Below, piece by piece: positions 1 through 64,000 of a stretch of DNA of 64,000 nt (within the stretch, counting starts at the first letter, position 1; each line of letters opens with the position of its first letter). The stretch lies in contig JBDRJK010000001.1 in the NCBI GenBank assembly GCA_043814985.1, forward strand, positions 34,436 through 98,435, read 5' to 3'. The notes beneath the pieces are model-generated. The model saw only the letters and a program-made list of their open reading frames with translations, ran no database searches and had not been told where the DNA came from. The position numbers and the translations under genes were made by a program. The DNA is from Candidatus Aenigmatarchaeota archaeon (GTDB lineage Archaea > Aenigmatarchaeota > Aenigmatarchaeia > Aenigmatarchaeales > Aenigmatarchaeaceae).

Positions 1-182
1 GGAACAAAGACACTTGCATGCTAGTTGTACTGGAAAACAAAGCAGATTAATAACTATCATGAAGACACAGATAGACTCAGTTATTTTTTATTCTTTTTAT
101 TTAATTATTCTTATTTTTTCAATTTAAATATCAGAATGTATTTTTTGCAATTTATTTAAACAAAATAACTTAGATAACTATT

Positions 183-683
183 ATGAAAGGGCAGTCTGAG
201 GCAATAGTTTTCATTCTTTTATTTATTGTCAGCATTTTTCTTTTTACATTCGCAGCCCAATGGAGCAGAAATATTTTCCAGGAGAACATGGATTTTTCAA
301 GGCTCGAGGCCTCGGAAAGGTTCATGAAGGAACTGGACAACGACATCTCGAACATCATAAGATTCGGGGGCCTGAGGGAAATAGAGTTCAACCTTGATGG
401 AACAGTAGAGCTGGTTGATAGCAGGACAATAGGGATAAGGGTTCCAAGTTCCCTAGATATCCAAAATAACTGGGTCAACATATCTGAAGGCGCTTCCTTT
501 ATACGGGAAAGGAAGGAGGGGGAAACCATTGTCCTTCACCTGATTTATCCTCAAAGCGACTACAGGGTAGAGTTCTTCACTGACGGTTCTAGATTGTCCC
601 AGCCATCATATGTGAAACTGGAAAAAAACGACACTTTTTTCGATACAACGACTGTCATTAGAATAAAAATAAGCTTTGTGTAA
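183..683 (+). CDS. Type IV pilin-like protein with class III signal peptide
   Basis: N-terminus MKG|QSEAIVFILLFIV (basic-Gly, Q+1, hydrophobic helix); first gene of the secretion ATPase/TadC operon. Confidence 0.75.
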   Translation: MKGQSEAIVFILLFIVSIFLFTFAAQWSRNIFQENMDFSRLEASERFMKELDNDISNIIRFGGLREIEFNLDGTVELVDSRTIGIRVPSSLDIQNNWVNISEGASFIRERKEGETIVLHLIYPQSDYRVEFFTDGSRLSQPSYVKLEKNDTFFDTTTVIRIKISFV

Positions 684-691
684 TTATTCTT

Positions 692-1114
692 ATGAAAGGG
701 CAGTATCTAACAATAGAATATCTTCTTTTCTTCACAATCGGAGTAATCATGATAGTCTCAGTGTACTATATTTTTTCAGGCCTCAACCAGCAGTATGAAA
801 AGGCCACCACAGAATACCAGCTCCAGATGACAGGCCAGATGATAATGGGAAGTGTGATAAATGTGTTCGAGGCATCAAATTCAACGAACAGCCAAGTGAT
901 ATATAATCTTACAATACCGACCAAACTATCCAATTGCATCTATTCCATAAGGGAACTTAACGGCTTCCTGCTATTGGAATGTGTGGAAATAAGAGGCATG
1001 AATGCCAATTTAACACTATACAATTTCAATATTAAAATAAAAAATAATATAATATACAGCACAAATGGTTTACTGGAAATATATGCCAATGGCGGGGAGA
1101 TTGATATAAAATGA
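692..1114 (+). CDS. Type IV pilin-like protein with class III signal peptide
   Basis: MKG|QYLTIEYLLFFTIG; overlaps the ATPase start. Confidence 0.75.
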   Translation: MKGQYLTIEYLLFFTIGVIMIVSVYYIFSGLNQQYEKATTEYQLQMTGQMIMGSVINVFEASNSTNSQVIYNLTIPTKLSNCIYSIRELNGFLLLECVEIRGMNANLTLYNFNIKIKNNIIYSTNGLLEIYANGGEIDIK

Positions 1115-2899
1115 AAATTGTTTTGAGGAGACCACCAAAAAAAGTAAATCTATACAAAGTTTTCCACAAAGCTGTCGATGGATACAAAAACCTGCAAAAA
1201 AGGGCCATGGAAAACATGCCGCATGTTCAATTATTGTCCTCAATGATAGGCGAGCCTCCCCAACCAGGAGCATATGGTCCAATGCCTGGTCTAAAACCTC
1301 ATATTGGCCTAGGGAAGACGGCAGTTGAAAAAATTGCTGAGGAGGAAAAGGAAAGCGATATAATAAAAAAGAAGACTCCTTTGGCGTTCAATGAGCCTGA
1401 AGTTAATCTAAAGTCTATAAATATTGTTTACACTTTGATACAGTCTGAAGAGAGGGTACCACTTGCCAGCGCCAACATAAAATGGAGCCGTACGGAAAAC
1501 TCTCTGATATACTACCTAATCGAACCTGTCCTGAACGACAGTGAAAAGAATTTACTGAAAAGAATAAAAACCGCAATAATGGAAAAACTTGACATTGACT
1601 TCACATCAATGAGAAAGGGTGAGGCAAGAACTTACCTGAAAAAGAGGTTCGAGGAAACCATAGACCTTATGACAGCAGAGCTGCCAGTTGAAAAAAGAAA
1701 GCAATTTCTCTACTATGTCGAGAGGGACTTTGTCGGTATGGATAAGATAGAACCCATGATGCAGGACCCCAACATAGAGGATATTTCCTGCGACGGTATT
1801 GGAATTCCGCTTTTTGTATTTCATAGGAACCCTGTATTAGGAAGCATACAGACAAACGTGAAGTTTGAAAGCAAGGAAGAGCTTGACACATTTGTCAGCA
1901 AGGTTGCACAAAGATGTGGAAAGAATATTTCAATTGCTGTTCCTCTCATTGGAGGCAGCTTGCCTGACGGTTCCAGAGTTCAGGCAACATTGGGAACAGA
2001 CATAGCCAGAAGAGGAAGCAACTTTACAATAAGAAAGTTCACAAAAAGGCCTCTGACTCCTATTCAGTTGATAAATTTCAAGACAATCGACCCGAAGATT
2101 GCCGCGTTCCTGTGGCTGTCGATCGAGTACGGAAGGTCTATCTTAATGAGTGGCGGTGTTGCATCAGGAAAAAACCACTCTACTCAATGCACTGTCACTT
2201 TTCATAAGGCCTGAACTTAAGATTGTTTCAATAGAAGACACTGCCGAACTTAAACTGCCACACCCACACTGGGTTCCAGGCGTTGCCAGAACAGCAATAA
2301 CCCAAATAGAGGGGAAGAAGATAGGTGAAGTGGACTTATTCGACTTGTTGAGAGAGTCATTGAGACAGAGACCTGACTACCTGATTGTAGGAGAGGTTAG
2401 GGGCAGGGAAGCGTATGTACTGTTCCAGCAAATAGCAACAGGGCACTCGAGCATGTCAACCATACACGCTGACTCTATGGAGAGGCTTATGGACAGGCTG
2501 ACAACACCACCAATTAACCTGCCTGCAACCTTGATTGCAGCTTTGGACATTGTGATATTTATTGTGAAAATGAAGTACGGACAAACCTATGTAAGAAGGA
2601 TCAAAAGTATATACGAAGTCACTGGTTTTGATAGGGACAAAAACTTCCCTCTTGTCAATGAAGTATACAAATGGAATTCTTTAACAGACAAGTACGATCA
2701 AATAAACCCTTCAACTGTTCTAAAAAAAATAACTGAACAATACGGCATTCCGCAAGAAAAACTAAAAACTGAGATCAAAAACAGGGCGGCAGTAATAAAC
2801 TGGATGATAGAAAGCAGAATTGAGGACTACGTGGATGTTGCAAAAATAATTAAGCTTTACTACGTCAGGGCGCAGGACCTATTAGATGCAATTGGATGA
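1111..2899 (+). pseudogene. Type II/IV secretion ATPase (FlaI/VirB11/TadA family), split by one extra A at 2169-2174 (real or sequencing error)
   Basis: ORF 1111..2214 has IEDISCDG, LPDGSRVQ and ends GGVASGK; ORF 2150..2899 continues TTLLNAL, SIEDTAEL, LRQRPD, GEVRG, TGH, TIHA; removing one A restores Walker A GVASGKTT. Confidence 0.9.
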
Positions 2900-2904
2900 T
2901 TTGA

Positions 2905-3783
2905 ATGGATTTGTGGAAAACCCTTAAACCATTGTCATTCAAGTTCTTTGGAAGAAGTCTAGAGCCCTTTATAGGTTATTTCGATAGCATAAAGCCAGAC
3001 TTGCAAAGAGCCAACATAGGTCTCAGCCTGCAGGAATACATCTACATAATATTTTTTGTGATGCTTGGAACCTTCATCATAGAATTCCCCTTCGTAGTCA
3101 TAATAACATCCCTACTGCTTGGGGATGCCATCAGTGCATTCCTATTATCTTTTACCTTGACTGTCCTGATTATGATTGTCCAGTTCTTTATATTCTACAC
3201 TTATCCGAGCATGTCTGCCGGAAGGAGAAGAAAGAGCATAGAAGCTTCATTGTCTTTCGCAACAACGTACATGGCAACAATAGCAAGCTCTGGAGCGCCG
3301 CCAATAACCATGTTCAAGGTTCTTGCTGACTTCGAAGATTATGGGGAGATGTCAAAGGAGGCGGGAAAAATCTACACGGACGTGGAAGCCTTTGGAATGG
3401 AGCTTGTTGCAGCCATAAGAAAAACTGCAAGGAGAACACCCTCAGAAGAACTAAAGGAGCTTTTGTGGGGTCTTGACACTATTCTAACAAGCGGCGGTAA
3501 TGTAAGCGACTTTCTTCATGAGAAGTCCAGACTTTTCATAGCAGAGTACAGGAGAAAACTGGAAAAGTATTCCAGAACCCTGTCAATGCTCATAGAAGTT
3601 TACCTGACTGTTGTACTGATTGGTTCAATATTCTTCATAATCATGACAGCTTTGATGTCAATAATAGGAGGCGGTTCAAATCTACTCATGATATTCCTCC
3701 AGTTCCTAGTTGTTTTTGTTGTTCTGCCGTTTGTCTCAATAGGTTTCATACTGCTAGTGAAATCAATATCGCCAACCATGTGA
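2905..3783 (+). CDS. Type II secretion system F / TadC-FlaJ family membrane platform protein
   Basis: Multiple TM helices; YGEMSKE, ARRTPS, SGGN motifs; follows the ATPase. Confidence 0.85.
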   Translation: MDLWKTLKPLSFKFFGRSLEPFIGYFDSIKPDLQRANIGLSLQEYIYIIFFVMLGTFIIEFPFVVIITSLLLGDAISAFLLSFTLTVLIMIVQFFIFYTYPSMSAGRRRKSIEASLSFATTYMATIASSGAPPITMFKVLADFEDYGEMSKEAGKIYTDVEAFGMELVAAIRKTARRTPSEELKELLWGLDTILTSGGNVSDFLHEKSRLFIAEYRRKLEKYSRTLSMLIEVYLTVVLIGSIFFIIMTALMSIIGGGSNLLMIFLQFLVVFVVLPFVSIGFILLVKSISPTM

Positions 3784-3787
3784 TAAA

Positions 3788-4795
3788 ATGAATTTTAAAA
3801 ATATGTTAAGTTTTGGCTCGGGAAAGCCTAAAAAAGGCGGGCCCAAAAAGGAAGGGTTAAACATAGAGTACAAATATATACCCTTGATAGTAGCAGCTAT
3901 CATAATCGCCATTGGATTATTTTTCTACGAAATTCCAGCAATAATGTACAACCTCATTGTTCTTGGGGTCATAATAGGAGTGGCCCCACTAGTACTCATT
4001 TCTTATTTTGAATATTCTAGAATCAAGGCAATAGAGGACCAGCTGCCAATTTTCTTGCTTGATCTGGCCGAGTCACAAAAGGTCGGGTTGACCCTACACG
4101 AGTCACTGAAACAAGCAGCAAAAACTGACTACGGCAAGCTGACGCCTGAGATAAGAAAGGTCTACAACCAACTGTCATGGGGCTTGAGAGTACAAGACGT
4201 GTTTTTGAATTTTTCCAAAAGAATGAAGAAGTCAAAGCTAATAGGAAGGATTGTCAGGATAATAAATGAGACCTATATATCCGGAGGGGATATAGGAAGG
4301 ACAATGGAATCGACCGCATCAGACATAACAGCCATAAAGGAGGCTGAGAAGGAAAGGAAGTCAGTAACCTCGGAGCACACCTTCATCATGTATGCAATAT
4401 ACTTCATATTCATCGGGATTGTCATTGGTCTTTCCCAGACACTTATACCGCTGTTGAGCATGGGAGAGCAGGCCGGAGCAGCAGGTGGGGGAATGGGGGG
4501 AATATTCGAATTCAAAGACCCCTGCGTGGCATGTGAAGGCAGCGGCAACATATACTGCATAAACTGCTCGATTTTTGGTGTTGTCTGCCAGATGTTCAGT
4601 CTAAAGGAAGGCGGAACATGCTATTACAATGCCTTATTCCTCGTGATGGCAGTTGTGCAGGGCATCTTCTCAGGCCTGGTGGCCGGGCAGATAGGTGAGG
4701 GCTCTGTTTATGCTGGCGTCAAGCACAGCATTATAATGACAATCTCCGGCTTTGCAATACTTATAGCCCTAATGCTGTCAGGTTTCATGGGATAA
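3788..4795 (+). CDS. Second T2SS-F / TadC-like platform protein
   Basis: LPIFLLDLAE..KVG, DYGKLTPE, SGGDI and QGIFSGLVAGQIGEGS motifs. Confidence 0.85.
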   Translation: MNFKNMLSFGSGKPKKGGPKKEGLNIEYKYIPLIVAAIIIAIGLFFYEIPAIMYNLIVLGVIIGVAPLVLISYFEYSRIKAIEDQLPIFLLDLAESQKVGLTLHESLKQAAKTDYGKLTPEIRKVYNQLSWGLRVQDVFLNFSKRMKKSKLIGRIVRIINETYISGGDIGRTMESTASDITAIKEAEKERKSVTSEHTFIMYAIYFIFIGIVIGLSQTLIPLLSMGEQAGAAGGGMGGIFEFKDPCVACEGSGNIYCINCSIFGVVCQMFSLKEGGTCYYNALFLVMAVVQGIFSGLVAGQIGEGSVYAGVKHSIIMTISGFAILIALMLSGFMG

Positions 4796-4796
4796 T

Positions 4797-5243
4797 ATGC
4801 TCGGTCAAATAAGAATTGAATTCATTGCTGGCATCTTGATATTTTCAATAATAATAACGTTTGTCGTAAACCAGACCAACATAACTTTCTCAAACCTGCT
4901 GACAGATTCAAAGGCTGACATCCTGAAGGCAAAGGCCTTAAATTCAATAACAATCCTTGTTGAGGACACGGGACAACCATCAAACTGGAATCCGTCAAAT
5001 GTTGAAAGAGTCGGACTTGCATACAAGCCGCATAGCCTTTCCCGCAACAAGATAAACATGCTCAACACTAACTGTGATATCTTGGACAATTTCGTACTTA
5101 GGACCTACAGGCTAACGATATATAATTCCACTGATTTGATGTTGTTTTGCGGCAGCGAGAATTTAAACCCGGCTGCAGCATTTGAAGTGGAGTATGTTGA
5201 GATCGAGGGAGACTACGGCAATGTCTCATTAGAGATGTGGTAA
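4797..5243 (+). CDS. Pilin-like protein
   Basis: MLG|QIRIEFIAGILIF (Q+1, E+5), GQPSNW motif, operon context. Confidence 0.7.
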   Translation: MLGQIRIEFIAGILIFSIIITFVVNQTNITFSNLLTDSKADILKAKALNSITILVEDTGQPSNWNPSNVERVGLAYKPHSLSRNKINMLNTNCDILDNFVLRTYRLTIYNSTDLMLFCGSENLNPAAAFEVEYVEIEGDYGNVSLEMW

Positions 5244-5244
5244 A

Positions 5245-6408
5245 ATGAAAGGTTTTGTATATTTGTTGGAGATAGCAATCGCAGCAATACTTATGGTAGT
5301 TGTCCTGAGCACTTTCTTTGCCATCAGAGTGAAACAGAGCTGGGAAAGCTCTGACCTCATAGACGCCGGAAACAACATTCTTAGCTACATAAAACAAGAC
5401 GACAATTATTTTGTAGACATACTGGATGGAAACTTTTCAGATATGATTGAAAATATTAAGGTGGCAAGCATTGGTTATGGTATCAGCATCAAAGGCTCGC
5501 CAAAGTCAAACATAATAGTTGGCTGTGCTCAGAATTATCAATGTGCTTATATTCAAAGCCTTTTGACAGATGTTTATTTGAACGAACGCCAAATCACTTT
5601 TCTTGTTGAGGAATTCAACATCACGGCCGGAGTTCCGAATTACTATGATGCAATTGTTTTTGTTGATTATAATGGATACACAACATATAAAACAGAAATC
5701 ATTGATTTTTTGAACACTGGAGGCATGGTTCTTGGAATAAACCCAGTAATCAACAACAATGATTTTTATGACATTTTCGGCTTAAGTGAAAGCCTTAATC
5801 CCCTTCCCCCTCCAGGCGAGTCTAACCATTTCACAGCATATGACCCTGCAATAGAGGACATAGAAAAGTATTTCATGGGAATTGGTTTTGACCTAAATAG
5901 AAGCTGGTATATCTGGGAGGATGAGTGGACAGTTGATTATGGTACGAATTATATAAACTTATCAAGAGGCGGTGAGGAGAGGAATTTACGTTACGAAGAG
6001 GATACTATTGTCCTGAGAGGACCAGATTCCATTGATTATTCATTCCAAGTAAAGGAAATATGGTCTGGGATTCAAAAAGCAAATGTCCAAACCTTGAGTA
6101 CTGGCTTTGTTTTTGAAGATTTTTCAGATGCAATCCCTGTTGAAGGCAATAAAAACGTTGTTGGTTATTTTTCAAACAGTTATGCAGAAATGGCATCAAA
6201 TGGAAGCGCAATCTGGATTTCAGACTTTCCGTTTAGCAGCGAATATGTAACATTGTTAAAATCTGCCATAATTTCAAGGTGTGATGAATGGGTCGCCAAG
6301 GGAGTTTACACAGAAAGGGAGACTGTAACAACATCATCCTTCTTTTCTTTGTGCTGTGACATGCCAGAAACAGCAGAATTGGAAATCACCTTGTGGAATA
6401 TTGTCTAA
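5245..6408 (+). CDS. Large pilin-like / pilus-associated protein
   Basis: MKG|FVYLLEIAIAAIL class III-like signal and an acidic extracellular domain; last gene of the operon. Confidence 0.65.
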   Translation: MKGFVYLLEIAIAAILMVVVLSTFFAIRVKQSWESSDLIDAGNNILSYIKQDDNYFVDILDGNFSDMIENIKVASIGYGISIKGSPKSNIIVGCAQNYQCAYIQSLLTDVYLNERQITFLVEEFNITAGVPNYYDAIVFVDYNGYTTYKTEIIDFLNTGGMVLGINPVINNNDFYDIFGLSESLNPLPPPGESNHFTAYDPAIEDIEKYFMGIGFDLNRSWYIWEDEWTVDYGTNYINLSRGGEERNLRYEEDTIVLRGPDSIDYSFQVKEIWSGIQKANVQTLSTGFVFEDFSDAIPVEGNKNVVGYFSNSYAEMASNGSAIWISDFPFSSEYVTLLKSAIISRCDEWVAKGVYTERETVTTSSFFSLCCDMPETAELEITLWNIV

Positions 6409-6704
6409 ACTTCCTCTGTTTTTCCATTAATCTTGACAATTTCCTTCATTGCCTTTGTCAATGTCCTCTTCTTGTAATGCTCTATGCTCATGTGCCAGTA
6501 GAGGTTGCCGTGAGCCACTTTCCTCTTCATTATCTTGCCTTCATTGCAAAGCCAGTCAAGTTTCTTCCTGATTGTCTCCAAGGTATTGGGTTTTACAGGG
6601 ATTCCTTCTATTTTCAGCAAATCTGTTGGCATACAGGGAGAATTAGCTAAGACAAGTATCTCCAATCTCTCCTCATCAGGATAATCGTAAATTTTCTTGG
6701 GCAA
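6405..6704 (-). CDS. Small putative winged-HTH protein
   Basis: 99 aa, TTG start; ETIRKKLDWLCNEGKIMKRKV resembles a wHTH recognition helix and wing. Confidence 0.5.
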   Translation of the reverse strand: MPKKIYDYPDEERLEILVLANSPCMPTDLLKIEGIPVKPNTLETIRKKLDWLCNEGKIMKRKVAHGNLYWHMSIEHYKKRTLTKAMKEIVKINGKTEEV

Positions 6705-6866
6705 AAAACCACGTATAAACTCTACTTATTCTTATTATAACTTAATTAGTATAAAAGAATAACTGCACTTACAAAAGAGATAACTAGACTTATAGAAAAT
6801 TTAAATTTCCTTTGGCACCTTTTAGGCACGGAAGGTATACTAAACCATCTCATCTTTTCCGAAGAA

Positions 6867-7163
6867 TTAGTCTAAGGAGATTTTCTTCAACATGCCTTTT
6901 TTCTTAATCCATAAAGACTGTGCTCTTGAGTATTTCCAAATAACGTCTGCCCTTTCCTCAGTCTGTACTACCCATGGTGTCACTAATACCAGATCGCCGG
7001 CCTTAGCCCACATTCTTCTTCTTACCCTACCGGGTATCCTGCATATCCTAGTAAAACCATCATCGCACTTGACTTCCATTCTTCCGCCTCCCAAAAGAGC
7101 ATTAACAGTTCCCAAAATCTCCCCTTTCTTGGGCATTCTAACTCTTATGATCACTTCTTCCAT
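6867..7163 (-). CDS. eif1a: Translation initiation factor aIF-1A
   Basis: LLGGGRMEVKCDDGFTRICRIPGRVRRRMW..GDLVLV.PW. Confidence 0.95.
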   Translation of the reverse strand: MEEVIIRVRMPKKGEILGTVNALLGGGRMEVKCDDGFTRICRIPGRVRRRMWAKAGDLVLVTPWVVQTEERADVIWKYSRAQSLWIKKKGMLKKISLD

Positions 7164-7811
7164 TCAATCAATCCTTACTAATATCGAACTTCTATAAATA
7201 TCTTTACCTTTCTTTCTAGTAACCAGCTTGTAATTCTTTTTTACTTCGGCGTCAAATTTCTTTTTTAACTCGTTTGCTACTCTGTCCGCGAAATTATTGT
7301 CTGCCAGATAGATGTCCATCCCGTTCTTTAGTTCCTCCACCCTGAAAGTCTTGTTCTCCCTTATTATCTGATCATCTATGAAGTTCATGGCCTCGGCTGT
7401 ATTGCCTCTCAGCTGAATAACAGCTTCAAAGTATCCGCCACTTCTTCTAGAGCAGTCTATACAAACCTTCTTAATTGGCTTGAGAGCTATAACATGCTCC
7501 TCTTTTTCTTTAATTTTCTTAGAGCCCTTAAGATAGCCCTTGGCGATAACATGGAGGACATCGTTCTTATTGATTTTAATGCTGACATTCTTTCCCATAA
7601 TCTTAATCTTGTCCCTCAGAAGCTCCCCAACCTCAATTTCCTCCCAATTGTTCCTGTGCTTTATGCGGTCGCACCTCTTGCACACTGTAAAGGTCATTTT
7701 CTCAGGAACTTCTATCAGGTTAAACTCCTTGTTGTAGCAGTCCTCGCAGTAGCCCTCTACCAATTCTTCAGTATTCTTACCACACAAAAAACAAAACTTC
7801 ATACTAATCAT
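7164..7811 (-). CDS. NMD3-family ribosome biogenesis protein
   Basis: N-terminal CxxC pairs and CIDCSRRSGGYFEAVIQLR. Confidence 0.9.
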   Translation of the reverse strand: MISMKFCFLCGKNTEELVEGYCEDCYNKEFNLIEVPEKMTFTVCKRCDRIKHRNNWEEIEVGELLRDKIKIMGKNVSIKINKNDVLHVIAKGYLKGSKKIKEKEEHVIALKPIKKVCIDCSRRSGGYFEAVIQLRGNTAEAMNFIDDQIIRENKTFRVEELKNGMDIYLADNNFADRVANELKKKFDAEVKKNYKLVTRKKGKDIYRSSILVRID

Positions 7812-8298
7812 TCCTTACCTTTTGTAAGAAGCCGTATACCTTTGAATGTTTTGATCCTCTAAGTATCATGTTAACAGCGTCTCTAGCTATTTCAAGCTGT
7901 TGGTATTTGCCTATCAGGGATACTGTCTTGCCGCACACGGACATGAAGCAGCCACTGTCCTTCTCAATAATTATCCTTGTCTTGCCTCTGGTGCCTATCA
8001 GCCTTGACTTTATCAGCTTCAATTTATTGTCCTTGAAGCCTTCCAGCTCTATTATTTCCAAAACTTCTTCTTCATCAAACAATCTAAAGGCCTTTTTCGG
8101 AACAAAACCCTTTGCTATTGCCTTCACTATGCACTTTGCCTGTAAAAGCTCTATGCCCTCGCCTTTGATTTCAACCAGATTGTCCTGGAACTCGATTTTC
8201 ACATTGAGGGTATTTTCTATCTTATGATTGACAGGTCTGTCTTTAATTACCTTTATCCTATCCAGGGGAACAATCACTGTTTCTAAAATCTCTCTCAC
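7804..8298 (-). CDS. KH-domain rRNA-processing protein (Dim2/Pno1 family)
   Basis: AIAKGF.P..AFRL, SRLIGTRGKTR, GSKHSKVY. Confidence 0.9.
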   Translation of the reverse strand: MREILETVIVPLDRIKVIKDRPVNHKIENTLNVKIEFQDNLVEIKGEGIELLQAKCIVKAIAKGFVPKKAFRLFDEEEVLEIIELEGFKDNKLKLIKSRLIGTRGKTRIIIEKDSGCFMSVCGKTVSLIGKYQQLEIARDAVNMILRGSKHSKVYGFLQKVRND

Positions 8299-8429
8299 CT
8301 ATATTCATAAATTGAAAAGACAAACTTATATTAAACACAAGTGTATTTATATAAAAAATAGAACTTAACTTCTAAAAAATGCAATTAAGTTTAAAAGGAA
8401 TAAGTGTCAATTCAATTGAGTGGTAAAAA

Positions 8430-10013
8430 ATGGCAGATAATTCGAAAAACGCAACAGAACTGGGAAAAAGTCTGAAAGAAATATCTGTGGCCGAATTCTT
8501 CGAGAAGAACAGGCACTTGTTGGGTTATGACAACCCTACAAAGGCATTGCTGACCATTGTAAAGGAGACAGTAGACAATTCAATTGATGCTTGCGAAGAA
8601 GCAGGCATACTTCCTGACATAAAGGTTACTATAAAGCAGATTGGAGACAGCAGATACCGCTTAAAGGTCGAAGATAATGGCCCTGGAATAATTGAAGAGA
8701 AGCTTTCCCTAGCTTTTGGCAAGTTCCTTTACGGAAGCAAGTTCCACAGATTAAGGCAGGCAAGAGGTACACAGGGCATTGGAGTTGCAGGAGCCATCTT
8801 ATATTCTCAATTAACAACAGGAAAACCAGTTAAAATATCATCAAGTATAGGAAATGAGATTACAGACCTTGTCTTGATGCTTGATGTTATCAAAAACGAA
8901 CCTCACATAATATCTTCTACTAAATCAAAAAACCCCAACAAGTGGCATGGCATAAAAATCGAGATGGAAATGGAGGCAAGATACATAGAAAAGGGTGTGT
9001 CTGTCCCAGAATACCTGAAGCAAACAGCAATAATGAACCCTTATACAAAGATAGTTTACAACGGCCCCAACGAAAAGATAACATTCTCAAGAGCAGTGCA
9101 AAAACTTCCTAAGATGCCAAGGGAAATCAAACCTCATCCGCACGGAGTTGAGCTTGGAATCCTAAGGAGAATGGCAAAACTATCAAAGGAAAAGGACATA
9201 AAGAGGTTTTTGAAAAAGGAATTCTCAAGAATAGGAAGCACATCAGCTGAACAGATATTCAAATTGGCGAAAATCGATCCTAAGAAGAAGCCAATAAATC
9301 TTGCTCACGATGATATTGTAAAATTGCACAATGCAATGAATAAAATAAAACTCATTGCCCCATCAACAGACTGCCTGTCTCAGATAGGAGAGGAAATGAT
9401 AGAAAAAGGTTTGAGAAAGCAGATAGATGCAGAGTATTTTGTTGCAATATCAAGGTCACCGACAGTCTACAGGGGAAGGCCTTTCGCAGTTGAGGTCGGA
9501 ATAGCATACGGAGGAAGTCTGAACCCGAAAGACAAGGCGGAGCTTTTGAGATTCGCAAACAAGGTTCCTCTGATGTATCACAAGGGAGACTGCGCAATAA
9601 CAAAGGCTGTACAGCAGACTGACTGGAGAAGATACGGCTTGCAGCAGTCAGGAGGTTCCATACCAAACGGTCCTGTGGCAATTACTGTTCATTTCGCATC
9701 TGTCTGGGTTCCCTACACTTCAGAAGGAAAGCAGGCAATAGCAAGCTATCCTGAAATCGTAAAGGAAATCAAACTGGCGCTTCAAGACGCTGGCAGGAAA
9801 CTCAAACTTTTCATTTCAAGAAAGAAGAAAAGGCACGAACTTGAAAAAAGGAAGAACCTTTTTGAGAAATACATACCAGAAGTTGCAATAGCCTTGTCAA
9901 AAATAACAGACACGCCAGAAGGGAAAATCAGAAAAGGTCTGGAAGACTTATTAAAGAGAGGTACTAAAAATGGCGAAAACGGAGAAGCTGAAGCAGGGGA
10001 AGAAAAACCTTAA
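8430..10013 (+). CDS. top6B: DNA topoisomerase VI subunit B
   Basis: SVAEFFEKNRHLLGY, ETVDNSIDA, DNGPGI, RGTQGIG, RFANKVPL. Confidence 0.97.
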   Translation: MADNSKNATELGKSLKEISVAEFFEKNRHLLGYDNPTKALLTIVKETVDNSIDACEEAGILPDIKVTIKQIGDSRYRLKVEDNGPGIIEEKLSLAFGKFLYGSKFHRLRQARGTQGIGVAGAILYSQLTTGKPVKISSSIGNEITDLVLMLDVIKNEPHIISSTKSKNPNKWHGIKIEMEMEARYIEKGVSVPEYLKQTAIMNPYTKIVYNGPNEKITFSRAVQKLPKMPREIKPHPHGVELGILRRMAKLSKEKDIKRFLKKEFSRIGSTSAEQIFKLAKIDPKKKPINLAHDDIVKLHNAMNKIKLIAPSTDCLSQIGEEMIEKGLRKQIDAEYFVAISRSPTVYRGRPFAVEVGIAYGGSLNPKDKAELLRFANKVPLMYHKGDCAITKAVQQTDWRRYGLQQSGGSIPNGPVAITVHFASVWVPYTSEGKQAIASYPEIVKEIKLALQDAGRKLKLFISRKKKRHELEKRKNLFEKYIPEVAIALSKITDTPEGKIRKGLEDLLKRGTKNGENGEAEAGEEKP

Positions 10014-11064
10014 GGAACTAGGTCAGAAAATAGTGAAGGATATTGAGAGTGAGAAGAATCCCTCAATGGATGTTCCTGTGAGAAGCCTCTCTAATGTTTA
10101 TTATGATGAGAAGAACAGGATACTGAAACTTGGGATAAACAAGTCAAAAAGGTATTTCTTCAATGTTGCTCATGTGAGAAAGTTCACACAGACCGCTGAG
10201 GTTGCCGCACTGGCAAAGCAGTTGCTTGATGTTGACAAGCACATAAGTCTGAGAGAGGTTTTCTATGCAATGAGGAGAACGCTTCCCGATTCTGACATAG
10301 ACATAGTCAACGAGCAGGATGAGTCTAACATGGCCGTTGAAGACTTGGAGCTGATAACAAACCTTCTCAGAGAACAGCTTCACATAAACGCTAACAAACT
10401 AGGAGCAGCTGCGGGAAGAATAGTAATTAAGGACAAGGGAGACCTTATCGACTGGTCAAAGCTGGGAAGTGGTGGATGGGCTATCCCCTCCAATGTCGAG
10501 GAGATTGAGTTCAAGAAAGTGGATGCCAAGTTTATAATCTACATGGAAAAGGCTGCTGTGTGGGAAAGACTGCACGAAGATAGGTTATGGGACAAGATGA
10601 ACTGTGTGATAATCGCATCCCAGGGTCAGGCAACAAGGGGAATAAGGAGACTGCTCAAAAGAATGAATCAGGAACTGAAACTTCCTGTTTATATCTTGAC
10701 AGATTTCGACCCATGGGGGATTTACATATATTCTGTCATCAAGACAGGTTCAATATCATTGGCCCACATATCAGAAAGACTGGCAATACCTGACGCGAAA
10801 TTCCTTGGGTTATCAGGGGATGACATAATAAAGTATGGCCTGAAAAAACACATAATAAAATTCAAGGATGTTGACATTAAGAGAATAAAGCAAATTTCCA
10901 ACTACGAGTGGTTCAAGGACAAGAAAGAATGGAAAAGGCAGTTCAAACTGATGATGGACATGAAGGGGAAGGTGGAACTAGACGCCCTAGTTTCCAAGGG
11001 AATAACATTCACTTCTGACGTATACATACCAGAAAAAATTAAAAACAAAGAATTTATTGACTAA
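9970..11064 (+). CDS. top6A: DNA topoisomerase VI subunit A
   Basis: SLREVFY catalytic Tyr motif, TOPRIM EK...DFDPWG, ELDAL. Confidence 0.97.
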   Translation: MAKTEKLKQGKKNLKELGQKIVKDIESEKNPSMDVPVRSLSNVYYDEKNRILKLGINKSKRYFFNVAHVRKFTQTAEVAALAKQLLDVDKHISLREVFYAMRRTLPDSDIDIVNEQDESNMAVEDLELITNLLREQLHINANKLGAAAGRIVIKDKGDLIDWSKLGSGGWAIPSNVEEIEFKKVDAKFIIYMEKAAVWERLHEDRLWDKMNCVIIASQGQATRGIRRLLKRMNQELKLPVYILTDFDPWGIYIYSVIKTGSISLAHISERLAIPDAKFLGLSGDDIIKYGLKKHIIKFKDVDIKRIKQISNYEWFKDKKEWKRQFKLMMDMKGKVELDALVSKGITFTSDVYIPEKIKNKEFID

Positions 11065-11140
11065 TTTCTATAAAATATTTTTATTTTATTTTTGCGTAAA
11101 AAAGACATAACTATAAATATCAAAAAATTATAATTTAAAT

Positions 11141-11165
11141 TACGAAATAAAAAAATTATTTCGTA
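11141..11165. promoter_or_regulatory. 10-bp perfect inverted repeat (TACGAAATAA-N5-TTATTTCGTA), candidate operator
   Basis: Read directly; ~30 bp upstream of the ATG at 11197. Confidence 0.45.
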
Positions 11166-11196
11166 TTATTTTATAAAAAAAATTGAGGTGTAAAAA

Positions 11197-11274
11197 ATGG
11201 CAGCAAAAAGGAAAGCAGCAAAGAAGAAAGTAACAAAGAAAAAGACAACAAAAAAGAAAAAAACCAAAAGATAG
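11197..11274 (+). CDS. 25-aa Lys-rich basic peptide MAAKRKAAKKKVTKKKTTKKKKTKR (below the ORF-track cutoff)
   Basis: GAGGTG Shine-Dalgarno at 11185-11190, ATG 6 nt later, tandem stops TAG TAA, T-rich tract downstream. Confidence 0.7.
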   Translation: MAAKRKAAKKKVTKKKTTKKKKTKR

Positions 11275-11418
11275 TAAATAAATTGCCTGAGAAAACGATG
11301 ATGGCGTTTTTATTTTTTCGAACTTTCTTTCTTTAAATTTTTATTATCAGCTCATTCTAAAACCGGATTCAAAACAGCACTAAAAGGTTTAAATATTATA
11401 ATCCTTTATCAATTTGTA

Positions 11419-11492
11419 GGGGCAGTAGCTCAGCCTGGGAGAGCGCACGGCTGAAGACCGTGATGTCGCGTGTTCAAATCACGCCTGTCCCA
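11419..11492 (+). tRNA. tRNA-Phe(GAA)
   Basis: GGGGCAG/CTGTCCC acceptor stem, CACGG-CT-GAA-GA-CCGTG anticodon arm, TTCAAAT T-loop; CCA not encoded. Confidence 0.97.
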
Positions 11493-11528
11493 CTTATTTT
11501 TTAATCTTTAAAATCCAATTTTTAGTAT

Positions 11529-12080
11529 ATGTTTCTTCGTATAGTGCCGGTCAGCAACATAGCCCAGGGCATATTGGACAAGGTACGAAACGACCTGGAG
11601 AGCAACCTGAACATAAAGTGCAGGATAATGCCGGGACTCCAGCTTCCCGAGGGCTCATTCAACAGGTGGAGAAAGCAGTACAATGCAGAAGTGATACTCA
11701 GTCTGCTGTCTGAAAAGTCAGCAGTCAAGTTCATAGACAAGAACATCCCGACCTTACTGATAACTGACGTTGACCTCTATTACGGTGGCCTGAACTTCGT
11801 TTTCAGCCTGGAATATCCTGCAAAGAGCTCTGCCATTGTCTCTATCACAAGACTGAGACCAGAGTTCTACGACGAGAGAGCCAACATGAACCTTCTCGGT
11901 GATAGGACTGTCAAGGAGGTCATACATGAGATAGGGCACCATCTCAGCTTGGGGCACTGCTGCAACACATGGTGTGTCATGTGCTTTTCCCCATCTGTAG
12001 GAGACATCGACATAAAGCAAAAGTATTTTTGCGAGAACTGCAAGATTAAACTAATGACAAGAGGAATAAACATAGGTTGA
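11529..12080 (+). CDS. amzA: Archaemetzincin Zn-dependent protease
   Basis: QYNA, DLY..GLNFVF, HEIGHHLSLGHC...CVM.FS...D.K..FC..C. Confidence 0.9.
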   Translation: MFLRIVPVSNIAQGILDKVRNDLESNLNIKCRIMPGLQLPEGSFNRWRKQYNAEVILSLLSEKSAVKFIDKNIPTLLITDVDLYYGGLNFVFSLEYPAKSSAIVSITRLRPEFYDERANMNLLGDRTVKEVIHEIGHHLSLGHCCNTWCVMCFSPSVGDIDIKQKYFCENCKIKLMTRGINIG

Positions 12081-12084
12081 TTTT

Positions 12085-12669
12085 ATGGTTACCGAAACTG
12101 TTTTAGTAAGAATTGTTGAAGAATATGTGTTTAGTAATCCTCCTCCTAGAGACATTCTTTACCTTAGTCATGTAGATTCTGTCAGAAATTATGCTTTATT
12201 GTTGGCGTCAAAAATAAAGTCTGACAAACTGGTAGTAGAATTAACAGCTCTACTTCACGATATTGGAAAAACAAAGGATTTGAAAAACCACCATATAGAA
12301 AGTGCAAAAATAGCAGAACCACTTCTGAGGAAACATGGTTGTGATGAAAAAACAATACAAAAGGTCGTCAATTGTATTCTAACTCACAGAGCCGAAAGAG
12401 ATGACAAAGCTGAAACAATAGAGGCTCAGATAATCAAAGACGCCGATGGTATAGCTTTTCTGGATATTGAAACAGGCACATGGATAGCCTTTCTATATTA
12501 TATGTGGTTAGAAAGAAAGCTTAGTTTTGAAGAGGGTGTGAAAAAAACCATAATTAAAACTGAAAATATGTACGAAAAGATAGAAACAGAAGAAGGTAAG
12601 TCGATTGCTAGCTCAAATTATAATAAAATAAAAAGTCTACTCTCATTCCCAATTAAGAAAATGTTTTAA
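12085..12669 (+). CDS. HD-domain metal-dependent phosphohydrolase
   Basis: H...ALLHDIGK...HH...H...DAD. Confidence 0.85.
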   Translation: MVTETVLVRIVEEYVFSNPPPRDILYLSHVDSVRNYALLLASKIKSDKLVVELTALLHDIGKTKDLKNHHIESAKIAEPLLRKHGCDEKTIQKVVNCILTHRAERDDKAETIEAQIIKDADGIAFLDIETGTWIAFLYYMWLERKLSFEEGVKKTIIKTENMYEKIETEEGKSIASSNYNKIKSLLSFPIKKMF

Positions 12670-12693
12670 ATAGTGCAAACCTAAAGTGATTAT

Positions 12694-13242
12694 ATGCCTG
12701 ACAAAACTCCGAAAGCAGAACTCCAAGAAGACAAGGTAATAGTCTGGAACACGGGAGACGGCAGAAAGATATTTGACAAGGGATGGTTCGGCGAAATCTT
12801 TGATGACAGGCTGGAGCTTTCCGTAATAGAGGCCACTTACCTTCTGGAGAGGAAGAAGATCGAGATCAAGGAGGACAAGAAGAAGGTCACGCTGAAAAGC
12901 ATCTACAAGCACGCCCAGAAAAGGGACAAGAGGTTCCTGATAAAATACAATGCCTACAAGGACTTGAGAGAGAGGGGACTGCCTGTGAGGACAGGCTTCA
13001 AGTTCGGCTGCGACTTTCGAGTATACGAGAGAGGCGTATCACCAATCAAGAGGGGCCCCAAGTCTGCAAGAGAACATACTAAATGGATTGTTTTCTGCGT
13101 CTCAGAGGACTACGACTGCTCGTTCCAGGAGCTGTCAAGGGCAGTCAGGCTCGCGCACAACATAAGATCCAACATGCTCTGGGCTGTCGTGGACAATGAG
13201 GGCGACTGCACTTACTACAGCGTCACTTACATATCTCCGTAG
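12694..13242 (+). CDS. endA: tRNA-intron endonuclease
   Basis: LS.IEA.YL, YKDLRERG..V.TGFKFG.DFRVY, H, R.AHNIR. Confidence 0.95.
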   Translation: MPDKTPKAELQEDKVIVWNTGDGRKIFDKGWFGEIFDDRLELSVIEATYLLERKKIEIKEDKKKVTLKSIYKHAQKRDKRFLIKYNAYKDLRERGLPVRTGFKFGCDFRVYERGVSPIKRGPKSAREHTKWIVFCVSEDYDCSFQELSRAVRLAHNIRSNMLWAVVDNEGDCTYYSVTYISP

Positions 13243-13247
13243 GTTTT

Positions 13248-14390
13248 ATGATGATTGTCAAAGATATAATGTCAAAAAACGTGATTTGCCTGTCTCCTGA
13301 GGACACTGTATCAGAACTGATTTCCCTGGTGGAAAAAAATCATATAAGGGAAATCCCGATAGTGGAAAACAAGAAGCTGAAGGGCATTGTCTATTCCAAG
13401 GACATTGCAAGGAAGAATGTCACCAATCCCCAAAAGACAAAGATAGCCAAGGTTGTCAAGTCGCATCCTGCAACTGTCTCTCCCGACCAAGACATAAACG
13501 AGGCAGCTGAGCTGATATTGAAGAACGGGCTGATAGGCCTGCCTGTTGTGGAAAAGGGCAAGGTGGTCGGCATAATCTCCATGCACGACATAATAAACTT
13601 CTCCTCAAAGACAAAGCAGTTCAGGCAGACCAAAGCAGAGCAGATAATGTCCATGCCAGAGACCATAACCAATGATGTTGACATCGGGAAGGCCAGATTG
13701 CTGATGAGGGAGAAGAACATATCAAGGCTCCCTGTTGTTGACAGCAAAAACAAGCTGTCAGGAGTTGTGACCATATTCGATCTGCTGAAGGCAGTAAAGC
13801 CAAGGGATAGAATGGGTTTCTACTCAAAAGCAGCTGAAAAGGAGACAATGATGGGCATACCAGTGTCAACAATAATGGACAGGAATCCGGTAACTGCTGA
13901 AAGAAGCAATTCTTTGAACGAGATTGTAAGCCTGATAGACAAGAACAGGACAGACGGCATCATTGTTCTGGAGGGGGGACAACCAATCGGTGTTGTCACT
14001 GAAAAGGACCTGCTGGAAGTCTATGTTTCCAGTTTCAAGCAGAAGGGCATATTCTACCAGATAAGCGGTCTTAAGGACGAGGATGATTTCATACTAGCAA
14101 CAGTTAACAGGATGATAAGGGACAGCCTGCAAAAACTAACAAAGATGACCAAATCCGAATTCTTCTTCCTGCATGTCAAAAGGTACGATAAGAAGGGAAA
14201 GGTAAAGTACTCGATAAGGACCAGGCTGATGACTGAGAGGGGAATTTTCGTGAGCAAGTCGTACGCGTGGGACCTTAGGGAAGCTGTTGACATGTCTCTG
14301 GACAGGCTGGAAAAAATAATAATAAGAGGCAAGGAACACAAAAAGGACAAAATAGAAGATATGTTAAGGTTTAAGAAGTTGCTAAGATAA
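13248..14390 (+). CDS. Four-CBS-domain protein with C-terminal HPF/RaiA-like domain (candidate ribosome hibernation factor)
   Basis: Repeated CBS motifs (IPIVE..KLKGIV, LPVVE.GKVVGII, LPVVD..KLSGVVT, IIVLE..PIGVVT) plus C-terminal ISGL...KYSIRTRL...AWDLREAVD..LDRLEK. Confidence 0.8.
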   Translation: MMIVKDIMSKNVICLSPEDTVSELISLVEKNHIREIPIVENKKLKGIVYSKDIARKNVTNPQKTKIAKVVKSHPATVSPDQDINEAAELILKNGLIGLPVVEKGKVVGIISMHDIINFSSKTKQFRQTKAEQIMSMPETITNDVDIGKARLLMREKNISRLPVVDSKNKLSGVVTIFDLLKAVKPRDRMGFYSKAAEKETMMGIPVSTIMDRNPVTAERSNSLNEIVSLIDKNRTDGIIVLEGGQPIGVVTEKDLLEVYVSSFKQKGIFYQISGLKDEDDFILATVNRMIRDSLQKLTKMTKSEFFFLHVKRYDKKGKVKYSIRTRLMTERGIFVSKSYAWDLREAVDMSLDRLEKIIIRGKEHKKDKIEDMLRFKKLLR

Positions 14391-14410
14391 GATATATTCA
14401 AGGTGTTTTT

Positions 14411-14542
14411 ATTCAAGTTATCTGCGATCGTTGCAAAAAGTCAGTCAAGGAAGTAGGAAGGCTTACCAATGTCAAGTGGAAGGGCGTCAACCAGAAGATA
14501 TGCAAGTTCTGCAGAAGGAACCTGAAGATAAGGGTCAGATAA
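14411..14542 (+). CDS. 43-aa zinc-finger microprotein with probable ATT start (not in ORF track)
   Basis: (I/M)QVICDRCKKSVKEVGRLTNVKWKGVNQKICKFCRRNLKIRVR*; AGGTG SD 5 nt upstream. Confidence 0.55.
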   Translation: MQVICDRCKKSVKEVGRLTNVKWKGVNQKICKFCRRNLKIRVR

Positions 14543-14572
14543 GTATAAAAAATTTTCTTTACCTATATCTGT

Positions 14573-14830
14573 ATGAACGCTTGTGCTGTTTCTGAAGAGA
14601 AATGGGATCAACTCGGAGAAAAGGTAAAAGAACTTGATCCTTCTTTTAATCCCTGTAATTTTAATGGTCCATGTTATGTTCTGCGTGTACCTGAAGATAA
14701 TCTTGAAAAATACAAGAACTTTCTTATAGAGGAAGCAAAAAAGCTGGGAATTGAAGATTCTATATCTATTAAATCTTCAGATGATTTTATGAGAAAGAGG
14801 CATTATCAAATCAAAGTGTCTATGAAATAA
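14573..14830 (+). CDS. Hypothetical protein
   Basis: 85-aa ATG ORF filling the gap, convergent with rhomboid. Confidence 0.55.
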   Translation: MNACAVSEEKWDQLGEKVKELDPSFNPCNFNGPCYVLRVPEDNLEKYKNFLIEEAKKLGIEDSISIKSSDDFMRKRHYQIKVSMK

Positions 14831-15451
14831 TCACATCCAGTCGTCTTCCCATTCCTCGAACTCTTCCTCATTGATGTTTATTCTGGATTTTCTCTTTGAT
14901 ATTATTCTTTCCCCGTACTTCTTTTTCAGATAGAAACCAATGATTAAACCGAAACCTAAGCCAAACAGATGAGCTGCATTGGCCACATTAGAAGGAGCGA
15001 AGAAGCCTATCAAGTCTCCTGCAGCCCAGACGACAACAGCAGCAGCCATTGGCATGGGAACATAACTAATATAGACCCTCATCCCAGGCCTTAACACAGC
15101 CAATGTTCCCAGAATACCCATTATGGCTCCTGAGGCCCCTAGTGAAGCCTCGTAGAATGGGATAGTGCCCAAACCTGCTATTATTCCTGCGAGAAAATAA
15201 AGGACAAGGAACTTCTTTCCTCCTATTATCCTTTCTAGAATGGAACCGAACAAAGCAAGAGCAAACATGTTATAGAACAGGTGCTCAATGCTCCCGTGGA
15301 GGAAAATGCTGGTTACTAAAATCCAGGGCCTTGAGAATACATCTGAAGATTCTAAAAGATACTGGTCTGTTATTGCCTCATTACTAATCTGCAGGACAAA
15401 AACAGCTACGCATATTATCACAAGTGTTATTGCAAACCAATTAAATCTCAT
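14831..15451 (-). CDS. Rhomboid intramembrane serine protease
   Basis: PW.LVTSIFLH...HLFYNM, GASG, AHLFG. Confidence 0.95.
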   Translation of the reverse strand: MRFNWFAITLVIICVAVFVLQISNEAITDQYLLESSDVFSRPWILVTSIFLHGSIEHLFYNMFALALFGSILERIIGGKKFLVLYFLAGIIAGLGTIPFYEASLGASGAIMGILGTLAVLRPGMRVYISYVPMPMAAAVVVWAAGDLIGFFAPSNVANAAHLFGLGFGLIIGFYLKKKYGERIISKRKSRININEEEFEEWEDDWM

Positions 15452-15452
15452 A

Positions 15453-16238
15453 TTAGGTACCTGTTGAGCTATAATTCTTTATGCCGTATTTCCAAAACGA
15501 ATAGGCTATGAAAAACATCATCAAGCCTACTAGGGGAGTGAGAAACGATATGAAACTTACTGTTGTTTTTTGAAGAAAGTACTGTGATGGATAATAGTTA
15601 ATGAAACCGAAAGGTATCACAAATGTCAAAAAGAAATTTATTACAGGATTGTATATCTCAAGGGGGTAATCTGTAAATTTAGTCAAAGGCCATAATAGCT
15701 CTGAAATTGCACTTGATCTGGTCACCCAAAACGAAGTTGTAGATATAATCAAATTGAATGAAAAGAATATCAGAACACCTCCTGTTATAGTAAGTATCAA
15801 GAATAATATGTTAGGAATTGTCCATGCTATTGAGAGAGCACTTGAAGAATACCAGAGTATCATTATACCGGCTATCATATCGCCTATACCATCGTCATCT
15901 ATATTTCCCATTAGAAGGAATAGTAGGGTGTTGACTGGTCTTAATAGGAACATGTCAAATTTACCATCTCTTATATGCCTTTCCACCCTATGGGCAGATG
16001 CCCCTACTAGGAAAACATGCCATATACTGATGGAAAAGTATGATATACCTATAAGGAAAAGCATCTGCTCAAAGGTCCAACCGTTTATGGTAGGTATGTT
16101 CTGGAATATTATCCAAAAAAATGTTACTGATAAAAGATTAGTCAAAAATATTGCTATTATGCCTATGAAAAAGTCTGCCCTATACTCTGCCATTCTCTTA
16201 ATATTCATCTTCAATAGCTGTTTCCATAGTCTTAGCAT
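15453..16238 (-). CDS. ABC-2 type exporter permease
   Basis: EYRADF, IRDGKFDMFLLRPV, YPLEIY, YSSTGT. Confidence 0.9.
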   Translation of the reverse strand: MLRLWKQLLKMNIKRMAEYRADFFIGIIAIFLTNLLSVTFFWIIFQNIPTINGWTFEQMLFLIGISYFSISIWHVFLVGASAHRVERHIRDGKFDMFLLRPVNTLLFLLMGNIDDDGIGDMIAGIMILWYSSSALSIAWTIPNILFLILTITGGVLIFFSFNLIISTTSFWVTRSSAISELLWPLTKFTDYPLEIYNPVINFFLTFVIPFGFINYYPSQYFLQKTTVSFISFLTPLVGLMMFFIAYSFWKYGIKNYSSTGT

Positions 16239-17027
16239 CTAACCACCATGAACAATTACCTTTCTCTCCGCTTTCTTCCAAACCAGATAGCAAATGGAAC
16301 CTAACAATGCTATCCAAAACAATTGAACACCGATAGAGTATAAAATATCAAAATCGGCTATCTTCCCCAAATATATTGAAATTGGTATGTGGAATAATGT
16401 CTGGAATGGCAAGAAACTAGTTATGTTTGAGAGCCACTGGGGAAAAAAATAAAGAGGTATCAATGCACCTGACAATATCTCTGCTATTATTTGCCTTGAG
16501 AGTCTAAGACCCCAGACTCTTCCAGAGGACCAAAAGACCCACATGCCAGTAAGGAAAGCCAACAAATAATCAACAAAGAAACCCAGCACAACACTCAACG
16601 CAAAGGCAAGGGGATTCACTGGCAAAGATATGTTTAGTATAAGGATTGAGACCAAAAAAATCGGCATTGAATTCGTCAAGGCATTCATCAAAACATTGCT
16701 GAACCCCTTTAAGCTCCTGAAGATAGGATAGCTTATTGGCTTTGTCATATCAGTACATATTGCTCCTGATATCACATCATCCTGAAATATGTATTCTATG
16801 TCTGAAAATGTCAGTGGCCTCAGGCACGATGATATCACAAGGTAAGTCAACATCACTGGAAGAGTAAAGCCGTTTATAGAATCCACGCCAGAAGCAGCAA
16901 AGATGGAATTCCAAACAAACCAAAGCACTATTAAGTTAAGGATGGCGCCGAAAAGGCTTGCAAAAAAACGAATTCTGTAGGCAAATCTCTCCCTAAGGCC
17001 AATAGAAATCACATGCAAATATCTCAT
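16239..17027 (-). CDS. ABC-2 type exporter permease
   Basis: AYR..F, LSGALIPLYFFP.WL, LPFQ, C-terminal VHGG. Confidence 0.9.
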   Translation of the reverse strand: MRYLHVISIGLRERFAYRIRFFASLFGAILNLIVLWFVWNSIFAASGVDSINGFTLPVMLTYLVISSCLRPLTFSDIEYIFQDDVISGAICTDMTKPISYPIFRSLKGFSNVLMNALTNSMPIFLVSILILNISLPVNPLAFALSVVLGFFVDYLLAFLTGMWVFWSSGRVWGLRLSRQIIAEILSGALIPLYFFPQWLSNITSFLPFQTLFHIPISIYLGKIADFDILYSIGVQLFWIALLGSICYLVWKKAERKVIVHGG

Positions 17028-18004
17028 ATGCCTTCACAATAAATTTTTCTGATAATGTCCTCTATTTTGGGCTCTTCTATGGAAATGTCATATATAGGCC
17101 ATTTCGAAAGTATTTTCGTTATTACACCAGAAACAGAAGTTTTCTTAGTATCTATACCTAGGAACACCTTGTCAGCTTCAGAGTCAAGAAATCTGACGCC
17201 CTTCCACTTTAGGTCTTTCTTGCTGACATCTTTCTTAAAGTCTACAATCAATACCCTTTCTGTTCCAAACCTCTTTTTTATATCATCAACCAGACCGTCA
17301 TAAATCTTCTTGCCCTTGTCTATGATCACTATCCTCTCACACAACTCTTCAATATCTCCCATGTCATGGGTCGTTATTATTATTGTTACCTTTCTTTCCT
17401 TGTTTATCTTTGTTAGAAACTCCCTAGTCTTCTGCTTAGCAACAATATCCAAACCTATTGTAGGCTCGTCCAAGAAAACAATTTCCGGATCATGGAGCAA
17501 GCTTGCTGCGATATCACATCTGACCCTTTCACCTAGGGAAAGCTTTCTGACAGGCTTTTTCATATATTTGTCTATTTCCAATATTGAAGAGAACATTTCC
17601 AGATTTTCTCTGAACCTGTATTCAGGTATCTTATACAGATGTTTCAGCAAATCAAAGGAATCTTTTACCATCAGATCCCACCAGAGCTGTGTTCTCCATC
17701 CAAAAACAACACCAATGTTCTTTGCATTCTCCTTTCTATTCTCATAGGGTTTCAAACCAAGTACTTTAGAATAGCCTGATGTTGGAGTGAGTATACCTGT
17801 GAGTATCTTTATCATTGTTGACTTTCCAGCGCCGTTTGGACCAATGACACCAACAAATTCTCCCCTCTCTATCTTGAGATTTACCCTGTTCAGAGCCTTT
17901 ACTTTCTTATAGTCCCTGCTAAACAAATCCCTGAAAAATGATTTTCTTTGCAAATCTTTGAATTCCTTGCTAAGATTTTTTGCTTCTATAACAGTTTTTG
18001 ACAT
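17024..18004 (-). CDS. ABC transporter ATP-binding protein
   Basis: GPNGAGKST, LSLGE, FLDEPTIGLD, TTHDM. Confidence 0.95.
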   Translation of the reverse strand: MSKTVIEAKNLSKEFKDLQRKSFFRDLFSRDYKKVKALNRVNLKIERGEFVGVIGPNGAGKSTMIKILTGILTPTSGYSKVLGLKPYENRKENAKNIGVVFGWRTQLWWDLMVKDSFDLLKHLYKIPEYRFRENLEMFSSILEIDKYMKKPVRKLSLGERVRCDIAASLLHDPEIVFLDEPTIGLDIVAKQKTREFLTKINKERKVTIIITTHDMGDIEELCERIVIIDKGKKIYDGLVDDIKKRFGTERVLIVDFKKDVSKKDLKWKGVRFLDSEADKVFLGIDTKKTSVSGVITKILSKWPIYDISIEEPKIEDIIRKIYCEGI

Positions 18005-18070
18005 TAACTCACCACAAAAAGTAAATAGAATTTGACTAAATTTAAATAAGTTACTATCGAAATTTTAGTT

Positions 18071-18184
18071 ATGGGACTTGTTTGCAACAGATGTAAATCA
18101 GAGAATCTGCACTATAGAAAAGGTTCTTCCATAAAATGCGATCAGATGATACTTGTTTGTATGGACTGTGGGTTTGAGTTCTAA
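18071..18184 (+). CDS. 37-aa zinc-ribbon microprotein (not in ORF track)
   Basis: MGLVCNRCKSENLHYRKGSSIKCDQMILVCMDCGFEF*; fills the gap between the ABC ATPase and glyS. Confidence 0.6.
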   Translation: MGLVCNRCKSENLHYRKGSSIKCDQMILVCMDCGFEF

Positions 18185-18187
18185 AAA

Positions 18188-19657
18188 TTATTTGAACTTT
18201 TCGGAAATAATCTTCGCTAAGTCATCTATCTTGACCCTTTCCTGCTCTGCCGTGTCCCTATATCTTAACGTAACCGTCGAGTCTTTTTCTGTATCAAAAT
18301 CAATTGTGACTGCAAAGGGCGTACCTGCCTCATCAGACCTAGCATATCTCCTACCAATGGAACCAGAACCATCATAGAAAACATCAAAATGCTTATCAAG
18401 TTCCTTGCAGACAATCTCAGCTTTCTTATCTAAACCATTTTTATTTACCAAGGGGAACACTGAAACTGTTATTGGTGCCACATGGGCAGGCAATTTCAAA
18501 ACAACCTTTTCGTCCTTTATTGAATAGGACAAATCCAACAATGAATATAATATCCTGTCAACACCGAAAGAGAGTTCCAATACGTGGGGTATAAATTTCT
18601 TGTTGTCAAAGAACACTTCCTGCTTCTGCTTTGACACTTTCTGATGACCTAGAAGATCGTGGTCAGACCTGTAATGAACACCACCTACCTCCTTGAAACC
18701 ACCTAAGCTCTCAGTATCCAATTCCATGTCCCAGTGAATCTTATTGTAGAAAGCTCTTTCATCTTCTGACAACTCTCTGAACCTGAACTTATCTTTTTCA
18801 ATTCCTAAAACATCAAAAAAGAACTTTTGTACCTTTGCCATGTAACGAACATAAAATTTAGGGACTGTCTTTGATAGCTCCTGACAGCTCATCTGAATGC
18901 TGGCCTTCTTATCACTCTCTGATACAGGCAAAACTGTTAACTTGTAACTTTTAACATCCTCCCAATCCTCGTGCTCATCAATCTTCTCAGGATCGAAAAA
19001 TATCTGCAACTCAGCCTGCGTGAACTCCCTCATCCTTATAGTTAACTGCCTGGGGGATATTTCGTTCCTAAATGATTTGCCAACAATAGCCAGACCCAAA
19101 GGAATCCTTTTCCTCAGGGCTGTAAATTGGTTAGAAAAATTAACATAAGCGCCCTGAGCAGTCTCAGGTCTAAGGTAACCTTTTGCATTCTTTTCTGCAC
19201 CGACCTCCATTGAGAACATCATATTGAGTATTCCAGATTCTCCCAATTTTCCCTTACATTTAGGACATTTGATGTTGTTTTCTATTATCAATTTTGTCAG
19301 TTTTTCTGGAGTCATGCCCTCGAATGTTCTTCCCAAAAATGACTCTAGAATATGATCCGCCCTATGCGACGTATTGCACTTGGTGCACTTTGCAACAGGG
19401 TCAACAAAACCTTTCAAGTGACCAGAAGCCTCGAAAACCTTTTCAGACATTATAAGAGGCGGGTCAATCTCGTAAAAGTTATCCTCGTTCAAGAAATATT
19501 TTCTCCATATATTTTCAAGCTTCCTCTTCATCAATGTTCCCATATGACCATAGGTATAGAAGCCAGCAAAGCCTCCGTAAATCTCGTCAGACTGGTAGAA
19601 GAATGCCTTCTTCTTTGCCAACAACTCAATAGTCTCTATATCAGCCATACAAATCAT
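18188..19657 (-). CDS. glyS: Glycyl-tRNA synthetase (archaeal/eukaryotic homodimer type); start may be 19648
   Basis: EIYGG, YLRPETAQG, FRNEISPRQ, REFTQAE, ELSFGVDR, GSIGRRYAR.DE.GTP. Confidence 0.97.
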   Translation of the reverse strand: MICMADIETIELLAKKKAFFYQSDEIYGGFAGFYTYGHMGTLMKRKLENIWRKYFLNEDNFYEIDPPLIMSEKVFEASGHLKGFVDPVAKCTKCNTSHRADHILESFLGRTFEGMTPEKLTKLIIENNIKCPKCKGKLGESGILNMMFSMEVGAEKNAKGYLRPETAQGAYVNFSNQFTALRKRIPLGLAIVGKSFRNEISPRQLTIRMREFTQAELQIFFDPEKIDEHEDWEDVKSYKLTVLPVSESDKKASIQMSCQELSKTVPKFYVRYMAKVQKFFFDVLGIEKDKFRFRELSEDERAFYNKIHWDMELDTESLGGFKEVGGVHYRSDHDLLGHQKVSKQKQEVFFDNKKFIPHVLELSFGVDRILYSLLDLSYSIKDEKVVLKLPAHVAPITVSVFPLVNKNGLDKKAEIVCKELDKHFDVFYDGSGSIGRRYARSDEAGTPFAVTIDFDTEKDSTVTLRYRDTAEQERVKIDDLAKIISEKFK

Positions 19658-19699
19658 TTGTCACTTTGATTTATATGTATATTTAGAAAAAAGTATTTA

Positions 19700-20299
19700 T
19701 TATTCTTCTGCTAAGAGCCTCAATCCAATCATGTCCTTAGAAAGCGGTGGAGTCATGCAAGCAGCATAGATATCTCCTCCGTTCTCATAGTTTTTTGTTC
19801 TAACAACAGCCGCCCTGTCATACTTATCCCTGTTAAGACCAAGCCATTGAATGTTCTCCCTAAAGTCTTCAAACAGATTATAAATAACAAAACCTATTCC
19901 TGATGACGGATGTGATGGAATAAAGAATTCATACTCTCTGGGCATGTCAACTTTTCTCACTTCTGGATTTATCATCATAAAACTACCGTCCACGTATTCG
20001 GCCTTCCATTCAGGAGGTGAGGAAAGAACAGTTTCCTTGTATTTGTCATCCAATCTCTTGAAGGCCATATAGTCTTCTTCAAGGCTTGGTAGTCTTACCT
20101 TGATTCCATTGCTTAGCTCTCTTGTCAGCAATTGGGCCTCCGGGAAACTAACGCAACTGACATAATTTCCATTGGAATATCTGAGCTTGTCCGGGGCAAT
20201 ACGCCCGGACAAACCCTTCACTTCCAGGAAGCTTTCTGTTTTCAACGGCTCTATTCTTGACAATAGTTCTTCAAGCCTGCTCTTTCTCCTAAGGAACAT
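19700..20299 (-). CDS. Hypothetical protein
   Basis: 199-aa ATG ORF, no recognised motif. Confidence 0.6.
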   Translation of the reverse strand: MFLRRKSRLEELLSRIEPLKTESFLEVKGLSGRIAPDKLRYSNGNYVSCVSFPEAQLLTRELSNGIKVRLPSLEEDYMAFKRLDDKYKETVLSSPPEWKAEYVDGSFMMINPEVRKVDMPREYEFFIPSHPSSGIGFVIYNLFEDFRENIQWLGLNRDKYDRAAVVRTKNYENGGDIYAACMTPPLSKDMIGLRLLAEE

Positions 20300-20385
20300 G
20301 AGAATAATAGAAATCAGGGGAACATCTATTTTGTTTCCTACTCAGGGTGGTAAACCAATAAATAAATTACAGCCGAATATCTATT

Positions 20386-21198
20386 ATGAGTCTTTTCACT
20401 AACCCTGCTATTCTGGAACAGACCTTCCTGCCTAAGCTGCTGCCGCACAGGGAGGAGCAGCACAAGTACATAGCAGAGTGCATAAAGCCGTTGTTCGAGA
20501 GGAGAAATGGCACTAATTTAATCATAACAGGCACGCCCGGAATAGGCAAGACAGCCTGCGTCAAATACGTATTCAGGATGCTCGTTGAAGAGACAGACAA
20601 TATAATGCCCATCTATGTTAACTGCTGGAAGAGGGACACTAGTCCTAAGATAATAAACGAGATTGCAAAGAAGATGGACCTGAAGCTGATTGACAGGATG
20701 TCCTCAGACGAAATATTCGACAGGCTCATAGAAAAGTTCAGCAAGTATGACGGCGTTGTTTTCGCCTTTGACGAGCTGGACAAGGTAAAGGACTTTGATT
20801 TTCTTTACAGGATTCTGGAGGATGTCCCATACAAGACCATATTCCTCATAACCAACATAAGCGATATAGTTACTAAAATGGACAGGAGATTGTTATCAAG
20901 ATTATTATTGGAAAGAAATGATTTTAAGCCTTACAAATTCGAAGAGACCAAAGAAATTCTATATGAGAGGCAGAAGCACGCCTTCTCTCCTGGCTCTTGG
21001 GACTATGACGCATTCGAAATGGTAATAAGGAAGACCTATAACGTAAAGGACATAAGGACCGGACTGTTCTTGATGAAAAGCACTGGAGAGATTGCCACCA
21101 AGAGGAACGCGCCCAAGATAGGGGTGGAGGACGTAAACAAGGCATTGGAAAAGCTTAAGGACTTCTACAGCAAGACTGAAATAGGAAAGTTCGTATAA
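20386..21198 (+). CDS. Short Orc1/Cdc6-like AAA+ ATPase lacking a winged-helix domain
   Basis: F.P..LPHREEQ, GTPGIGKT, YVNCW, FDELD, R..SRL, F.PY...E...IL..R, DIR. Confidence 0.85.
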   Translation: MSLFTNPAILEQTFLPKLLPHREEQHKYIAECIKPLFERRNGTNLIITGTPGIGKTACVKYVFRMLVEETDNIMPIYVNCWKRDTSPKIINEIAKKMDLKLIDRMSSDEIFDRLIEKFSKYDGVVFAFDELDKVKDFDFLYRILEDVPYKTIFLITNISDIVTKMDRRLLSRLLLERNDFKPYKFEETKEILYERQKHAFSPGSWDYDAFEMVIRKTYNVKDIRTGLFLMKSTGEIATKRNAPKIGVEDVNKALEKLKDFYSKTEIGKFV

Positions 21199-21218
21199 TT
21201 TTCTTTTTAAAGAGGTAA

Positions 21219-22235
21219 GTGAAAATGAAGCCTAAAACAAAAGATTTGATTGATTTTGAGAAGAAGGTTTTTAATATAGAGAACGAATCCAGACCGAGAG
21301 GGGCTTGGTGGTGGTGGTTCTGGCTGTTCTTTTTCAACAATCCTAAAAATCCTGGAAAGCCGAGGCAGCTAATGATTCTATGGTCAACCAAGAATGTGAA
21401 AGAGATAGAGTGCAACAAGCTGAAGATAAGGCTGAACCGCAATAGTGACAGAAAAAACCTGGACGGCGCAGTGGCTGTCTGGTACTTTGATGGAGAAAAG
21501 ATGAACCACAACTTCGTCCTAGAGCAATGCAACCTAAAGCTGTCAGGCAACGAGCTTTCATCTGATTCAAAAACACCAACTTCCTTTTCCACAGACAATA
21601 ACAAGAACATGGTAAAGATAGGAAATGATTTCACTTTCATTGCAGAAAGTAATAAAGGTCATAAGTTTTCAATGCCAGTTTATCGTTCCAACAATTATCT
21701 GGGAAATGTGGGATACTCAATATTGAAAATGAACCGTCTCAGCCTAAGGGGAAAAATAAGGAATGAACCGATAAGTGGAAGCGCCTACTTCCAGCGAGTT
21801 TTCGTTAATGCCCCTTCAGTCCCGTGGTACTGGGGCATATTCCACTTTGAGAACGGCGGCATACTGACATACTTCAACCCGCATGTGTTTGGGAAGTCAA
21901 TCAAGAAGGACATATCCTTTTTTGACGGCAGGAGCATGCACAAGTTCGACAACATAAAAGTAAGGAGATTGGGCAAGTATCTGCCGACTTTTCTTATAAC
22001 AGGAATCAATGAAAAGGAAAGAATAAGTTTCAAAGTGAAGAGCTATTCTCACTCCTCATGGTCCTTCAAGAAAAAATCACTGGGTATAATACCCAACAAA
22101 CTTGTCTACAATGAGTATCCATCTGTTATTTCTGATTTGAAACTGACAAACAACAAGACAGGCAGAAGTATTCTTTTGAAGAAGCTGGGTAAGTCAGTGG
22201 GCAATGCCGAGCACACAACTGGTTTGTTGCTTTAA
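21219..22235 (+). CDS. Hypothetical protein, beta-rich (possibly CrtC/tocopherol-cyclase-like)
   Basis: 338 aa; WWWWFW, G.AYFQRV and PWYWG motifs; fold call is inference. Confidence 0.6.
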   Translation: MKMKPKTKDLIDFEKKVFNIENESRPRGAWWWWFWLFFFNNPKNPGKPRQLMILWSTKNVKEIECNKLKIRLNRNSDRKNLDGAVAVWYFDGEKMNHNFVLEQCNLKLSGNELSSDSKTPTSFSTDNNKNMVKIGNDFTFIAESNKGHKFSMPVYRSNNYLGNVGYSILKMNRLSLRGKIRNEPISGSAYFQRVFVNAPSVPWYWGIFHFENGGILTYFNPHVFGKSIKKDISFFDGRSMHKFDNIKVRRLGKYLPTFLITGINEKERISFKVKSYSHSSWSFKKKSLGIIPNKLVYNEYPSVISDLKLTNNKTGRSILLKKLGKSVGNAEHTTGLLL

Positions 22236-22385
22236 GATAATTTTATATATTTTTGACTTCAAATAATCCTCTAGGCGATTACATGGGATGGGATTCACTT
22301 CAATTTATTTAGAAGATTTGTCTATTTCTAGTAAGCTTAAAAATAAAGCTAGAGTAATTTATCTATTAGCTGTAAAGGTGAGTAT

Positions 22386-23471
22386 ATGAAAAATGAAAGA
22401 ATAGATCCGTGGGGCTCAATCGAAATAAAGGATTATTCAAATGTCTTCAAGGAATTCGGCCTAAAGCCCTTTCCAGAAGAATACAGAAAGAATCTGAATC
22501 ATCTAGCCTTTAGAAGAAAAATCGTGATAGCCCACAGGGATTTTGAGAAGGTTTACAATAGGATAATGAACAAAAAGCCCTTCATAAACATGACAGGCAT
22601 AGCTTCCAGCGGATATCTGCACATGGGCCACAAGGCTGTGATAGACCTATTCATATTTTTCAAAAATTGCGGAGCCAAAAACCTTTTCGGCATATGTGAT
22701 ATAGACGCCTACACGAGCAGGAAGAAGATTCCCGACTTGAAAACAGCAAAGGAGTTTGCTGTAAGCAACTTGGCAGATGTCCTAGCATTAGGCCTGACAA
22801 AGAATGATGTTTACATACAAAGCAAGAAAGAGCAGAGATATTATGAATTCACTTTCGAGCTTTCTAAAAAAATCACTGGGGCGACTTTTCAAGCAATTTA
22901 CGGAACTCTGGACCTGGGAAAGGTTTCAGCAAACCTCCTACAATACGCAGACATCTTGCACGGCCAACTGAAAGAGTATTGCGGAAAGATGCCATCCATA
23001 ACTGCAATTGCAATCGAGCAGGACCCTCACATAAGGGCTGTCAGGGATGTTGCCAAAAGGCTTCCGTATGATATGGAACTGCCGTCCTCAATATACATCA
23101 CCCATCAACCAGGCCTTAAAGAGGGCATGAAGATGAGCTCTTCAGTGCCTGACACTGCCATTTTCTTAAGGGACAAGCCAGAAGTAGCCAAAAAGAAAAT
23201 ACTGAACTCATTCACTGGAGGCAAAGACACTGTTGAAGAGCAGAAAAAAACAGGGGGCAATCCCGACATATGCAAAGTCTATAATATTTTTAAATTCCAC
23301 CATCCTGACGATAAACAAGTTGAAGATATTTATAAAAACTGCAAGTCTGGAAGTCTTATGTGTGGAAATTGCAAAAAGATTTGCATAAAATTCGTTGAAG
23401 AATTCTTAAAAGAGCATCAAAAGAAATACAAAAAGTTTGAACCAGTTGCAAGAAAAATGGTATTTGGTTGA
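22386..23471 (+). CDS. trpS: Tryptophanyl-tRNA synthetase
   Basis: IDPWG, HMGH, Q.ADIL, QDPH.R..RD, KMSSS, GGNPDIC. Confidence 0.95.
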   Translation: MKNERIDPWGSIEIKDYSNVFKEFGLKPFPEEYRKNLNHLAFRRKIVIAHRDFEKVYNRIMNKKPFINMTGIASSGYLHMGHKAVIDLFIFFKNCGAKNLFGICDIDAYTSRKKIPDLKTAKEFAVSNLADVLALGLTKNDVYIQSKKEQRYYEFTFELSKKITGATFQAIYGTLDLGKVSANLLQYADILHGQLKEYCGKMPSITAIAIEQDPHIRAVRDVAKRLPYDMELPSSIYITHQPGLKEGMKMSSSVPDTAIFLRDKPEVAKKKILNSFTGGKDTVEEQKKTGGNPDICKVYNIFKFHHPDDKQVEDIYKNCKSGSLMCGNCKKICIKFVEEFLKEHQKKYKKFEPVARKMVFG

Positions 23472-23472
23472 T

Positions 23473-24801
23473 ATGTACAAGTTAACACCTGAGGGTCAGG
23501 ATTATCTAAAGAACGGTTTGCCGGAGAAGCAATTGCTAAAGTCATTAGGAGATGAGAAGCCATTGGAAGAGGTTTCCAAATCACCAAAATCCGGGATATC
23601 AATTGGATGGGCAAGAAGGAATGCATGGATAGAGATTGAGAACAAGAAAGTCAAAATAACTGAACTCGGTAAAAAGGCAATTAGTGAGAGAACTGAAATT
23701 GAAAAATCATTAGATGATATTGATAAGAATGGAACAACAGATGAAAAACTAACAAAGATTCTATTGAGCAGAAAACTGATTGCGGAGATGGAAGATACTG
23801 TAACCGAAACGGAAACAACAGAAAAAGTTTCTTTTTGGCAGAGACTAATTAATTTCTTCTACAAGAAAGAAAGACCTGTTATAGAAATAACAAATTCAAC
23901 AGAAATAGCGCAGCTGACACCACAACTAATCAAAACAGGAGAATGGAAAAACAAGGCCTTCAGGAAATATGATGTGAATGCTCCTGCTCCCAAAGTCTAT
24001 GCTGGTAAAAAGCAGCCCTATGTCCAATTCGAAGAAGACATAAGAGACAAGTTAATAGGTTTGGGGTTCCAGGAAATGAAAGGCCCTCTGGTCGAGACTT
24101 CTTTTTGGAACTGCGACGCTTTGTTCATACCGCAGGACCATCCTGCCAAGAGCATGCAAGACATATTCTACATGAAAAACCCGAGCACAGGAAGACTGCC
24201 TGACGAGAATCTCATTTCAAAGGTCAAGGCAACGCACGAGGGCGGCTGGGTTACTGAAAGTACTGGATGGGGTGGCCACTGGTCAAAGGAAGAAAGCAAA
24301 AAGGTTCTATTAAGATCACACACAACAGCTGTTTCTGCCAGAACACTTTACGAGATTGGTGAAAAACCAGGAAAGTATTTTACAATAGATAGGAACTTCA
24401 GGCCTGATATCATAGATGCAAGTCATCTAGCAGAATTCTACCAGTGTGAGGGCATAGTTGTTGGTAAGGACTTGTCATTCAGGAATGTTTTAGGATACTT
24501 GAAGGAAATATCGCAGAGCTTGGGCTCAATAGAGGTTAAGTTCAAGCCAGGCTTCTTCCCCTACACAGAACCTTCTGTTGAGGGTTTTGTCAAGCACCCC
24601 CAGATGGGATGGATAGAAGTATTGCCTGCAGGTTTGTTTAGACCTGAACTATTGAGACCGCTAGGTATAGAAGACTATCAGGTGCTGGCATGGGGAATCG
24701 GGATTAGCAGGCTGGCCATGGCAAAGCTGAACATAACTGACATCAGGATGCTGTTCTCTGATGATCTAGAATGGTTAAGGAAAACTCCAATGGTGAAATA
24801 G
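23473..24801 (+). CDS. pheS: Phenylalanyl-tRNA synthetase alpha subunit
   Basis: LT.EG..YL..GLPE, FWN.DALF.PQDHPA, LRSHTTA, DASHLAEFYQ.EG, FPYTEPS. Confidence 0.97.
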   Translation: MYKLTPEGQDYLKNGLPEKQLLKSLGDEKPLEEVSKSPKSGISIGWARRNAWIEIENKKVKITELGKKAISERTEIEKSLDDIDKNGTTDEKLTKILLSRKLIAEMEDTVTETETTEKVSFWQRLINFFYKKERPVIEITNSTEIAQLTPQLIKTGEWKNKAFRKYDVNAPAPKVYAGKKQPYVQFEEDIRDKLIGLGFQEMKGPLVETSFWNCDALFIPQDHPAKSMQDIFYMKNPSTGRLPDENLISKVKATHEGGWVTESTGWGGHWSKEESKKVLLRSHTTAVSARTLYEIGEKPGKYFTIDRNFRPDIIDASHLAEFYQCEGIVVGKDLSFRNVLGYLKEISQSLGSIEVKFKPGFFPYTEPSVEGFVKHPQMGWIEVLPAGLFRPELLRPLGIEDYQVLAWGIGISRLAMAKLNITDIRMLFSDDLEWLRKTPMVK

Positions 24802-25053
24802 ATGGCAGACTTAATTATTGAGATAATCGGCTGGTTTGGCATGGCACTTGTATTAGTGGCATATCTTTTGATTACTACCAAGAAGGTCAAGATTGGATCT
24901 TTCATATATCATGGTTTGAATTTTATTGGAGCAATAACACTGGGATTCAATGCTCTAGCCAACGAGGCATACCCATCTGCTCTCTTGAATGCAATATGGT
25001 TGGTTATTGCAGTATACGGTCTACTGGAAGGTATGAAAATATTCAAAAGGTGA
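24802..25053 (+). CDS. Small membrane protein (CBU_0592-like)
   Basis: IGWFG..LVLVAY, Y..LNF.GA, LN.IW; 3 TM helices. Confidence 0.7.
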   Translation: MADLIIEIIGWFGMALVLVAYLLITTKKVKIGSFIYHGLNFIGAITLGFNALANEAYPSALLNAIWLVIAVYGLLEGMKIFKR

Positions 25054-25057
25054 TTGA

Positions 25058-25477
25058 ATGAAAATAAGGAACGCAACATCAAAGGACAGAAAGAAGATAA
25101 CTGAACTTTATTTCGGTCTTTATCCTGACTGGAAGAGGAAGGTTAAGGGAAAGGTACCACTAGATACGAAAGTCAAGAAGATTGTTCTTCTGGCTGAAGA
25201 TAAAAAAGATGTTGTGGGGTTCTGTTGGGCCAATCTTATCCAACACGGCTTTTCAAAGTTCGGTTACATCGAGGACTTGTTCGTCAGCGAGGGTTCCAGA
25301 AAAAAAGGTGTAGGAACCATGCTTGTCAAAAGAGTCGTAAAAGAGATGAAGAAAAAGGGAGTAGCAGCCATCTTCATCACAACCAGTAGGAAAAACAAAA
25401 ATGCCATAGAATTTTACAAAAAATCAGGTTTCATAGTGGACAAGAATGTATGGTTGTACTGGAGCAGAAAAAAGTGA
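25058..25477 (+). CDS. GNAT family N-acetyltransferase
   Basis: IEDLFV...RKKGVG..L, N..A..FYKK.GF. Confidence 0.9.
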   Translation: MKIRNATSKDRKKITELYFGLYPDWKRKVKGKVPLDTKVKKIVLLAEDKKDVVGFCWANLIQHGFSKFGYIEDLFVSEGSRKKGVGTMLVKRVVKEMKKKGVAAIFITTSRKNKNAIEFYKKSGFIVDKNVWLYWSRKK

Positions 25478-25481
25478 TTGA

Positions 25482-26222
25482 ATGGCAAAGATAAACTCGA
25501 TTGTAAGATTTTTGAACAAGGAATTGAAAGTCAAAAAAATAAAAGACCCTTGGTGTAAGAACGGTCTTCAAGTAAAGTCATCTACTGAAGTGAAAAAAAT
25601 TGGTTTGTCTGTAGATGCATGTATGGATGTTTTTGAAAAGGCCAAAAAGTTAAATTGCGACCTCATTATAGTTCATCATGGTATTCTTAAGCCCAAACAA
25701 AAAGACACTACAGGTTTAATAAAGAAGCGTATGAAATTCCTGAAGAAAAACAAAATATCTCTGTATGCTTCTCATCTTCCTTTAGACATTCATAAGAAAT
25801 ATGGTAACAATGCTAACATACTAAGAATGATTGGACTGGAACCAAAGGCTTCTTTCTCAGAAGTAGGATACCTAACATACTCGAAAGGTAGAAGCATTGA
25901 CTCAATAGCAAAAGAATTGGGAAAGAAGTTGAAGACAAGATTTAAAATATGGAGATTTGGTAAAAAGAGGGTAAGAAAAATAGCTGTGAACTCAGGCTAT
26001 GGCGGTCCTGAAGTTAGTCTGGCAATCAAGAAGGGTGTGGACCTTTTGATTGTTGGAGAGCTAGGTCATGGACCTTATCTTCGTGCAAAGGAAGGGAAAT
26101 TAAACGTGATTTTAGGGGGCCATTACAAAACAGAAACAGTAGGTATCAAGATATTGGGAAATATATTGGAAAGAGAGTTCGACTTAAAGACTGTCTTCAT
26201 AGACAATCCAACGGGAATGTGA
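25482..26222 (+). CDS. Nif3-like dinuclear metal centre protein
   Basis: NGLQV, VHHG, HLPLD.H..GNN, GHY.TE. Confidence 0.92.
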   Translation: MAKINSIVRFLNKELKVKKIKDPWCKNGLQVKSSTEVKKIGLSVDACMDVFEKAKKLNCDLIIVHHGILKPKQKDTTGLIKKRMKFLKKNKISLYASHLPLDIHKKYGNNANILRMIGLEPKASFSEVGYLTYSKGRSIDSIAKELGKKLKTRFKIWRFGKKRVRKIAVNSGYGGPEVSLAIKKGVDLLIVGELGHGPYLRAKEGKLNVILGGHYKTETVGIKILGNILEREFDLKTVFIDNPTGM

Positions 26223-26307
26223 TTAAAATGATTTTTACAGAACTAAGACAAAAAAACTACTTGAAAAGGTTAAAGAGTATTACAAAGAGGCTGGTTTGAG
26301 TGATTAG

Positions 26308-27912
26308 ATGGTTGTAATTGAGATTAGCAAAAAGGATTTGTTGAATTTATTGGGAAAGGAAATGACAGACGATGAAATAGAGGAAGTCCTGTTCCTGATA
26401 AAGATAGAGTCAAGGATTGACGGCGATGTCATAGAATGTGAGATGAATCCTGACAGGCCTGACTTTTTCTCTGTTGAGGGAATAGTAAGGTGGATGAAAG
26501 GCTTCTTGGAAATAGAAAGCGGTTTGAAAAAGTATGATGTCTCTGACTCAAAGGTTGTATTGAAAAAAGAGAACTCTGAAGTGAGACCATACATAGGATG
26601 CGGCATAATAAAGGATGTTGAGCTCACTGACAATCTGGTAAAGAGCCTGATGCAAGTCCAGGAAAAACTGCACGACAGCATTGGAAGGGGAAGGAAGAAG
26701 GTTGCGATTGGTGTTCATGATTTTGACAAGATGAAGCCTCCCCTGGTTTACAGGGATGTGGAAGAGGAGACATTTGTTCCTTTAGGCAAAACAAAAGAAA
26801 TGACCATAAAGGAAATACTTACCAAGCATCCCAAGGGAGTTGCATTCGCGCATCTTGTAAAAGACAAGTATCCTCTGATTTATGACAAGGAAGGTGTGAT
26901 AAGTTTTCCTCCAATAATAAACTCTGAAAGAACCAGGGTAACTGAAAACACGAAAACATTATTCCTTGATGTTACAGGAACGGATGAGAAGACAGTCAAT
27001 GTTGCATTGAACATACTGGCCTGCAACATACTAGAAAGGTGCGGTAAATTAGAAACAGTAAAGGTCGGCAACAAGAAGATGCCTGACCTCACACCAGTCC
27101 AGAAAACAATAGACATTGAATACATAAACAAAATCATAGGATTGGAATTAACCGGAGACGAAATAGTAAAATTATTTGAGAAGATGAGGTACAGCGCCTC
27201 AAAACCAAGAGGCGGTAAAATAACAGTCTCAATACCTCCTTATCGTGCTGACATACTGCATGCAATTGACCTGGTAGAAGATGTTGCAATCGGTTATGGC
27301 TATAATAATCTGGAGCCAGAGATTCCTGAACTGGCAACAATTGGAAAAGAAGCTGGAATAGAAGTATTGACAAGGAAGATAAGAGAGCTAATGGTCGGTT
27401 TGGAATGCCAGGAGATTGTCAACTTTGTTTTAACGAGCAAAGAGAACAACTTCTCAAAAATGAATGTTGATGGGACTGCAGCAGAATTAATGAATCCTAT
27501 ATCAAGCGAATACACAATATGCAGGACATGGCTTCTTCCCTGTTTGATAAGGAACCTGGTGTCGAACAAGCACAGGGACTACCCGCAGAGAATATTTGAA
27601 ATAGGTGACTGCGTTGCTCTTGATGAAACAGAAGAAACAGGAACCAAGACTATCAGAAAGCTGGCAGGAGTTGTTTCATATGACAACACCAACCTGACAG
27701 AGATGAAGTCAATAATAGAGAGCGTCCTGAAGAATTTAGGATATGACTACCAGATAAATGATTACAAGCATCCGAGCTTTATTGAGACAAGGGTCGGAGA
27801 GATAACAGTCAATGAAAAGCAGATAGGATTCTTCGGGGAAATCAAGCCTGAAATACTTGAGAAATGGAAGCTTGAGAAACCAGTGATTGCCTTTGAGATC
27901 GAGGTTGTTTAG
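26308..27912 (+). CDS. pheT: Phenylalanyl-tRNA synthetase beta subunit
   Basis: NPDRPD..S.EG, QEKLH, AIG.HD, SFPPIINS, R.DILH..D..EDVAI.YGY. Confidence 0.97.
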   Translation: MVVIEISKKDLLNLLGKEMTDDEIEEVLFLIKIESRIDGDVIECEMNPDRPDFFSVEGIVRWMKGFLEIESGLKKYDVSDSKVVLKKENSEVRPYIGCGIIKDVELTDNLVKSLMQVQEKLHDSIGRGRKKVAIGVHDFDKMKPPLVYRDVEEETFVPLGKTKEMTIKEILTKHPKGVAFAHLVKDKYPLIYDKEGVISFPPIINSERTRVTENTKTLFLDVTGTDEKTVNVALNILACNILERCGKLETVKVGNKKMPDLTPVQKTIDIEYINKIIGLELTGDEIVKLFEKMRYSASKPRGGKITVSIPPYRADILHAIDLVEDVAIGYGYNNLEPEIPELATIGKEAGIEVLTRKIRELMVGLECQEIVNFVLTSKENNFSKMNVDGTAAELMNPISSEYTICRTWLLPCLIRNLVSNKHRDYPQRIFEIGDCVALDETEETGTKTIRKLAGVVSYDNTNLTEMKSIIESVLKNLGYDYQINDYKHPSFIETRVGEITVNEKQIGFFGEIKPEILEKWKLEKPVIAFEIEVV

Positions 27913-28509
27913 ATGGACAGCATGTTTCATTTCATATTCCCGATAATTGCCGCGCTTGCAGCAAGGCTGAATGTCAAGCATCCCATAAAGTCAATACTGG
28001 CAGCTGCTGTTTTAACAGTATTGATAGATGTGGACCACTTCATTGGTTTGGAAAGGGCGACATTCCATAATGTCTTTGTAATAATCCTACTTCCATTGGT
28101 ATTGTTGTACCTAGCATTCCATTTCAGAATGAACCGTTATGCCAAAGGGTTCTTACTTCTATTGTTGGTATTTTCTTCAAGCCACCTTTTCCTAGATTTG
28201 TTCTCCTCGCCTAGCTTCGGAACCGGCATAGGAATAGTAGAAGGTGCGGGCCCTGCCTTGTTTTACCCCCTAAGTAACACTCAGTACTCAATAGACTTCA
28301 ACATAAAGATTCCAATGAGCACTGACAACCCGCCATACCTAATAGAAGGGTATGTGATATCTTCTCTAGGTTTTGGAATTTTATTGTATTTCATAATTAT
28401 TTTGCTGCCCTGCCTGTTCTTGGATGACATAATAGAAATAGCAGAAAGAAAACGAGAAAACTTAGGAAAGGCAACACAGAGCTTCCTCAAGAAATCTTTT
28501 AGAGACTAG
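27913..28509 (+). CDS. Membrane-bound metal-dependent hydrolase (YdjM-like)
   Basis: H, D.DH, R..FHN, SHLFLD, LFYP motifs with TM helices. Confidence 0.75.
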   Translation: MDSMFHFIFPIIAALAARLNVKHPIKSILAAAVLTVLIDVDHFIGLERATFHNVFVIILLPLVLLYLAFHFRMNRYAKGFLLLLLVFSSSHLFLDLFSSPSFGTGIGIVEGAGPALFYPLSNTQYSIDFNIKIPMSTDNPPYLIEGYVISSLGFGILLYFIIILLPCLFLDDIIEIAERKRENLGKATQSFLKKSFRD

Positions 28510-29270
28510 TCCCACCAGAAGAACAATCTTTCAAAAAAGCTCTTCTTCTTGGCTCCGTAATAAGTTTCGCCAAGTATCCTTGATGCGAGCTTCTGGAACT
28601 GTATCGATGATTTGCTTCTTGGTTTGTGATGTACAACAGGAGTTTTTTTAGAAATTGACTTGGGAACAGCCAAATCCTCAGGAATTATAGAGATTATCGG
28701 GACCTCAAGCATGGACCTTATCTCGTCCATTGACAATTCATGACTCATACCCCTGACCCTGTTTACCACGACTCCCAAAACATTGGTATTGTTGTCCTGG
28801 GCTATCTTTATTGTCTTCAAAGCGTCTGCAACAGCTGGCAGCTCTGGATTGGTCACAATCAAAATATCGTCTGCAACATCCATTGCAGTCAATGCCTCCT
28901 TTCCAAGACCAGCTGCAGAGTCAACAATGATTATGTCGTTCTTGTCAACAAGGTGTGAGAGTGCCTTTTCCAACTTGCTCATGTCAATTCCTTTCAAAGC
29001 TTCAGTTGACAATGAAGCAGGAACTATCTTCAACCCAGTGTGATGGTCGTAGATGGCTGATTCTATAGGCGTGTCATTCCTTAGAACATCATGAAGAGTG
29101 ACTGGATAGAGAGGAATGCCTAAATGTAAGCTTAAATTGGGCGTTGTGACATTGGCGTCGAGTATTGTTACCTTCTTTCCCCTCTTCACCAAGGCAGTAC
29201 CAAGATTAGAAACCAAAGTTGTTTTGCCAACACCACCTTTTCCAGACAATACAGATATTATCCTTGCCAT
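28506..29270 (-). CDS. minD: MinD-family ATPase
   Basis: SGKGGVGKTT, D.AAG, C-terminal amphipathic SFFERLF. Confidence 0.92.
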   Translation of the reverse strand: MARIISVLSGKGGVGKTTLVSNLGTALVKRGKKVTILDANVTTPNLSLHLGIPLYPVTLHDVLRNDTPIESAIYDHHTGLKIVPASLSTEALKGIDMSKLEKALSHLVDKNDIIIVDSAAGLGKEALTAMDVADDILIVTNPELPAVADALKTIKIAQDNNTNVLGVVVNRVRGMSHELSMDEIRSMLEVPIISIIPEDLAVPKSISKKTPVVHHKPRSKSSIQFQKLASRILGETYYGAKKKSFFERLFFWWD

Positions 29271-29308
29271 TTAACCAAAAAATAATTTGTTTAATACAGA
29301 TAAAAAGA

Positions 29309-29608
29309 TTATTCAGAGCAACTTATTGACTCATATACGAATTTTTCTATAGAATAATCTTCTTTGAAACCTATTTTAGGATCGATTAATTTCAAATCAC
29401 CAACAACTCCCTCACACCTTTCCAAGTCACTGGGTGGGTCCATAAAAGCTAGAGACAAGTTCTCTCCTTGGTAACAATTGAGCACTTTACATCTTTTCTT
29501 ACAGCCTTCTCTATCACAGCTTGCTCTATACAAAATTCTTTGGTCGTCAGGATTTGATTCAATTACAGCTGTAAGATGGGTTTTTTTACCCTCTATTCTA
29601 TTACTCAT
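29309..29608 (-). CDS. Hypothetical protein
   Basis: 99-aa ATG ORF with upstream GTGA SD-like sequence. Confidence 0.5.
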   Translation of the reverse strand: MSNRIEGKKTHLTAVIESNPDDQRILYRASCDREGCKKRCKVLNCYQGENLSLAFMDPPSDLERCEGVVGDLKLIDPKIGFKEDYSIEKFVYESISCSE

Positions 29609-29758
29609 TTAATCACATCTGTTAATTAGAAAAAAAGCTTTAAATTCTCTTTGATTAAAACCAATTGGTACCAACGGACTTTACAGAAAAATGTTAACTA
29701 AAACATCCCTTTAAAAAGGTTAAAAGGAAAATCTGGAATATCAATAGGAGGTATTAAT

Positions 29759-30064
29759 ATGGTAACAGGTGTTGTAAAGTTTTATAATCCAAACAAAAGC
29801 TTTGGATTTATAACTGGCGATGATGGAAAAGATTATTTCGTCCACTCAAGTGGATTGAAAGAAGGCGTTGACATCACAGAAGGCGACAAAGTTTCCTTTG
29901 AAGTTGTTGAAGGCGACAAGGGACTAAAAGCTGAACAAGTTGAAAAAACAGGTGCAGCTGCAGAAAAGCCAGAAGAAGCTGAAGAATCAGAAGATGTAGA
30001 AACGGACGAAGGCGTAGAAACAGATGATTCAGACGATGATGATTCGGACGAAGACGAAGAATAG
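29759..30064 (+). CDS. Cold-shock domain protein with acidic tail
   Basis: G.VKFYN..KSFGFI..DDG.DYFVH.S, GDKG; GGAGG SD. Confidence 0.93.
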   Translation: MVTGVVKFYNPNKSFGFITGDDGKDYFVHSSGLKEGVDITEGDKVSFEVVEGDKGLKAEQVEKTGAAAEKPEEAEESEDVETDEGVETDDSDDDDSDEDEE

Positions 30065-30162
30065 TAAAACATATTCTAAAAGAGTTTTGTAATTGTTTTT
30101 TTATATTTAATTATTGTAGCCACAGCTATAGCCTTAAATGCATATTTTTCTATATTTTTAGT

Positions 30163-30462
30163 ATGGCAAGTAATCCTCTTGGTATTAAAATAGAACCAAT
30201 TGATTTAGGTTTTAATTCCTCAAGAAAGAGTGGTAGAGATAAAAGAAGGTCCTTTACTAGAAGCCAAAAAAATGAAATTCTTTATCAACAAGGTAATAAA
30301 TGTGCTATATGTCATAAGCCTTTAGATCCAAGAGATATTGAATATGACCATAAAAAACCTTGGGCTTCTGGAGGTAGAACTATAACCATTAATGGTAGAG
30401 CATTATGTGGTTCTTGTCATAATAAAGTTAGCCACAAGACCAGATTAAAAAAAAGTAGATAA
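30163..30462 (+). CDS. Small HNH endonuclease
   Basis: CAIC...EYDHKKPWASGG.T..IN..ALC.SCH; may extend to ~30523 if the A8 run has one extra base. Confidence 0.85.
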   Translation: MASNPLGIKIEPIDLGFNSSRKSGRDKRRSFTRSQKNEILYQQGNKCAICHKPLDPRDIEYDHKKPWASGGRTITINGRALCGSCHNKVSHKTRLKKSR

Positions 30463-30532
30463 GAAAAGGGAATCTAAGAAAAATAATATTCTTGGTGGAT
30501 CATTAATTGACTTTGATGTTTAAAACGAGAAA

Positions 30533-30642
30533 TGCCCCCGGAGGGATTTGAACCCTCGGCCCCTTGATTTCTTCATCTTCGAATCAGAACTTCTAAGTTA
30601 TTTAGAAGTCAAGTGCTCTAATCCAAACTGAGCTACGGAGGC
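30533..30642 (-). tRNA. tRNA-Arg(TCT) with a 34-nt intron (30569-30602) at position 37/38
   Basis: Minus strand GCCTCCG...CTTGA-CT-TCT-A[intron]A-TCAAG...GAGGG-TTCAAAT-CCCTC-CGGGGGC-A; CTTC/GAAG can form the central helix of a BHB-like motif. Confidence 0.93.
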
Positions 30643-30680
30643 ATATTGAATTTATTTATTGTGTTGCTTATAAATTTATA

Positions 30681-31241
30681 GTGATTGAAATGGACAGGGA
30701 AGAGGCACTAAGTTTGATAAAAGAAGGCACGGACAAGAAGAATCTCATAAAGCACATGCTCGCAGTCGAAGCAATAATGAAAGGGGCAGCGGAATTCCTA
30801 GGGGATGATATTGAGAAGTGGGACATGACCGGATTATTGCATGACGTTGACTTCGAAAAGACCGAAGAAAACCCGAAGGAGCACGGAGTTATGGCAGAGA
30901 CTATACTCGAGGGGAAAGTTGACAAAGAGATAATTGATGCCATAAAATCCCATAATTTCGAATATACAGGAGTTCAGCCAAAGACAAAGATGGACTTTGC
31001 TCTAATAGCTGCAGACGCTGTATCAGGGCTCATAATAGCCAATGCATTGATAATATCGTCAAAAAAGCTGGCAGACATCACACCAGAGAATGTTGCCAAA
31101 AGATTCAAGGAAAAGGACTTCGCAAGAAGATGCAGAAGGGAATTAATTCTATATTGTGAGAAGGTAGGCATCCCCAAAGAAAAGTTCTTTGAAATATCGC
31201 TGAAGGCGCTGCAAAACATTTCGGATGAGTTAGGCTTGTGA
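30681..31241 (+). CDS. HDIG-domain hydrolase
   Basis: KHMLAVEA.M, GLLHDVD, AI.SHN, AADAVSGLI, FKEKDFA. Confidence 0.9.
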   Translation: MIEMDREEALSLIKEGTDKKNLIKHMLAVEAIMKGAAEFLGDDIEKWDMTGLLHDVDFEKTEENPKEHGVMAETILEGKVDKEIIDAIKSHNFEYTGVQPKTKMDFALIAADAVSGLIIANALIISSKKLADITPENVAKRFKEKDFARRCRRELILYCEKVGIPKEKFFEISLKALQNISDELGL

Positions 31242-31310
31242 CATTCTCATGATAAATCAAGAGATTCTAACTTCTTGAGTTAGTTACAGGCATTGTCACG
31301 GATGCCCCGT
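31238..31310 (-). ncRNA. 3' part of a putative TnpB omega-RNA scaffold
   Basis: Stem GGCAT/ATGCC with loop CCGTGACA complementary to terminal TGTCAC (pseudoknot), plus the right-end hairpin. Confidence 0.6.
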
Positions 31311-32317
31311 TCTTAGAGATATACTCTAAAAACCTCTTTTTGATGTTTTTAGCCCCATTAAAGTCAGCATTAACTTGGTATCCGCACTTCTTACATTTGA
31401 ACAAACTTTGTGATTTTCTGTTTGCTTTATTCTTGTATCCACACTTGGAAGATGTTATAGACGTCTCTTTTTCTTCAATTTTAATTACTTTTATTCCTTT
31501 CCAACTTGCTTTATAGGTTATATACTGACTTAACTTGAAGTATGGCATATTAGAAACTATTCTATTAAACCTCTTGCCTCTAGCTGATTTTCTAATTCCT
31601 TTCAAGTCCCCAAGTAGAATTAAGGAATTGTGCTGGTAAGCAAGGCTTACTATCTGCTTTGATATTTCATGAAGTTTTAGATTAACAGTTCTTTGTTCCT
31701 TGTTACCAATTTGTTTGATTTTCTTTAATAGTTTCTTTTCTCCTAGTCGTTTTCTCAACCAGGCATAATGCCTTCTAATTCCTCTAATCTCCCTTCCCAT
31801 AAATATTGGTTTTCCGTTTAGCAGCACGGTTGCCAAAACCTTCTCTCCTATATCTATGGCAAGAATAGATGAGTATGATTTTTTGATCTCAATTTGTTTT
31901 TTTAACAACAATATGAATTTCAAAATTATTGTCTTTCTTAAATATTTTACTCTCGCATAATTTGTAATCTTTAGGAAATTTACAATGTGGCTTTATTGGT
32001 AACCACAAACCACCTCTACGTTGTTTAACAGGAATTCTTACCCAATATTTACAGAATTTATGTTTAGTTTTTTTGAGTATAATCTGATCTTTTCTAATTG
32101 AAATAGGATACCTTTTATCTGATTTAATTTTCTTGTAATATCTTAATGATTGTTGCTTGTTAGCAGAATGTAAAGGTATATTTTCTGCAATCCAATCTGC
32201 ACCTATTCTCTCCAATTCTAGAAATTTTTGTAGATTGTCATATTCTTGTTTAAGAGCTTGATATTTTAATTTTGTTGGTTCAAATACTCTACATTTAATT
32301 GTCTTACTCGAGAACAC
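31267..32317 (-). pseudogene. tnpB: TnpB RNA-guided endonuclease, frameshifted at an A7 run (31897-31903)
   Basis: Two overlapping ORFs join as VVKK|QIEIKKSYSSILAIDIG if one A is removed; RuvC-I AIDIG, LHEISK, GDLKGIR, FKCKKCG..NADFNGAKNI. Confidence 0.9.
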
Positions 32318-32394
32318 ATTAATTATTAGTATTCTAAAAATAAATAATAGTATTAAAATTAGAGATTATAATTTAAAAACGGTGTTATAGGATT

Positions 32395-35007
32395 ATGGAG
32401 CTCAGGGGAATAGAGCAAAAGTGGAGAAAGAAGTGGGCAGACGCCAAGATATTCGAGGCAAAGGAAGGTAAAGGCAAAAAGTTCTATGTTCTGGAGATGT
32501 TGCCCTACCCCTCAGGAACTGCAGGACATGTGGGGCATGCAAGAAATTATATAATAGGGGACAGCTTTGCCAGGTTCATGAGAATGAGAGGCTTCAATGT
32601 TCTCTATCCAATGGGCTGGGACGCATTCGGCCTGCCATCAGAGAACTCAGCAATAGAAAAGGGCATACACCCTGCGAAAAGCATAGCCCAGAACATAAAG
32701 ACTTTCAAAGAGCAGCTTAATCTCTTATCTAACAGCTATGACTGGTCAAAGGAAATTACAAGTTGCGATCCAAAATACTACAAATGGAATCAGTGGCTTT
32801 TCTTGAAACTTTTCGAGAAAGGATTAGCTTACAAGAAGCTTGCTTTGGGCAACTGGTGCCCCGAATGTAAAACAACTCTGGCTAACGAGGATGTAAAGGA
32901 TGGCAAATGCTGGAGATGTGATGCGGAGGTTGAACAGAAAAAAATCAACCAATGGTTCTTCAAGATAACGGATTATGCTGACAGATTACTTGATGATTTG
33001 GACAAGATTAACTGGTCAGAAAATCTGAAGACGCTACAAAGAAACTGGATTGGCAAGAGCCAAGGAATCAATTATATTTTCAAGATCAAAGATTCAAACA
33101 AAAAAATAAGGACATTCACAACAAGACCGGACACTTTCTTCGGAATAACCTTCATGGTAGTAGCTCCAGAAAACCAGTTGATAGAAGAGTTAATCAAGGA
33201 TGCTAAAAACAAGAAAGGAATTGAAAAGTTCATAGAGGAGTCAAAGAAATTGTCAGAGCTTGAAAGGACAATGCTTACAAAGGACAAGAAGGGAATCTTC
33301 ACTGGAAAGTATGCTATCAATCCTGTATCAAAGGATGAGATTCCGATATGGGTTGCAAACTATGTTGTAGGTACGTACGGAACCGGTGTTGTGATAGGAG
33401 TTCCAACCCAGGACCAGAGAGACTTCGAGTTCGCAAAGAAGTATGGCATCAACTTGAAGAATGTGATCAATCCTCCTGGAAAGGATTTGAAAGAGAGTGA
33501 GATGAAGGAAGCCTATGTCGAGGAAGGCATAATGACCAACTCTCAACAATTCAATGGAATGAAAAGTTCCGAAGGTATCAAGGCAATAGCAGACTTCCTT
33601 GTTGAAAAGGGCTATGCTGAGAGAACTATAAACTATAAAATAAGGGACTGGTGCATCTCAAGACAGAGGTACTGGGGAACGCCAATACCGATTGTTTATT
33701 GTGACAAGTGCGGCATTGTTCCGGTTCCTGAAAAGGAATTGCCCGTTCTCTTACCAATAGATGTTGAGTTCGGGAAGGAAGGGGCTGCTCCTCTTGCAAC
33801 AAATGAAGATTTCGTGAACACCAAATGCCCCAATTGCGGAGGTCCAGGCAAAAGGGAAACAGACACAATGACAACCTTTGTCGACTCATCATGGTATTAC
33901 CTGAGGTATACTTCTCCCAATGATGACAAGGCTATATTCGATAAGAAGAAAGTGAACTACTGGCTCCCTGTTGACCAGTATATTGGCGGCATTGAGCATG
34001 CTGTTGGCCATCTTATGTACTCAAGATTCATAACAAAGTTCCTGAAAGACCAGGGTTATCTTGACTTTGAAGAGCCATTCTTGAAATTAACAAATCAGGG
34101 CATGGTAAATATGGGTGGAGTGAAGATGAGCAAATCAAAGGGCAATGTTGTTGACCCCAGAGATGTGATAAAGAAGCATGGAGTCGATCCATTGAGAACT
34201 TATTTGCTTTTCATGGCAGCTCCTATGAAGTCTGTTGAGTGGTCTGACAAGGAAATGGGTGGAGTGAGCAGGTTCCTGGACAAGGTTGCAAACATGCTGG
34301 ATGAAATGAAGAAGGCAAAAGGAGACAAGTATATTGAAAGTGTGACACACAGAAAAATAAATGCTGTAACAAACGCTATGAAGAATCTTGAGCAGAACAT
34401 TGCCATCATAGAGATGATGGACTTTGCAAACAAACTATCAAAGCATCCTTCTAAGGATTCTTACAAGACATTCTTGAAATTACTGACACCATTTGCTCCG
34501 CACACAACAGAGGAACTGTGGGAAATGCTAGGAGAAAAGCAAATGATTTCAAAACAGAAGTGGCCTGAGCATGACGAATTCAAGATAAATATGAAAGTGG
34601 AGGCCGGTGAAGATTTTATAAACGATGTTATAAAGGACATCAAGGAAATACAAAAGCTTTCCAAGATAGAGAAACCGGAAAAGATATCAATATTCGTGAC
34701 ACCCCACTGGAAGTACGAGGTCTTCAATGCGGTTCTGGAGGAAGTTGAGATGAAAGAACTGATGCAGAATCAAGAATTAAAGAAACTAGGAAACGCTGTT
34801 ATCAAATACTACAAGAAGTTACAGAAGAGAAAGCCTTTGGAAGAGATATTCCTTACAGCTGGTTACGAGCATGAGATTTTAGAGGACAATAAAAAATTAA
34901 TTGAAGGTGAGTTTGATTCAAAAGTTGAAATAATCAAAGCAGAGGAAGCAAAGAACCCAAAAGCACTGGTAGCAGAGCCTAGCAAGCCAGGAATTCTGGT
35001 TGAGTGA
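32395..35007 (+). CDS. leuS: Leucyl-tRNA synthetase (bacterial-type core)
   Basis: MLPYPSG..HVGH.RNY, MGWDAFGLP.EN, FTTRPDT, DW.ISRQRYWG, DSSWYY, GGIEHA, KMSKS. Confidence 0.97.
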   Translation: MELRGIEQKWRKKWADAKIFEAKEGKGKKFYVLEMLPYPSGTAGHVGHARNYIIGDSFARFMRMRGFNVLYPMGWDAFGLPSENSAIEKGIHPAKSIAQNIKTFKEQLNLLSNSYDWSKEITSCDPKYYKWNQWLFLKLFEKGLAYKKLALGNWCPECKTTLANEDVKDGKCWRCDAEVEQKKINQWFFKITDYADRLLDDLDKINWSENLKTLQRNWIGKSQGINYIFKIKDSNKKIRTFTTRPDTFFGITFMVVAPENQLIEELIKDAKNKKGIEKFIEESKKLSELERTMLTKDKKGIFTGKYAINPVSKDEIPIWVANYVVGTYGTGVVIGVPTQDQRDFEFAKKYGINLKNVINPPGKDLKESEMKEAYVEEGIMTNSQQFNGMKSSEGIKAIADFLVEKGYAERTINYKIRDWCISRQRYWGTPIPIVYCDKCGIVPVPEKELPVLLPIDVEFGKEGAAPLATNEDFVNTKCPNCGGPGKRETDTMTTFVDSSWYYLRYTSPNDDKAIFDKKKVNYWLPVDQYIGGIEHAVGHLMYSRFITKFLKDQGYLDFEEPFLKLTNQGMVNMGGVKMSKSKGNVVDPRDVIKKHGVDPLRTYLLFMAAPMKSVEWSDKEMGGVSRFLDKVANMLDEMKKAKGDKYIESVTHRKINAVTNAMKNLEQNIAIIEMMDFANKLSKHPSKDSYKTFLKLLTPFAPHTTEELWEMLGEKQMISKQKWPEHDEFKINMKVEAGEDFINDVIKDIKEIQKLSKIEKPEKISIFVTPHWKYEVFNAVLEEVEMKELMQNQELKKLGNAVIKYYKKLQKRKPLEEIFLTAGYEHEILEDNKKLIEGEFDSKVEIIKAEEAKNPKALVAEPSKPGILVE

Positions 35008-35008
35008 A

Positions 35009-35413
35009 ATGGTAAAGATTTACTTAAGCAGCAGGGCAATAATCAGAAGGGGTAAGAAGATTCTTTTGATCAGAGAGGAAGAACACTGGGAAACCCCTGG
35101 AGGAAAATTAGAACCTGATGAAAATCCAATACAGAACGTTCATAGAGAAATGAAAGAGGAGCTGGGGACAAGAGTAAAGATACTAGACAGGGTTCCTTAT
35201 TTTTATAAAAGGGTGTATAAAGGGAATCACACTGTAATGTGTTACTTCTTTATCAAGCTTCTTGGAAAACCAAAGATTACCAAGGACAATCATGAGGCAT
35301 TGGAAATAAAGTTTCTCAGCAAAAAGGAAATTATGAAACTAAAGAGGGAAAAGAATTTGATGGGTTGGGATTCTATTTGCCTGCCAAAAATTATGAAAGA
35401 ACTTGGACTATAA
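35009..35413 (+). CDS. NUDIX hydrolase
   Basis: WETPGGKLE..E......HREMKEELG. Confidence 0.9.
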   Translation: MVKIYLSSRAIIRRGKKILLIREEEHWETPGGKLEPDENPIQNVHREMKEELGTRVKILDRVPYFYKRVYKGNHTVMCYFFIKLLGKPKITKDNHEALEIKFLSKKEIMKLKREKNLMGWDSICLPKIMKELGL

Positions 35414-35776
35414 TTCAATGTATTTCTTGAAATTACTCTCGACTTTCTTTCTTGTGACATAAGGTCTATGACTTCTGAACCCACCACCGAAGTTTTTTGG
35501 TATGTGCATCAGTTCATGTATCAGGGTCTTTATTTTGTCCTCTCTGTTAAGCTTGTCGAACTTCTCAGAAATTAATTCAATAACATAGAAGGCCTTTGTG
35601 TTGAATGCTATCTGCATTACCTTGGACAACCCGTGTATCCTGGCAAGAGTACTCCTGCTCTTCGATCCCCTGCTCCTCAGGCAGAGAATCTTATCAGTGT
35701 CTATGTGATTGAGATTGAGCTTTCTTATAACGTCGTTGACAATTTCCTGCGACTCGCTGTCCATTTCGTACTTCAT
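35408..35776 (-). CDS. Putative metallopeptidase
   Basis: RS.GSKS...ARI, Y.IEL.SEKF, LIHELMHIP..F.GG. Confidence 0.8.
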   Translation of the reverse strand: MKYEMDSESQEIVNDVIRKLNLNHIDTDKILCLRSRGSKSRSTLARIHGLSKVMQIAFNTKAFYVIELISEKFDKLNREDKIKTLIHELMHIPKNFGGGFRSHRPYVTRKKVESNFKKYIEL

Positions 35777-35858
35777 AGATAGTTATTCACCCCGAGAATA
35801 TTAATTGCTACCTGGAGTGGTAAGCAAGGGTTAAGGGCGGTTTCAATATACAAGTTCT

Positions 35859-36296
35859 ATGAAGAAGTCAGTGATGGTTTTTTTCATAATCCTAGGTATA
35901 GGCTTTGTTGTCACCATTTATATGGAGGACTATAAAGAGGTCAGGGTCACTGAAGTCATTGACGGCGACACAATAAAGATAGGTTACAATTCTGTAAGGC
36001 TTTTAGGAATCAACGCACCTGAAACAAAAGAGCCTTGCTATGAGGAGTCAAAGGAACTACTGGAAGACTTGGTCGGCCATAAGGAGGTTAGGCTTGAGAA
36101 GGATGCTGAAGACAAGGATGATTATGGAAGACTGTTAAGGTATGTTTATGTTGACGACATGTTGGTCAATGGGGAAATAATCAGACTTGGTTTAGCAAGG
36201 TTCGAGGAAATAGAGCCTAATACAAGATATTCTGATTTATTTTTGGATTTAGAAAATAGGGCCAGAAAAGCTGGAAGATGTATTTGGGGGTCATGA
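35859..36296 (+). CDS. Membrane-anchored thermonuclease (SNase family)
   Basis: N-terminal TM, VIDGDTI, VRLLGINAPE, D.YGRLLRYV. Confidence 0.93.
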   Translation: MKKSVMVFFIILGIGFVVTIYMEDYKEVRVTEVIDGDTIKIGYNSVRLLGINAPETKEPCYEESKELLEDLVGHKEVRLEKDAEDKDDYGRLLRYVYVDDMLVNGEIIRLGLARFEEIEPNTRYSDLFLDLENRARKAGRCIWGS

Positions 36297-37319
36297 GCTA
36301 ACAAAATTTATGCAGTCCTTTATACCCTCGATGTACTCGCTTGATGGTACCATCCCAGCATAGCTTCCCTCAATCTGAAAATACTTCACACCATCATCGT
36401 AACCATACCTGCAAAGGTTATCAGTTTCGATAGAAGTTGCTTGTTTTTGCTGATCAATAAAATACCAATCCTGAACACTCTCCCCGAAAGGGATATTAAA
36501 CTTGTCGGATATATGCTTTGCATAATTTTTGGATGCATCTATCTGGTCAGGGAAGTTTGTAGCGAACATTATTATGACAGTGTCCCCCCACTCCTCAAAC
36601 CAATGGTCTAGGCTAGTATCATTGTATACGGTCTGCCAAGCATAGCTTGGTTCTGACCATATGACTTTCTTGTTTCTTTTTTTGCTCTCATATATTGTCC
36701 TGTTCGCCCAAGACCAGTCAAACTGTTCCACCGCAACATTCCAATCCCAATTATTATCAAAAGAAATATAAGTCAGTGCTTCATGCATATAGAGCCCTTC
36801 ACATGCATCTCTTTCAAGTACTGGAATTATTTCAGCCTCAATATCCCTGTGTATGCTCTGCTTGTCATAACTAGCATAATCCGAAGATGCTGAACTGTAA
36901 TAATATTTAGAATCTTTATTTTCCAAAACAATCATTTCATTCGTGGGAATAGTACCTATGTCCCTGGTTCTATAATATATCCCAACTTCTTCTGTTTCCA
37001 TGTCTTTGTAATCATCCCACCATTGATCATAGCAGCAAAAGATGAATTGAAAATCTTTTGGAATGGGAGTTTCTATTTTCGGTGTTGTTTCCACTATTGT
37101 TTCTGGTACTGTTTCGTCTATTTCTTGAACATCAGCAGTCTCATCCTGAACTATAGGTTCCACCTTTGCCATTGCTTCACTTACATTCGGAACAGCAATA
37201 GTATCATTCTGGGTTACATACACTATGTCTTGTTCAGGAACATTAAAGAAAATAATATAGATTGATAATCCTACAACAATTATAGCTGATAATATAAGGA
37301 TTATCTGTACTTTGTTCAT
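36291..37319 (-). CDS. Membrane-anchored extracellular hypothetical protein
   Basis: N-terminal TM, E/T/P/V linker, aromatic- and acid-rich globular domain. Confidence 0.65.
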   Translation of the reverse strand: MNKVQIILILSAIIVVGLSIYIIFFNVPEQDIVYVTQNDTIAVPNVSEAMAKVEPIVQDETADVQEIDETVPETIVETTPKIETPIPKDFQFIFCCYDQWWDDYKDMETEEVGIYYRTRDIGTIPTNEMIVLENKDSKYYYSSASSDYASYDKQSIHRDIEAEIIPVLERDACEGLYMHEALTYISFDNNWDWNVAVEQFDWSWANRTIYESKKRNKKVIWSEPSYAWQTVYNDTSLDHWFEEWGDTVIIMFATNFPDQIDASKNYAKHISDKFNIPFGESVQDWYFIDQQKQATSIETDNLCRYGYDDGVKYFQIEGSYAGMVPSSEYIEGIKDCINFVSS

Positions 37320-37428
37320 ATTTTATAATTAAAATTTCTGCTTATATAGAATCTATATCTCGGAAATTTGTACGACCTAAAGTGTATTTGGAGATGATTT
37401 ATTAATTAATAGAAATAGAATATAAATT

Positions 37429-38054
37429 ATGGCACGATTACTTGTATTTGGAGATAGCATTGCTTGGGGGTACTACGACATAGAAGGAGGATGGGTTGAA
37501 AGGCTCAAAAGATTCTTTATGGAAAAAATGTTGTCGGGTGATAGTTCCGGTTTTGCTGTTTACAATCTAAGTATTTCAGGGGATTATACAAAGGACTTGT
37601 TGGATAGATTCAGGTCTGAAACGAAACAGAGAACAGAAGAAGAGGAAGGTGGTGAAATTATAATTTTTAACATAGGAATTAATGACTCTCAAATTCTCAA
37701 CAAAAGTGGAAAACATGTAATTTCAAAGGACGAATTAAAAAGGAATATCAAAAAATTGATTGACTTACCAAGAAAGTTTTATTTGTTGGCCTCACTCCTG
37801 TAGACGAACCAAAAGTTACACCTGTTCCATGGCGACCTGAAATTTCATATAATAACAAATGTATAGAAACATATCATAAAATTATCAAGGAATTATGCGA
37901 GGCGAATAAAATATATTTCATAGACTTCTTCCAAATATGGCTCAATTCAAACTATAAAATTTTGCTTGAAGATGGAGTTCATCCAAATTCTGAAGGTCAT
38001 AAGAAATTATTCGAAACTGTAAGGGATTATTTAATAGAAAATAAAATGATCTAA
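37429..38054 (+). pseudogene. SGNH/GDSL hydrolase, frameshifted near 37765
   Basis: First ORF has FGDSI, NLSISG, GIND; another frame continues KVLFVGLTPVDE...EDGVHPNSEGH to TAA at 38054. Confidence 0.85.
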
Positions 38055-38057
38055 TTA

Positions 38058-38671
38058 TCATTCGACTTCTTTTAGAACAAGTTCCATTTCATCGAGCCTA
38101 ACATACTTGAATCCTTTTGTTTTTTCCAAAATCTGGGGCAATGCCTCAATCATCTGATCTGGACGGCTACCTCTGTCTACCTTATGGTCACCATCATGCA
38201 TAGTTATCACAGAACATTTAGCTATGTTTTTTGTATAATAACCCACTGTCGCTTCAACCCCCTTCAGCCTCCAGTCATAAGAATGGAAAGTTGAACCGAC
38301 AATCTTTTTACCCTTCATACTCTTAAGACTAGGAAAGCTCTTCCAATCGTTGTAAGGAGCCCTTATGAATATTATTTTCTCTCCTGTAATTGTTTCCACT
38401 GTTTCAAGGCCTTTTTCAATATCATCATTTTCCCTAGAATGGGAATAGCTATGACCTCCTATCAAATGACCTCTCTTCTGTATTTCCATAACAGTCTCAG
38501 GAAATAATACTGCATGCTTACCCAGAATGAAAAATGTTGCTTTTGCATTATACATGTCCAAAATATCCAGAACCTTATCTGTTCTGGGGGGATTGGGACC
38601 ATCATCAAATGTTAGAGCGACCTTGTTCTTACTTTGGTCCCCATTGAAATATACAATCTGTCTTTTTCCAT
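38058..38671 (-). CDS. Polysaccharide deacetylase (NodB family); probable ATG at 38671 is out of frame by one base
   Basis: VALTFDDGP lies upstream of the track start (38561) in the same frame; KATFF, GHSYSH, RAPY, MHDG. Confidence 0.85.
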
Positions 38672-38698
38672 ATAACCATCTTATAAAATCTCTTATAA

Positions 38699-39787
38699 TT
38701 AAATGTAATCAGTCTTGTGAAGATACTCACCGATTAGTATTGCACCATCTGCTCCACCTATCCTGGTATTATGCGAACATGTTACAAAAGCTATTTCATC
38801 ATGTACTTTCCTAACTCTACCAACAGACGTTATCATACCTTTACCTGCTTCTGCATCTATTTTAGGCTGCGGTCTGTAAGTCTCATAAATTCCTGAAGTT
38901 GGATCACCAAAAACAACTATTGGCCTTTCTGGTGCAGAGGGGAGTTTAAGCTTTTGAGGCATTCCAGTAAAATTCTTCAGAGCCTTCATGACATCGTCAA
39001 CACTGCATTCCTCTCTGGTCTTCACAAAAACATTTTCCGTATGGCCGTCTTCAACAGGAACCCTATTGCAGGCAGGATATATTCTCATCTCAGCATCAAC
39101 AATTCTCCCGTTTTCATAGCTTCCAAGTATTTTCTTTGTTTCCACATCAACCTTTTCTTCTTCTCCTGGAATGAAAGGAATTACATTGGCTTCCGCAATA
39201 GTTCTGTATACGGAATTTTTTCTTACTCCCTCTTCTCCTGCTCCAGACAATGCCTGCATTGAACCCATGTGCAGTTCTTTAATACCCCAATTGTCATAAA
39301 TAGGCTTGAGCGGCAATACTAAAGTTCTTGTTGTACAGTTTGAAATTGTTGAAAGGCTTTCCCAGCCTCTTTTCTTTTTCTGCGTTCTTACAATCTCAGC
39401 ATGCTCAGGATTGACATGAGGCAAAAGAATAGAAACATCAGAATCAAGTCTGAATGCTGAGGAAGTACTTATCATGTGTGTGTATTCTGCTATTTTTGGT
39501 TCTATCTTTCTGCCTACATCAGCTTCCAAACCAGAAAAGCACAAATCTATTTTATGATTAAATATGTCTTGAGTTGGATAAACTCTCATTTCCAAAATTT
39601 CCTCTGGTATATCTCCATATTCTCTACCCTTTATTGCTTCACCTAACTTTTTTCCTGCAGACCTTTCAGAAGCATAGAGGCCTGCTATTTCGAACCATGG
39701 ATGTTTGTACAAGGACTCTACAAACTGCTGGCCTATCACACCAGTTGCAGCAACTATTCCAACTCTGAGTTTATCCATTATTATCAA
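38699..39787 (-). CDS. asd: Aspartate-semialdehyde dehydrogenase (archaeal type)
   Basis: ATGVIGQ.F, HPWFEI, AS.RSAGK, NCTT, QALSGAG, NVIPFI.GEEEK, RVPV.DGH, HNT..G. Confidence 0.9.
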   Translation of the reverse strand: MIIMDKLRVGIVAATGVIGQQFVESLYKHPWFEIAGLYASERSAGKKLGEAIKGREYGDIPEEILEMRVYPTQDIFNHKIDLCFSGLEADVGRKIEPKIAEYTHMISTSSAFRLDSDVSILLPHVNPEHAEIVRTQKKKRGWESLSTISNCTTRTLVLPLKPIYDNWGIKELHMGSMQALSGAGEEGVRKNSVYRTIAEANVIPFIPGEEEKVDVETKKILGSYENGRIVDAEMRIYPACNRVPVEDGHTENVFVKTREECSVDDVMKALKNFTGMPQKLKLPSAPERPIVVFGDPTSGIYETYRPQPKIDAEAGKGMITSVGRVRKVHDEIAFVTCSHNTRIGGADGAILIGEYLHKTDYI

Positions 39788-39843
39788 AGAACTAATAGTA
39801 AGAAAAGGATTTAAGTTTTATTTCTTATAAGGCCGAAAATAAT

Positions 39844-40119
39844 CTAATCCTTCTTATCCCAGAACTTCTCTGCTTCCTTTTCCATCTTGTACAATCGTGT
39901 GTAGTAGTCAGGGAACTCGTTCAAGTGAGCCAAAGCAATCTTGCCTGTCACAAGAGGATCGTCATCACTCACATTGGTGTTAGCATCAACCAAACCATGT
40001 TCTAGTTCTACATCCATTCCCATCCTGAGTTGCTCGATATCAAACTTGGTCCAGTCGATTCCCAGCATTTCCCCAACTCTTCTAGCTTCTTCAGCAGTAA
40101 AAACTTTTTGACTAGTCAT
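39844..40119 (-). CDS. DUF5661-like small protein
   Basis: GMDVELEHG, KIALAHLNEFPDYYTRL. Confidence 0.8.
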   Translation of the reverse strand: MTSQKVFTAEEARRVGEMLGIDWTKFDIEQLRMGMDVELEHGLVDANTNVSDDDPLVTGKIALAHLNEFPDYYTRLYKMEKEAEKFWDKKD

Positions 40120-40143
40120 AAAAGAATTATAGAAGCTCAGAAC

Positions 40144-40896
40144 TTATATAACATGGGCCTTCTGCCAGAACTGCTCGAACTTGTCCTTATAATCTGTCTT
40201 ACAATTCAGGAACCAGATGCCTTTCTCGTTCTGGTCAATTGTCATGCCATGCTTCTCGTCAGCAACTATCAGATACGGCAAAGCCCTTCCAAGCCTCATA
40301 TCAATGTCTATCTTCTTCAGCTTCTCCTTCATTGGCGGGAACATCTCAGCCGCGATTATCCTTATCTTGACGCCCCTCTCAACAGCCCTTTTAATCGCCT
40401 CAAGAAGAACAATGTCGTCATAGAACTTGTCTGTTGTAACAAGTATCTCATCATTGGCAAGATCGAAAAGCAAAGCTGCCCTTCTAACGAAATCCCCCTC
40501 GTACTGCTCGTAGGCCTTCTCACCCTGCCATATGCTCTTTCCCCTTGTCTCGAGAAAATCGTCATAGGTCTCTTCTAATTTACCAAATAATTCCTTTAAT
40601 CGTAAGTAATCTTTGCCAACATAGCTCATTATTCTTGGGAAGGGATTAGTGGACATGGTCAACCAGAATACCTTGTTCTTGTCCTGTCCGGATTCTACCA
40701 GCCCCTTCTTCTCCAGAGAGTAAAGATACTTGTAGGCATTGGTAACAGAAATATTAACTTCATTTGCAATGAGGTTCGCGCTTGCCTTTATCATGTCCCT
40801 GTTAGTTAACTTAAGCATAGCCCTAATAATCCTTATTTCCAAATCGTCAAACTGCTTGCTATCTTTGAGCATTGAGCAAAACTCATTTGTGTCCAT
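40144..40896 (-). CDS. TrmB-family transcriptional regulator
   Basis: N-terminal wHTH (AYKYLYSLEKKGLV) and C-terminal TrmB-like domain (A..EIL, RAVERGVKIRII, F..FW..A). Confidence 0.8.
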   Translation of the reverse strand: MDTNEFCSMLKDSKQFDDLEIRIIRAMLKLTNRDMIKASANLIANEVNISVTNAYKYLYSLEKKGLVESGQDKNKVFWLTMSTNPFPRIMSYVGKDYLRLKELFGKLEETYDDFLETRGKSIWQGEKAYEQYEGDFVRRAALLFDLANDEILVTTDKFYDDIVLLEAIKRAVERGVKIRIIAAEMFPPMKEKLKKIDIDMRLGRALPYLIVADEKHGMTIDQNEKGIWFLNCKTDYKDKFEQFWQKAHVI

Positions 40897-41012
40897 AGAT
40901 AACTTATGAATCTTGTGATTTAAATTTATATTGTCTCTTATAAAATATAGGGCATAAAGAAATAGAAAAACATATTTAAACTACATCCTATAACTAATTA
41001 GAAAGTGATTTC

Positions 41013-41660
41013 ATGCAAGAAAACGATTTCATAATAGTCAATTATACAGGAAAGGTCAAGGAAACTAACAAGGAGTTTGACAAGGCTGACAATGCTCCAA
41101 TGATTATAAAGACAGGTTTTGTGCTGAAAGGACTGGAACAGCCTCTGAGACTGATGAAATTAGGCGAGAAAAAAACAATAGAAGTTAATTCAGAGAATGC
41201 CTTTGGAAAGAGGGACTTCAAGCTTATCAAGCTGGTTCCATTAGGAGAATTCAGAAAGCACGGGACAAAGCCAGTTCCTGGAATGTTCGTAGAGGCAGAC
41301 AACAGGAGAGGAAAGGTGGTATCTGTTTCTGGCGGAAGGGTCAGGGTTGACTTCAACCATCCATTGGCAGGAAAAACTTTACTATATAATATAGAAATAA
41401 AGAAGAAGATAGAGACTCCCGAGGACAAGATAAAGACTCTGGTACAAATCTACACGAAAGTTGACAAGGCCAAACTTAATGTCATAATCAAAGAGAAGCA
41501 GGTTGACATTGATGTTCCCCCCATGATAAATTCCCTGTTCAAGAAAAGGATTTCTGACGACATCATGAAGATAATGGGAATGGAAAAGGTAAGGTTCATC
41601 GAGACTTTCGAGAAACCAAAGCAAGAAACTGAAAAACCTAAAGAAGAAGTTAAAAAATAG
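41013..41660 (+). CDS. FKBP-type peptidyl-prolyl isomerase (long archaeal SlyD-like)
   Basis: VNYTG, AFGKR, VDFNHPLAGKTL. Confidence 0.93.
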   Translation: MQENDFIIVNYTGKVKETNKEFDKADNAPMIIKTGFVLKGLEQPLRLMKLGEKKTIEVNSENAFGKRDFKLIKLVPLGEFRKHGTKPVPGMFVEADNRRGKVVSVSGGRVRVDFNHPLAGKTLLYNIEIKKKIETPEDKIKTLVQIYTKVDKAKLNVIIKEKQVDIDVPPMINSLFKKRISDDIMKIMGMEKVRFIETFEKPKQETEKPKEEVKK

Positions 41661-41735
41661 AATTATATTTCACTTTATAACACACTACTTAATTATAAAT
41701 TGTTTAGTTCTCTAAAATATTACAAGGGTTTTTTA

Positions 41736-42815
41736 ATGGCAGTTAGAAGTATAGCAGGTAGGGAAAAAATTTCTGATACAGACGAAGATTTGAGGAAGTT
41801 GTTGGAAGCAAGAAAGGCAGACATAAAGGTCATAGGAGTCGGAGGAGCTGGAAACAACACTATTTCTAGAATGATGCAAGTCGGTATTGTTGGCGCGCAG
41901 ATATTGGCAGCAAACACTGACGCCCAAGATTTGCTATACACTGATGCAGACGAGAAAGTTCTTTTGGGAAAGGACCTGACAAGAGGTTTGGGAGCAGGTG
42001 CTGATCCGAAAGTCGGATGCGAATCCGCAAGGGAGAGCAGGGAAATGATAAAGGAAGTTTTGCAAGGCGGGGACATGGTCTTCATCACATGTGGATTAGG
42101 TGGCGGAACTGGAACAGGAGCCTCGCCAGTAATTGCGGAGATTGCAAAGAAGATGGGATTACTGACTGTTGGCGTTGTGACCTTGCCGTTCACAATGGAA
42201 GGCAAGCAGAGAATGGAAAATGCAAGGTACGGCCTGGAAGAACTGGAAAAGAACGTTGACACATTAATAGTAATACCAAACGACAAGCTTCTGGAGATTG
42301 TACCTGATGTTTCAATTGTTACAGCATTCAAGATTTGTGACGAGATCCTTGTCAACGCAGTCAAGGGTGTGACAGAACTGGTAACCAAACCAGGTTTAGT
42401 CAACCTAGACTTCGCAGACATAAGGGCTGTAATGACTGCTGGCGGATTGGCAATGATCGGCCTGGGAGAATCCAACACAGAGAACAGGGCATTGGAAGCT
42501 GTTGAAAAGGCTTTGAACAACCCGTTGCTTGATGTTGAGATTGATGGAGCATGCGGAGCATTGGTGAATGTCAGCGGCGGAACAGACGTCACAATAAAGG
42601 AGTGCCAAGAGATAGTGGAGGCAATATCAGCAAAGATATCACCTGACGCAAAGATTATTTGGGGAGCACAGATAGAGAAGGACATGGGTGAAATGGTAAG
42701 GGCCTTGATAATAGTGACCGGAGTGAAGGCATCCCAACTGTACGGAACTGGAACTTTCTTTTCAACAGAAAAGCAACAGCAAATAGAAAAGATACTTGGA
42801 ATAGAATTTGTCTGA
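41736..42815 (+). CDS. ftsZ: Cell division protein FtsZ
   Basis: GVGGAGNN, NTDAQDL, GLGGGTGTG, PNDKLL, NLDFAD. Confidence 0.98.
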   Translation: MAVRSIAGREKISDTDEDLRKLLEARKADIKVIGVGGAGNNTISRMMQVGIVGAQILAANTDAQDLLYTDADEKVLLGKDLTRGLGAGADPKVGCESARESREMIKEVLQGGDMVFITCGLGGGTGTGASPVIAEIAKKMGLLTVGVVTLPFTMEGKQRMENARYGLEELEKNVDTLIVIPNDKLLEIVPDVSIVTAFKICDEILVNAVKGVTELVTKPGLVNLDFADIRAVMTAGGLAMIGLGESNTENRALEAVEKALNNPLLDVEIDGACGALVNVSGGTDVTIKECQEIVEAISAKISPDAKIIWGAQIEKDMGEMVRALIIVTGVKASQLYGTGTFFSTEKQQQIEKILGIEFV

Positions 42816-42886
42816 TAGCAAAGGAAAAGCTTAGATAAACATTTAAATACTATTCAGTATAATAGAAAATAGTTCTAGGTGCTAAC

Positions 42887-43144
42887 ATGGAAGAGGCTAA
42901 TGAATCAAAACAGCAGGAAAAGGCTAGCCATAAGGCTAAGAAAATAGACAAGCCCAAAGGACCTGGTTTATTCACTAAACTAAAAAACAAGATAGCACAG
43001 TTCAAGCGTGTTGTAAGCATAGCCAGGAAACCAGAGAAGGAGGAGTTCATCTCTTCTGTCAAGATAACTGGAACTGGAATGGCATTGATCGGAGTGATAG
43101 GCTTTATAATATTTCTCCTATATTTTCTAGTAAGGTCTTTGTGA
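42887..43144 (+). CDS. secE: Protein translocase SecE/Sec61 gamma
   Basis: RV..IARKP.KEEF....KITG.G...IG.IGF. Confidence 0.93.
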   Translation: MEEANESKQQEKASHKAKKIDKPKGPGLFTKLKNKIAQFKRVVSIARKPEKEEFISSVKITGTGMALIGVIGFIIFLLYFLVRSL

Positions 43145-43148
43145 TATT

Positions 43149-43598
43149 ATGATTTACACTGTAAGGACAACTGTCGGCAGGGAAAACGCGGTCATTGAGA
43201 CATTGACAAGAAAGATAAAGTGTAGGACACTGGACATAAGAACGGTCTTCCATCCAGGCGAATTGAAAGGCTACATATTCGTGGAAGGGGGGGAGGAGGA
43301 CATAGACACCATAATAAAGGCTGTCCCGCATGTCAAAGGCCTAATCAGAAGGGAAGTTAAGATTGATGAAATTAAAAACTTCCTGGAAGTCAAGAAGATT
43401 GAAATCAAGATTAACAGAGGAGATGTTATTGAGGTCACAAGCGGTCCCTTCAAGAACGAAAAGGGCAAGGTGACAAGGGTTGACGAGGCAAAGGAAGAGG
43501 TCACAATAGAACTGCTTGAAGCTGCAATACCAATTCCCATCACAGTTCCAATAGACTCTGTCAGGGTCTTGGAAGCAATTGAGAGTGAAAAGAAATGA
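43149..43598 (+). CDS. spt5: Transcription elongation factor Spt5
   Basis: TTVGRE, LKGYIFVE, KOW GDVIEVTSGPFK. Confidence 0.95.
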   Translation: MIYTVRTTVGRENAVIETLTRKIKCRTLDIRTVFHPGELKGYIFVEGGEEDIDTIIKAVPHVKGLIRREVKIDEIKNFLEVKKIEIKINRGDVIEVTSGPFKNEKGKVTRVDEAKEEVTIELLEAAIPIPITVPIDSVRVLEAIESEKK

Positions 43599-44095
43599 CA
43601 ATAATAAAGGCCGTAATCAAAGCTGGCAAAGCAAGCGCAGCACCACCTTTGGGTCCGTCTTTAGCTGCATTAAAAATGAACACTCAGGATGTTATTAATG
43701 CTATAAATGAGAAGACAAAGGACTTGGAAGGCATGGAGATTCCTGTTACAATAGACGTTGAACCCTCGACAAAGGAGTTCAAGATATCAGTGGGAACGCC
43801 GACTTTAACAGCCCTGATTAGAAAGGAACTGAAGGTCAAGAAGCTATCAAAGGCTCCATTCAATGTTTATGAGAAAGAGGAAGTCAAGGAAGAGTTCAAG
43901 GAAAGCATCAAGTTCGAGCAAATCGTCAAACTAGCCAAGATGAAGATGGATGACATGAAAACAGACGACCTCAAGAACGCTGTCAAGCAAACTGTCTCTT
44001 TCTGTGTGAGTGCTGGAGTCCTTGTAGAGGAAAAAAGGCCCAAAGAGATACTAAAAGAGATTGCAGAAGGCAAATGGGACGAGAAGATTGTCTGA
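43595..44095 (+). CDS. rpl11: 50S ribosomal protein L11
   Basis: GKASAAPPLGPSL, INEKTK...G..IPV; conserved position after spt5. Confidence 0.93.
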   Translation: MTIIKAVIKAGKASAAPPLGPSLAALKMNTQDVINAINEKTKDLEGMEIPVTIDVEPSTKEFKISVGTPTLTALIRKELKVKKLSKAPFNVYEKEEVKEEFKESIKFEQIVKLAKMKMDDMKTDDLKNAVKQTVSFCVSAGVLVEEKRPKEILKEIAEGKWDEKIV

Positions 44096-44144
44096 TTCTA
44101 GCTAAAAATAACCTTTAAATGCTTTTAGAGAGCATTATTTTCTT

Positions 44145-44654
44145 ATGATTTTGTCAAAGATGTTTTTGTTCCTGATTGCAATTACAATAGCAGTATCAGG
44201 CATGCAGATACTGGGATACCAGGTTCTGGAATTGATCATAGTAATGATGGTGGTTGACTTCCTTACACTGGGAGCATTGTTCCATCTGGAAAAGGCCCCT
44301 TCCCTGATAAAGAACAACCCAATAAATGTGGAAGATGACATAGTTCCCAGGCTCAAGAAGATTGACAAGCTTGATGCCATAGAGGAGAACTCCAAAAACA
44401 TACTCAGCCAATTATCTAATTCTGGCTTTGAGGACAAGCTGAAAAAGCAGAGCGACGACATAACCTATCTTTTAGACAAGATGGGGAGGAAGACACTAGA
44501 ACTGGAAGAGAGAATAAACAAGTTCGGAAACGGCCTTTTAGACTCATTAACAAACCTGAACAAAAGGGTAGATGGCCTAGAAAAGACAGACGAGAAAAAC
44601 AACCAATTTTCCTCAAACGAGTTTGTTTATCTGAAAGCAGATGAAAAAGCTTAA
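44145..44654 (+). CDS. Hypothetical 2-TM protein with cytoplasmic coiled coil
   Basis: Two N-terminal hydrophobic helices followed by heptad-like repeats. Confidence 0.7.
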   Translation: MILSKMFLFLIAITIAVSGMQILGYQVLELIIVMMVVDFLTLGALFHLEKAPSLIKNNPINVEDDIVPRLKKIDKLDAIEENSKNILSQLSNSGFEDKLKKQSDDITYLLDKMGRKTLELEERINKFGNGLLDSLTNLNKRVDGLEKTDEKNNQFSSNEFVYLKADEKA

Positions 44655-44679
44655 ATTCTTTTGCAATTAACTGTTTTCT

Positions 44680-44958
44680 ATGGAAAGGTTTTTTTGGATA
44701 ACAATGTTAACTGTAATAGCAGGATTGTTCCAGCTATTATTCTACAAAAGCATAGAATTGACCATAATACTCTTTTCTATTAATTTCATGGTTTTCGGGC
44801 TAGAACTGGCAAGAACAACATCCAAAAGGGGTGTTTTGCTAAAGCTTGAAAGCATAGAAAGGGACCTCAATGACACAGTAAGCAACCTGATTTCCCCCCA
44901 AATAGCCAAAATAGGGGGAAGTAAGAAGGAAATCATAGAGTGGCTGAATAAATTCTAA
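44680..44958 (+). CDS. Hypothetical 2-TM protein with short coiled coil
   Basis: Two hydrophobic helices, KLESIERDL, C-terminal IIEWLNKF. Confidence 0.65.
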   Translation: MERFFWITMLTVIAGLFQLLFYKSIELTIILFSINFMVFGLELARTTSKRGVLLKLESIERDLNDTVSNLISPQIAKIGGSKKEIIEWLNKF

Positions 44959-45012
44959 TACGACAAAAAACTATTTTTCAAGTATATATCTATAGATATT
45001 TGAACTGTCGGG

Positions 45013-45411
45013 CTACTGTCGGAGGCTATAGAACTTTTTTCGACTTAATGTCTTTGATATTGTTAGACCATCATCTTCCATTTGCTTCAGGTATTCATTG
45101 CACCTTGTTCTCGACAGTTTTATGAGTTTACTCAATTGATAGGGAGTGATCTCCCTGTATTTCTGCAGTATCAGCCTGATTGCTTCCTTTGTCTTTACTG
45201 ATACAGTGCGCCTTTGGAGTGTTATGCCGCTTGCCGAGATCACGTCATTGACACTTCTCAAATTCGACTCTATCTTGTCGATTTTCTGGTTTAAACCCTT
45301 TAATCTCTCAATCTCAATTGCTATCTGAGCATAGCGCATGTCCAGCTGCTTCAACAAAGTTTCTATTGAATCCTTCTCTTCATCCTTGGACTTGAAAAAA
45401 GACATAAACAT
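45013..45411 (-). CDS. Coiled-coil + C-terminal winged-HTH DNA-binding protein
   Basis: Heptad region followed by ITPYQLSKLIKLSRTRCNEYLKQMEDDGL...RKKFYSL. Confidence 0.8.
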   Translation of the reverse strand: MFMSFFKSKDEEKDSIETLLKQLDMRYAQIAIEIERLKGLNQKIDKIESNLRSVNDVISASGITLQRRTVSVKTKEAIRLILQKYREITPYQLSKLIKLSRTRCNEYLKQMEDDGLTISKTLSRKKFYSLRQ

Positions 45412-45556
45412 TACTATATTCTTTCATTTTCCTATATTTAAAAATTTTTCGACAGCACTGTTTTTCTCGTATTGTCGGGATTCTGCCTGTTTTTCCTTTT
45501 TAACAGGTTTAATATCATCGACATGAATCTTTTGTTATAAAATCTGGCCAGGTCTG

Positions 45557-45574
45557 TTGTACAATATTGTACAA
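45557..45574. promoter_or_regulatory. Perfect 18-bp palindrome TTGTACAATATTGTACAA, candidate operator
   Basis: Read directly; 11 bp upstream of the ATG at 45586, between divergent HTH genes. Confidence 0.6.
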
Positions 45575-45585
45575 AAGGTTTTTCA

Positions 45586-46608
45586 ATGACAATAAAGGAA
45601 CCTAGAAAAATTATAATCGAAGCTCTGATGAAGAATCCAGAAGGTTTGACACTTCTTTCACTAGCTGAGGTAACTGGATTGCACCGACACACAGCCACCA
45701 AATATGTCCATGAATTGATTGGAGCAGGGGTTGTCTACCAGAGAAGTGTCGGGGCTGCAAAGCTCTGTTATTTGAAGAAAAAAATAGAGACTGAAACTGA
45801 CGAGAAAAGGGTTCTGGATATGCTTAGGAAAAAGAGGAAAGGAAGCGTCCAAATGAAGCTTTTGATTGCTGTGGTTGTCTTGTCGTTCCTGTTGAGCGAA
45901 TCTGTGATCATAGCATATGAGAACAGCTCCTTCATCAACAATACCAACTTCTCGAACACCAGCCCAGTCACATCAAGCCTCAATAATTCTGACTTGAATA
46001 TCAATTTCAATATAACTGAAAATATCAACAGTACACAAAATAGTTCTGTCGAGCCATCGACAAATGAAACTGAGTTTAATAATAATGGAACTGTCGGAGG
46101 AACTAACGGAACATCCCTAAACACTACTAATGAAACAATAGAAGCCCCGATTATTGAAAATACAACCAATGTAACTGAGCCTGTAAATGCTACAGAGGAC
46201 ATTAATCAGACTATAGACCTTAACTTGACTTTTAATGAAACTTTTGAAGAAAATGAAACTGTTTTTGAAAACATAACAGAAATTATTGAAAGCATAACTT
46301 CTGAAATAGGAAATATTACATCTATAGAACCGATTCTTGATGTAAAGTTGCTGTATCCGCAGAAAATAATAAGGGGTGAAAGCCTGGATATAAGAGCTGA
46401 CCTTGAAAACAGCGGTTATTTGGCTAAAAATGTTGTTCTCAACTGGCTGCTACCTGCTGGTTTTAACATGGTTTCTGGGAATATGAGTGAAAATTGCGGG
46501 GATTTGGATACTGGTGGTTCCTGCTATTCAGAGATTAGCGTTATGACTAATCTGACAACAGGCATTGGCCTGAATGAAATAAGAGTTGTGGTTGATTATG
46601 AAGAGTAG
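45586..46608 (+). CDS. Membrane-anchored winged-HTH protein with extracellular N/T/E-rich stalk and C-terminal Ig-like domain
   Basis: N-terminal HTH (GLTLLSLAEVTGLHRHTATKYVHELIGAG), single TM LLIAVVVLSFLL, many NxS/T sequons, beta-sandwich-like C-terminus. Confidence 0.8.
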   Translation: MTIKEPRKIIIEALMKNPEGLTLLSLAEVTGLHRHTATKYVHELIGAGVVYQRSVGAAKLCYLKKKIETETDEKRVLDMLRKKRKGSVQMKLLIAVVVLSFLLSESVIIAYENSSFINNTNFSNTSPVTSSLNNSDLNINFNITENINSTQNSSVEPSTNETEFNNNGTVGGTNGTSLNTTNETIEAPIIENTTNVTEPVNATEDINQTIDLNLTFNETFEENETVFENITEIIESITSEIGNITSIEPILDVKLLYPQKIIRGESLDIRADLENSGYLAKNVVLNWLLPAGFNMVSGNMSENCGDLDTGGSCYSEISVMTNLTTGIGLNEIRVVVDYEE

Positions 46609-49600
46609 CACTAAGTCAGGACAGAGCCAATTATTGATTCCCCTACTCTTGATTATCTCATCGGCAATGGTATTTGCCACAAATGTCACTCTAAATTTGA
46701 CCAAAAACACAACACCATCAGGAGCTTTTGTAGGCATTCCAAACAGTACAAATGAAACTAATAATTCGCAAGAATTTGTATTCCCAATAGAGGTTTGGGC
46801 TGAAACCTACATTGGTATGAACATAGATGGAAATGTTGTTAAAGCTCACTTGTTCTTGGACAACCAAACAAAAATTGAGAACCACCAAATCAATCTTTAC
46901 CTGAATGGTGTTTTCTTTGGTTCTGATTTAACTGATGTTGAAGGCATTGCTGAATTCACTGTTTCTGAATTTGGGGAATATAAGATATTTGCTGTTTTTG
47001 AAGGCAGAGACTTCTTGAACCCATCTGAAATCAACCTAACTGAGATAATTCAAGAAAATGAGGTTATTTTCGAGATTCTTGGAACAGAGCAGGGTGATAT
47101 TGAGATTGGGGAACCTGTTAAATGGGAGAAGAAATTCAGATTATTTAACCCGAATGACAGGGATGCCTTAGCAGATTTCGAATTGGACTTTCCTGAAGAT
47201 GCTTTTAGCGTTAATGTCGCTGAAAAGGACACGAAAAAGATGTTGAATTTGATTAAGAAATCCATTAGGGAATGGCTCAAAGCCAATGAGAGTAGGGAAT
47301 ATATGCTGGAATACTTCACAGATTCACCAGTCGTAATCGAGGAACTGGTAAACAAGTACAAGAAAGTGATTAACATCAGCTCTCCGATACACTATGAGAA
47401 TGTTCCTGTCTACACTGACATTGAAGAGACTTCCCAAGATTCCATAAGGATTTACTGGATTGTTGATGGTGAGAGAGTAGATATTACTAATAATCCTTCA
47501 TTCAATGTTATTTTCATTGATTCCAATGGAAATGGCCTAATAGATAGAGTAGAGTGGGTTGTTCCACATCTTTCAGACCAGATATTCGAAATTTCAATTA
47601 CTGTCTTGAATGTAGATACTCTTGTAAGAGATGGTGATAACTGGGTAGTCGCATTCAATACAACTGGAACAGCCAATTTGACCATTAATTCCACAAATGC
47701 TGGATGGACTGAGTTTCTGACAGACAACACAAGCACATTTGACGAAATGTTACTGTTGGATATTAATTGTGGCAATGTTTCTTTGAAAGACTCATTACAA
47801 TTGATTGATGAATTTGATAATGTTTACAATTACTCTGACTTAACTGCAAATGACACAATAGACATAAAGCATTTGTTTGTTGAGAATTATTCTTGCAATG
47901 ATACTGGTCTCATAAGCAATAACATGTTAAAAGCTGGTTATGCTGCTCTACAATTCACCTTCGGAGACCAGATTGCTTATGCTTATGATGCTGCAGTAGT
48001 ATGTAACTGGTCAACAGATACTGTTAACTGGGCAGATCAACAAGGTGGTGGTGGTTCTGCATGGGGAACTTCAAATACAACATGGAATCTAGGATATAAT
48101 TGTAGCGAAGCAGGCGGTCCTTCAACTGGCTGCTATATCGCAAACATAACAATAAACATGTATGGTGCTTCGGCGAGCCCTGCATCTGGTGGATTAGGTT
48201 TTGTAATATTTAGCAATGACTCAACACAATTCTTTCCTCTTGCGATTAATGTGGGTGGCGCATATACTTATGGTCCTGTAGATTCTTGTGGAGCTAATAA
48301 CAACTATACTGGTGGAACAGGTTATCCTGGTAGTACACCAAACAGCACTCCAAATACATGTAACATAAGTTTTACTGACTGGTTTAATGTAACATCATAC
48401 ACGGTTAATTGGTATATACCTGGTAAGGGTTCTGTGTCAATTCCAACAATTAGTTACCAGTGGTGTTGGGAAGACGCGCTTCCAAAATTAGATAATCCAG
48501 CTGTTAATGGCACACAATCAGGATATAGTGCAGGTTGGGGAAGTATATTCAACTTTTCAGTAGAAATATGGGAACCTCAAGGCAGTGAAAGTAATGTGAG
48601 TTTATGGTATACTCCAACTGCAGGAACAGGTTGGATGTTTGCAGGATCAAGAAACGATACTTCGCCTCCAACTTCTTCTCCAGGCAACTTGACTAATTTT
48701 ACTATAAACTATAGCTGTAGTGGAGGAACAATTACAGACAGTTTATCAAATGATTTGGGTGTTGTTGGGGCAGCAAAATACTATAAATTCAATGCTACTG
48801 ACCCTTACTCCAATAAAAACGATACTTTTGATTCTTATGGAAACATATATTTCACACCTACAAAAGATGATGTAAATGTTGTGAACGAGACTCCTACAGC
48901 TAATATTATTATAAACAGAAGTGACACAACTGATTTTGTTGTAGAGGTATATGACAGGGAAAAACAGAGTTACGGTAGTGGACAGTCTGGAAAAATATGG
49001 GTGTCTACCTATGAATATGATCAGAACACCAGTTATTTGGTAAGTACTAATTCCACTGGGCATTTAGTACAAACATTTACGAATGCTATCTGGTGTGGGG
49101 ACGAAAAATATTATCTTGGTGTTCATAAATGGAGTGGTGGAACAGACAGTGATTCTTGTGTACAAAACAATGTAACTGAAAGTTCAAATTTCACCCTGTT
49201 GGGTAGTTTATACAACACATTAAACATTCCAGATGGAAGTTCAAATTTCACCCAAGCTCAAACAATAGATTTTACTGCAAGTGTGGCTGATGACTGTAGT
49301 GTTGGAAGAACAGCAACTTCCACAATTAACATCACTATGGTTAATAACGACACTGAATATTTTTGTATTGCTTCAGCAGCTGGTGAATGTTCTATAAGCA
49401 CAGACATTTCTTTCCCGACAGGATGGTACAATGTTACCATAGTTTCAAACAAATCTTACCATAATGATGGTTATTCTATTGATCAGGATGTTTTCTATCT
49501 ATTACCTTACAGGAATGTTTTCAATGAGTCAGTAAATCCAGACTCTGCATATTGGAGCTATCCAAATTGGAACTTCTCTGTTTTAGCAACTTCAGGCGAC

Positions 49601-52600
49601 AACGACCAAATGAATGTATCGCTTTATCTAAGGAAACAAGGTGAAAGTTATTCAGAATGCACTGGGTGTTTTAATCAGACCCCAACAATTTGTGTTAACT
49701 GTGAAAACCAGTCAGTATTCTGGTATCGTAATTTCACTGAACCAGATTCAGGTAGCAATTGGTACTATCAGTTCAGGATGTATAACAACCTAACTGGTGA
49801 ACTTGAAGACCAAACAACCGAGCATTCATTCTACGTGGACAGTATTCCAGATGAAAAAATATATTTGGAGAACGTAACTCAAAGCCCGTCTTCAGGGCAA
49901 TGGGGTGGAACTCCATTCACTTTCAATATTACTGTTAACACGACAGGTATAAACAATGTAAGTGTATTCCTTTGGACTTCAGACAGTGCTACTGGTCCAT
50001 GGTCATTGGTGGAATACCAGAACTACACTATCCCTCCTGGTGGCTGGCAAATAATAAATTACACGACATATTTCGACTGTAATGACATTGACACTGACAA
50101 GTATTTCTTCTTCAATGCAACCAACTACAACATGTCAACAAATACAACAACACCCCAAAGTTTTGAAATAACAAGAGATAGAATAGAGCTTGATTACTAC
50201 TGGGGGCATGACTCGACAGCTAACAGGTCAGGTGACCAGACTGATTTCTTGCTTTTCCGTGCAACCAATGTTAATGGCAGTGACATGGGAAGCTTCCCAA
50301 TAAAATACTCTGTAACATCTGGTAATTCAACAGAAACATATTATACAGATAATAATTTTGTAACTAATACAAATAGTACTGGATTTGCTGAATTTTATTT
50401 CAATGCTACTTGTTTGAATGATTACATTGGAGCACCAAAATTCCAAGTCAGAGAACAGCAATGGAAGGCTCAGTTAAATGACTCTGAACTAGATTGTTAC
50501 TATCAGAATGATAGTTCTGATATCTGGTATAGAAACATGAGTGTTATGGGTAATATCCTGATAACACTATCAAACCCCGACGGAACTGAAAATGTGACTC
50601 AGGAGAATATAATGACTTTCCTTGGTTCCAGCGATGATGACTGTGGGGATTCTCTGAAATTGAACTATACCTTTGGATATGAGGAGATAAAGTACTATGC
50701 AAACAATACTCCGACAACTGGTTTTGACTGTGGTAATTCAACTCTGATTGGTGCCAACGCTTATCGTTGCTACTGGCAGACTGACACTGATACGCCTGTC
50801 CAGGATTACAATGCATCAATGTTTGTGAACAGAATTGGTTACTATCCCAACCAGACATTGGATGATGCTTCCAGAGGATGGCTGTTCTATGTTGATGCAC
50901 TAAGGCAATTCACAAACATAAGTGTTGTGCCTTCGTCAGCCCTATGGGATACAACAGACTGGAACTTCTCCGTCATTGCAACATCAGGAGATTACAACAA
51001 TGAAACAATTGTGCTGCAATTGAAACAGGGTGCTGGTGCATGGCAGAACTGTGAAGATGCTTTAGCACAATGCTACAACATGACTCCAACCAACTGTACA
51101 CACTGCATAAATGAGACATACTTCTGGCATGCCAACTTCACTGCAGACGATGCAGGAACGTGGTTCTACAAGTTCCAGATGAACAACAGCGATACCTATG
51201 TCATAGACGAGGAAACAACTGGCACTGATAGTTTTGACGTGCTGGCAAGCGATGTAAAGATATATATGGAGAATGTCACCAAGTATCCAACGACAGGAAG
51301 CTGGGGTGGTGGCAACTTCACTTTCAATGTTACTGTTAACACGAGTGGTATAAACAATGTTTCTGTATTCCTGTGGACTTCCAACAGCTCCACTGGGCCT
51401 TGGACATTAATTGAAGAGCAGAATTATACTATTCCACCAGGAGATTGGCAACAATTTAATTTTAGTAATGCTTATTATTGTGATGATATAGGGACCAATT
51501 ATTTCTTCTTCAATGCAACGAACTATAACCTGTCGACAAACATGACAAGTCCCCAGAGCTTCACAGTGACAAAGGATACTGTGATATTAGAATACATAGA
51601 GGGTAACAACACAATTGCAAACAGGTCAGGAAGTCAAACTCAGAATCTATCTATAAGATTGAGTGATGGCAACGGTACATACCTAACTGATTTCAATATG
51701 ACCTACTATGTGGAGACAAATAGTTTCGAATATGATTCTGGTAACAATGTGACTTCTGACTCTTCTGGTTATGCCAATTATTCATTTGAACCAACATGTT
51801 CCGGTCCAAGATACGAAGTCGGGAATCAAAACTGGAAAACTGCTGCCTTGGAACAGCAGTGTTATCAGACCAATGACACTGACACTGCAGGGTTTGCCTT
51901 GAATCTGACAGTGATGGGCGACTTCAACATTAGCTTCAATTATCCTGAAACTGTTAACCAAAGTCTTGGCGATCAGGTAATATTCGAATCTGTCATAAAG
52001 GACAATTGTAATGTGGAATTAGGGGGAATAGAAGTAAGATACAATGCAACAAATGAAAACTTCAATGACGAATGTTCTTTGGTTACAAGTCCAGCCACTG
52101 GTCTTTACAGGTGTTTTGAGGGCGGAACAAACGGCTGGGATTCAACAGGAGCTAGGCAGGGTTGGTACAACGCAACTATTAACGCTACCAAAGATTTCTA
52201 CTGGAACAATGTCACAACCAAAGCAGAGGAAGGCCTTGGTCATTTCTATCTATACAGAAAACCAACATTGAGTGGAGATATTGTTGTTCCTTCAATTGGA
52301 GGATGGGCTTTGGACAGAAACTTCTCAGTCAATGTTACTGATGATCCTATTGACAATGTTACTGTTTTCCTATGGCATAGGAGCTCTGGAGGAACTGGAA
52401 ATGTCTGGGAACAGATAAGCACATCTAAATTATGTTCTGATTGCGACAATACCAATGTGAACTGGACTGATGTCAGTTACAACTGTTCATTCGCGTCTGC
52501 TGGAGGTTCTGTTGATTATAAGTTCAATGCCACTGATTTGGATTTGAATAATACTGAAGCTTCAGGATCGTTCACTGTTAATTACGACAATGTCAGTGTT

Positions 52601-55600
52601 ACCAACATAACACCTGTTGCTACTGCCACTATTAACAGAACAGACACCACATCCTTTATCATCGGACTATATGATTTGGACAATAGCACTTCTCCAAATA
52701 ACACACAAAGTAAGATATGGTTCACAACAACTGATGCAGCCACATGGGAAAGCGATGTTGCTGCTCCAACGATTTATTCAAACTCAACTGGTCATTTGAA
52801 CAGGTCAATGACAGCAAGTGGTTGGACCAACCTTTTGGGTTGTGACAATACATACAGCCTGGGTGTTCATTATTGGAAGGGTGGTTCTTACGGATCCAAC
52901 TGTCCTCCAGGTTTGGTTGACAACATAACCTCCTCTATTATATTCACCTTGATGGGAGAATTGAGCAATACCATTTACTGGCCTGTTGGAACCCAAAACT
53001 ACACTGTCGGAAGCGGTATCCACTTGAATGGAACTGTTGTCAGGGATAGCAGCTGTGGTGCAGCTACTGGCATAAGCGTTCTATATAACATTACAAACGG
53101 GACTCATGCGTACAGCTGTGACGGTGTTCACAGGGGCAACGGTGTTTACAACTGCAGCTGGGATTCCAGCGACAAGGCAACAGGTTGGTACAATATCACA
53201 ATGATATCTTACGGCAGCAATTACCATAATGGGACTGATGTTCAGAGTGATGCATTCTACTTGAGAAGTGGAATTCAATTAGAAGACATTTCAATGGAAC
53301 CTGTTGGTGGTGGGAGCTATGGATATTCACCGTTTAACTTTACTGTAAATGTAACATCATCAGACAATGAGAATGTCACTGTTTATTTGTATTTGCAAAA
53401 TGTTTCTGGCTGGTTCCTGGAGAATCAAAGTTCCTGTGTAAGTTGTGATAACACCTACTTCAAGTTCTCCAAGGATTATGACTGTTCGAACATTGGTTCT
53501 TGGGATTACAAGTTCAATGCCACATCTGTCACAGGAGCAGTTAACAACTCATTATCATCCAATAGCTTTACTGTAACAACAGATACAATAAGTATTAACT
53601 ATGGTTCTGGCAACGAGTCTTACGTAAACAGAAGCAACACTAATCCTGAATACGAGATTCCACTTGTTGTCCAAGTTTGGGATACTGTCAAGAACGAGTT
53701 GACAACTGACATAACACTAAGCAACATAAACGCATATGTTACAACAAGCGGTTCAAGTTGGATGGAGTTGTCTGGTGGGCTGGGAACTGTTGTCAATAAC
53801 ACAACTCACTTTAATGTAACATTCGATCCTAACTGTTCATTCTCCGCAGGAAAAAGAAACTGGAAGTTCAACATATCTGGTGAGACTTGTTATGGTGATG
53901 CTGAATCCAGCAACTATAATGTAACTGTTGTTGGTAATCTGTCTGCTTATTACATGAGTCCTACTGGAGGAGCAATATATGATTTAGGAGATAATGTTCC
54001 ATTGTTGGGTAATCTAACAGATGAGTGTAGCAATGACATCATCAATTCAAATGTCGGGTTCCAGCTGAACTCAAGTCCTTCCACAAGTTATTTCTGTACT
54101 TCACCTGGCAATGTCACTGGTAACTTCTATTCATGTGATTGGGATTCAAACAGTTATGATGTAGGCTATTATAATGTCACAATGATATCTTGGAATGATT
54201 CTTATGTCAATGGAACAGACTTTGAAACAGATGCAATCGAGATAAAGTCTATACCTGATCTGGATGTTGCTGATGTCAACCCAAGAGCGGAGGGGTGGGT
54301 CAAGACATTCAACTTTACTGTAAATGTAAGCGATAATGCTGGTGACACTGTCAATGTTTATCTTTGGGAATCTACTGATGGAAGCGAACCATGGATTCAG
54401 ATAGGTGGAATAAATAACTGCACAACTTGCGTTAACGAAACCATGACATGGAACAAGACATACATTTGTGATGATGTCGGGAACAACAGGGTATTCAAGT
54501 TCAATTCAACAGACACAGAAGGTAACAACTATAGCACATCTCTAGTGGCGGGTGATTATGTTGGTGGAAGCAACACTTTCAATATTGAGAAGAATAACAT
54601 AGGCATTGAATACATAATTGGAAATGAAACCAATGCTAGTACTGTCGACCCTGCATTGTTTATTGTGAGGGTGTATGACATTGACAATTCATCCAGTTAC
54701 TATATGACACCTAGCATTGATATTTCATTCAATGTAACCAAACAAGGTTTGAGTAATACTTTCTTTACTGTTGGCAGCAATACAAGCAATGCAACAGGTC
54801 ACATTATCTACTATTTCACACCAGACTCAAGCTTTGCTTCTGTAAAACAAAACTGGACAGCATTTACTTCTGCAGGTGAGGGATGCTACAAACTAAACCA
54901 AAGCGATTATTACAATGTAACAACCCAAACACACGTTCCAAAAATAGAGAACGAGACAGTTGATCCTCAAGTAGGAGGATGGGGAGACGCCAGACAGTTT
55001 AATGTGTCGATATACGATGCCAATGACACTGCCGTTGTAAGATTGTGGAAGTCAACAAGCACTGGAGGACCTTGGACATTTGTAGCTTATCAGAATTATA
55101 CTGATGTTGGAAATTGGGAAAATGTATCCTTCTTGATTAATTTCACTTGCACTGATTACAGAACAGAGCCGTGGTACTTCAAGCTAAATGTTAGTGATGA
55201 TTTCAACAACACGAACTCGACTGATACACCAGAACCCGAGAACAATTACACTGTCAACAAGGATGCTGTAATATTTGAAGAATTTTATGGCAATAACTCA
55301 ACTGCGAATCGTATTGGAAGCCAAACCGATTTATTGTCTTTAAGATTAAGAGATGGAAACGGAACCTATTTGACTGATTTCAATGCCACTTTTTATGTGA
55401 CTACTGACGGAGTCAGCTGGCCTGGTAGTGGTGTTGTCAATCAGAGCAATAGCAGTGGTTATGTTCACTATAACTTTAATCCCATTTGTTCACCAAAGAA
55501 CCAAGTAGGTGACCAGATGTGGAAGGTTGAAGTCGGTGACTCGTGCTATCAGACCAACAGCACCAACACATCAGATTTATTCTTGAACCTGACAGTTATG

Positions 55601-58600
55601 GGCAACATAAACCTTACTTTCACTAGGCCTGATGGAACTACAAACTATACACAGGAAGATCCAATACTGTTCCAGGGTTATACTTACGATGATTGTGGAG
55701 GTGCTATTGCGCCAACAGTAAAGTTCTATGCAAACAATTCAACTGATTATGGCTTTGATTGCGGTAGTGTACAAAAAATAGGTGAAAACGTATTTGAGTG
55801 TACCTGGCAAACCCAGATAACAACACCAAGGGGTTGGTACAACACAACAATGGATGCGAACATAACAGGCCATTATAACAACTTCAGCATAAACTCTGGC
55901 ACTTCTGGTTTGTTCTACTTGAACCCAATATATAAAATAGAAAACATTTTAGGAACACCAACTACAGATGGTTGGGGATACACCAACTGGAACTTTTCAG
56001 CAATAATATCTTCTGGCGATCCTGACACAAGCTATCCTTTGGAGATATTCATGAACAAAGGTTCCCCTGACTTCACAACAGCTTGTTCAGGTTCAACATG
56101 TTTTAACCAGACAACTGTAGAGTGCATTTATCCCGAATGTGTCAACAAAACAGTTTTCTGGTACAGGAACTTCTCTTACAATGATCAGGGAACATGGTTC
56201 TTCAAGTTGAGCTTAGCAGCTGAAGAAACTTCTGGTAATGATATTGTGACAGTGGTAAAAGATGATATACTCATAAACCATTCGTTTGGTAATGGTGAGA
56301 GTGTAAACAGAAGCGGTGATCAATCAAAGCTTTTGGTTGTTTTTGTAAATGATACGGACAGAAACCTGTCAGCAGCAAATCCTTTTGTAAATGTTTATTT
56401 CAATGTAACCAACAACACAGCCAGCAATTATTTAATTTACGGCGCTAACTCTACAAACACAACTGGTTATTCCAATGCAACATTTAACCCGAACTGTGAT
56501 TATTCCAATGGAACTCAGAATTGGTTTTCCTATGTTTCAGGGGATTCAAACTACAATGATGCGAATTCCAGTATATTCAATATAACAATCTACGGAGACC
56601 TAAACCCATCTGAAATTAGAACTTACAACACAACGCATGAAACAAATTATTTCTTCCATGGTCAAAATGTAAACATTACTGGAATTGTAGAGGATGACTG
56701 TGGTAACAGAATCTCAAATGAAACAGGAATAAACGTAACATTCGAGGTTTTCAAAAATAATACTTATCCAGCATCGGCAGATACGTACTGTTTTGATGTA
56801 ACCTATCTTGGAAACGGAATATACAGCTGCCTATGGGACACCAAAACATATGAGAATGATACTTACAAGATAAGAATGGATGCAAGCAATGTAAGCTTCC
56901 ATAACAATGGGACATATTCGAAGCCCGGAGCATTTGGTTTGAATGTACCTCCAAACACGCCTCCAGTTGTAAGCGATGGGAGCGTAACACCAGACCCGGG
57001 TGGCTGGGGTTCAACATTCAACTTCTCAGTGAATGTAACAGATGGGGATGAATTCCAAAACGTTACTGTTCATTTCTGGGAATCTCCTGACGGAAGCGAG
57101 CCATGGACCTTAATAGAAGATCAAACATGCACAGATTGTGTTAACACTACTGTAAAAACTGTTTACTTCAGCAAAAACGATTACAGCTGCCAGCAAATAG
57201 GAATTAGATATTACAAGTTCAATGCAACTGATAATTCAAGTGAGGCAAATGCAGGTTCTGATTCTGATGATGGACCTTACAGTTTTAACCTGACAAGGGA
57301 TAATGTTGAATTCATTAATCCTGTTGGTAGTGCTGGTACTGTAAACAGAAGTGGTAGTCAGGACATATTCCTTGCAGTCCGGATTAACGACACCACTAAA
57401 GGTGTTTTAGTTGAATCTAATGTAACCGCTGGAAGGTTCTGGATAACTTATGATGAACTAAACTGGAACAGTGGAAGCAGTAACAGAACCTCTAACTCAT
57501 CTAGTTATGTAAACTACACATTCGACCCAACATGTACACCTACAAGGTACAATGTAAGCAATGCACAACAATGGAAAGTAGGAGTTTTGAATGATTCTTG
57601 TTATATTGATGCTAACAGTTCTAATTACACCTTGACAATAAAGGGTGATTTAACTAATTCAATGATTAGTCCTGACGGCGATGATGTTTTCTATGATCTT
57701 AACAACATTACATTTGAAGGAAACATAACGAGTGATTGTGGTGACAACTCTATAAATGATGCTAATGTTACTTTCAGCATCTCGCATCAAGCTTCTACTT
57801 ACTATGGCTCTCCGGACCCAGCAAATAACAACGGGACATTTTATAATGCTACGCATAATGTGACAGGAACGCCTGGTGGAAACTATTCATTTACCATGAA
57901 CTCCTCAAGGAATCTTTACAATCCTGATACTGATACCTTATCGAATGCATTCCATCATCAAATTGATCCTCAATTGACGAGCGACTATGTATCACCAGTA
58001 ACAGGATCATGGGGAACAACATTCAGTTTCTATACTGCAGTAACAGATGATGACGATGATGTCAACTTGACATTGTGGGTAAGATGTACAGGTGGAAATA
58101 CTACATTTAATCCTCTCTTTGATTGTAATGAATCCTCAGATTTCAAAGCTTGGGGGTCGCCCTCATCACAAATATGTGCTGATTGTGTAAGCCAGCAAAT
58201 GAATTCTAATTGGACCACTAGTATTGCAGGACATATAGGAGATTACGAATGGTTCTTTAATTCATCAGATAACTATGGTGGATCGAACAACACAACAATA
58301 AAAACATTCAATGTTACAAGAAGGAATGTTTACTTCAATGTAAGTCAAGGCAATAGTTCAAATGTAAGCAGGATAGGGTCAAACAATACATTACTCCAAG
58401 TAAGACTATTTGATGCTTTCAATGATGCCGGACTTAGTGGTTTCTCGGTAAAATTCTATGTAACGCTTGATGGTGCTATTTGGGACTCTTCTGTATCGAA
58501 CACAACATATAGCGGTGGTTATGGTGATTACTACTTCAATCCTACTTGCCCATCACCTTTCTTTAAAACTGGCAGGCAATGGTGGAAAACTACTTTTGAC

Positions 58601-61600
58601 CAAACCAATGCCTACAATACAGGCAACTCAGTCAACTATACTGTGGACATAAATTCAACCCTTAATGGAACAGTGATATACCCAACAGGACAGATAGTGT
58701 TTTCACAGGGAGACACTGTGGAAATTATAGCCAATCTAGAAGATGAATGTGAATACATTGATAATGCTGACAGTGTTGTTTTCAGGGCATATCCTGGAAG
58801 TTGGTCATGCGCACCAGAGCCTGCAGAAAATCTGAACAATGGAACGTACAACTGTACTTTGGCCACCGGATCATTGGGAACTGACATATACAATCTGACA
58901 ATAAACTCTAGCAAGTCTTATTATTATGATGGTTATGATGTAGAGCAAAATGCATTTGAAATAAGGAAGGCTCCTGTCCTAGCAAATCATAGTATAACAC
59001 CAACAGCAGAAGGTTGGGGTTATAATTATACAATAAACCTTACTGTCCAAGACCAGGACCTTGGTGACGTTGATAATGTAACTTTGTGGAAGAGTGTTGG
59101 TGGTGGGGATTGGGAATTCGTGCAATCGCAGAATTGTTCAAGTTGTACTGCCGAGACAACTAAAACTTTCTATCCTCAATTCAACTGTACTGACTACACT
59201 AACGGTCCTAATATCAACCTCAAATTCAATTCAAGCGACAGTTATGGATTGGCAGATGAGACATCCAACTTCTCCGTGACCTTCCAAAAGGACAACGTAT
59301 CATTCACAATAGTCGAGGGCGGTGGTACAGTAAACAGGGAAACTGACACAAAGTGGTTTATAGTTATTGTCAATGACAGTGACAGGAACAATGACACCAT
59401 AGACAATTCACAAGAAGTTGTGGACGGTAAGTACTGGTTCAGTTATAGTTCAGTGCCCATATTTGACGAGGGGCATGATGTCCAAACCAATGCAAGCGGC
59501 CACATGAGCCATGAATTTGCTCCTAACTGTACTTATCAGGTTGGAACAGAGTATTGGTATGTTGAGACAACTGGAAACGACTGTTATGCTGACACAGCTA
59601 CAAGCCAAACTGGAAACACTTATGTTTTGAAGGGTCAGTTGAAAACAAACCTCTTCGAGCCAGTACAATACTCAGAATTTAATGTTACTCAAAACATAAC
59701 GTTTAGGTGGAATGTTTATTCTGATTGTAGCAATGAAGGCAACATCACTGGCGTGACCAACACAATTGACTTGAATAATTTCGATAACACATCAACCTGT
59801 TCATCACCACAAGAAGAGGGAGCATCTGGAGTTTACAATTGTACCTGGAACTCAACAGGAGAACCAGAGGGCAACTGGACAGTGAATGTCACATCTGAGA
59901 AAAACCCATCACTCGAGTACAACACGAACTACAGCAGCTATCAGGATTGGTTCTTCTTGAACAACAAAAATGCAACTGGAGTAAACCCCTTGGTTAATCC
60001 ACCCAATGGAGGATGGGGAGTCTCTTACAGATACAACATAACAGTAAATGATTCTGAAAACGACACAGTATCATGTAGCCTGTATACTAACACAAGCGGC
60101 TCATGGGTGTACAGAGGCATTAACGACATAGTAACACCAGGCAACTGTTCAATCGTGGTTGACAACTTCACTTGTAGCGACCAAGGAACAGGCCAATACT
60201 ATTTCATGATAAACGACACTTACAACACAATAAACACCTCTGAAACTCTAGGTACAACCAGTGGTCCTAGTATTGGAAGGGATGAGGTAAGTGTTACATT
60301 AGTGCAATCAGGCGGGTATCCTGATTACAATGTAAACAGGAGCGGAGGCCAAAACACTACATTGATGCTATTAGTCAACGACACTATTAGAAACCAAGTA
60401 ACTAATGACACTAACGTAACTTTCTGGGTAACCACTGATAGGGTCAGTTATGACTCTGGAAACGTTGTAAACACAAATGAGACTGGTCATGCGATTTATG
60501 TTTTCAATCCAAACTGTAGCGCACCTTTCTATGATGTTGGAAACCAGACTTGGATAGGAGGAACTAATGATTATTGTTATAATGATACAAACACGACAGC
60601 CAACTTTAGTTTAATGTTATGGGGAGACTTGATAAACACTGTGATTGAACCCACTAGCGGCTTCACAGTCTTGCGTGGAAATAACACAACCATAAGGGTA
60701 AATGTAACAGATGATTGTTCTGCTGCTGTTAACATAGATACAATTAATCTAACATCAATACAGGAGCCAAATGAATATGGCTGCTCGCCAATTCTAAACG
60801 AGACTGGAACAGGTTTCTACAATTGCACATTCAACACAAGCTCACCATCACTGATGCCTGCAAGATATTATAAAATAAATGTCAACACAACAAAACAGAA
60901 CCATACTTTCGGTGACATGAATGAAACTGATGCATTCTTCATTGAGACAGAACCCGTCTTAACAAACGAAAGCGTTACACCTGAACAGGCAGGCTGGGGT
61001 TCAACATATACCTTCACTGTCAACTTCACAGACGAGGACTTGGACACAAGCACTGTAACAGTATGGTTCAGGAAATGCACTGATGAGAATTGTACTGCAT
61101 ACAGCCCTGACTGGAGTGGTGCAAACTCTATAAGCAACAGCACTGTTACTGGTATTGGAACAAGTGTTTCATTCAACAAGAACTGGGTGTGTGGTGATAT
61201 AGGTTACTGGCAGTACAAGTTCAATTCCAGTGATTCAAGAAGCTATGTCAATGAAACAGCAGTCCACCAGTTCAATCTAACCAGAGATGCCATATCAATC
61301 GAACACTACTATGGGGACAATTCTACTTCTAACAGAAGCATCCCAGAATCCCAGATGTTGACTGTAAGGGTGTTGGATATAGACAGGGGATATTATATCC
61401 ACGGAGGAGGCTTGCCTTCGACTGTAAATGGAAAAATACTGATTACAAACGACACTGTTAGTAATTTCCTTACAGTATTTTCTGACGTTGCTTCGTCAGG
61501 AGGAGGTTACTTAAACAGAACATGGACTCCCAATTGTACCTTTGAGATCGGACCACAGAAATGGAAAGCCACCATGGAAAACGATGGCTGTTATCAAGAC

Positions 61601-64000
61601 AACATAAGCAGTGAATTCAGTTTAAACTTGACAACATATCCGTTGCAGGTGAATGTGATACAACCAATAAACAACCAGATATACTTGAGGAGCATAGAAA
61701 ACATCCTGGTTAAAGGTAATGTTACTGATGATTGTTCTGCTAGTTTGGGAATAGGTGTTGTCAATGCAAGCGTGATATTCACAGCAGAAAAGCAAGACAT
61801 AGCATTTGCTAGTTCAAGCCCACTACTGTGTACAGTATACAATGAGAGTGATGGGGAATACAACTGTACTATTCTTAACACGACACACAACCAATCAGAA
61901 TGGGATTATGGAATCTATAACATAACAATGAATGCTACAAAAAATTACTATAATAATTCCGCGACAACAACCGAACAAAATTCATTCACCTTAGGAAGCG
62001 AACCTGAACTTACAAGTGTGACTGTCTCTTCAGACCAGGGAGGTTCAACTGGAGGTTGGGGAGAGACTTGGCTTTATTCTGCCAATATAAGAGACAAGGA
62101 TTCAAACACAGTAAATGTTAGTTTGTGGGCTTACAACCTAAGCGGGACTAGTGTATGGGAGTTGCTTAACTCAACTTCATGCCCTGGAGCATTATGTGCA
62201 AACCCAACAACAAGCTTCCAAACTGTTACATTCGACGGGCATACATTTGCATGTTCCAACTTAGAAAGTTTGCTCTCAAGAGGAGTGACATTCAAGTTTA
62301 ATGCTTCAGACACTCTCAACTATACCAATGAGTCCTCTAATAGCACATTCACTTTAGAAAGGGACAATACTCTAACACAGTTTGTTCCTGGTGATTCTGG
62401 AGGAAGTGTGAATAGGGAAGGTGATAATACAGTAAGCCTTGTAGTTCAAATACAGGACGAAGACAAAGGATACATAAATGTTGGTGGAAGCGTTAGTTCA
62501 AAAATATTTGTTACCTACAATGGAACAGAATGGGATTCAGGAGGAGATGAAACAACTAACAGCAGCGGTTTTGTAAACTATGATTTCAACGCAACATGTG
62601 CTTATGAGACTGGTATAAAGACCTGGAGGGGTGGACCTTATAATGACTTGTGTTACAAACCAAGCAATTCAACAGACAGAAATGTTTCTGTTTGGGGACA
62701 GTTGAAGAACAACTTAGATTTGCCAGCATACGGTTCGAACTACTTTACTGGAGAGCCAGTATCAATAAGGTTCAACACGACTTCTGACTGTTCAGGGGAA
62801 GGCTTGATAGCCAATGCAACCCCAGGAGCAATTGAGCTAAGCCTAGCAGGCTCAACTTGGTTGAATTGTACAGGATACACCAATGAATATGATGGATGGT
62901 ACAATTGTACATGGACAGACTCTGTACAGACACCAGGAGAATGGGACATAAGATTCAATTCCAGCAAATCATCAGACTATTACAATTCTAATTCAACTGT
63001 CTATGCTGACTGGTTCAATTTGAGCAATTCAGGACCAACTTACAATAATCAAACCGTTTCACCATCAAGCAACGGATGGGGAGCTTCGTTCAATTATTCT
63101 GTAAACGTTACTGACCTTGATTCAGATGCTGTGAACTGTACATTATTCACATACACCAATGGTGCCTGGTCGAACAGAGGATTTGTAAATGTTTCTCCTT
63201 CATATCCAAAGACTTGTTCAATAATTGTTAATGATTTCACATGTAATGACATTGGAACTGATAACTGGTTTAAGTGGCAATTAGCAGATGAGATAAATGT
63301 AGCCAACACCACAAACTCTTCAGGACCAAACATAACTGCAAACTCAATACAACTGATTCATGTTTACGGCAACAACCAAGAGGTAAACAGGACTTATGGA
63401 AATCTTGATCTAGATGTATTTGTAAATGACACTACCAAGAACCAGGGTGTTGGGAGTGGAGGAAGCCCAACAGCTAGTGTCTACTTCAATATTACAACAG
63501 ACGGGACAAATTACATAACTGAAGGCTCTGACACAACCTCAAGTGGCAATGCAAGTATTAATTTTGCTCCGACATGTAGCGATTATTCTGTAGGTGAACA
63601 AAATTGGTTTACCTATGTTGCTGGAGACAGCTGTTACATTGATCAAAATTCATCTACATTCAACTTGACAATAAACGGTAGTGTAAGCCTAATTATTAAT
63701 TCGCCTGACGGCGAGAAGTATCTGAGAGGCGAGAACAACACCTTGCTGAGGGGCAATGTTACTGATGATTGTGGTCTATCATTTAATAGTTCAATAGTCA
63801 ACTTCACTGCAATACACCGGGACAGTTCAACTGAGTACATGTGCTCTTCCAACAATAACGAGGGCGATGGGAACTACAACTGTACTGTTCTAAATACGAC
63901 ACATGACAGCTGGAGTGCCAAGGGATATGATGTCAAGTTCAATGCAACTGCCGATTATTACAATTACAATGAGACAACGCAGACATGTTTGCCAGGAACA
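46598..64000 (+). CDS. Giant (>5800 aa, truncated by window end) repetitive cell-surface glycoprotein / adhesin-like protein
   Basis: ATG at 46598 (MKSSTKSGQSQLLIPLLLIISSAMVFA); the same frame still reads NYNETTQTCLPGT at 64000; the track lists no ORF ending in this frame; recurring GWG modules. Confidence 0.92.
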   Translation, partial: MKSSTKSGQSQLLIPLLLIISSAMVFATNVTLNLTKNTTPSGAFVGIPNSTNETNNSQEFVFPIEVWAETYIGMNIDGNVVKAHLFLDNQTKIENHQINLYLNGVFFGSDLTDVEGIAEFTVSEFGEYKIFAVFEGRDFLNPSEINLTEIIQENEVIFEILGTEQGDIEIGEPVKWEKKFRLFNPNDRDALADFELDFPEDAFSVNVAEKDTKKMLNLIKKSIREWLKANESREYMLEYFTDSPVVIEELVNKYKKVINISSPIHYENVPVYTDIEETSQDSIRIYWIVDGERVDITNNPSFNVIFIDSNGNGLIDRVEWVVPHLSDQIFEISITVLNVDTLVRDGDNWVVAFNTTGTANLTINSTNAGWTEFLTDNTSTFDEMLLLDINCGNVSLKDSLQLIDEFDNVYNYSDLTANDTIDIKHLFVENYSCNDTGLISNNMLKAGYAALQFTFGDQIAYAYDAAVVCNWSTDTVNWADQQGGGGSAWGTSNTTWNLGYNCSEAGGPSTGCYIANITINMYGASASPASGGLGFVIFSNDSTQFFPLAINVGGAYTYGPVDSCGANNNYTGGTGYPGSTPNSTPNTCNISFTDWFNVTSYTVNWYIPGKGSVSIPTISYQWCWEDALPKLDNPAVNGTQSGYSAGWGSIFNFSVEIWEPQGSESNVSLWYTPTAGTGWMFAGSRNDTSPPTSSPGNLTNFTINYSCSGGTITDSLSNDLGVVGAAKYYKFNATDPYSNKNDTFDSYGNIYFTPTKDDVNVVNETPTANIIINRSDTTDFVVEVYDREKQSYGSGQSGKIWVSTYEYDQNTSYLVSTNSTGHLVQTFTNAIWCGDEKYYLGVHKWSGGTDSDSCVQNNVTESSNFTLLGSLYNTLNIPDGSSNFTQAQTIDFTASVADDCSVGRTATSTINITMVNNDTEYFCIASAAGECSISTDISFPTGWYNVTIVSNKSYHNDGYSIDQDVFYLLPYRNVFNESVNPDSAYWSYPNWNFSVLATSGDNDQMNVSLYLRKQGESYSECTGCFNQTPTICVNCENQSVFWYRNFTEPDSGSNWYYQFRMYNNLTGELEDQTTEHSFYVDSIPDEKIYLENVTQSPSSGQWGGTPFTFNITVNTTGINNVSVFLWTSDSATGPWSLVEYQNYTIPPGGWQIINYTTYFDCNDIDTDKYFFFNATNYNMSTNTTTPQSFEITRDRIELDYYWGHDSTANRSGDQTDFLLFRATNVNGSDMGSFPIKYSVTSGNSTETYYTDNNFVTNTNSTGFAEFYFNATCLNDYIGAPKFQVREQQWKAQLNDSELDCYYQNDSSDIWYRNMSVMGNILITLSNPDGTENVTQENIMTFLGSSDDDCGDSLKLNYTFGYEEIKYYANNTPTTGFDCGNSTLIGANAYRCYWQTDTDTPVQDYNASMFVNRIGYYPNQTLDDASRGWLFYVDALRQFTNISVVPSSALWDTTDWNFSVIATSGDYNNETIVLQLKQGAGAWQNCEDALAQCYNMTPTNCTHCINETYFWHANFTADDAGTWFYKFQMNNSDTYVIDEETTGTDSFDVLASDVKIYMENVTKYPTTGSWGGGNFTFNVTVNTSGINNVSVFLWTSNSSTGPWTLIEEQNYTIPPGDWQQFNFSNAYYCDDIGTNYFFFNATNYNLSTNMTSPQSFTVTKDTVILEYIEGNNTIANRSGSQTQNLSIRLSDGNGTYLTDFNMTYYVETNSFEYDSGNNVTSDSSGYANYSFEPTCSGPRYEVGNQNWKTAALEQQCYQTNDTDTAGFALNLTVMGDFNISFNYPETVNQSLGDQVIFESVIKDNCNVELGGIEVRYNATNENFNDECSLVTSPATGLYRCFEGGTNGWDSTGARQGWYNATINATKDFYWNNVTTKAEEGLGHFYLYRKPTLSGDIVVPSIGGWALDRNFSVNVTDDPIDNVTVFLWHRSSGGTGNVWEQISTSKLCSDCDNTNVNWTDVSYNCSFASAGGSVDYKFNATDLDLNNTEASGSFTVNYDNVSVTNITPVATATINRTDTTSFIIGLYDLDNSTSPNNTQSKIWFTTTDAATWESDVAAPTIYSNSTGHLNRSMTASGWTNLLGCDNTYSLGVHYWKGGSYGSNCPPGLVDNITSSIIFTLMGELSNTIYWPVGTQNYTVGSGIHLNGTVVRDSSCGAATGISVLYNITNGTHAYSCDGVHRGNGVYNCSWDSSDKATGWYNITMISYGSNYHNGTDVQSDAFYLRSGIQLEDISMEPVGGGSYGYSPFNFTVNVTSSDNENVTVYLYLQNVSGWFLENQSSCVSCDNTYFKFSKDYDCSNIGSWDYKFNATSVTGAVNNSLSSNSFTVTTDTISINYGSGNESYVNRSNTNPEYEIPLVVQVWDTVKNELTTDITLSNINAYVTTSGSSWMELSGGLGTVVNNTTHFNVTFDPNCSFSAGKRNWKFNISGETCYGDAESSNYNVTVVGNLSAYYMSPTGGAIYDLGDNVPLLGNLTDECSNDIINSNVGFQLNSSPSTSYFCTSPGNVTGNFYSCDWDSNSYDVGYYNVTMISWNDSYVNGTDFETDAIEIKSIPDLDVADVNPRAEGWVKTFNFTVNVSDNAGDTVNVYLWESTDGSEPWIQIGGINNCTTCVNETMTWNKTYICDDVGNNRVFKFNSTDTEGNNYSTSLVAGDYVGGSNTFNIEKNNIGIEYIIGNETNASTVDPALFIVRVYDIDNSSSYYMTPSIDISFNVTKQGLSNTFFTVGSNTSNATGHIIYYFTPDSSFASVKQNWTAFTSAGEGCYKLNQSDYYNVTTQTHVPKIENETVDPQVGGWGDARQFNVSIYDANDTAVVRLWKSTSTGGPWTFVAYQNYTDVGNWENVSFLINFTCTDYRTEPWYFKLNVSDDFNNTNSTDTPEPENNYTVNKDAVIFEEFYGNNSTANRIGSQTDLLSLRLRDGNGTYLTDFNATFYVTTDGVSWPGSGVVNQSNSSGYVHYNFNPICSPKNQVGDQMWKVEVGDSCYQTNSTNTSDLFLNLTVMGNINLTFTRPDGTTNYTQEDPILFQGYTYDDCGGAIAPTVKFYANNSTDYGFDCGSVQKIGENVFECTWQTQITTPRGWYNTTMDANITGHYNNFSINSGTSGLFYLNPIYKIENILGTPTTDGWGYTNWNFSAIISSGDPDTSYPLEIFMNKGSPDFTTACSGSTCFNQTTVECIYPECVNKTVFWYRNFSYNDQGTWFFKLSLAAEETSGNDIVTVVKDDILINHSFGNGESVNRSGDQSKLLVVFVNDTDRNLSAANPFVNVYFNVTNNTASNYLIYGANSTNTTGYSNATFNPNCDYSNGTQNWFSYVSGDSNYNDANSSIFNITIYGDLNPSEIRTYNTTHETNYFFHGQNVNITGIVEDDCGNRISNETGINVTFEVFKNNTYPASADTYCFDVTYLGNGIYSCLWDTKTYENDTYKIRMDASNVSFHNNGTYSKPGAFGLNVPPNTPPVVSDGSVTPDPGGWGSTFNFSVNVTDGDEFQNVTVHFWESPDGSEPWTLIEDQTCTDCVNTTVKTVYFSKNDYSCQQIGIRYYKFNATDNSSEANAGSDSDDGPYSFNLTRDNVEFINPVGSAGTVNRSGSQDIFLAVRINDTTKGVLVESNVTAGRFWITYDELNWNSGSSNRTSNSSSYVNYTFDPTCTPTRYNVSNAQQWKVGVLNDSCYIDANSSNYTLTIKGDLTNSMISPDGDDVFYDLNNITFEGNITSDCGDNSINDANVTFSISHQASTYYGSPDPANNNGTFYNATHNVTGTPGGNYSFTMNSSRNLYNPDTDTLSNAFHHQIDPQLTSDYVSPVTGSWGTTFSFYTAVTDDDDDVNLTLWVRCTGGNTTFNPLFDCNESSDFKAWGSPSSQICADCVSQQMNSNWTTSIAGHIGDYEWFFNSSDNYGGSNNTTIKTFNVTRRNVYFNVSQGNSSNVSRIGSNNTLLQVRLFDAFNDAGLSGFSVKFYVTLDGAIWDSSVSNTTYSGGYGDYYFNPTCPSPFFKTGRQWWKTTFDQTNAYNTGNSVNYTVDINSTLNGTVIYPTGQIVFSQGDTVEIIANLEDECEYIDNADSVVFRAYPGSWSCAPEPAENLNNGTYNCTLATGSLGTDIYNLTINSSKSYYYDGYDVEQNAFEIRKAPVLANHSITPTAEGWGYNYTINLTVQDQDLGDVDNVTLWKSVGGGDWEFVQSQNCSSCTAETTKTFYPQFNCTDYTNGPNINLKFNSSDSYGLADETSNFSVTFQKDNVSFTIVEGGGTVNRETDTKWFIVIVNDSDRNNDTIDNSQEVVDGKYWFSYSSVPIFDEGHDVQTNASGHMSHEFAPNCTYQVGTEYWYVETTGNDCYADTATSQTGNTYVLKGQLKTNLFEPVQYSEFNVTQNITFRWNVYSDCSNEGNITGVTNTIDLNNFDNTSTCSSPQEEGASGVYNCTWNSTGEPEGNWTVNVTSEKNPSLEYNTNYSSYQDWFFLNNKNATGVNPLVNPPNGGWGVSYRYNITVNDSENDTVSCSLYTNTSGSWVYRGINDIVTPGNCSIVVDNFTCSDQGTGQYYFMINDTYNTINTSETLGTTSGPSIGRDEVSVTLVQSGGYPDYNVNRSGGQNTTLMLLVNDTIRNQVTNDTNVTFWVTTDRVSYDSGNVVNTNETGHAIYVFNPNCSAPFYDVGNQTWIGGTNDYCYNDTNTTANFSLMLWGDLINTVIEPTSGFTVLRGNNTTIRVNVTDDCSAAVNIDTINLTSIQEPNEYGCSPILNETGTGFYNCTFNTSSPSLMPARYYKINVNTTKQNHTFGDMNETDAFFIETEPVLTNESVTPEQAGWGSTYTFTVNFTDEDLDTSTVTVWFRKCTDENCTAYSPDWSGANSISNSTVTGIGTSVSFNKNWVCGDIGYWQYKFNSSDSRSYVNETAVHQFNLTRDAISIEHYYGDNSTSNRSIPESQMLTVRVLDIDRGYYIHGGGLPSTVNGKILITNDTVSNFLTVFSDVASSGGGYLNRTWTPNCTFEIGPQKWKATMENDGCYQDNISSEFSLNLTTYPLQVNVIQPINNQIYLRSIENILVKGNVTDDCSASLGIGVVNASVIFTAEKQDIAFASSSPLLCTVYNESDGEYNCTILNTTHNQSEWDYGIYNITMNATKNYYNNSATTTEQNSFTLGSEPELTSVTVSSDQGGSTGGWGETWLYSANIRDKDSNTVNVSLWAYNLSGTSVWELLNSTSCPGALCANPTTSFQTVTFDGHTFACSNLESLLSRGVTFKFNASDTLNYTNESSNSTFTLERDNTLTQFVPGDSGGSVNREGDNTVSLVVQIQDEDKGYINVGGSVSSKIFVTYNGTEWDSGGDETTNSSGFVNYDFNATCAYETGIKTWRGGPYNDLCYKPSNSTDRNVSVWGQLKNNLDLPAYGSNYFTGEPVSIRFNTTSDCSGEGLIANATPGAIELSLAGSTWLNCTGYTNEYDGWYNCTWTDSVQTPGEWDIRFNSSKSSDYYNSNSTVYADWFNLSNSGPTYNNQTVSPSSNGWGASFNYSVNVTDLDSDAVNCTLFTYTNGAWSNRGFVNVSPSYPKTCSIIVNDFTCNDIGTDNWFKWQLADEINVANTTNSSGPNITANSIQLIHVYGNNQEVNRTYGNLDLDVFVNDTTKNQGVGSGGSPTASVYFNITTDGTNYITEGSDTTSSGNASINFAPTCSDYSVGEQNWFTYVAGDSCYIDQNSSTFNLTINGSVSLIINSPDGEKYLRGENNTLLRGNVTDDCGLSFNSSIVNFTAIHRDSSTEYMCSSNNNEGDGNYNCTVLNTTHDSWSAKGYDVKFNATADYYNYNETTQTCLPGT
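48480..64000 (+). repeat. ~17 diverged tandem protein modules (mostly ~1.0 kb / ~335 aa) within the giant ORF
   Basis: GWG-type motifs near 48536, 49553, 49901, 50945, 51302, 52304, 53318, 54296, 54980, 55973, 57005, 58010, 59015, 60014, 60995, 62058, 63077. Confidence 0.85.

Follow-up and report, generated by a model that had tools for sequence, protein, structure and literature searches.

SPEARE-type giant proteins are leading candidates for the attachment of DPANN archaea to, or their feeding on, hosts. According to the available portions of two reports, SPEARE proteins of Nanohaloarchaeota possess a giant Ig-rich outer part, one transmembrane (TM) segment and an N-terminal Sec signal, while the inner end consists of a cytoplasmic VirB4/TraG/HerA-like ATPase and a coiled-coil tip; relatives in Aenigmarchaeota have already been noted (PMC6642349; PMC10266531). 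The criterion given in the available part of the first report is at least one laminin-G domain (PMC6642349). The same portions describe no regulator, operator or HTH-bearing signal, and the term 'helix-turn-helix' is absent from the main texts of both reports (PMC6642349; PMC10266531). Literature searches yielded no account of the control of SPEARE-type giant genes and no description of a cassette of the kind reported here, composed of a divergent regulator (DIV), an HTH-signal-Ig protein and a giant.

The ToxR/CadC/TcpP family is defined by an OmpR/PhoB-type winged helix (Trans_reg_C). As far as the available text goes, ToxR, TcpP and CadC as well as the archaeal ArnR and ArnR1 carry an N-terminal DNA-binding domain and a membrane segment, and ArnR flanks a surface-structure operon which it controls via inverted repeats (PMC10269533; PMC10117864). 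The window analysed here, a stretch of 64,000 nt from a Candidatus Aenigmatarchaeota archaeon, encodes a 340-aa protein of similar general build next to a giant gene. In contrast to this protein, ArnR is described in the available text with its sensor inside, its TM segment at the C-terminus and its binding site upstream of the BRE. Compared to ToxR, TcpP and CadC, the HTH of the 340-aa protein is IclR/MarR-like rather than of OmpR type. Unlike in transmembrane regulators, a conserved peptidase-I-type site is present and the outer part appears to be an interchangeable cargo of up to 14,000 aa.

Layout and conservation of the locus

ORF analysis identified a 340-aa ORF on the plus strand (45586-46608) and, in divergent orientation, a 132-aa ORF on the minus strand (45013-45411). 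The ATG of the giant is located at 46598 and the stop codon of the 340-aa ORF ends at 46608, confirming the 11-nt overlap reported in the initial annotation. The coding features are:

45013..45411, minus strand: DIV, divergent regulator with coiled coil and winged HTH (Pfam, ORF list, homologues)
45586..45777, plus strand: winged HTH of the fused protein, residues 1-64 (Pfam, alignment, AlphaFold2)
45778..45915, plus strand: basic linker, hydrophobic core and c-region, likely signal peptide (alignment, site rule)
45916..46326, plus strand: sequon-rich stalk, length-variable, poorly conserved, predicted to be disordered (alignment, AlphaFold2)
46327..46608, plus strand: Ig-like beta-sandwich (CARDB/DUF11/NEW3-like), final codons overlapping the giant ATG (homologues, AlphaFold2)
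46598..64000, plus strand: giant glycoprotein, first 5,800 aa, own signal peptide (SPEARE-type)

The divergent gene had been predicted to encode a coiled coil and a winged HTH, and both were recovered: HTH_24 matched above the Pfam cut-off at residues 81-116 of the 132-aa product, with a predicted coiled coil at the N-terminus. The recognition helix, LSRTRCxEYL, is invariant, and translation may start at the second Met, giving 130 aa. Across the phylum, 135 of 371 genomes carry DIV, as a rule in single copy, and its first match in the ESM Atlas was an Aenigmatarchaeota cluster; the 340-aa protein gave no usable feature match there.

In the 340-aa protein, HTH_IclR scored above the Pfam cut-off at residues 10-53, and Trans_reg_C was absent among the six Pfam matches at E≤0.1. 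The AlphaFold2 model comprises a wHTH (6-63), a helix (70-118), a low-confidence region (121-213) and a beta-sandwich (251-339). The wHTH fold has MarR/Sso10a-like structural matches and a recognition helix LHRHTxxKY; this winged HTH is the best-conserved portion of the protein. Most N-X-S/T sequons (22 of 24) are located within residues 113-243. The best Foldseek matches of the Ig domain, TRAP subunits with 14-16% identity, are read as fold likeness only.

The giant reading frame displays 384 sequons and an N-terminal signal of its own, and is cut off by the contig end after 5,800 aa. A giant of 10,205 aa from a second genome is 62.6% identical to it over 3,091 aa and has a C-terminal TM segment and ATPase. 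The last 170 aa of this protein match the end of another contig of our assembly (G000:C11), which presumably carries the C-terminal ATPase of the window giant. ATPase calls were based on motifs and on HerA matches in the PDB. Likened to the published proteins by description, the giant is classed as SPEARE-type with a predicted end in a TM segment and a HerA-like ATPase; features shared with SPEARE, as described in the available portions, are the Ig-rich outer part and N-terminal Sec signal and, presumably, the TM segment, ATPase and coiled-coil tip. No Pfam match to laminin-G was obtained in the available 5,800 aa of the window giant; approximately 4,000-5,000 further residues of this protein are missing. 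Two relatives carry the HTH directly at the giant's own start; at 14,236 and 14,525 aa, these complete fused giants exceed the 9,409 aa reported for SPEARE in the available text, and the Ig-domain profile detected no clear copy in either. A search for longer homologues of 596-2000 aa gave no scoring match, although fused giants are present in the genomes. The cassette also flags the 5′ end of giant genes, which are usually broken in assemblies.

The order DIV, HTH-signal-Ig and giant recurs across families of Aenigmatarchaeota, in agreement with the synteny of divergent HTH and giant anticipated earlier. The concern raised at that time that the joining of HTH and Ig domain might be an artefact was rejected, since homologues are near full length, with 73 of 83 matches covering at least 94% of the query. 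An internal restart at Met90 was rejected as well, this residue not being conserved among homologues. The fused form is represented by 95 distinct sequences from several families. On the tree, the fused state changes 13 times, and split forms exist: family f1 has the order HTH, HTH, signal-Ig, giant, and elsewhere a solo HTH lies ahead of the giant. Another 38 loci carry the same giant or Ig genes without HTH. Such changes and split forms are consistent with an incidental fusion, in which a small autorepressor lost its stop codon and was joined to the signal peptide of the next gene, the fusion being tolerated without gaining a function beyond ordinary operon autoregulation. We regard this as highly unlikely, however, as the fused form persists with its basic linker and cleavage-type site and the HTH has been joined directly to giants, too.

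Promoter elements and predicted operators

The initial annotation had noted palindromes between the divergent genes. Of these, the dyad TTGTACAATATTGTACAA at 45557-45574 was upheld by its conservation across genomes, while a second motif, TGTCGA, had been missed. The intergenic features are:

45433..45442, minus strand: putative TATA-like box of the DIV promoter, which points leftward (sequence; similar AT box in homologous loci)
45449..45454, no strand: TCGACA/TGTCGA hexamer 1, predicted DIV site (cross-locus motif)
45473..45478, no strand: TGTCGG hexamer 2, predicted DIV site (cross-locus motif)
45508..45515, plus strand: putative TATA-like box of the promoter pointing rightward into the giant operon (core aligned in 64 loci)
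45518..45523, no strand: TCGACA hexamer 3, predicted DIV site just downstream of the TATA-like box (cross-locus motif)
45557..45574, no strand: dyad TTGTAC-N6-GTACAA, predicted operator of the fused HTH (cross-genome conservation)

The rightward TATA-like core, (T/C)(A/T)TAT, ends 5 nt ahead of the hexamer in 64 loci, with the T invariant and the A present in 60/64. The dyad consists of two TGTACA hexamers 10 bp apart; by eye, a related TGGCCA is seen 13 nt upstream. Within the window alone, matches to the dyad with up to two mismatches are no more frequent than by chance (3 versus an expected 2.9), and the reality of the palindrome therefore rests on its cross-genome conservation.

Co-occurrence of both motifs was counted over DIV loci with distinct DIV C-termini. 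Where a fused HRH-type HTH is present, the dyad was found in 71 of 82 loci and at least two TGTCG in all 82. Loci with the secreted gene and without HTH had the dyad in 1/38 and TGTCG in 37/38 cases, and the sole dyad-bearing locus among them retains a part-deleted HTH. The background was 11/527 for the dyad and 64/527 for TGTCG. Among stand-alone HTH relatives, the dyad occurred in one of 19, the one with an HRHT helix, and the mean TGTCG count was 0.1. The dyad TTGTAC-N6-GTACAA goes with the fused HTH and TGTCGA goes with DIV, and the two are cleanly separated. Even a relaxed dyad is absent from 9 of 73 HRH-type loci. The loci in these counts are related and provide few independent contrasts: in five independent pairs on well-supported branches, the dyad followed in the same direction in about 2.5 and never in the opposite one, which is not significant. 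Since the conserved operators tie both regulators to the promoter region, control of the costly giant gene, as suggested initially, is likely.

As an RNA hairpin, the dyad yields a local fold no better than that of shuffled sequences (z = -0.02). Its inner flanking bases are complementary in 61/65, so that a hairpin retains some probability, but the joint occurrence of dyad and HTH speaks for a DNA site.

Signal peptide or membrane anchor

The hydrophobic core of the 340-aa protein comprises 12-13 residues (92-103) and is preceded by basic residues. The following c-region ends in IIA|Y with a predicted cut after residue 110 (Ala110-Tyr111); Ile108 and Ala110 are each at least 90% conserved in homologues. 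Basic n-region, short core and small residues at -3/-1 together correspond to Sec/signal peptidase I anatomy as defined by a hand-made rule. By this rule, which was drawn up after the sequences had been inspected, a peptidase-I-type site occurs in 90 of 95 fused segments and, after clustering at 50% identity, in 23 of 26 clusters, compared to 15 of 181 control internal hydrophobic cores from the same genome. Unfused forms passed less often (24/33). Fused and unfused segments are equally hydrophobic (medians of -0.37 and -0.32; -4.58 for six C-terminal anchors), and the giants' own C-terminal TM segments score weakly as well (0.7 and 0.2). Hydrophobicity alone leaves the choice between signal and anchor undecided, and AlphaFold draws one unbroken helix from 70 to 118. 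In split forms, the homologous segment serves as an ordinary N-terminal signal. Complete fused giants carry a cytoplasmic ATPase and a second TM segment at their other terminus, so that they would be fixed at both ends if the N-terminal anchor stayed uncut. Of the layout given initially, wHTH, sequon stalk and Ig domain stood; the presumed TM helix has signal-peptide anatomy and is likely a cleavable signal peptide.

A surface sensor similar to ToxR/CadC had been proposed for this protein. In such a sensor, the anchor would be retained, or the peptidase site would open only upon an external signal, and host contact would alter DNA binding. The topology matches the broad definition of transmembrane transcription regulators in the available part of a review of these proteins (PMC10269533). 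In addition, conservation is fair in the Ig domain and over the 17 residues following the predicted site (mean column majority of 0.60 and 0.63, respectively), although the overlapping giant ATG accounts for part of the terminal conservation of the Ig domain. A precedent for ligand-gated cleavage by signal peptidase is the Bacillus anti-sigma factor RsiV, which likewise has a cytoplasmic regulatory N-terminus and a membrane segment and is cut first by signal peptidase; however, RsiV holds a sigma factor instead of DNA, and amphipathic helices shield its site until lysozyme binds (PMC6066255, available part). The 340-aa protein, in contrast, continues after the site with a glycosylated stalk that is predicted to be disordered. 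We consider a sensor rather unlikely, as this stalk is long and variable between segment and Ig domain and stand-alone HRH-type HTHs with dyads occupy the same place. Moreover, the outer part alternates between the small Ig protein and giant N-termini with at least nine switches on the tree, and this repeated swapping argues against a ToxR-type sensor. Together with the non-OmpR HTH, the peptidase-I-type site and the split forms, this leaves a ToxR/CadC-like surface sensor unsupported in its initial form.

Alternatively, a class III-like G|Q site ahead of the core might be cut cytoplasmically by prepilin peptidase, directly freeing the HTH. An A24 (prepilin) peptidase is encoded in the genome, and GQ precedes the hydrophobic core in 25 of the 33 giants' own N-termini. 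This route nevertheless appears extremely improbable: the 54 fused segments that were scored include just two with GQ (omitted segments with weaker cores include several with GQ), and the window protein has GSVQ.

Proposed coupling of gene control to export

With moderate confidence, we propose a two-regulator cassette in which DIV would act on TGTCGA and the signal-peptide-borne wHTH on the dyad, repressing the operon in step with export. DIV likely binds the TGTCGA boxes at both divergent promoters and would set their on/off state, and the fused wHTH likely binds the dyad just ahead of its own start codon. The precursor would enter the Sec pathway and be cut by signal peptidase I after Ala110, which would free its glycosylated outer part: in the window the small Ig protein, in direct fusions a 14,000-aa giant. 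The HTH would remain inside on the signal stub and may act from the membrane or upon release by an intramembrane protease of the M50 or presenilin type. The dyad is positioned a few to approximately 20 nt past the estimated transcription start, where binding would block the polymerase; repression as the sign of this control is read from the dyad position only. A gene this costly would thereby be placed under negative feedback, with one repressor subunit per exported precursor. Somewhat more tentatively, the wHTH may represent a prokaryotic transcription factor built into a signal peptide and operate as a copy counter that couples secretion to transcription: with each exported host-contact giant, a single DNA-binding subunit would remain to switch off the gene of that giant, and the two motifs would be the first two operators of SPEARE genes.

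As described in the available text, the signal peptide of Rem/Env of MMTV is likewise about 100 residues long and has a nucleic-acid regulatory role once signal peptidase has cut; however, it belongs to a eukaryotic virus, functions in RNA export and requires p97-dependent extraction, and is an analogy only (PMC5371415). If the segment is cleaved, the cassette would represent a mode of secretion-coupled gene control of which our literature searches found no bacterial or archaeal description, and some predicted 'transmembrane regulators' might not be anchored sensors. Both small soluble domains have predicted sites and are testable in vitro without any culture.

Within the order, 40 of 42 genomes encode signal peptidase I. 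Neither this enzyme nor a presenilin-type peptidase was found in the assembly containing the window (91% complete); both are close neighbours in 3/3 genomes of the same genus, and an assembly gap is thus likely to be the cause. In the order, the data were suggestive of the fusion being linked to the presenilin-type peptidase, but a by-eye comparison did not uphold this phylum-wide: the peptidase is present in 104 of 371 genomes and does not track the fusion.

The main role of a membrane-held HTH might instead be to keep the promoter near the site of export; the 30-40 kb message would then arise beside the translocon, and regulation would be secondary. In favour of such a tether, the genome has hardly any further copies of the operator, which lies where the giant operon begins, and most HRH-type loci have their HTH linked to the membrane. 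We consider this reading improbable, as the 38 HTH-less loci run the same genes with a single dyad among them and repression is a better match than tethering for a dyad placed over the likely early transcript. Tethering and export-coupled autoregulation are mutually compatible. In the 808-kb assembly, the dyad core has only two perfect matches, alongside 10 near ones, compared to 20 for a control pattern; a wider dyad regulon was rejected on these counts. The second perfect match (C6:1234) is seemingly located within coding sequence, and a TGTCG-rich stretch on contig C14 falls within a long ORF.

A fused HTH-signal-Ig gene at the head of a giant operon

Both ORFs of the initial annotation, the palindrome between the divergent genes and the 11-nt overlap with the giant ORF were recovered as described. 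The window is the terminal stretch of contig C1 in an assembly of 808 kb that is 91% complete, and the locus comprises:

45013-45411, minus strand: DIV, a divergent coiled-coil/winged-HTH regulator gene
45557-45574: dyad TTGTAC-N6-GTACAA, predicted operator of the fused HTH
45586-46608, plus strand: gene of the 340-aa protein, Ig-like domain at 46327-46608
46598 onwards, plus strand: giant ORF, 5,800 aa up to the contig end

The 340-aa protein begins with an IclR-like winged HTH and a basic linker; a hydrophobic core then leads into a sequon-rich, variable stalk and an Ig-like sandwich that was predicted with confidence. Among solved structures, the Ig domain best matched subunits of the TRAP complex, which is associated with the eukaryotic translocon, at 14-16% identity, probably a generic likeness of fold. 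The conserved terminal YE of this domain coincides with the overlapping ATG of the giant, which points to translational coupling. The cassette directly follows a housekeeping run at 41720-44095, which we take from the translations to be ftsZ, secE, spt5 and rpl11, and thus is not on an obvious mobile island; the GC content around it is flat. Between rpl11 and DIV (44145-44958), two small membrane proteins of 169 and 92 aa are encoded, which are mutually related by profile and whose place is kept in many loci of the window's family.

The concern that the HTH had been joined to the secreted part by artefact was not borne out by the homologues, as 73 of the 83 proteins found (query included; alignment of relatives, n = 55) span 94% or more of its length. 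Most of the relatives that bear a name belong to Ca. Aenigmatarchaeota; the few with other taxon labels, on short contigs, are probably misbinned. At least one part of the 340-aa profile was matched in 244 of the 371 genomes of the phylum, and DIV was found in 135. Gene maps, drawn for the initial 136 loci plus some 80 additional DIV loci, displayed four forms.

Locus forms in the gene maps
Form 1: HTH-signal-Ig, then giant (the window's form)
Form 2: HTH-signal joined directly to the giant (complete examples in genomes G076, 14,236 aa, and G334, 14,525 aa)
Form 3: signal-Ig or giant, without HTH
Form 4: solo HTH genes ahead of the giant

In these maps HTH-signal-Ig, DIV and giant recur together, in agreement with the synteny that had been anticipated. 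A fused HTH of the HRH type (in the window's protein, recognition helix LHRHTxxKY) is present at 82 DIV loci: an ORF of 1,000 aa or more is visible in 27, another 52 are still within an ORF where the retrieved sequence stops, and the remaining 3 reach a contig edge. DIV is not always ahead of a giant: 19 DIV genes have no called divergent gene, and three genomes of a single genus carry DIV some 15 kb beyond the end of the giant, with TGTCG boxes absent. A second, paralogous cassette in the window's family (loci L145 and L270 on G008:C3; L143, L144, L146 and L147) consists of two solo HTHs, signal-Ig and a giant, without DIV; this giant is shorter (in G008, 2,673 aa), and the ATPase, of 727 aa, is encoded by a gene of its own further down.

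Two candidate operators

The dyad was scored upstream of genes with at most two mismatches, a level at which the palindrome is not above chance in the window alone. It was found ahead of 52/57 HTH-signal-Ig genes, 10/13 HTH-giants, 16/19 cut forms and 1/19 solo HTHs; this single solo HTH has an HRHT helix, as does one other without the dyad. With duplicates and loci of less than 450 nt upstream sequence left out, 82 DIV loci had a fused HRH-type HTH, and 71 of these carried the dyad; of 38 DIV loci that have a secreted gene but lack an HTH, 1 did (background 11/527). At least two TGTCG boxes, the predicted sites of DIV, were present at 82/82 and 37/38 of these loci, respectively (background 64/527); solo HTH loci without adjacent DIV had 0.1 on average. 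A relaxed, post hoc dyad was found at 64 of 73 HRH-type loci versus 1 of 48 others (121 rows after thinning; background 6/521). The co-occurrence is limited by the relatedness of the loci: a kinship-aware comparison gave five independent pairs, none opposite, and was not significant.

A TATA-like core ends 5 nt ahead of the last TGTCGA hexamer, and in most loci the dyad lies 26 or 39-41 nt past the latter. Since the usual archaeal TATA-to-start distance, by which we placed the transcription start, puts the dyad just inside the transcript, it appears to occupy a repressor position. Perfect dyad cores occur only twice in the own genome, so the fused HTH probably targets the giant operon alone. 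That the giant operon is under control of the cassette we consider highly probable.

Three further TGTCG boxes surround the DIV stop codon (44961-45022), and at least two are present there in 34 of 112 distinct DIV genes. At locus L163 (G130:C41) the HTH is seemingly part-deleted and the dyad still nearly intact, likely reflecting recent HTH loss.

Signal peptide or anchor

The hydrophobic core of the fused segment measures 12-13 residues and is followed by a polar stretch closing in x-x-A, then sequons. Once 50 duplicates and 21 frames that were short or cut had been removed, a strict peptidase-I-type rule was passed by 90/95 fused segments (23/26 clusters; 53/54 in a subset with a stricter core threshold), 24/33 unfused segments and 15/181 internal hydrophobic cores of the own genome. 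In hydrophobicity, fused and unfused segments were equal and both far weaker than six C-terminal anchors; the giants' own C-terminal TM also scored weakly. In unfused forms the homologous segment is a plain N-terminus; were it left uncut as an anchor in fused giants, a chain of 14,000 residues would be fixed at either end. Signal peptidase I occurs in 40/42 genomes of the order and, like the presenilin-type peptidase, is absent from the own assembly (91% complete), in which M50, rhomboid and A24 peptidases are present. The two missing genes adjoin within about 2 kb in 3/3 same-genus genomes (G013:C4, G011:C18, G012:C6). Cleavage of the precursor is, on balance, likely.

Beyond the directly observed anatomy, gene order, motifs and their co-occurrence, we propose that TGTCGA at both promoters is recognised by DIV and the dyad by the fused HTH. 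The precursor would be cut after Ala110, and the HTH, on the stub or released, would repress the operon and so provide feedback that keeps pace with export. For this scheme as a whole we see an even balance of belief and doubt. Its main rival, a retained or ligand-gated sensor, seems rather unlikely.

The initial annotation had likened the protein's topology to that of transmembrane regulators of the ToxR/CadC type. The protein does fit the broad in-silico definition of a transmembrane regulator in PMC10269533, but does not share two features of ToxR/CadC. Among archaeal regulators of surface structures, the closest is ArnR (PMC10117864); MMTV Rem SP (PMC5371415) and RsiV (PMC6066255) serve as analogies. 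The main text of a bioRxiv giant-gene survey (10.1101/2023.11.21.568195) mentions neither DPANN, Aenigmarchaeota nor HTH. Literature searches gave no published description of the cassette; these proteins may be among the entries in the supplementary regulator list of PMC10269533 and in the SPEARE tables of PMC6642349.

The giant and its ATPase

The far end of the complete fused giants consists of a hydrophobic segment, a P-loop ATPase in which Walker A and B motifs are present, and a coiled coil. The best PDB matches of the ATPase are HerA proteins; it is found in 157/371 genomes and usually closes very long frames. In G006, a genome of the window's family, DIV and HTH-signal-Ig precede a 10,205-aa giant with terminal ATPase, which shares 62.6% identity with the window giant across 3,091 aa and whose last 170 aa match the broken end of contig C11 of the own assembly. 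Read across this assembly gap, the window giant would be a member of the SPEARE type, a design published in PMC6642349 and reinterpreted in PMC10266531 as a VirB4/TraG-like ATPase that has a Sec signal. According to the listed coordinates, DIV stands at the head of an ATPase-bearing giant operon on a single contig in 11 genomes besides G006.

After the ATPase fragment, C11 of the own assembly (G000:C11, 86704-90253) carries three genes: one for a charged coiled-coil-type protein (507 aa), one for a secreted protein (377 aa) and one that is MinD-like; a charged gene related to the first follows the ATPase in 15 other genomes examined. The genes behind the 14,236-aa giant (L137-L139, G076:C1) were labelled by eye as encoding a histidine kinase, a receiver protein and a CheC-like protein; for archaea as small as these, genes of two-component systems are unusual. 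In the signal peptides that the giants themselves carry (46598-46680 in the window), GQ often stands ahead of the core (25/33), as in class III signals, which they thereby call to mind. On C11, the ATPase fragment and an A24 peptidase gene are about 7 kb apart.

Follow-up and report, generated by a model that had tools for sequence, protein, structure and literature searches.

A candidate host-tethering giant of a Candidatus Aenigmatarchaeota archaeon: a predicted rod of Ig-like modules whose orthologues end in a membrane-anchored HerA-type ATPase

The locus described here bears on the means by which DPANN archaea hold on to their hosts and feed on them. The attachment structures of these cells have been imaged, and their proteins are stated to be unknown in the available text of the reports (PMC11420986; also PMC11329633). 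The window, meaning the whole 64,000-nucleotide stretch analysed, is G000:C1:34436-98435, where G000 is a genome of 808 kb in 21 contigs that is 91% complete. A single forward-strand frame had been proposed to open at 46598 and to run without a stop through 64000. Translation from the ATG at 46598 yields 5,801 codons with 0 stops, and the remaining two forward frames hold 388 and 563 stops over the same interval. A TTG in frame with this ORF lies at 46586. The end of the window is the end of contig C1 (98,435); thus, the giant gene is truncated by the assembly, and an ORF track that required a stop probably missed it because of this cut. A public protein library already contains an identical 5,801-aa protein (P0120). 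The features of the locus are as follows.

43149-44095, 32395-35007, 26308-27912 and 8430-10013, strand not given: housekeeping genes elsewhere in the window, from gene-family matches
45013..45411, minus strand: small, divergent coiled-coil/HTH gene that also flanks the locus in G001, G003, G013 and G017
45586..46608, plus strand: upstream gene for a winged-helix domain, a hydrophobic segment and a sequon-rich secreted domain, overlapping the start of the giant by 11 nt
46598..64000, plus strand: giant ORF, N-terminal 5,801 aa, open to the contig end and colinear with the G001 and G013 orthologues
46598..46693, plus strand: signal peptide or N-terminal hydrophobic segment, aa 1-32, the sole hydrophobic segment in the 5,801 aa
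46775..47053, plus strand: H1, Ig/macroglobulin-like beta-sandwich in a predicted model (4zjh, Z 10.8, rmsd 2.2, 77 aligned)
47084..47602, plus strand: H2, all-beta in a predicted model
47519..47545, plus strand: DxNxNG-type putative Ca-binding loop, aa 308-316, between two beta-strands in the model
47603..48478, plus strand: H3 (beta, confidently modelled) and H4 (Cys-rich, poorly modelled), from a predicted model and the orthologue alignment
48491..63991, plus strand: stalk of 46 Ig-like modules, from chunked BLAST, HMMs and a structure model

The reality of so long a frame was assessed from reads, composition and conservation. Read contigs from three runs in two studies, of which one run may itself be the source of the assembly, each give depth in 30 of 30 bins, mostly 2-7; this coverage indicates that the giant sequence is not an assembly chimera, and the contig break is probably due to low depth. 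The variants listed within the ORF (two substitutions and one 1-base deletion) all come from one run. The GC content of 36-41% equals that of the remainder of the window, so there is no sign of recent transfer. The genomic context is one of ordinary archaeal housekeeping genes (Spt5, L11, LeuRS, PheRS beta and TopoVI B). In agreement with the very dense N-x-S/T sequons originally reported, the protein carries 384 sequons, compared with 137 ± 10 in 500 shuffled versions (maximum 166), a density of 2.8 times chance. Relative to the orthologue in G001, a genome of the same genus, 122 of 123 Cys residues and 331 of 384 sequons are kept, and Asn is conserved at 340 of the 384 sequon positions compared with 168 of 283 other Asn positions. 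Judged by this comparison, the sequons are under selection. With a dN of 0.22 and a saturated dS, the gene as a whole reads as being under purifying selection, which is strong right up to the contig break.

The N-terminal hydrophobic segment (aa 1-32) agrees with the signal or transmembrane segment first proposed, and its hydrophobic stretch is preceded by a G/S-Q motif common to several relatives. It is followed by a head of four domains (aa ~60-627, within about 630 aa of the N-terminus). The model of the head has a pLDDT of 70 and is confident over aa 60-465, with ~160 aa remaining unmodelled. A fold search with this model returned a clear solved match for H1 only, with none for H2 and H3. 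All clusters retrieved from the ESM Atlas were unnamed, and their recognition values lay below the mark set by the tool. H1 is the most variable part of the protein (39% identity to the same-genus orthologue), and H4 is 84% identical. All of the N-terminal motifs quoted in the original prediction are present in the translated frame, and H2 is the domain that carries them. This domain is mobile: it recurs in large DPANN surface proteins, several of which are labelled Woesearchaeota, Nanoarchaeota, Pacearchaeota or Aenigmarchaeota. The loop in H2 had been described as EF-hand-like; in the model it is flanked by beta-strands rather than helices and is thus not an EF-hand. Its first Asp is invariant in 32 aligned sequences. 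The head was matched in 11 of 41 searched genomes, G000 among them.

The stalk is built from three module classes of ~110 aa each (17 A, 15 B and 14 C) arranged as ABC-A-ABC-A-ABC-ABC-ABC-AB-(ABC)x9, with a unit of ~335 aa. Whole-protein BLAST gave no internal or off-target match, and the modules were resolved by chunked BLAST and HMMs. They contain conserved Cys pairs and 6.6 sequons per 100 aa, and the commonly used sequon positions are spread over many strands in all three module types. A model of an ABCA segment, prepared from 145 aligned units, has a pLDDT of 95.4 and is nearly all beta. Its best structural match is 6xi3, the tandem extender of a large adhesin from bacteria (Z 14.0, rmsd 9.7, 378 aligned); fibronectin, ICAM and invasin come next. 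Based on this model, the stalk is predicted to be a rod of Ig-like beta-sandwiches, in keeping with the tandem Cys-paired, sequon-rich beta modules of a DPANN surface giant that had been proposed. The accompanying statement that the repeat cannot be assigned to a named family stands in part: scans of the 5,801 aa with Pfam and NCBIfam gave no match above cut-off, but the modules are Ig-like in the model. The same scans revealed no catalytic or lectin family, in agreement with the original statement that no catalytic motif was recognised. The ABC triplet is, as modelled here, an unnamed three-domain unit. At E<=1e-3 its profile matches 1,265 representative proteins, a number that falls to 391 at E<=1e-30. 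With the extenders of bacterial adhesins (6xi3, invasin 1cwv and FdeC 4e9l; Z 14.0, 10.9 and 11.0, respectively), the stalk shares a head-to-tail Ig-like rod. In contrast to these proteins, to which identity is at most 14%, it alternates modules of three classes, which have conserved Cys pairs and carry sequons for N-glycosylation, and in the orthologues a C-terminal TM-ATPase replaces the beta-barrel or T1SS signal.

Because the window ends with the contig, a stop and an anchor are seen only in orthologues. In G013, a genome of the same family, the syntenic giant is complete at 10,205 aa. It consists of a signal, a head, 23 A, 21 B and 21 C modules, ~1,900 aa of other Ig-like domains and a Pro/Gly linker, followed by one TM helix at about aa 9805-9834, a cytoplasmic ATPase that matches DUF87/HerA, HerA_C and T4SS-DNA_transf, and a coiled coil. 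The window giant is colinear with the G001 orthologue over its whole length (57-75% identity), and its aa 3200-5801 are colinear with aa 2360-4974 of the G013 protein (50-72% identity), from which the full gene is estimated at ~11,000 aa. In G001 and G003, both of the same genus as G000, 5'-open ABC frames of 4,407 and 4,233 aa at contig starts end in ATPases that are 85% and 82% identical to that of G013. The two G001 contigs have no exact overlap, and the G001 gene is bridged solely by comparison with G013. Both frames are followed by a coiled-coil protein, then by small genes, a surface protein of ~1,950 aa, a run of membrane proteins and MinD. Contig C12 of G000 opens inside the ~1,950-aa gene and continues with the same run of genes. 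This arrangement suggests that ~20 kb, including the tail of the giant, is missing between contigs C1 and C12, and we infer that the window's own gene carries the same TM-ATPase-coiled-coil tail within this gap. The original prediction, which saw a filament or adhesin with a repeat of no assignable family, did not include such a tail because the C-terminal half lies past the contig end; the orthologues, with a TM helix and a HerA-type ATPase, instead place the protein with the SPEARE-type giants discussed below.

Two pieces of G000 were considered as the missing tail and rejected. A 5'-open 933-aa frame on C12 is the orthologue of the separate ~1,950-aa gene a few genes downstream. A 5'-open ATPase fragment on C11, the sole ATPase fragment in G000, belongs to a shorter paralogue of the 727-aa type (77.5% identity and synteny). 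When the three runs were aligned at 80% to the C-terminal region of the G001 gene, the pieces were identical to G001 or came from other relatives at ~82-90% identity, and none among them was assignable to the window's organism. The link between array and ATPase was also seen across the family. The best 80 loci include 46 ATPase frames of at least 3,000 aa, and 44 of these contain at least six modules, a fraction inflated by the choice of these loci for closeness to the query. Among the 150 ABC-search proteins listed, all four that extend at least 1,500 aa beyond the last module end in the ATPase.

The ATPase domain itself is highly conserved: across 64 sequences, little or no variation is seen in its Walker A and Walker B motifs or in R-x-F-R-K-W-G / S-Q. 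Its closest solved relative is the archaeal HerA 4d2i (E 2.5e-12). The ATPase profile confirmed at least 583 of 597 listed candidate stretches in GTDB genomes. Of the best 80 loci, those with a named record belong mostly to Ca. Aenigmatarchaeota, the others being Micrarchaeota, Nanoarchaeia/Woesearchaeota, Altiarchaeota, Parvarchaeota, Nanohalarchaeota and one Heimdallarchaeota bin. The same ATPase also occurs on proteins of 600-730 aa with short ectodomains. In a quick tree with a very long outgroup, the nanohaloarchaeal ATPases were placed among the family members. Two genomes (G122 and G092; L155-L160 and L189-L192) present a separate pattern, in which the ATPase of the giant clusters with the short ATPase encoded next to it; this grouping suggests gene conversion or repeated tandem duplication.

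The orthologue ATPases share the HerA/FtsK P-loop fold, with intact Walker A/B and R/Q motifs, with archaeal HerA (4d2i) and with CedB, CedD and TedB. They differ from HerA in that the HAS barrel is missing and the helical insert is short, with much of it absent; ring formation and DNA handling are thus not given. Their scores lie far below the curated cut-offs for HerA, CedB and CedD, and, in contrast to HerA and the Ced ATPases, they are fused to a TM helix and a giant ectodomain. Unlike in the Ced/Ted import systems, no partner of the CedA/VirB6 type was found in five genomes that are 89-91% complete: PF03135 (VirB4 N-terminal) and PF04610 (VirB6) are matched in 0 of 5, archaeal homologues of these families being divergent.

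Ten complete ABC giants of 9,182-14,519 aa were compared. They contain 14-26 A modules; the array and the tail are kept, and the heads differ widely. Several of these proteins have further features. In most of the complete giants (L164-L188), a non-ABC insert of ~850 aa follows the first 'ABCAB' and occurs up to twice per protein; it gives weak NPCBM_assoc/DUF11 matches and is absent from the window and from G013. The head of the 14,236-aa G043 giant (L163:444-9443) has an Intein_splicing match at aa 253-387 that is below the curated cut-off, and that of the G045 giant has an intein-like start by eye. A relative of the ABC giants on metagenome contig L038 (frame from base 3, ~7,250 codons) contains three single in-frame TGA codons, at 3102, 3438 and 6108, with no TAA or TAG. 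The modules stay in register across each, and in alignment one TGA falls at a conserved Gly and two at Ser-rich columns. Archaeal read-through or recoding of TGA, or recent decay, are possible readings of this sequence. Of the 26 genomes in the window's order with a completeness of at least 85%, 8 match ABC: six have multi-unit arrays and two a single unit. The occurrence of arrays in only 6 of 26 implies that the system is dispensable or often unassembled.

The surroundings of the giant are conserved as well. The upstream wHTH-TM gene is fused in frame to the giant in 2 of the 10 complete giants (G043 and G051, by BLAST), an arrangement that would place a DNA-binding domain and an ATPase at opposite ends of one chain. 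By eye, a third fusion is apparent in G062 (loci: L163/G043:C1, G051:C3 and G062:C3). Directly behind the giant in G001, G003, G008 and G013 is a coiled-coil protein of 579-736 aa and not a second ATPase. The operon that continues from there (G000:C12:18000-36338 = L030; G001:C4) encodes a coiled-coil protein, the ~1,950-aa TM surface protein, Ig-TM proteins and MinD. Several of its products end in short charged helical tails, which we take to resemble SHOCT. A paralogous second locus was observed in L019 (G017:C3), L021 (G019:C77), L061 (G013:C5) and the end of G000:C11. It begins with a surface protein of 2,700-3,200 aa that shares the head domains of the giant and has no ABC modules, and it continues with small secreted genes, a separate Ig-TM-ATPase of ~730 aa, a coiled-coil protein and MinD. 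The ATPase type of this second locus also ends frames of >4,300 aa in G003 and G006. In G000, the start of C8 (a 3'-open frame on the minus strand) and the start of C19 (a 5'-open 1,921-aa frame) overlap in an identical peptide; a further large surface protein (>2,500 aa) is therefore divided between these two contigs.

Giants of a similar kind have been described from nanohaloarchaea. According to the available text of Reva 2023 (PMC10266531), two proteins of 9,409 and 8,880 aa comprise a signal, an Ig domain, two propellers and ~75 Ig-like domains and end in a TM helix, a VirB4/TraG-like ATPase and a coiled coil, with a second ATPase following. The name SPEARE was coined by Hamm 2019 (PMC6642349), with one member detected by proteomics; in the portion of that paper at hand, all SPEARE ectodomains are stated to have LamG, and similar intracellular parts are noted in Aenigmarchaeota, Woesearchaeota, Micrarchaeota and Altiarchaeales. 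Reva 2023 (PMC10266531), in its available text, disputes the assignment of protease and endonuclease domains to the original SPEARE. In our searches, the ATPase is present in 27 of 70 genomes of the nanohaloarchaeal phylum (including G063). Five nanohaloarchaeal frames end in it (9,433, 8,891, 8,592, 8,315 and 7,869 aa), and behind each lies a second ATPase of 623-677 aa, as in Reva's layout. The ATPase of the 9,433-aa frame is 43% identical to that of G013 over 341 aa (E 7e-91), and this frame also has a weak match to the membrane-proximal stalk of G013, with 0 matches in shuffled controls. One A-B pair is found in 4 of the 5 frames, the 9,433-aa frame included.

The window's protein resembles a SPEARE in its signal peptide and in its giant extracytoplasmic region, the bulk of which is tandem Ig-like domains. 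The orthologues in G013, G001, G003 and G008 add the one TM, the HerA-like ATPase and the coiled coil, a part that in the window's gene would lie beyond the contig. There are also differences. The ABC giants have a strict triplet array, whose 14-26 A modules compare with one in the nanohaloarchaeal frames; they reach 14,519 aa compared with 9,409 aa published; no second ATPase follows them in G001, G003, G008 and G013, its place being taken by the coiled-coil protein; and a wHTH-TM gene precedes or is fused to them. LamG was found neither in the window's 5,801 aa, the visible half, nor in aa 1-1500 and 7850-10206 of the G013 protein, the rest of which is the ABC array; the four LamG matches of G000 all sit on C11. 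No WD40- or PQQ-like propeller was found in the window head, where aa 60-465 are of beta-sandwich type with no Pfam match, and the Pfam/NCBIfam scans gave no serine protease, toxin-like or restriction-endonuclease domain. Given these absences of LamG, propellers and a tandem ATPase, the ABC giant is not a SPEARE in the original sense. At the level of sequence, the ABC giants are homologous to SPEARE-type giants: the kind is already published, and the ABC variant looks new. No description of the ABC repeat or of these Aenigmarchaeota giants was found in literature outside subscription papers, although Fig. S17 or Table S3 of PMC6642349 may name them, and the available part of PMC8407114 yielded no mention of such giant proteins.

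What might such a protein do? The architecture, an exported rod with a variable head and a TM-ATPase base, is well supported. The function that best explains it, which we favour with moderate confidence, is that of a glycosylated, disulfide-stapled Ig-like rod that tethers the symbiont to its host, with a HerA-type ATPase at its base. Sec export and glycosylation by AglB would yield an extended, disulfide-stapled rod. An AglB/STT3 gene is present in G000; Thioredoxin_4/DsbA was not found in this genome (91% complete). An extended Ig-like domain is ~4-4.5 nm long, and the rod would measure roughly 200 nm in its visible part and 350-400 nm in full, thereby reaching past the S-layer. The variable head would bind host or substrate surfaces. 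The ATPases may form a HerA-like ring that, jointly with the coiled-coil and membrane proteins encoded downstream, brings several stalks together at a single point of contact; ATP might drive the transfer of DNA or protein or a remodelling of the junction. Of the glycosylated filament or adhesin first envisaged, the secreted giant that is probably an adhesin or tether is thus retained, in line with the AglB/STT3 gene, and its purely structural character is not.

The alternative that survives best, though it is unlikely, is that the protein forms a protective or spacing glycan coat, or an adhesin for abiotic surfaces, and that the ATPase serves only the protein's own export, assembly, retraction or shedding. 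A selected sequon density of 2.8 times chance would suit a coat, as would 5,801 aa with neither a catalytic nor a lectin family, and the separation of ecto- and cytoplasmic peptides of a nanohaloarchaeal giant into different size fractions, given in the available text of PMC6642349, may reflect processing. The variable, exchangeable head and the cost of the gene (~4% of the genome if full length) better fit target recognition, and the proteins of 600-730 aa that bear the same ATPase on short ectodomains need no special export motor.

An improbable alternative is that several stalks pack into a hollow secretion 'straw' of T4SS type that the ATPase uses to inject effectors into the host. Such straws are proposed for the nanohaloarchaeal giants in the available text of Reva et al. 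2023 (PMC10266531, section 11), an idea repeated in the consulted part of PMC11001535, and cytoplasmic bridges are reported for DPANN-host pairs in the accessible text of PMC11420986, PMC11329633 and PMC11001535. The ATPase also gives weak matches to TraD, TraC, CedD and CedB models, all far under cut-off. Against this proposal, the monomer is predicted to be a solid beta-sandwich chain with no lumen, and its sequons, placed on many strands, fit a glycan-coated surface better than tight lateral packing. The 0 of 5 result for PF03135 and PF04610 (genomes 89-91% complete) and the coiled-coil protein in place of a second ATPase behind the giants of G001, G003, G008 and G013 point in the same direction.

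That the protein is instead a contact receptor is quite improbable. In this case, binding or tension at the tip would be relayed through the TM helix to an ATPase switch acting with the adjacent membrane-tethered winged-helix regulator. The single-pass topology is that of a receptor, and the wHTH-TM gene overlaps the start of the giant or forms one frame with it (in G043 and G051, and by eye in G062); however, the search for wHTH matches around the five nanohaloarchaeal giants gave none, and signalling switches are not known among HerA/FtsK-type ATPases. Finally, a passive adhesin, with no ATPase in the window's organism or with a gene that ends soon after the contig break, accords with a tail that is absent from the assembly and to which no reads are assignable, but is highly unlikely in view of the strong purifying selection up to the break, the ATPase tails kept by two same-genus genomes and the intact downstream operon on C12.

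The tether reading has a bolder, DPANN-wide form, which we regard as doubtful: a contact-and-pump encoded in one gene that imports host DNA or protein without a channel of the VirB6/CedA type, in which up to six stalks of 11,000-14,500 aa, a HerA-type ring, swappable heads, and coiled-coil/membrane and wHTH partners would be the filament and motor of the DPANN attachment structures. According to the available text of 10.1101/2023.11.21.568195, few archaeal proteins exceed 10,000 aa, and they occur most often in Asgard; if this reading is true, stalks of 11,000-14,500 aa would be among the longest archaeal proteins on record. To the question of how DPANN archaea hold their hosts, the locus adds a three-domain ABC repeat, a clade with members of 9,000-14,500 aa and a conserved operon. 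Its ATPase domain, ~280 aa in the same-genus orthologue (L046:12176-13021), is small, highly conserved and expressible, which makes the ideas of a tether, a straw and a motor testable.
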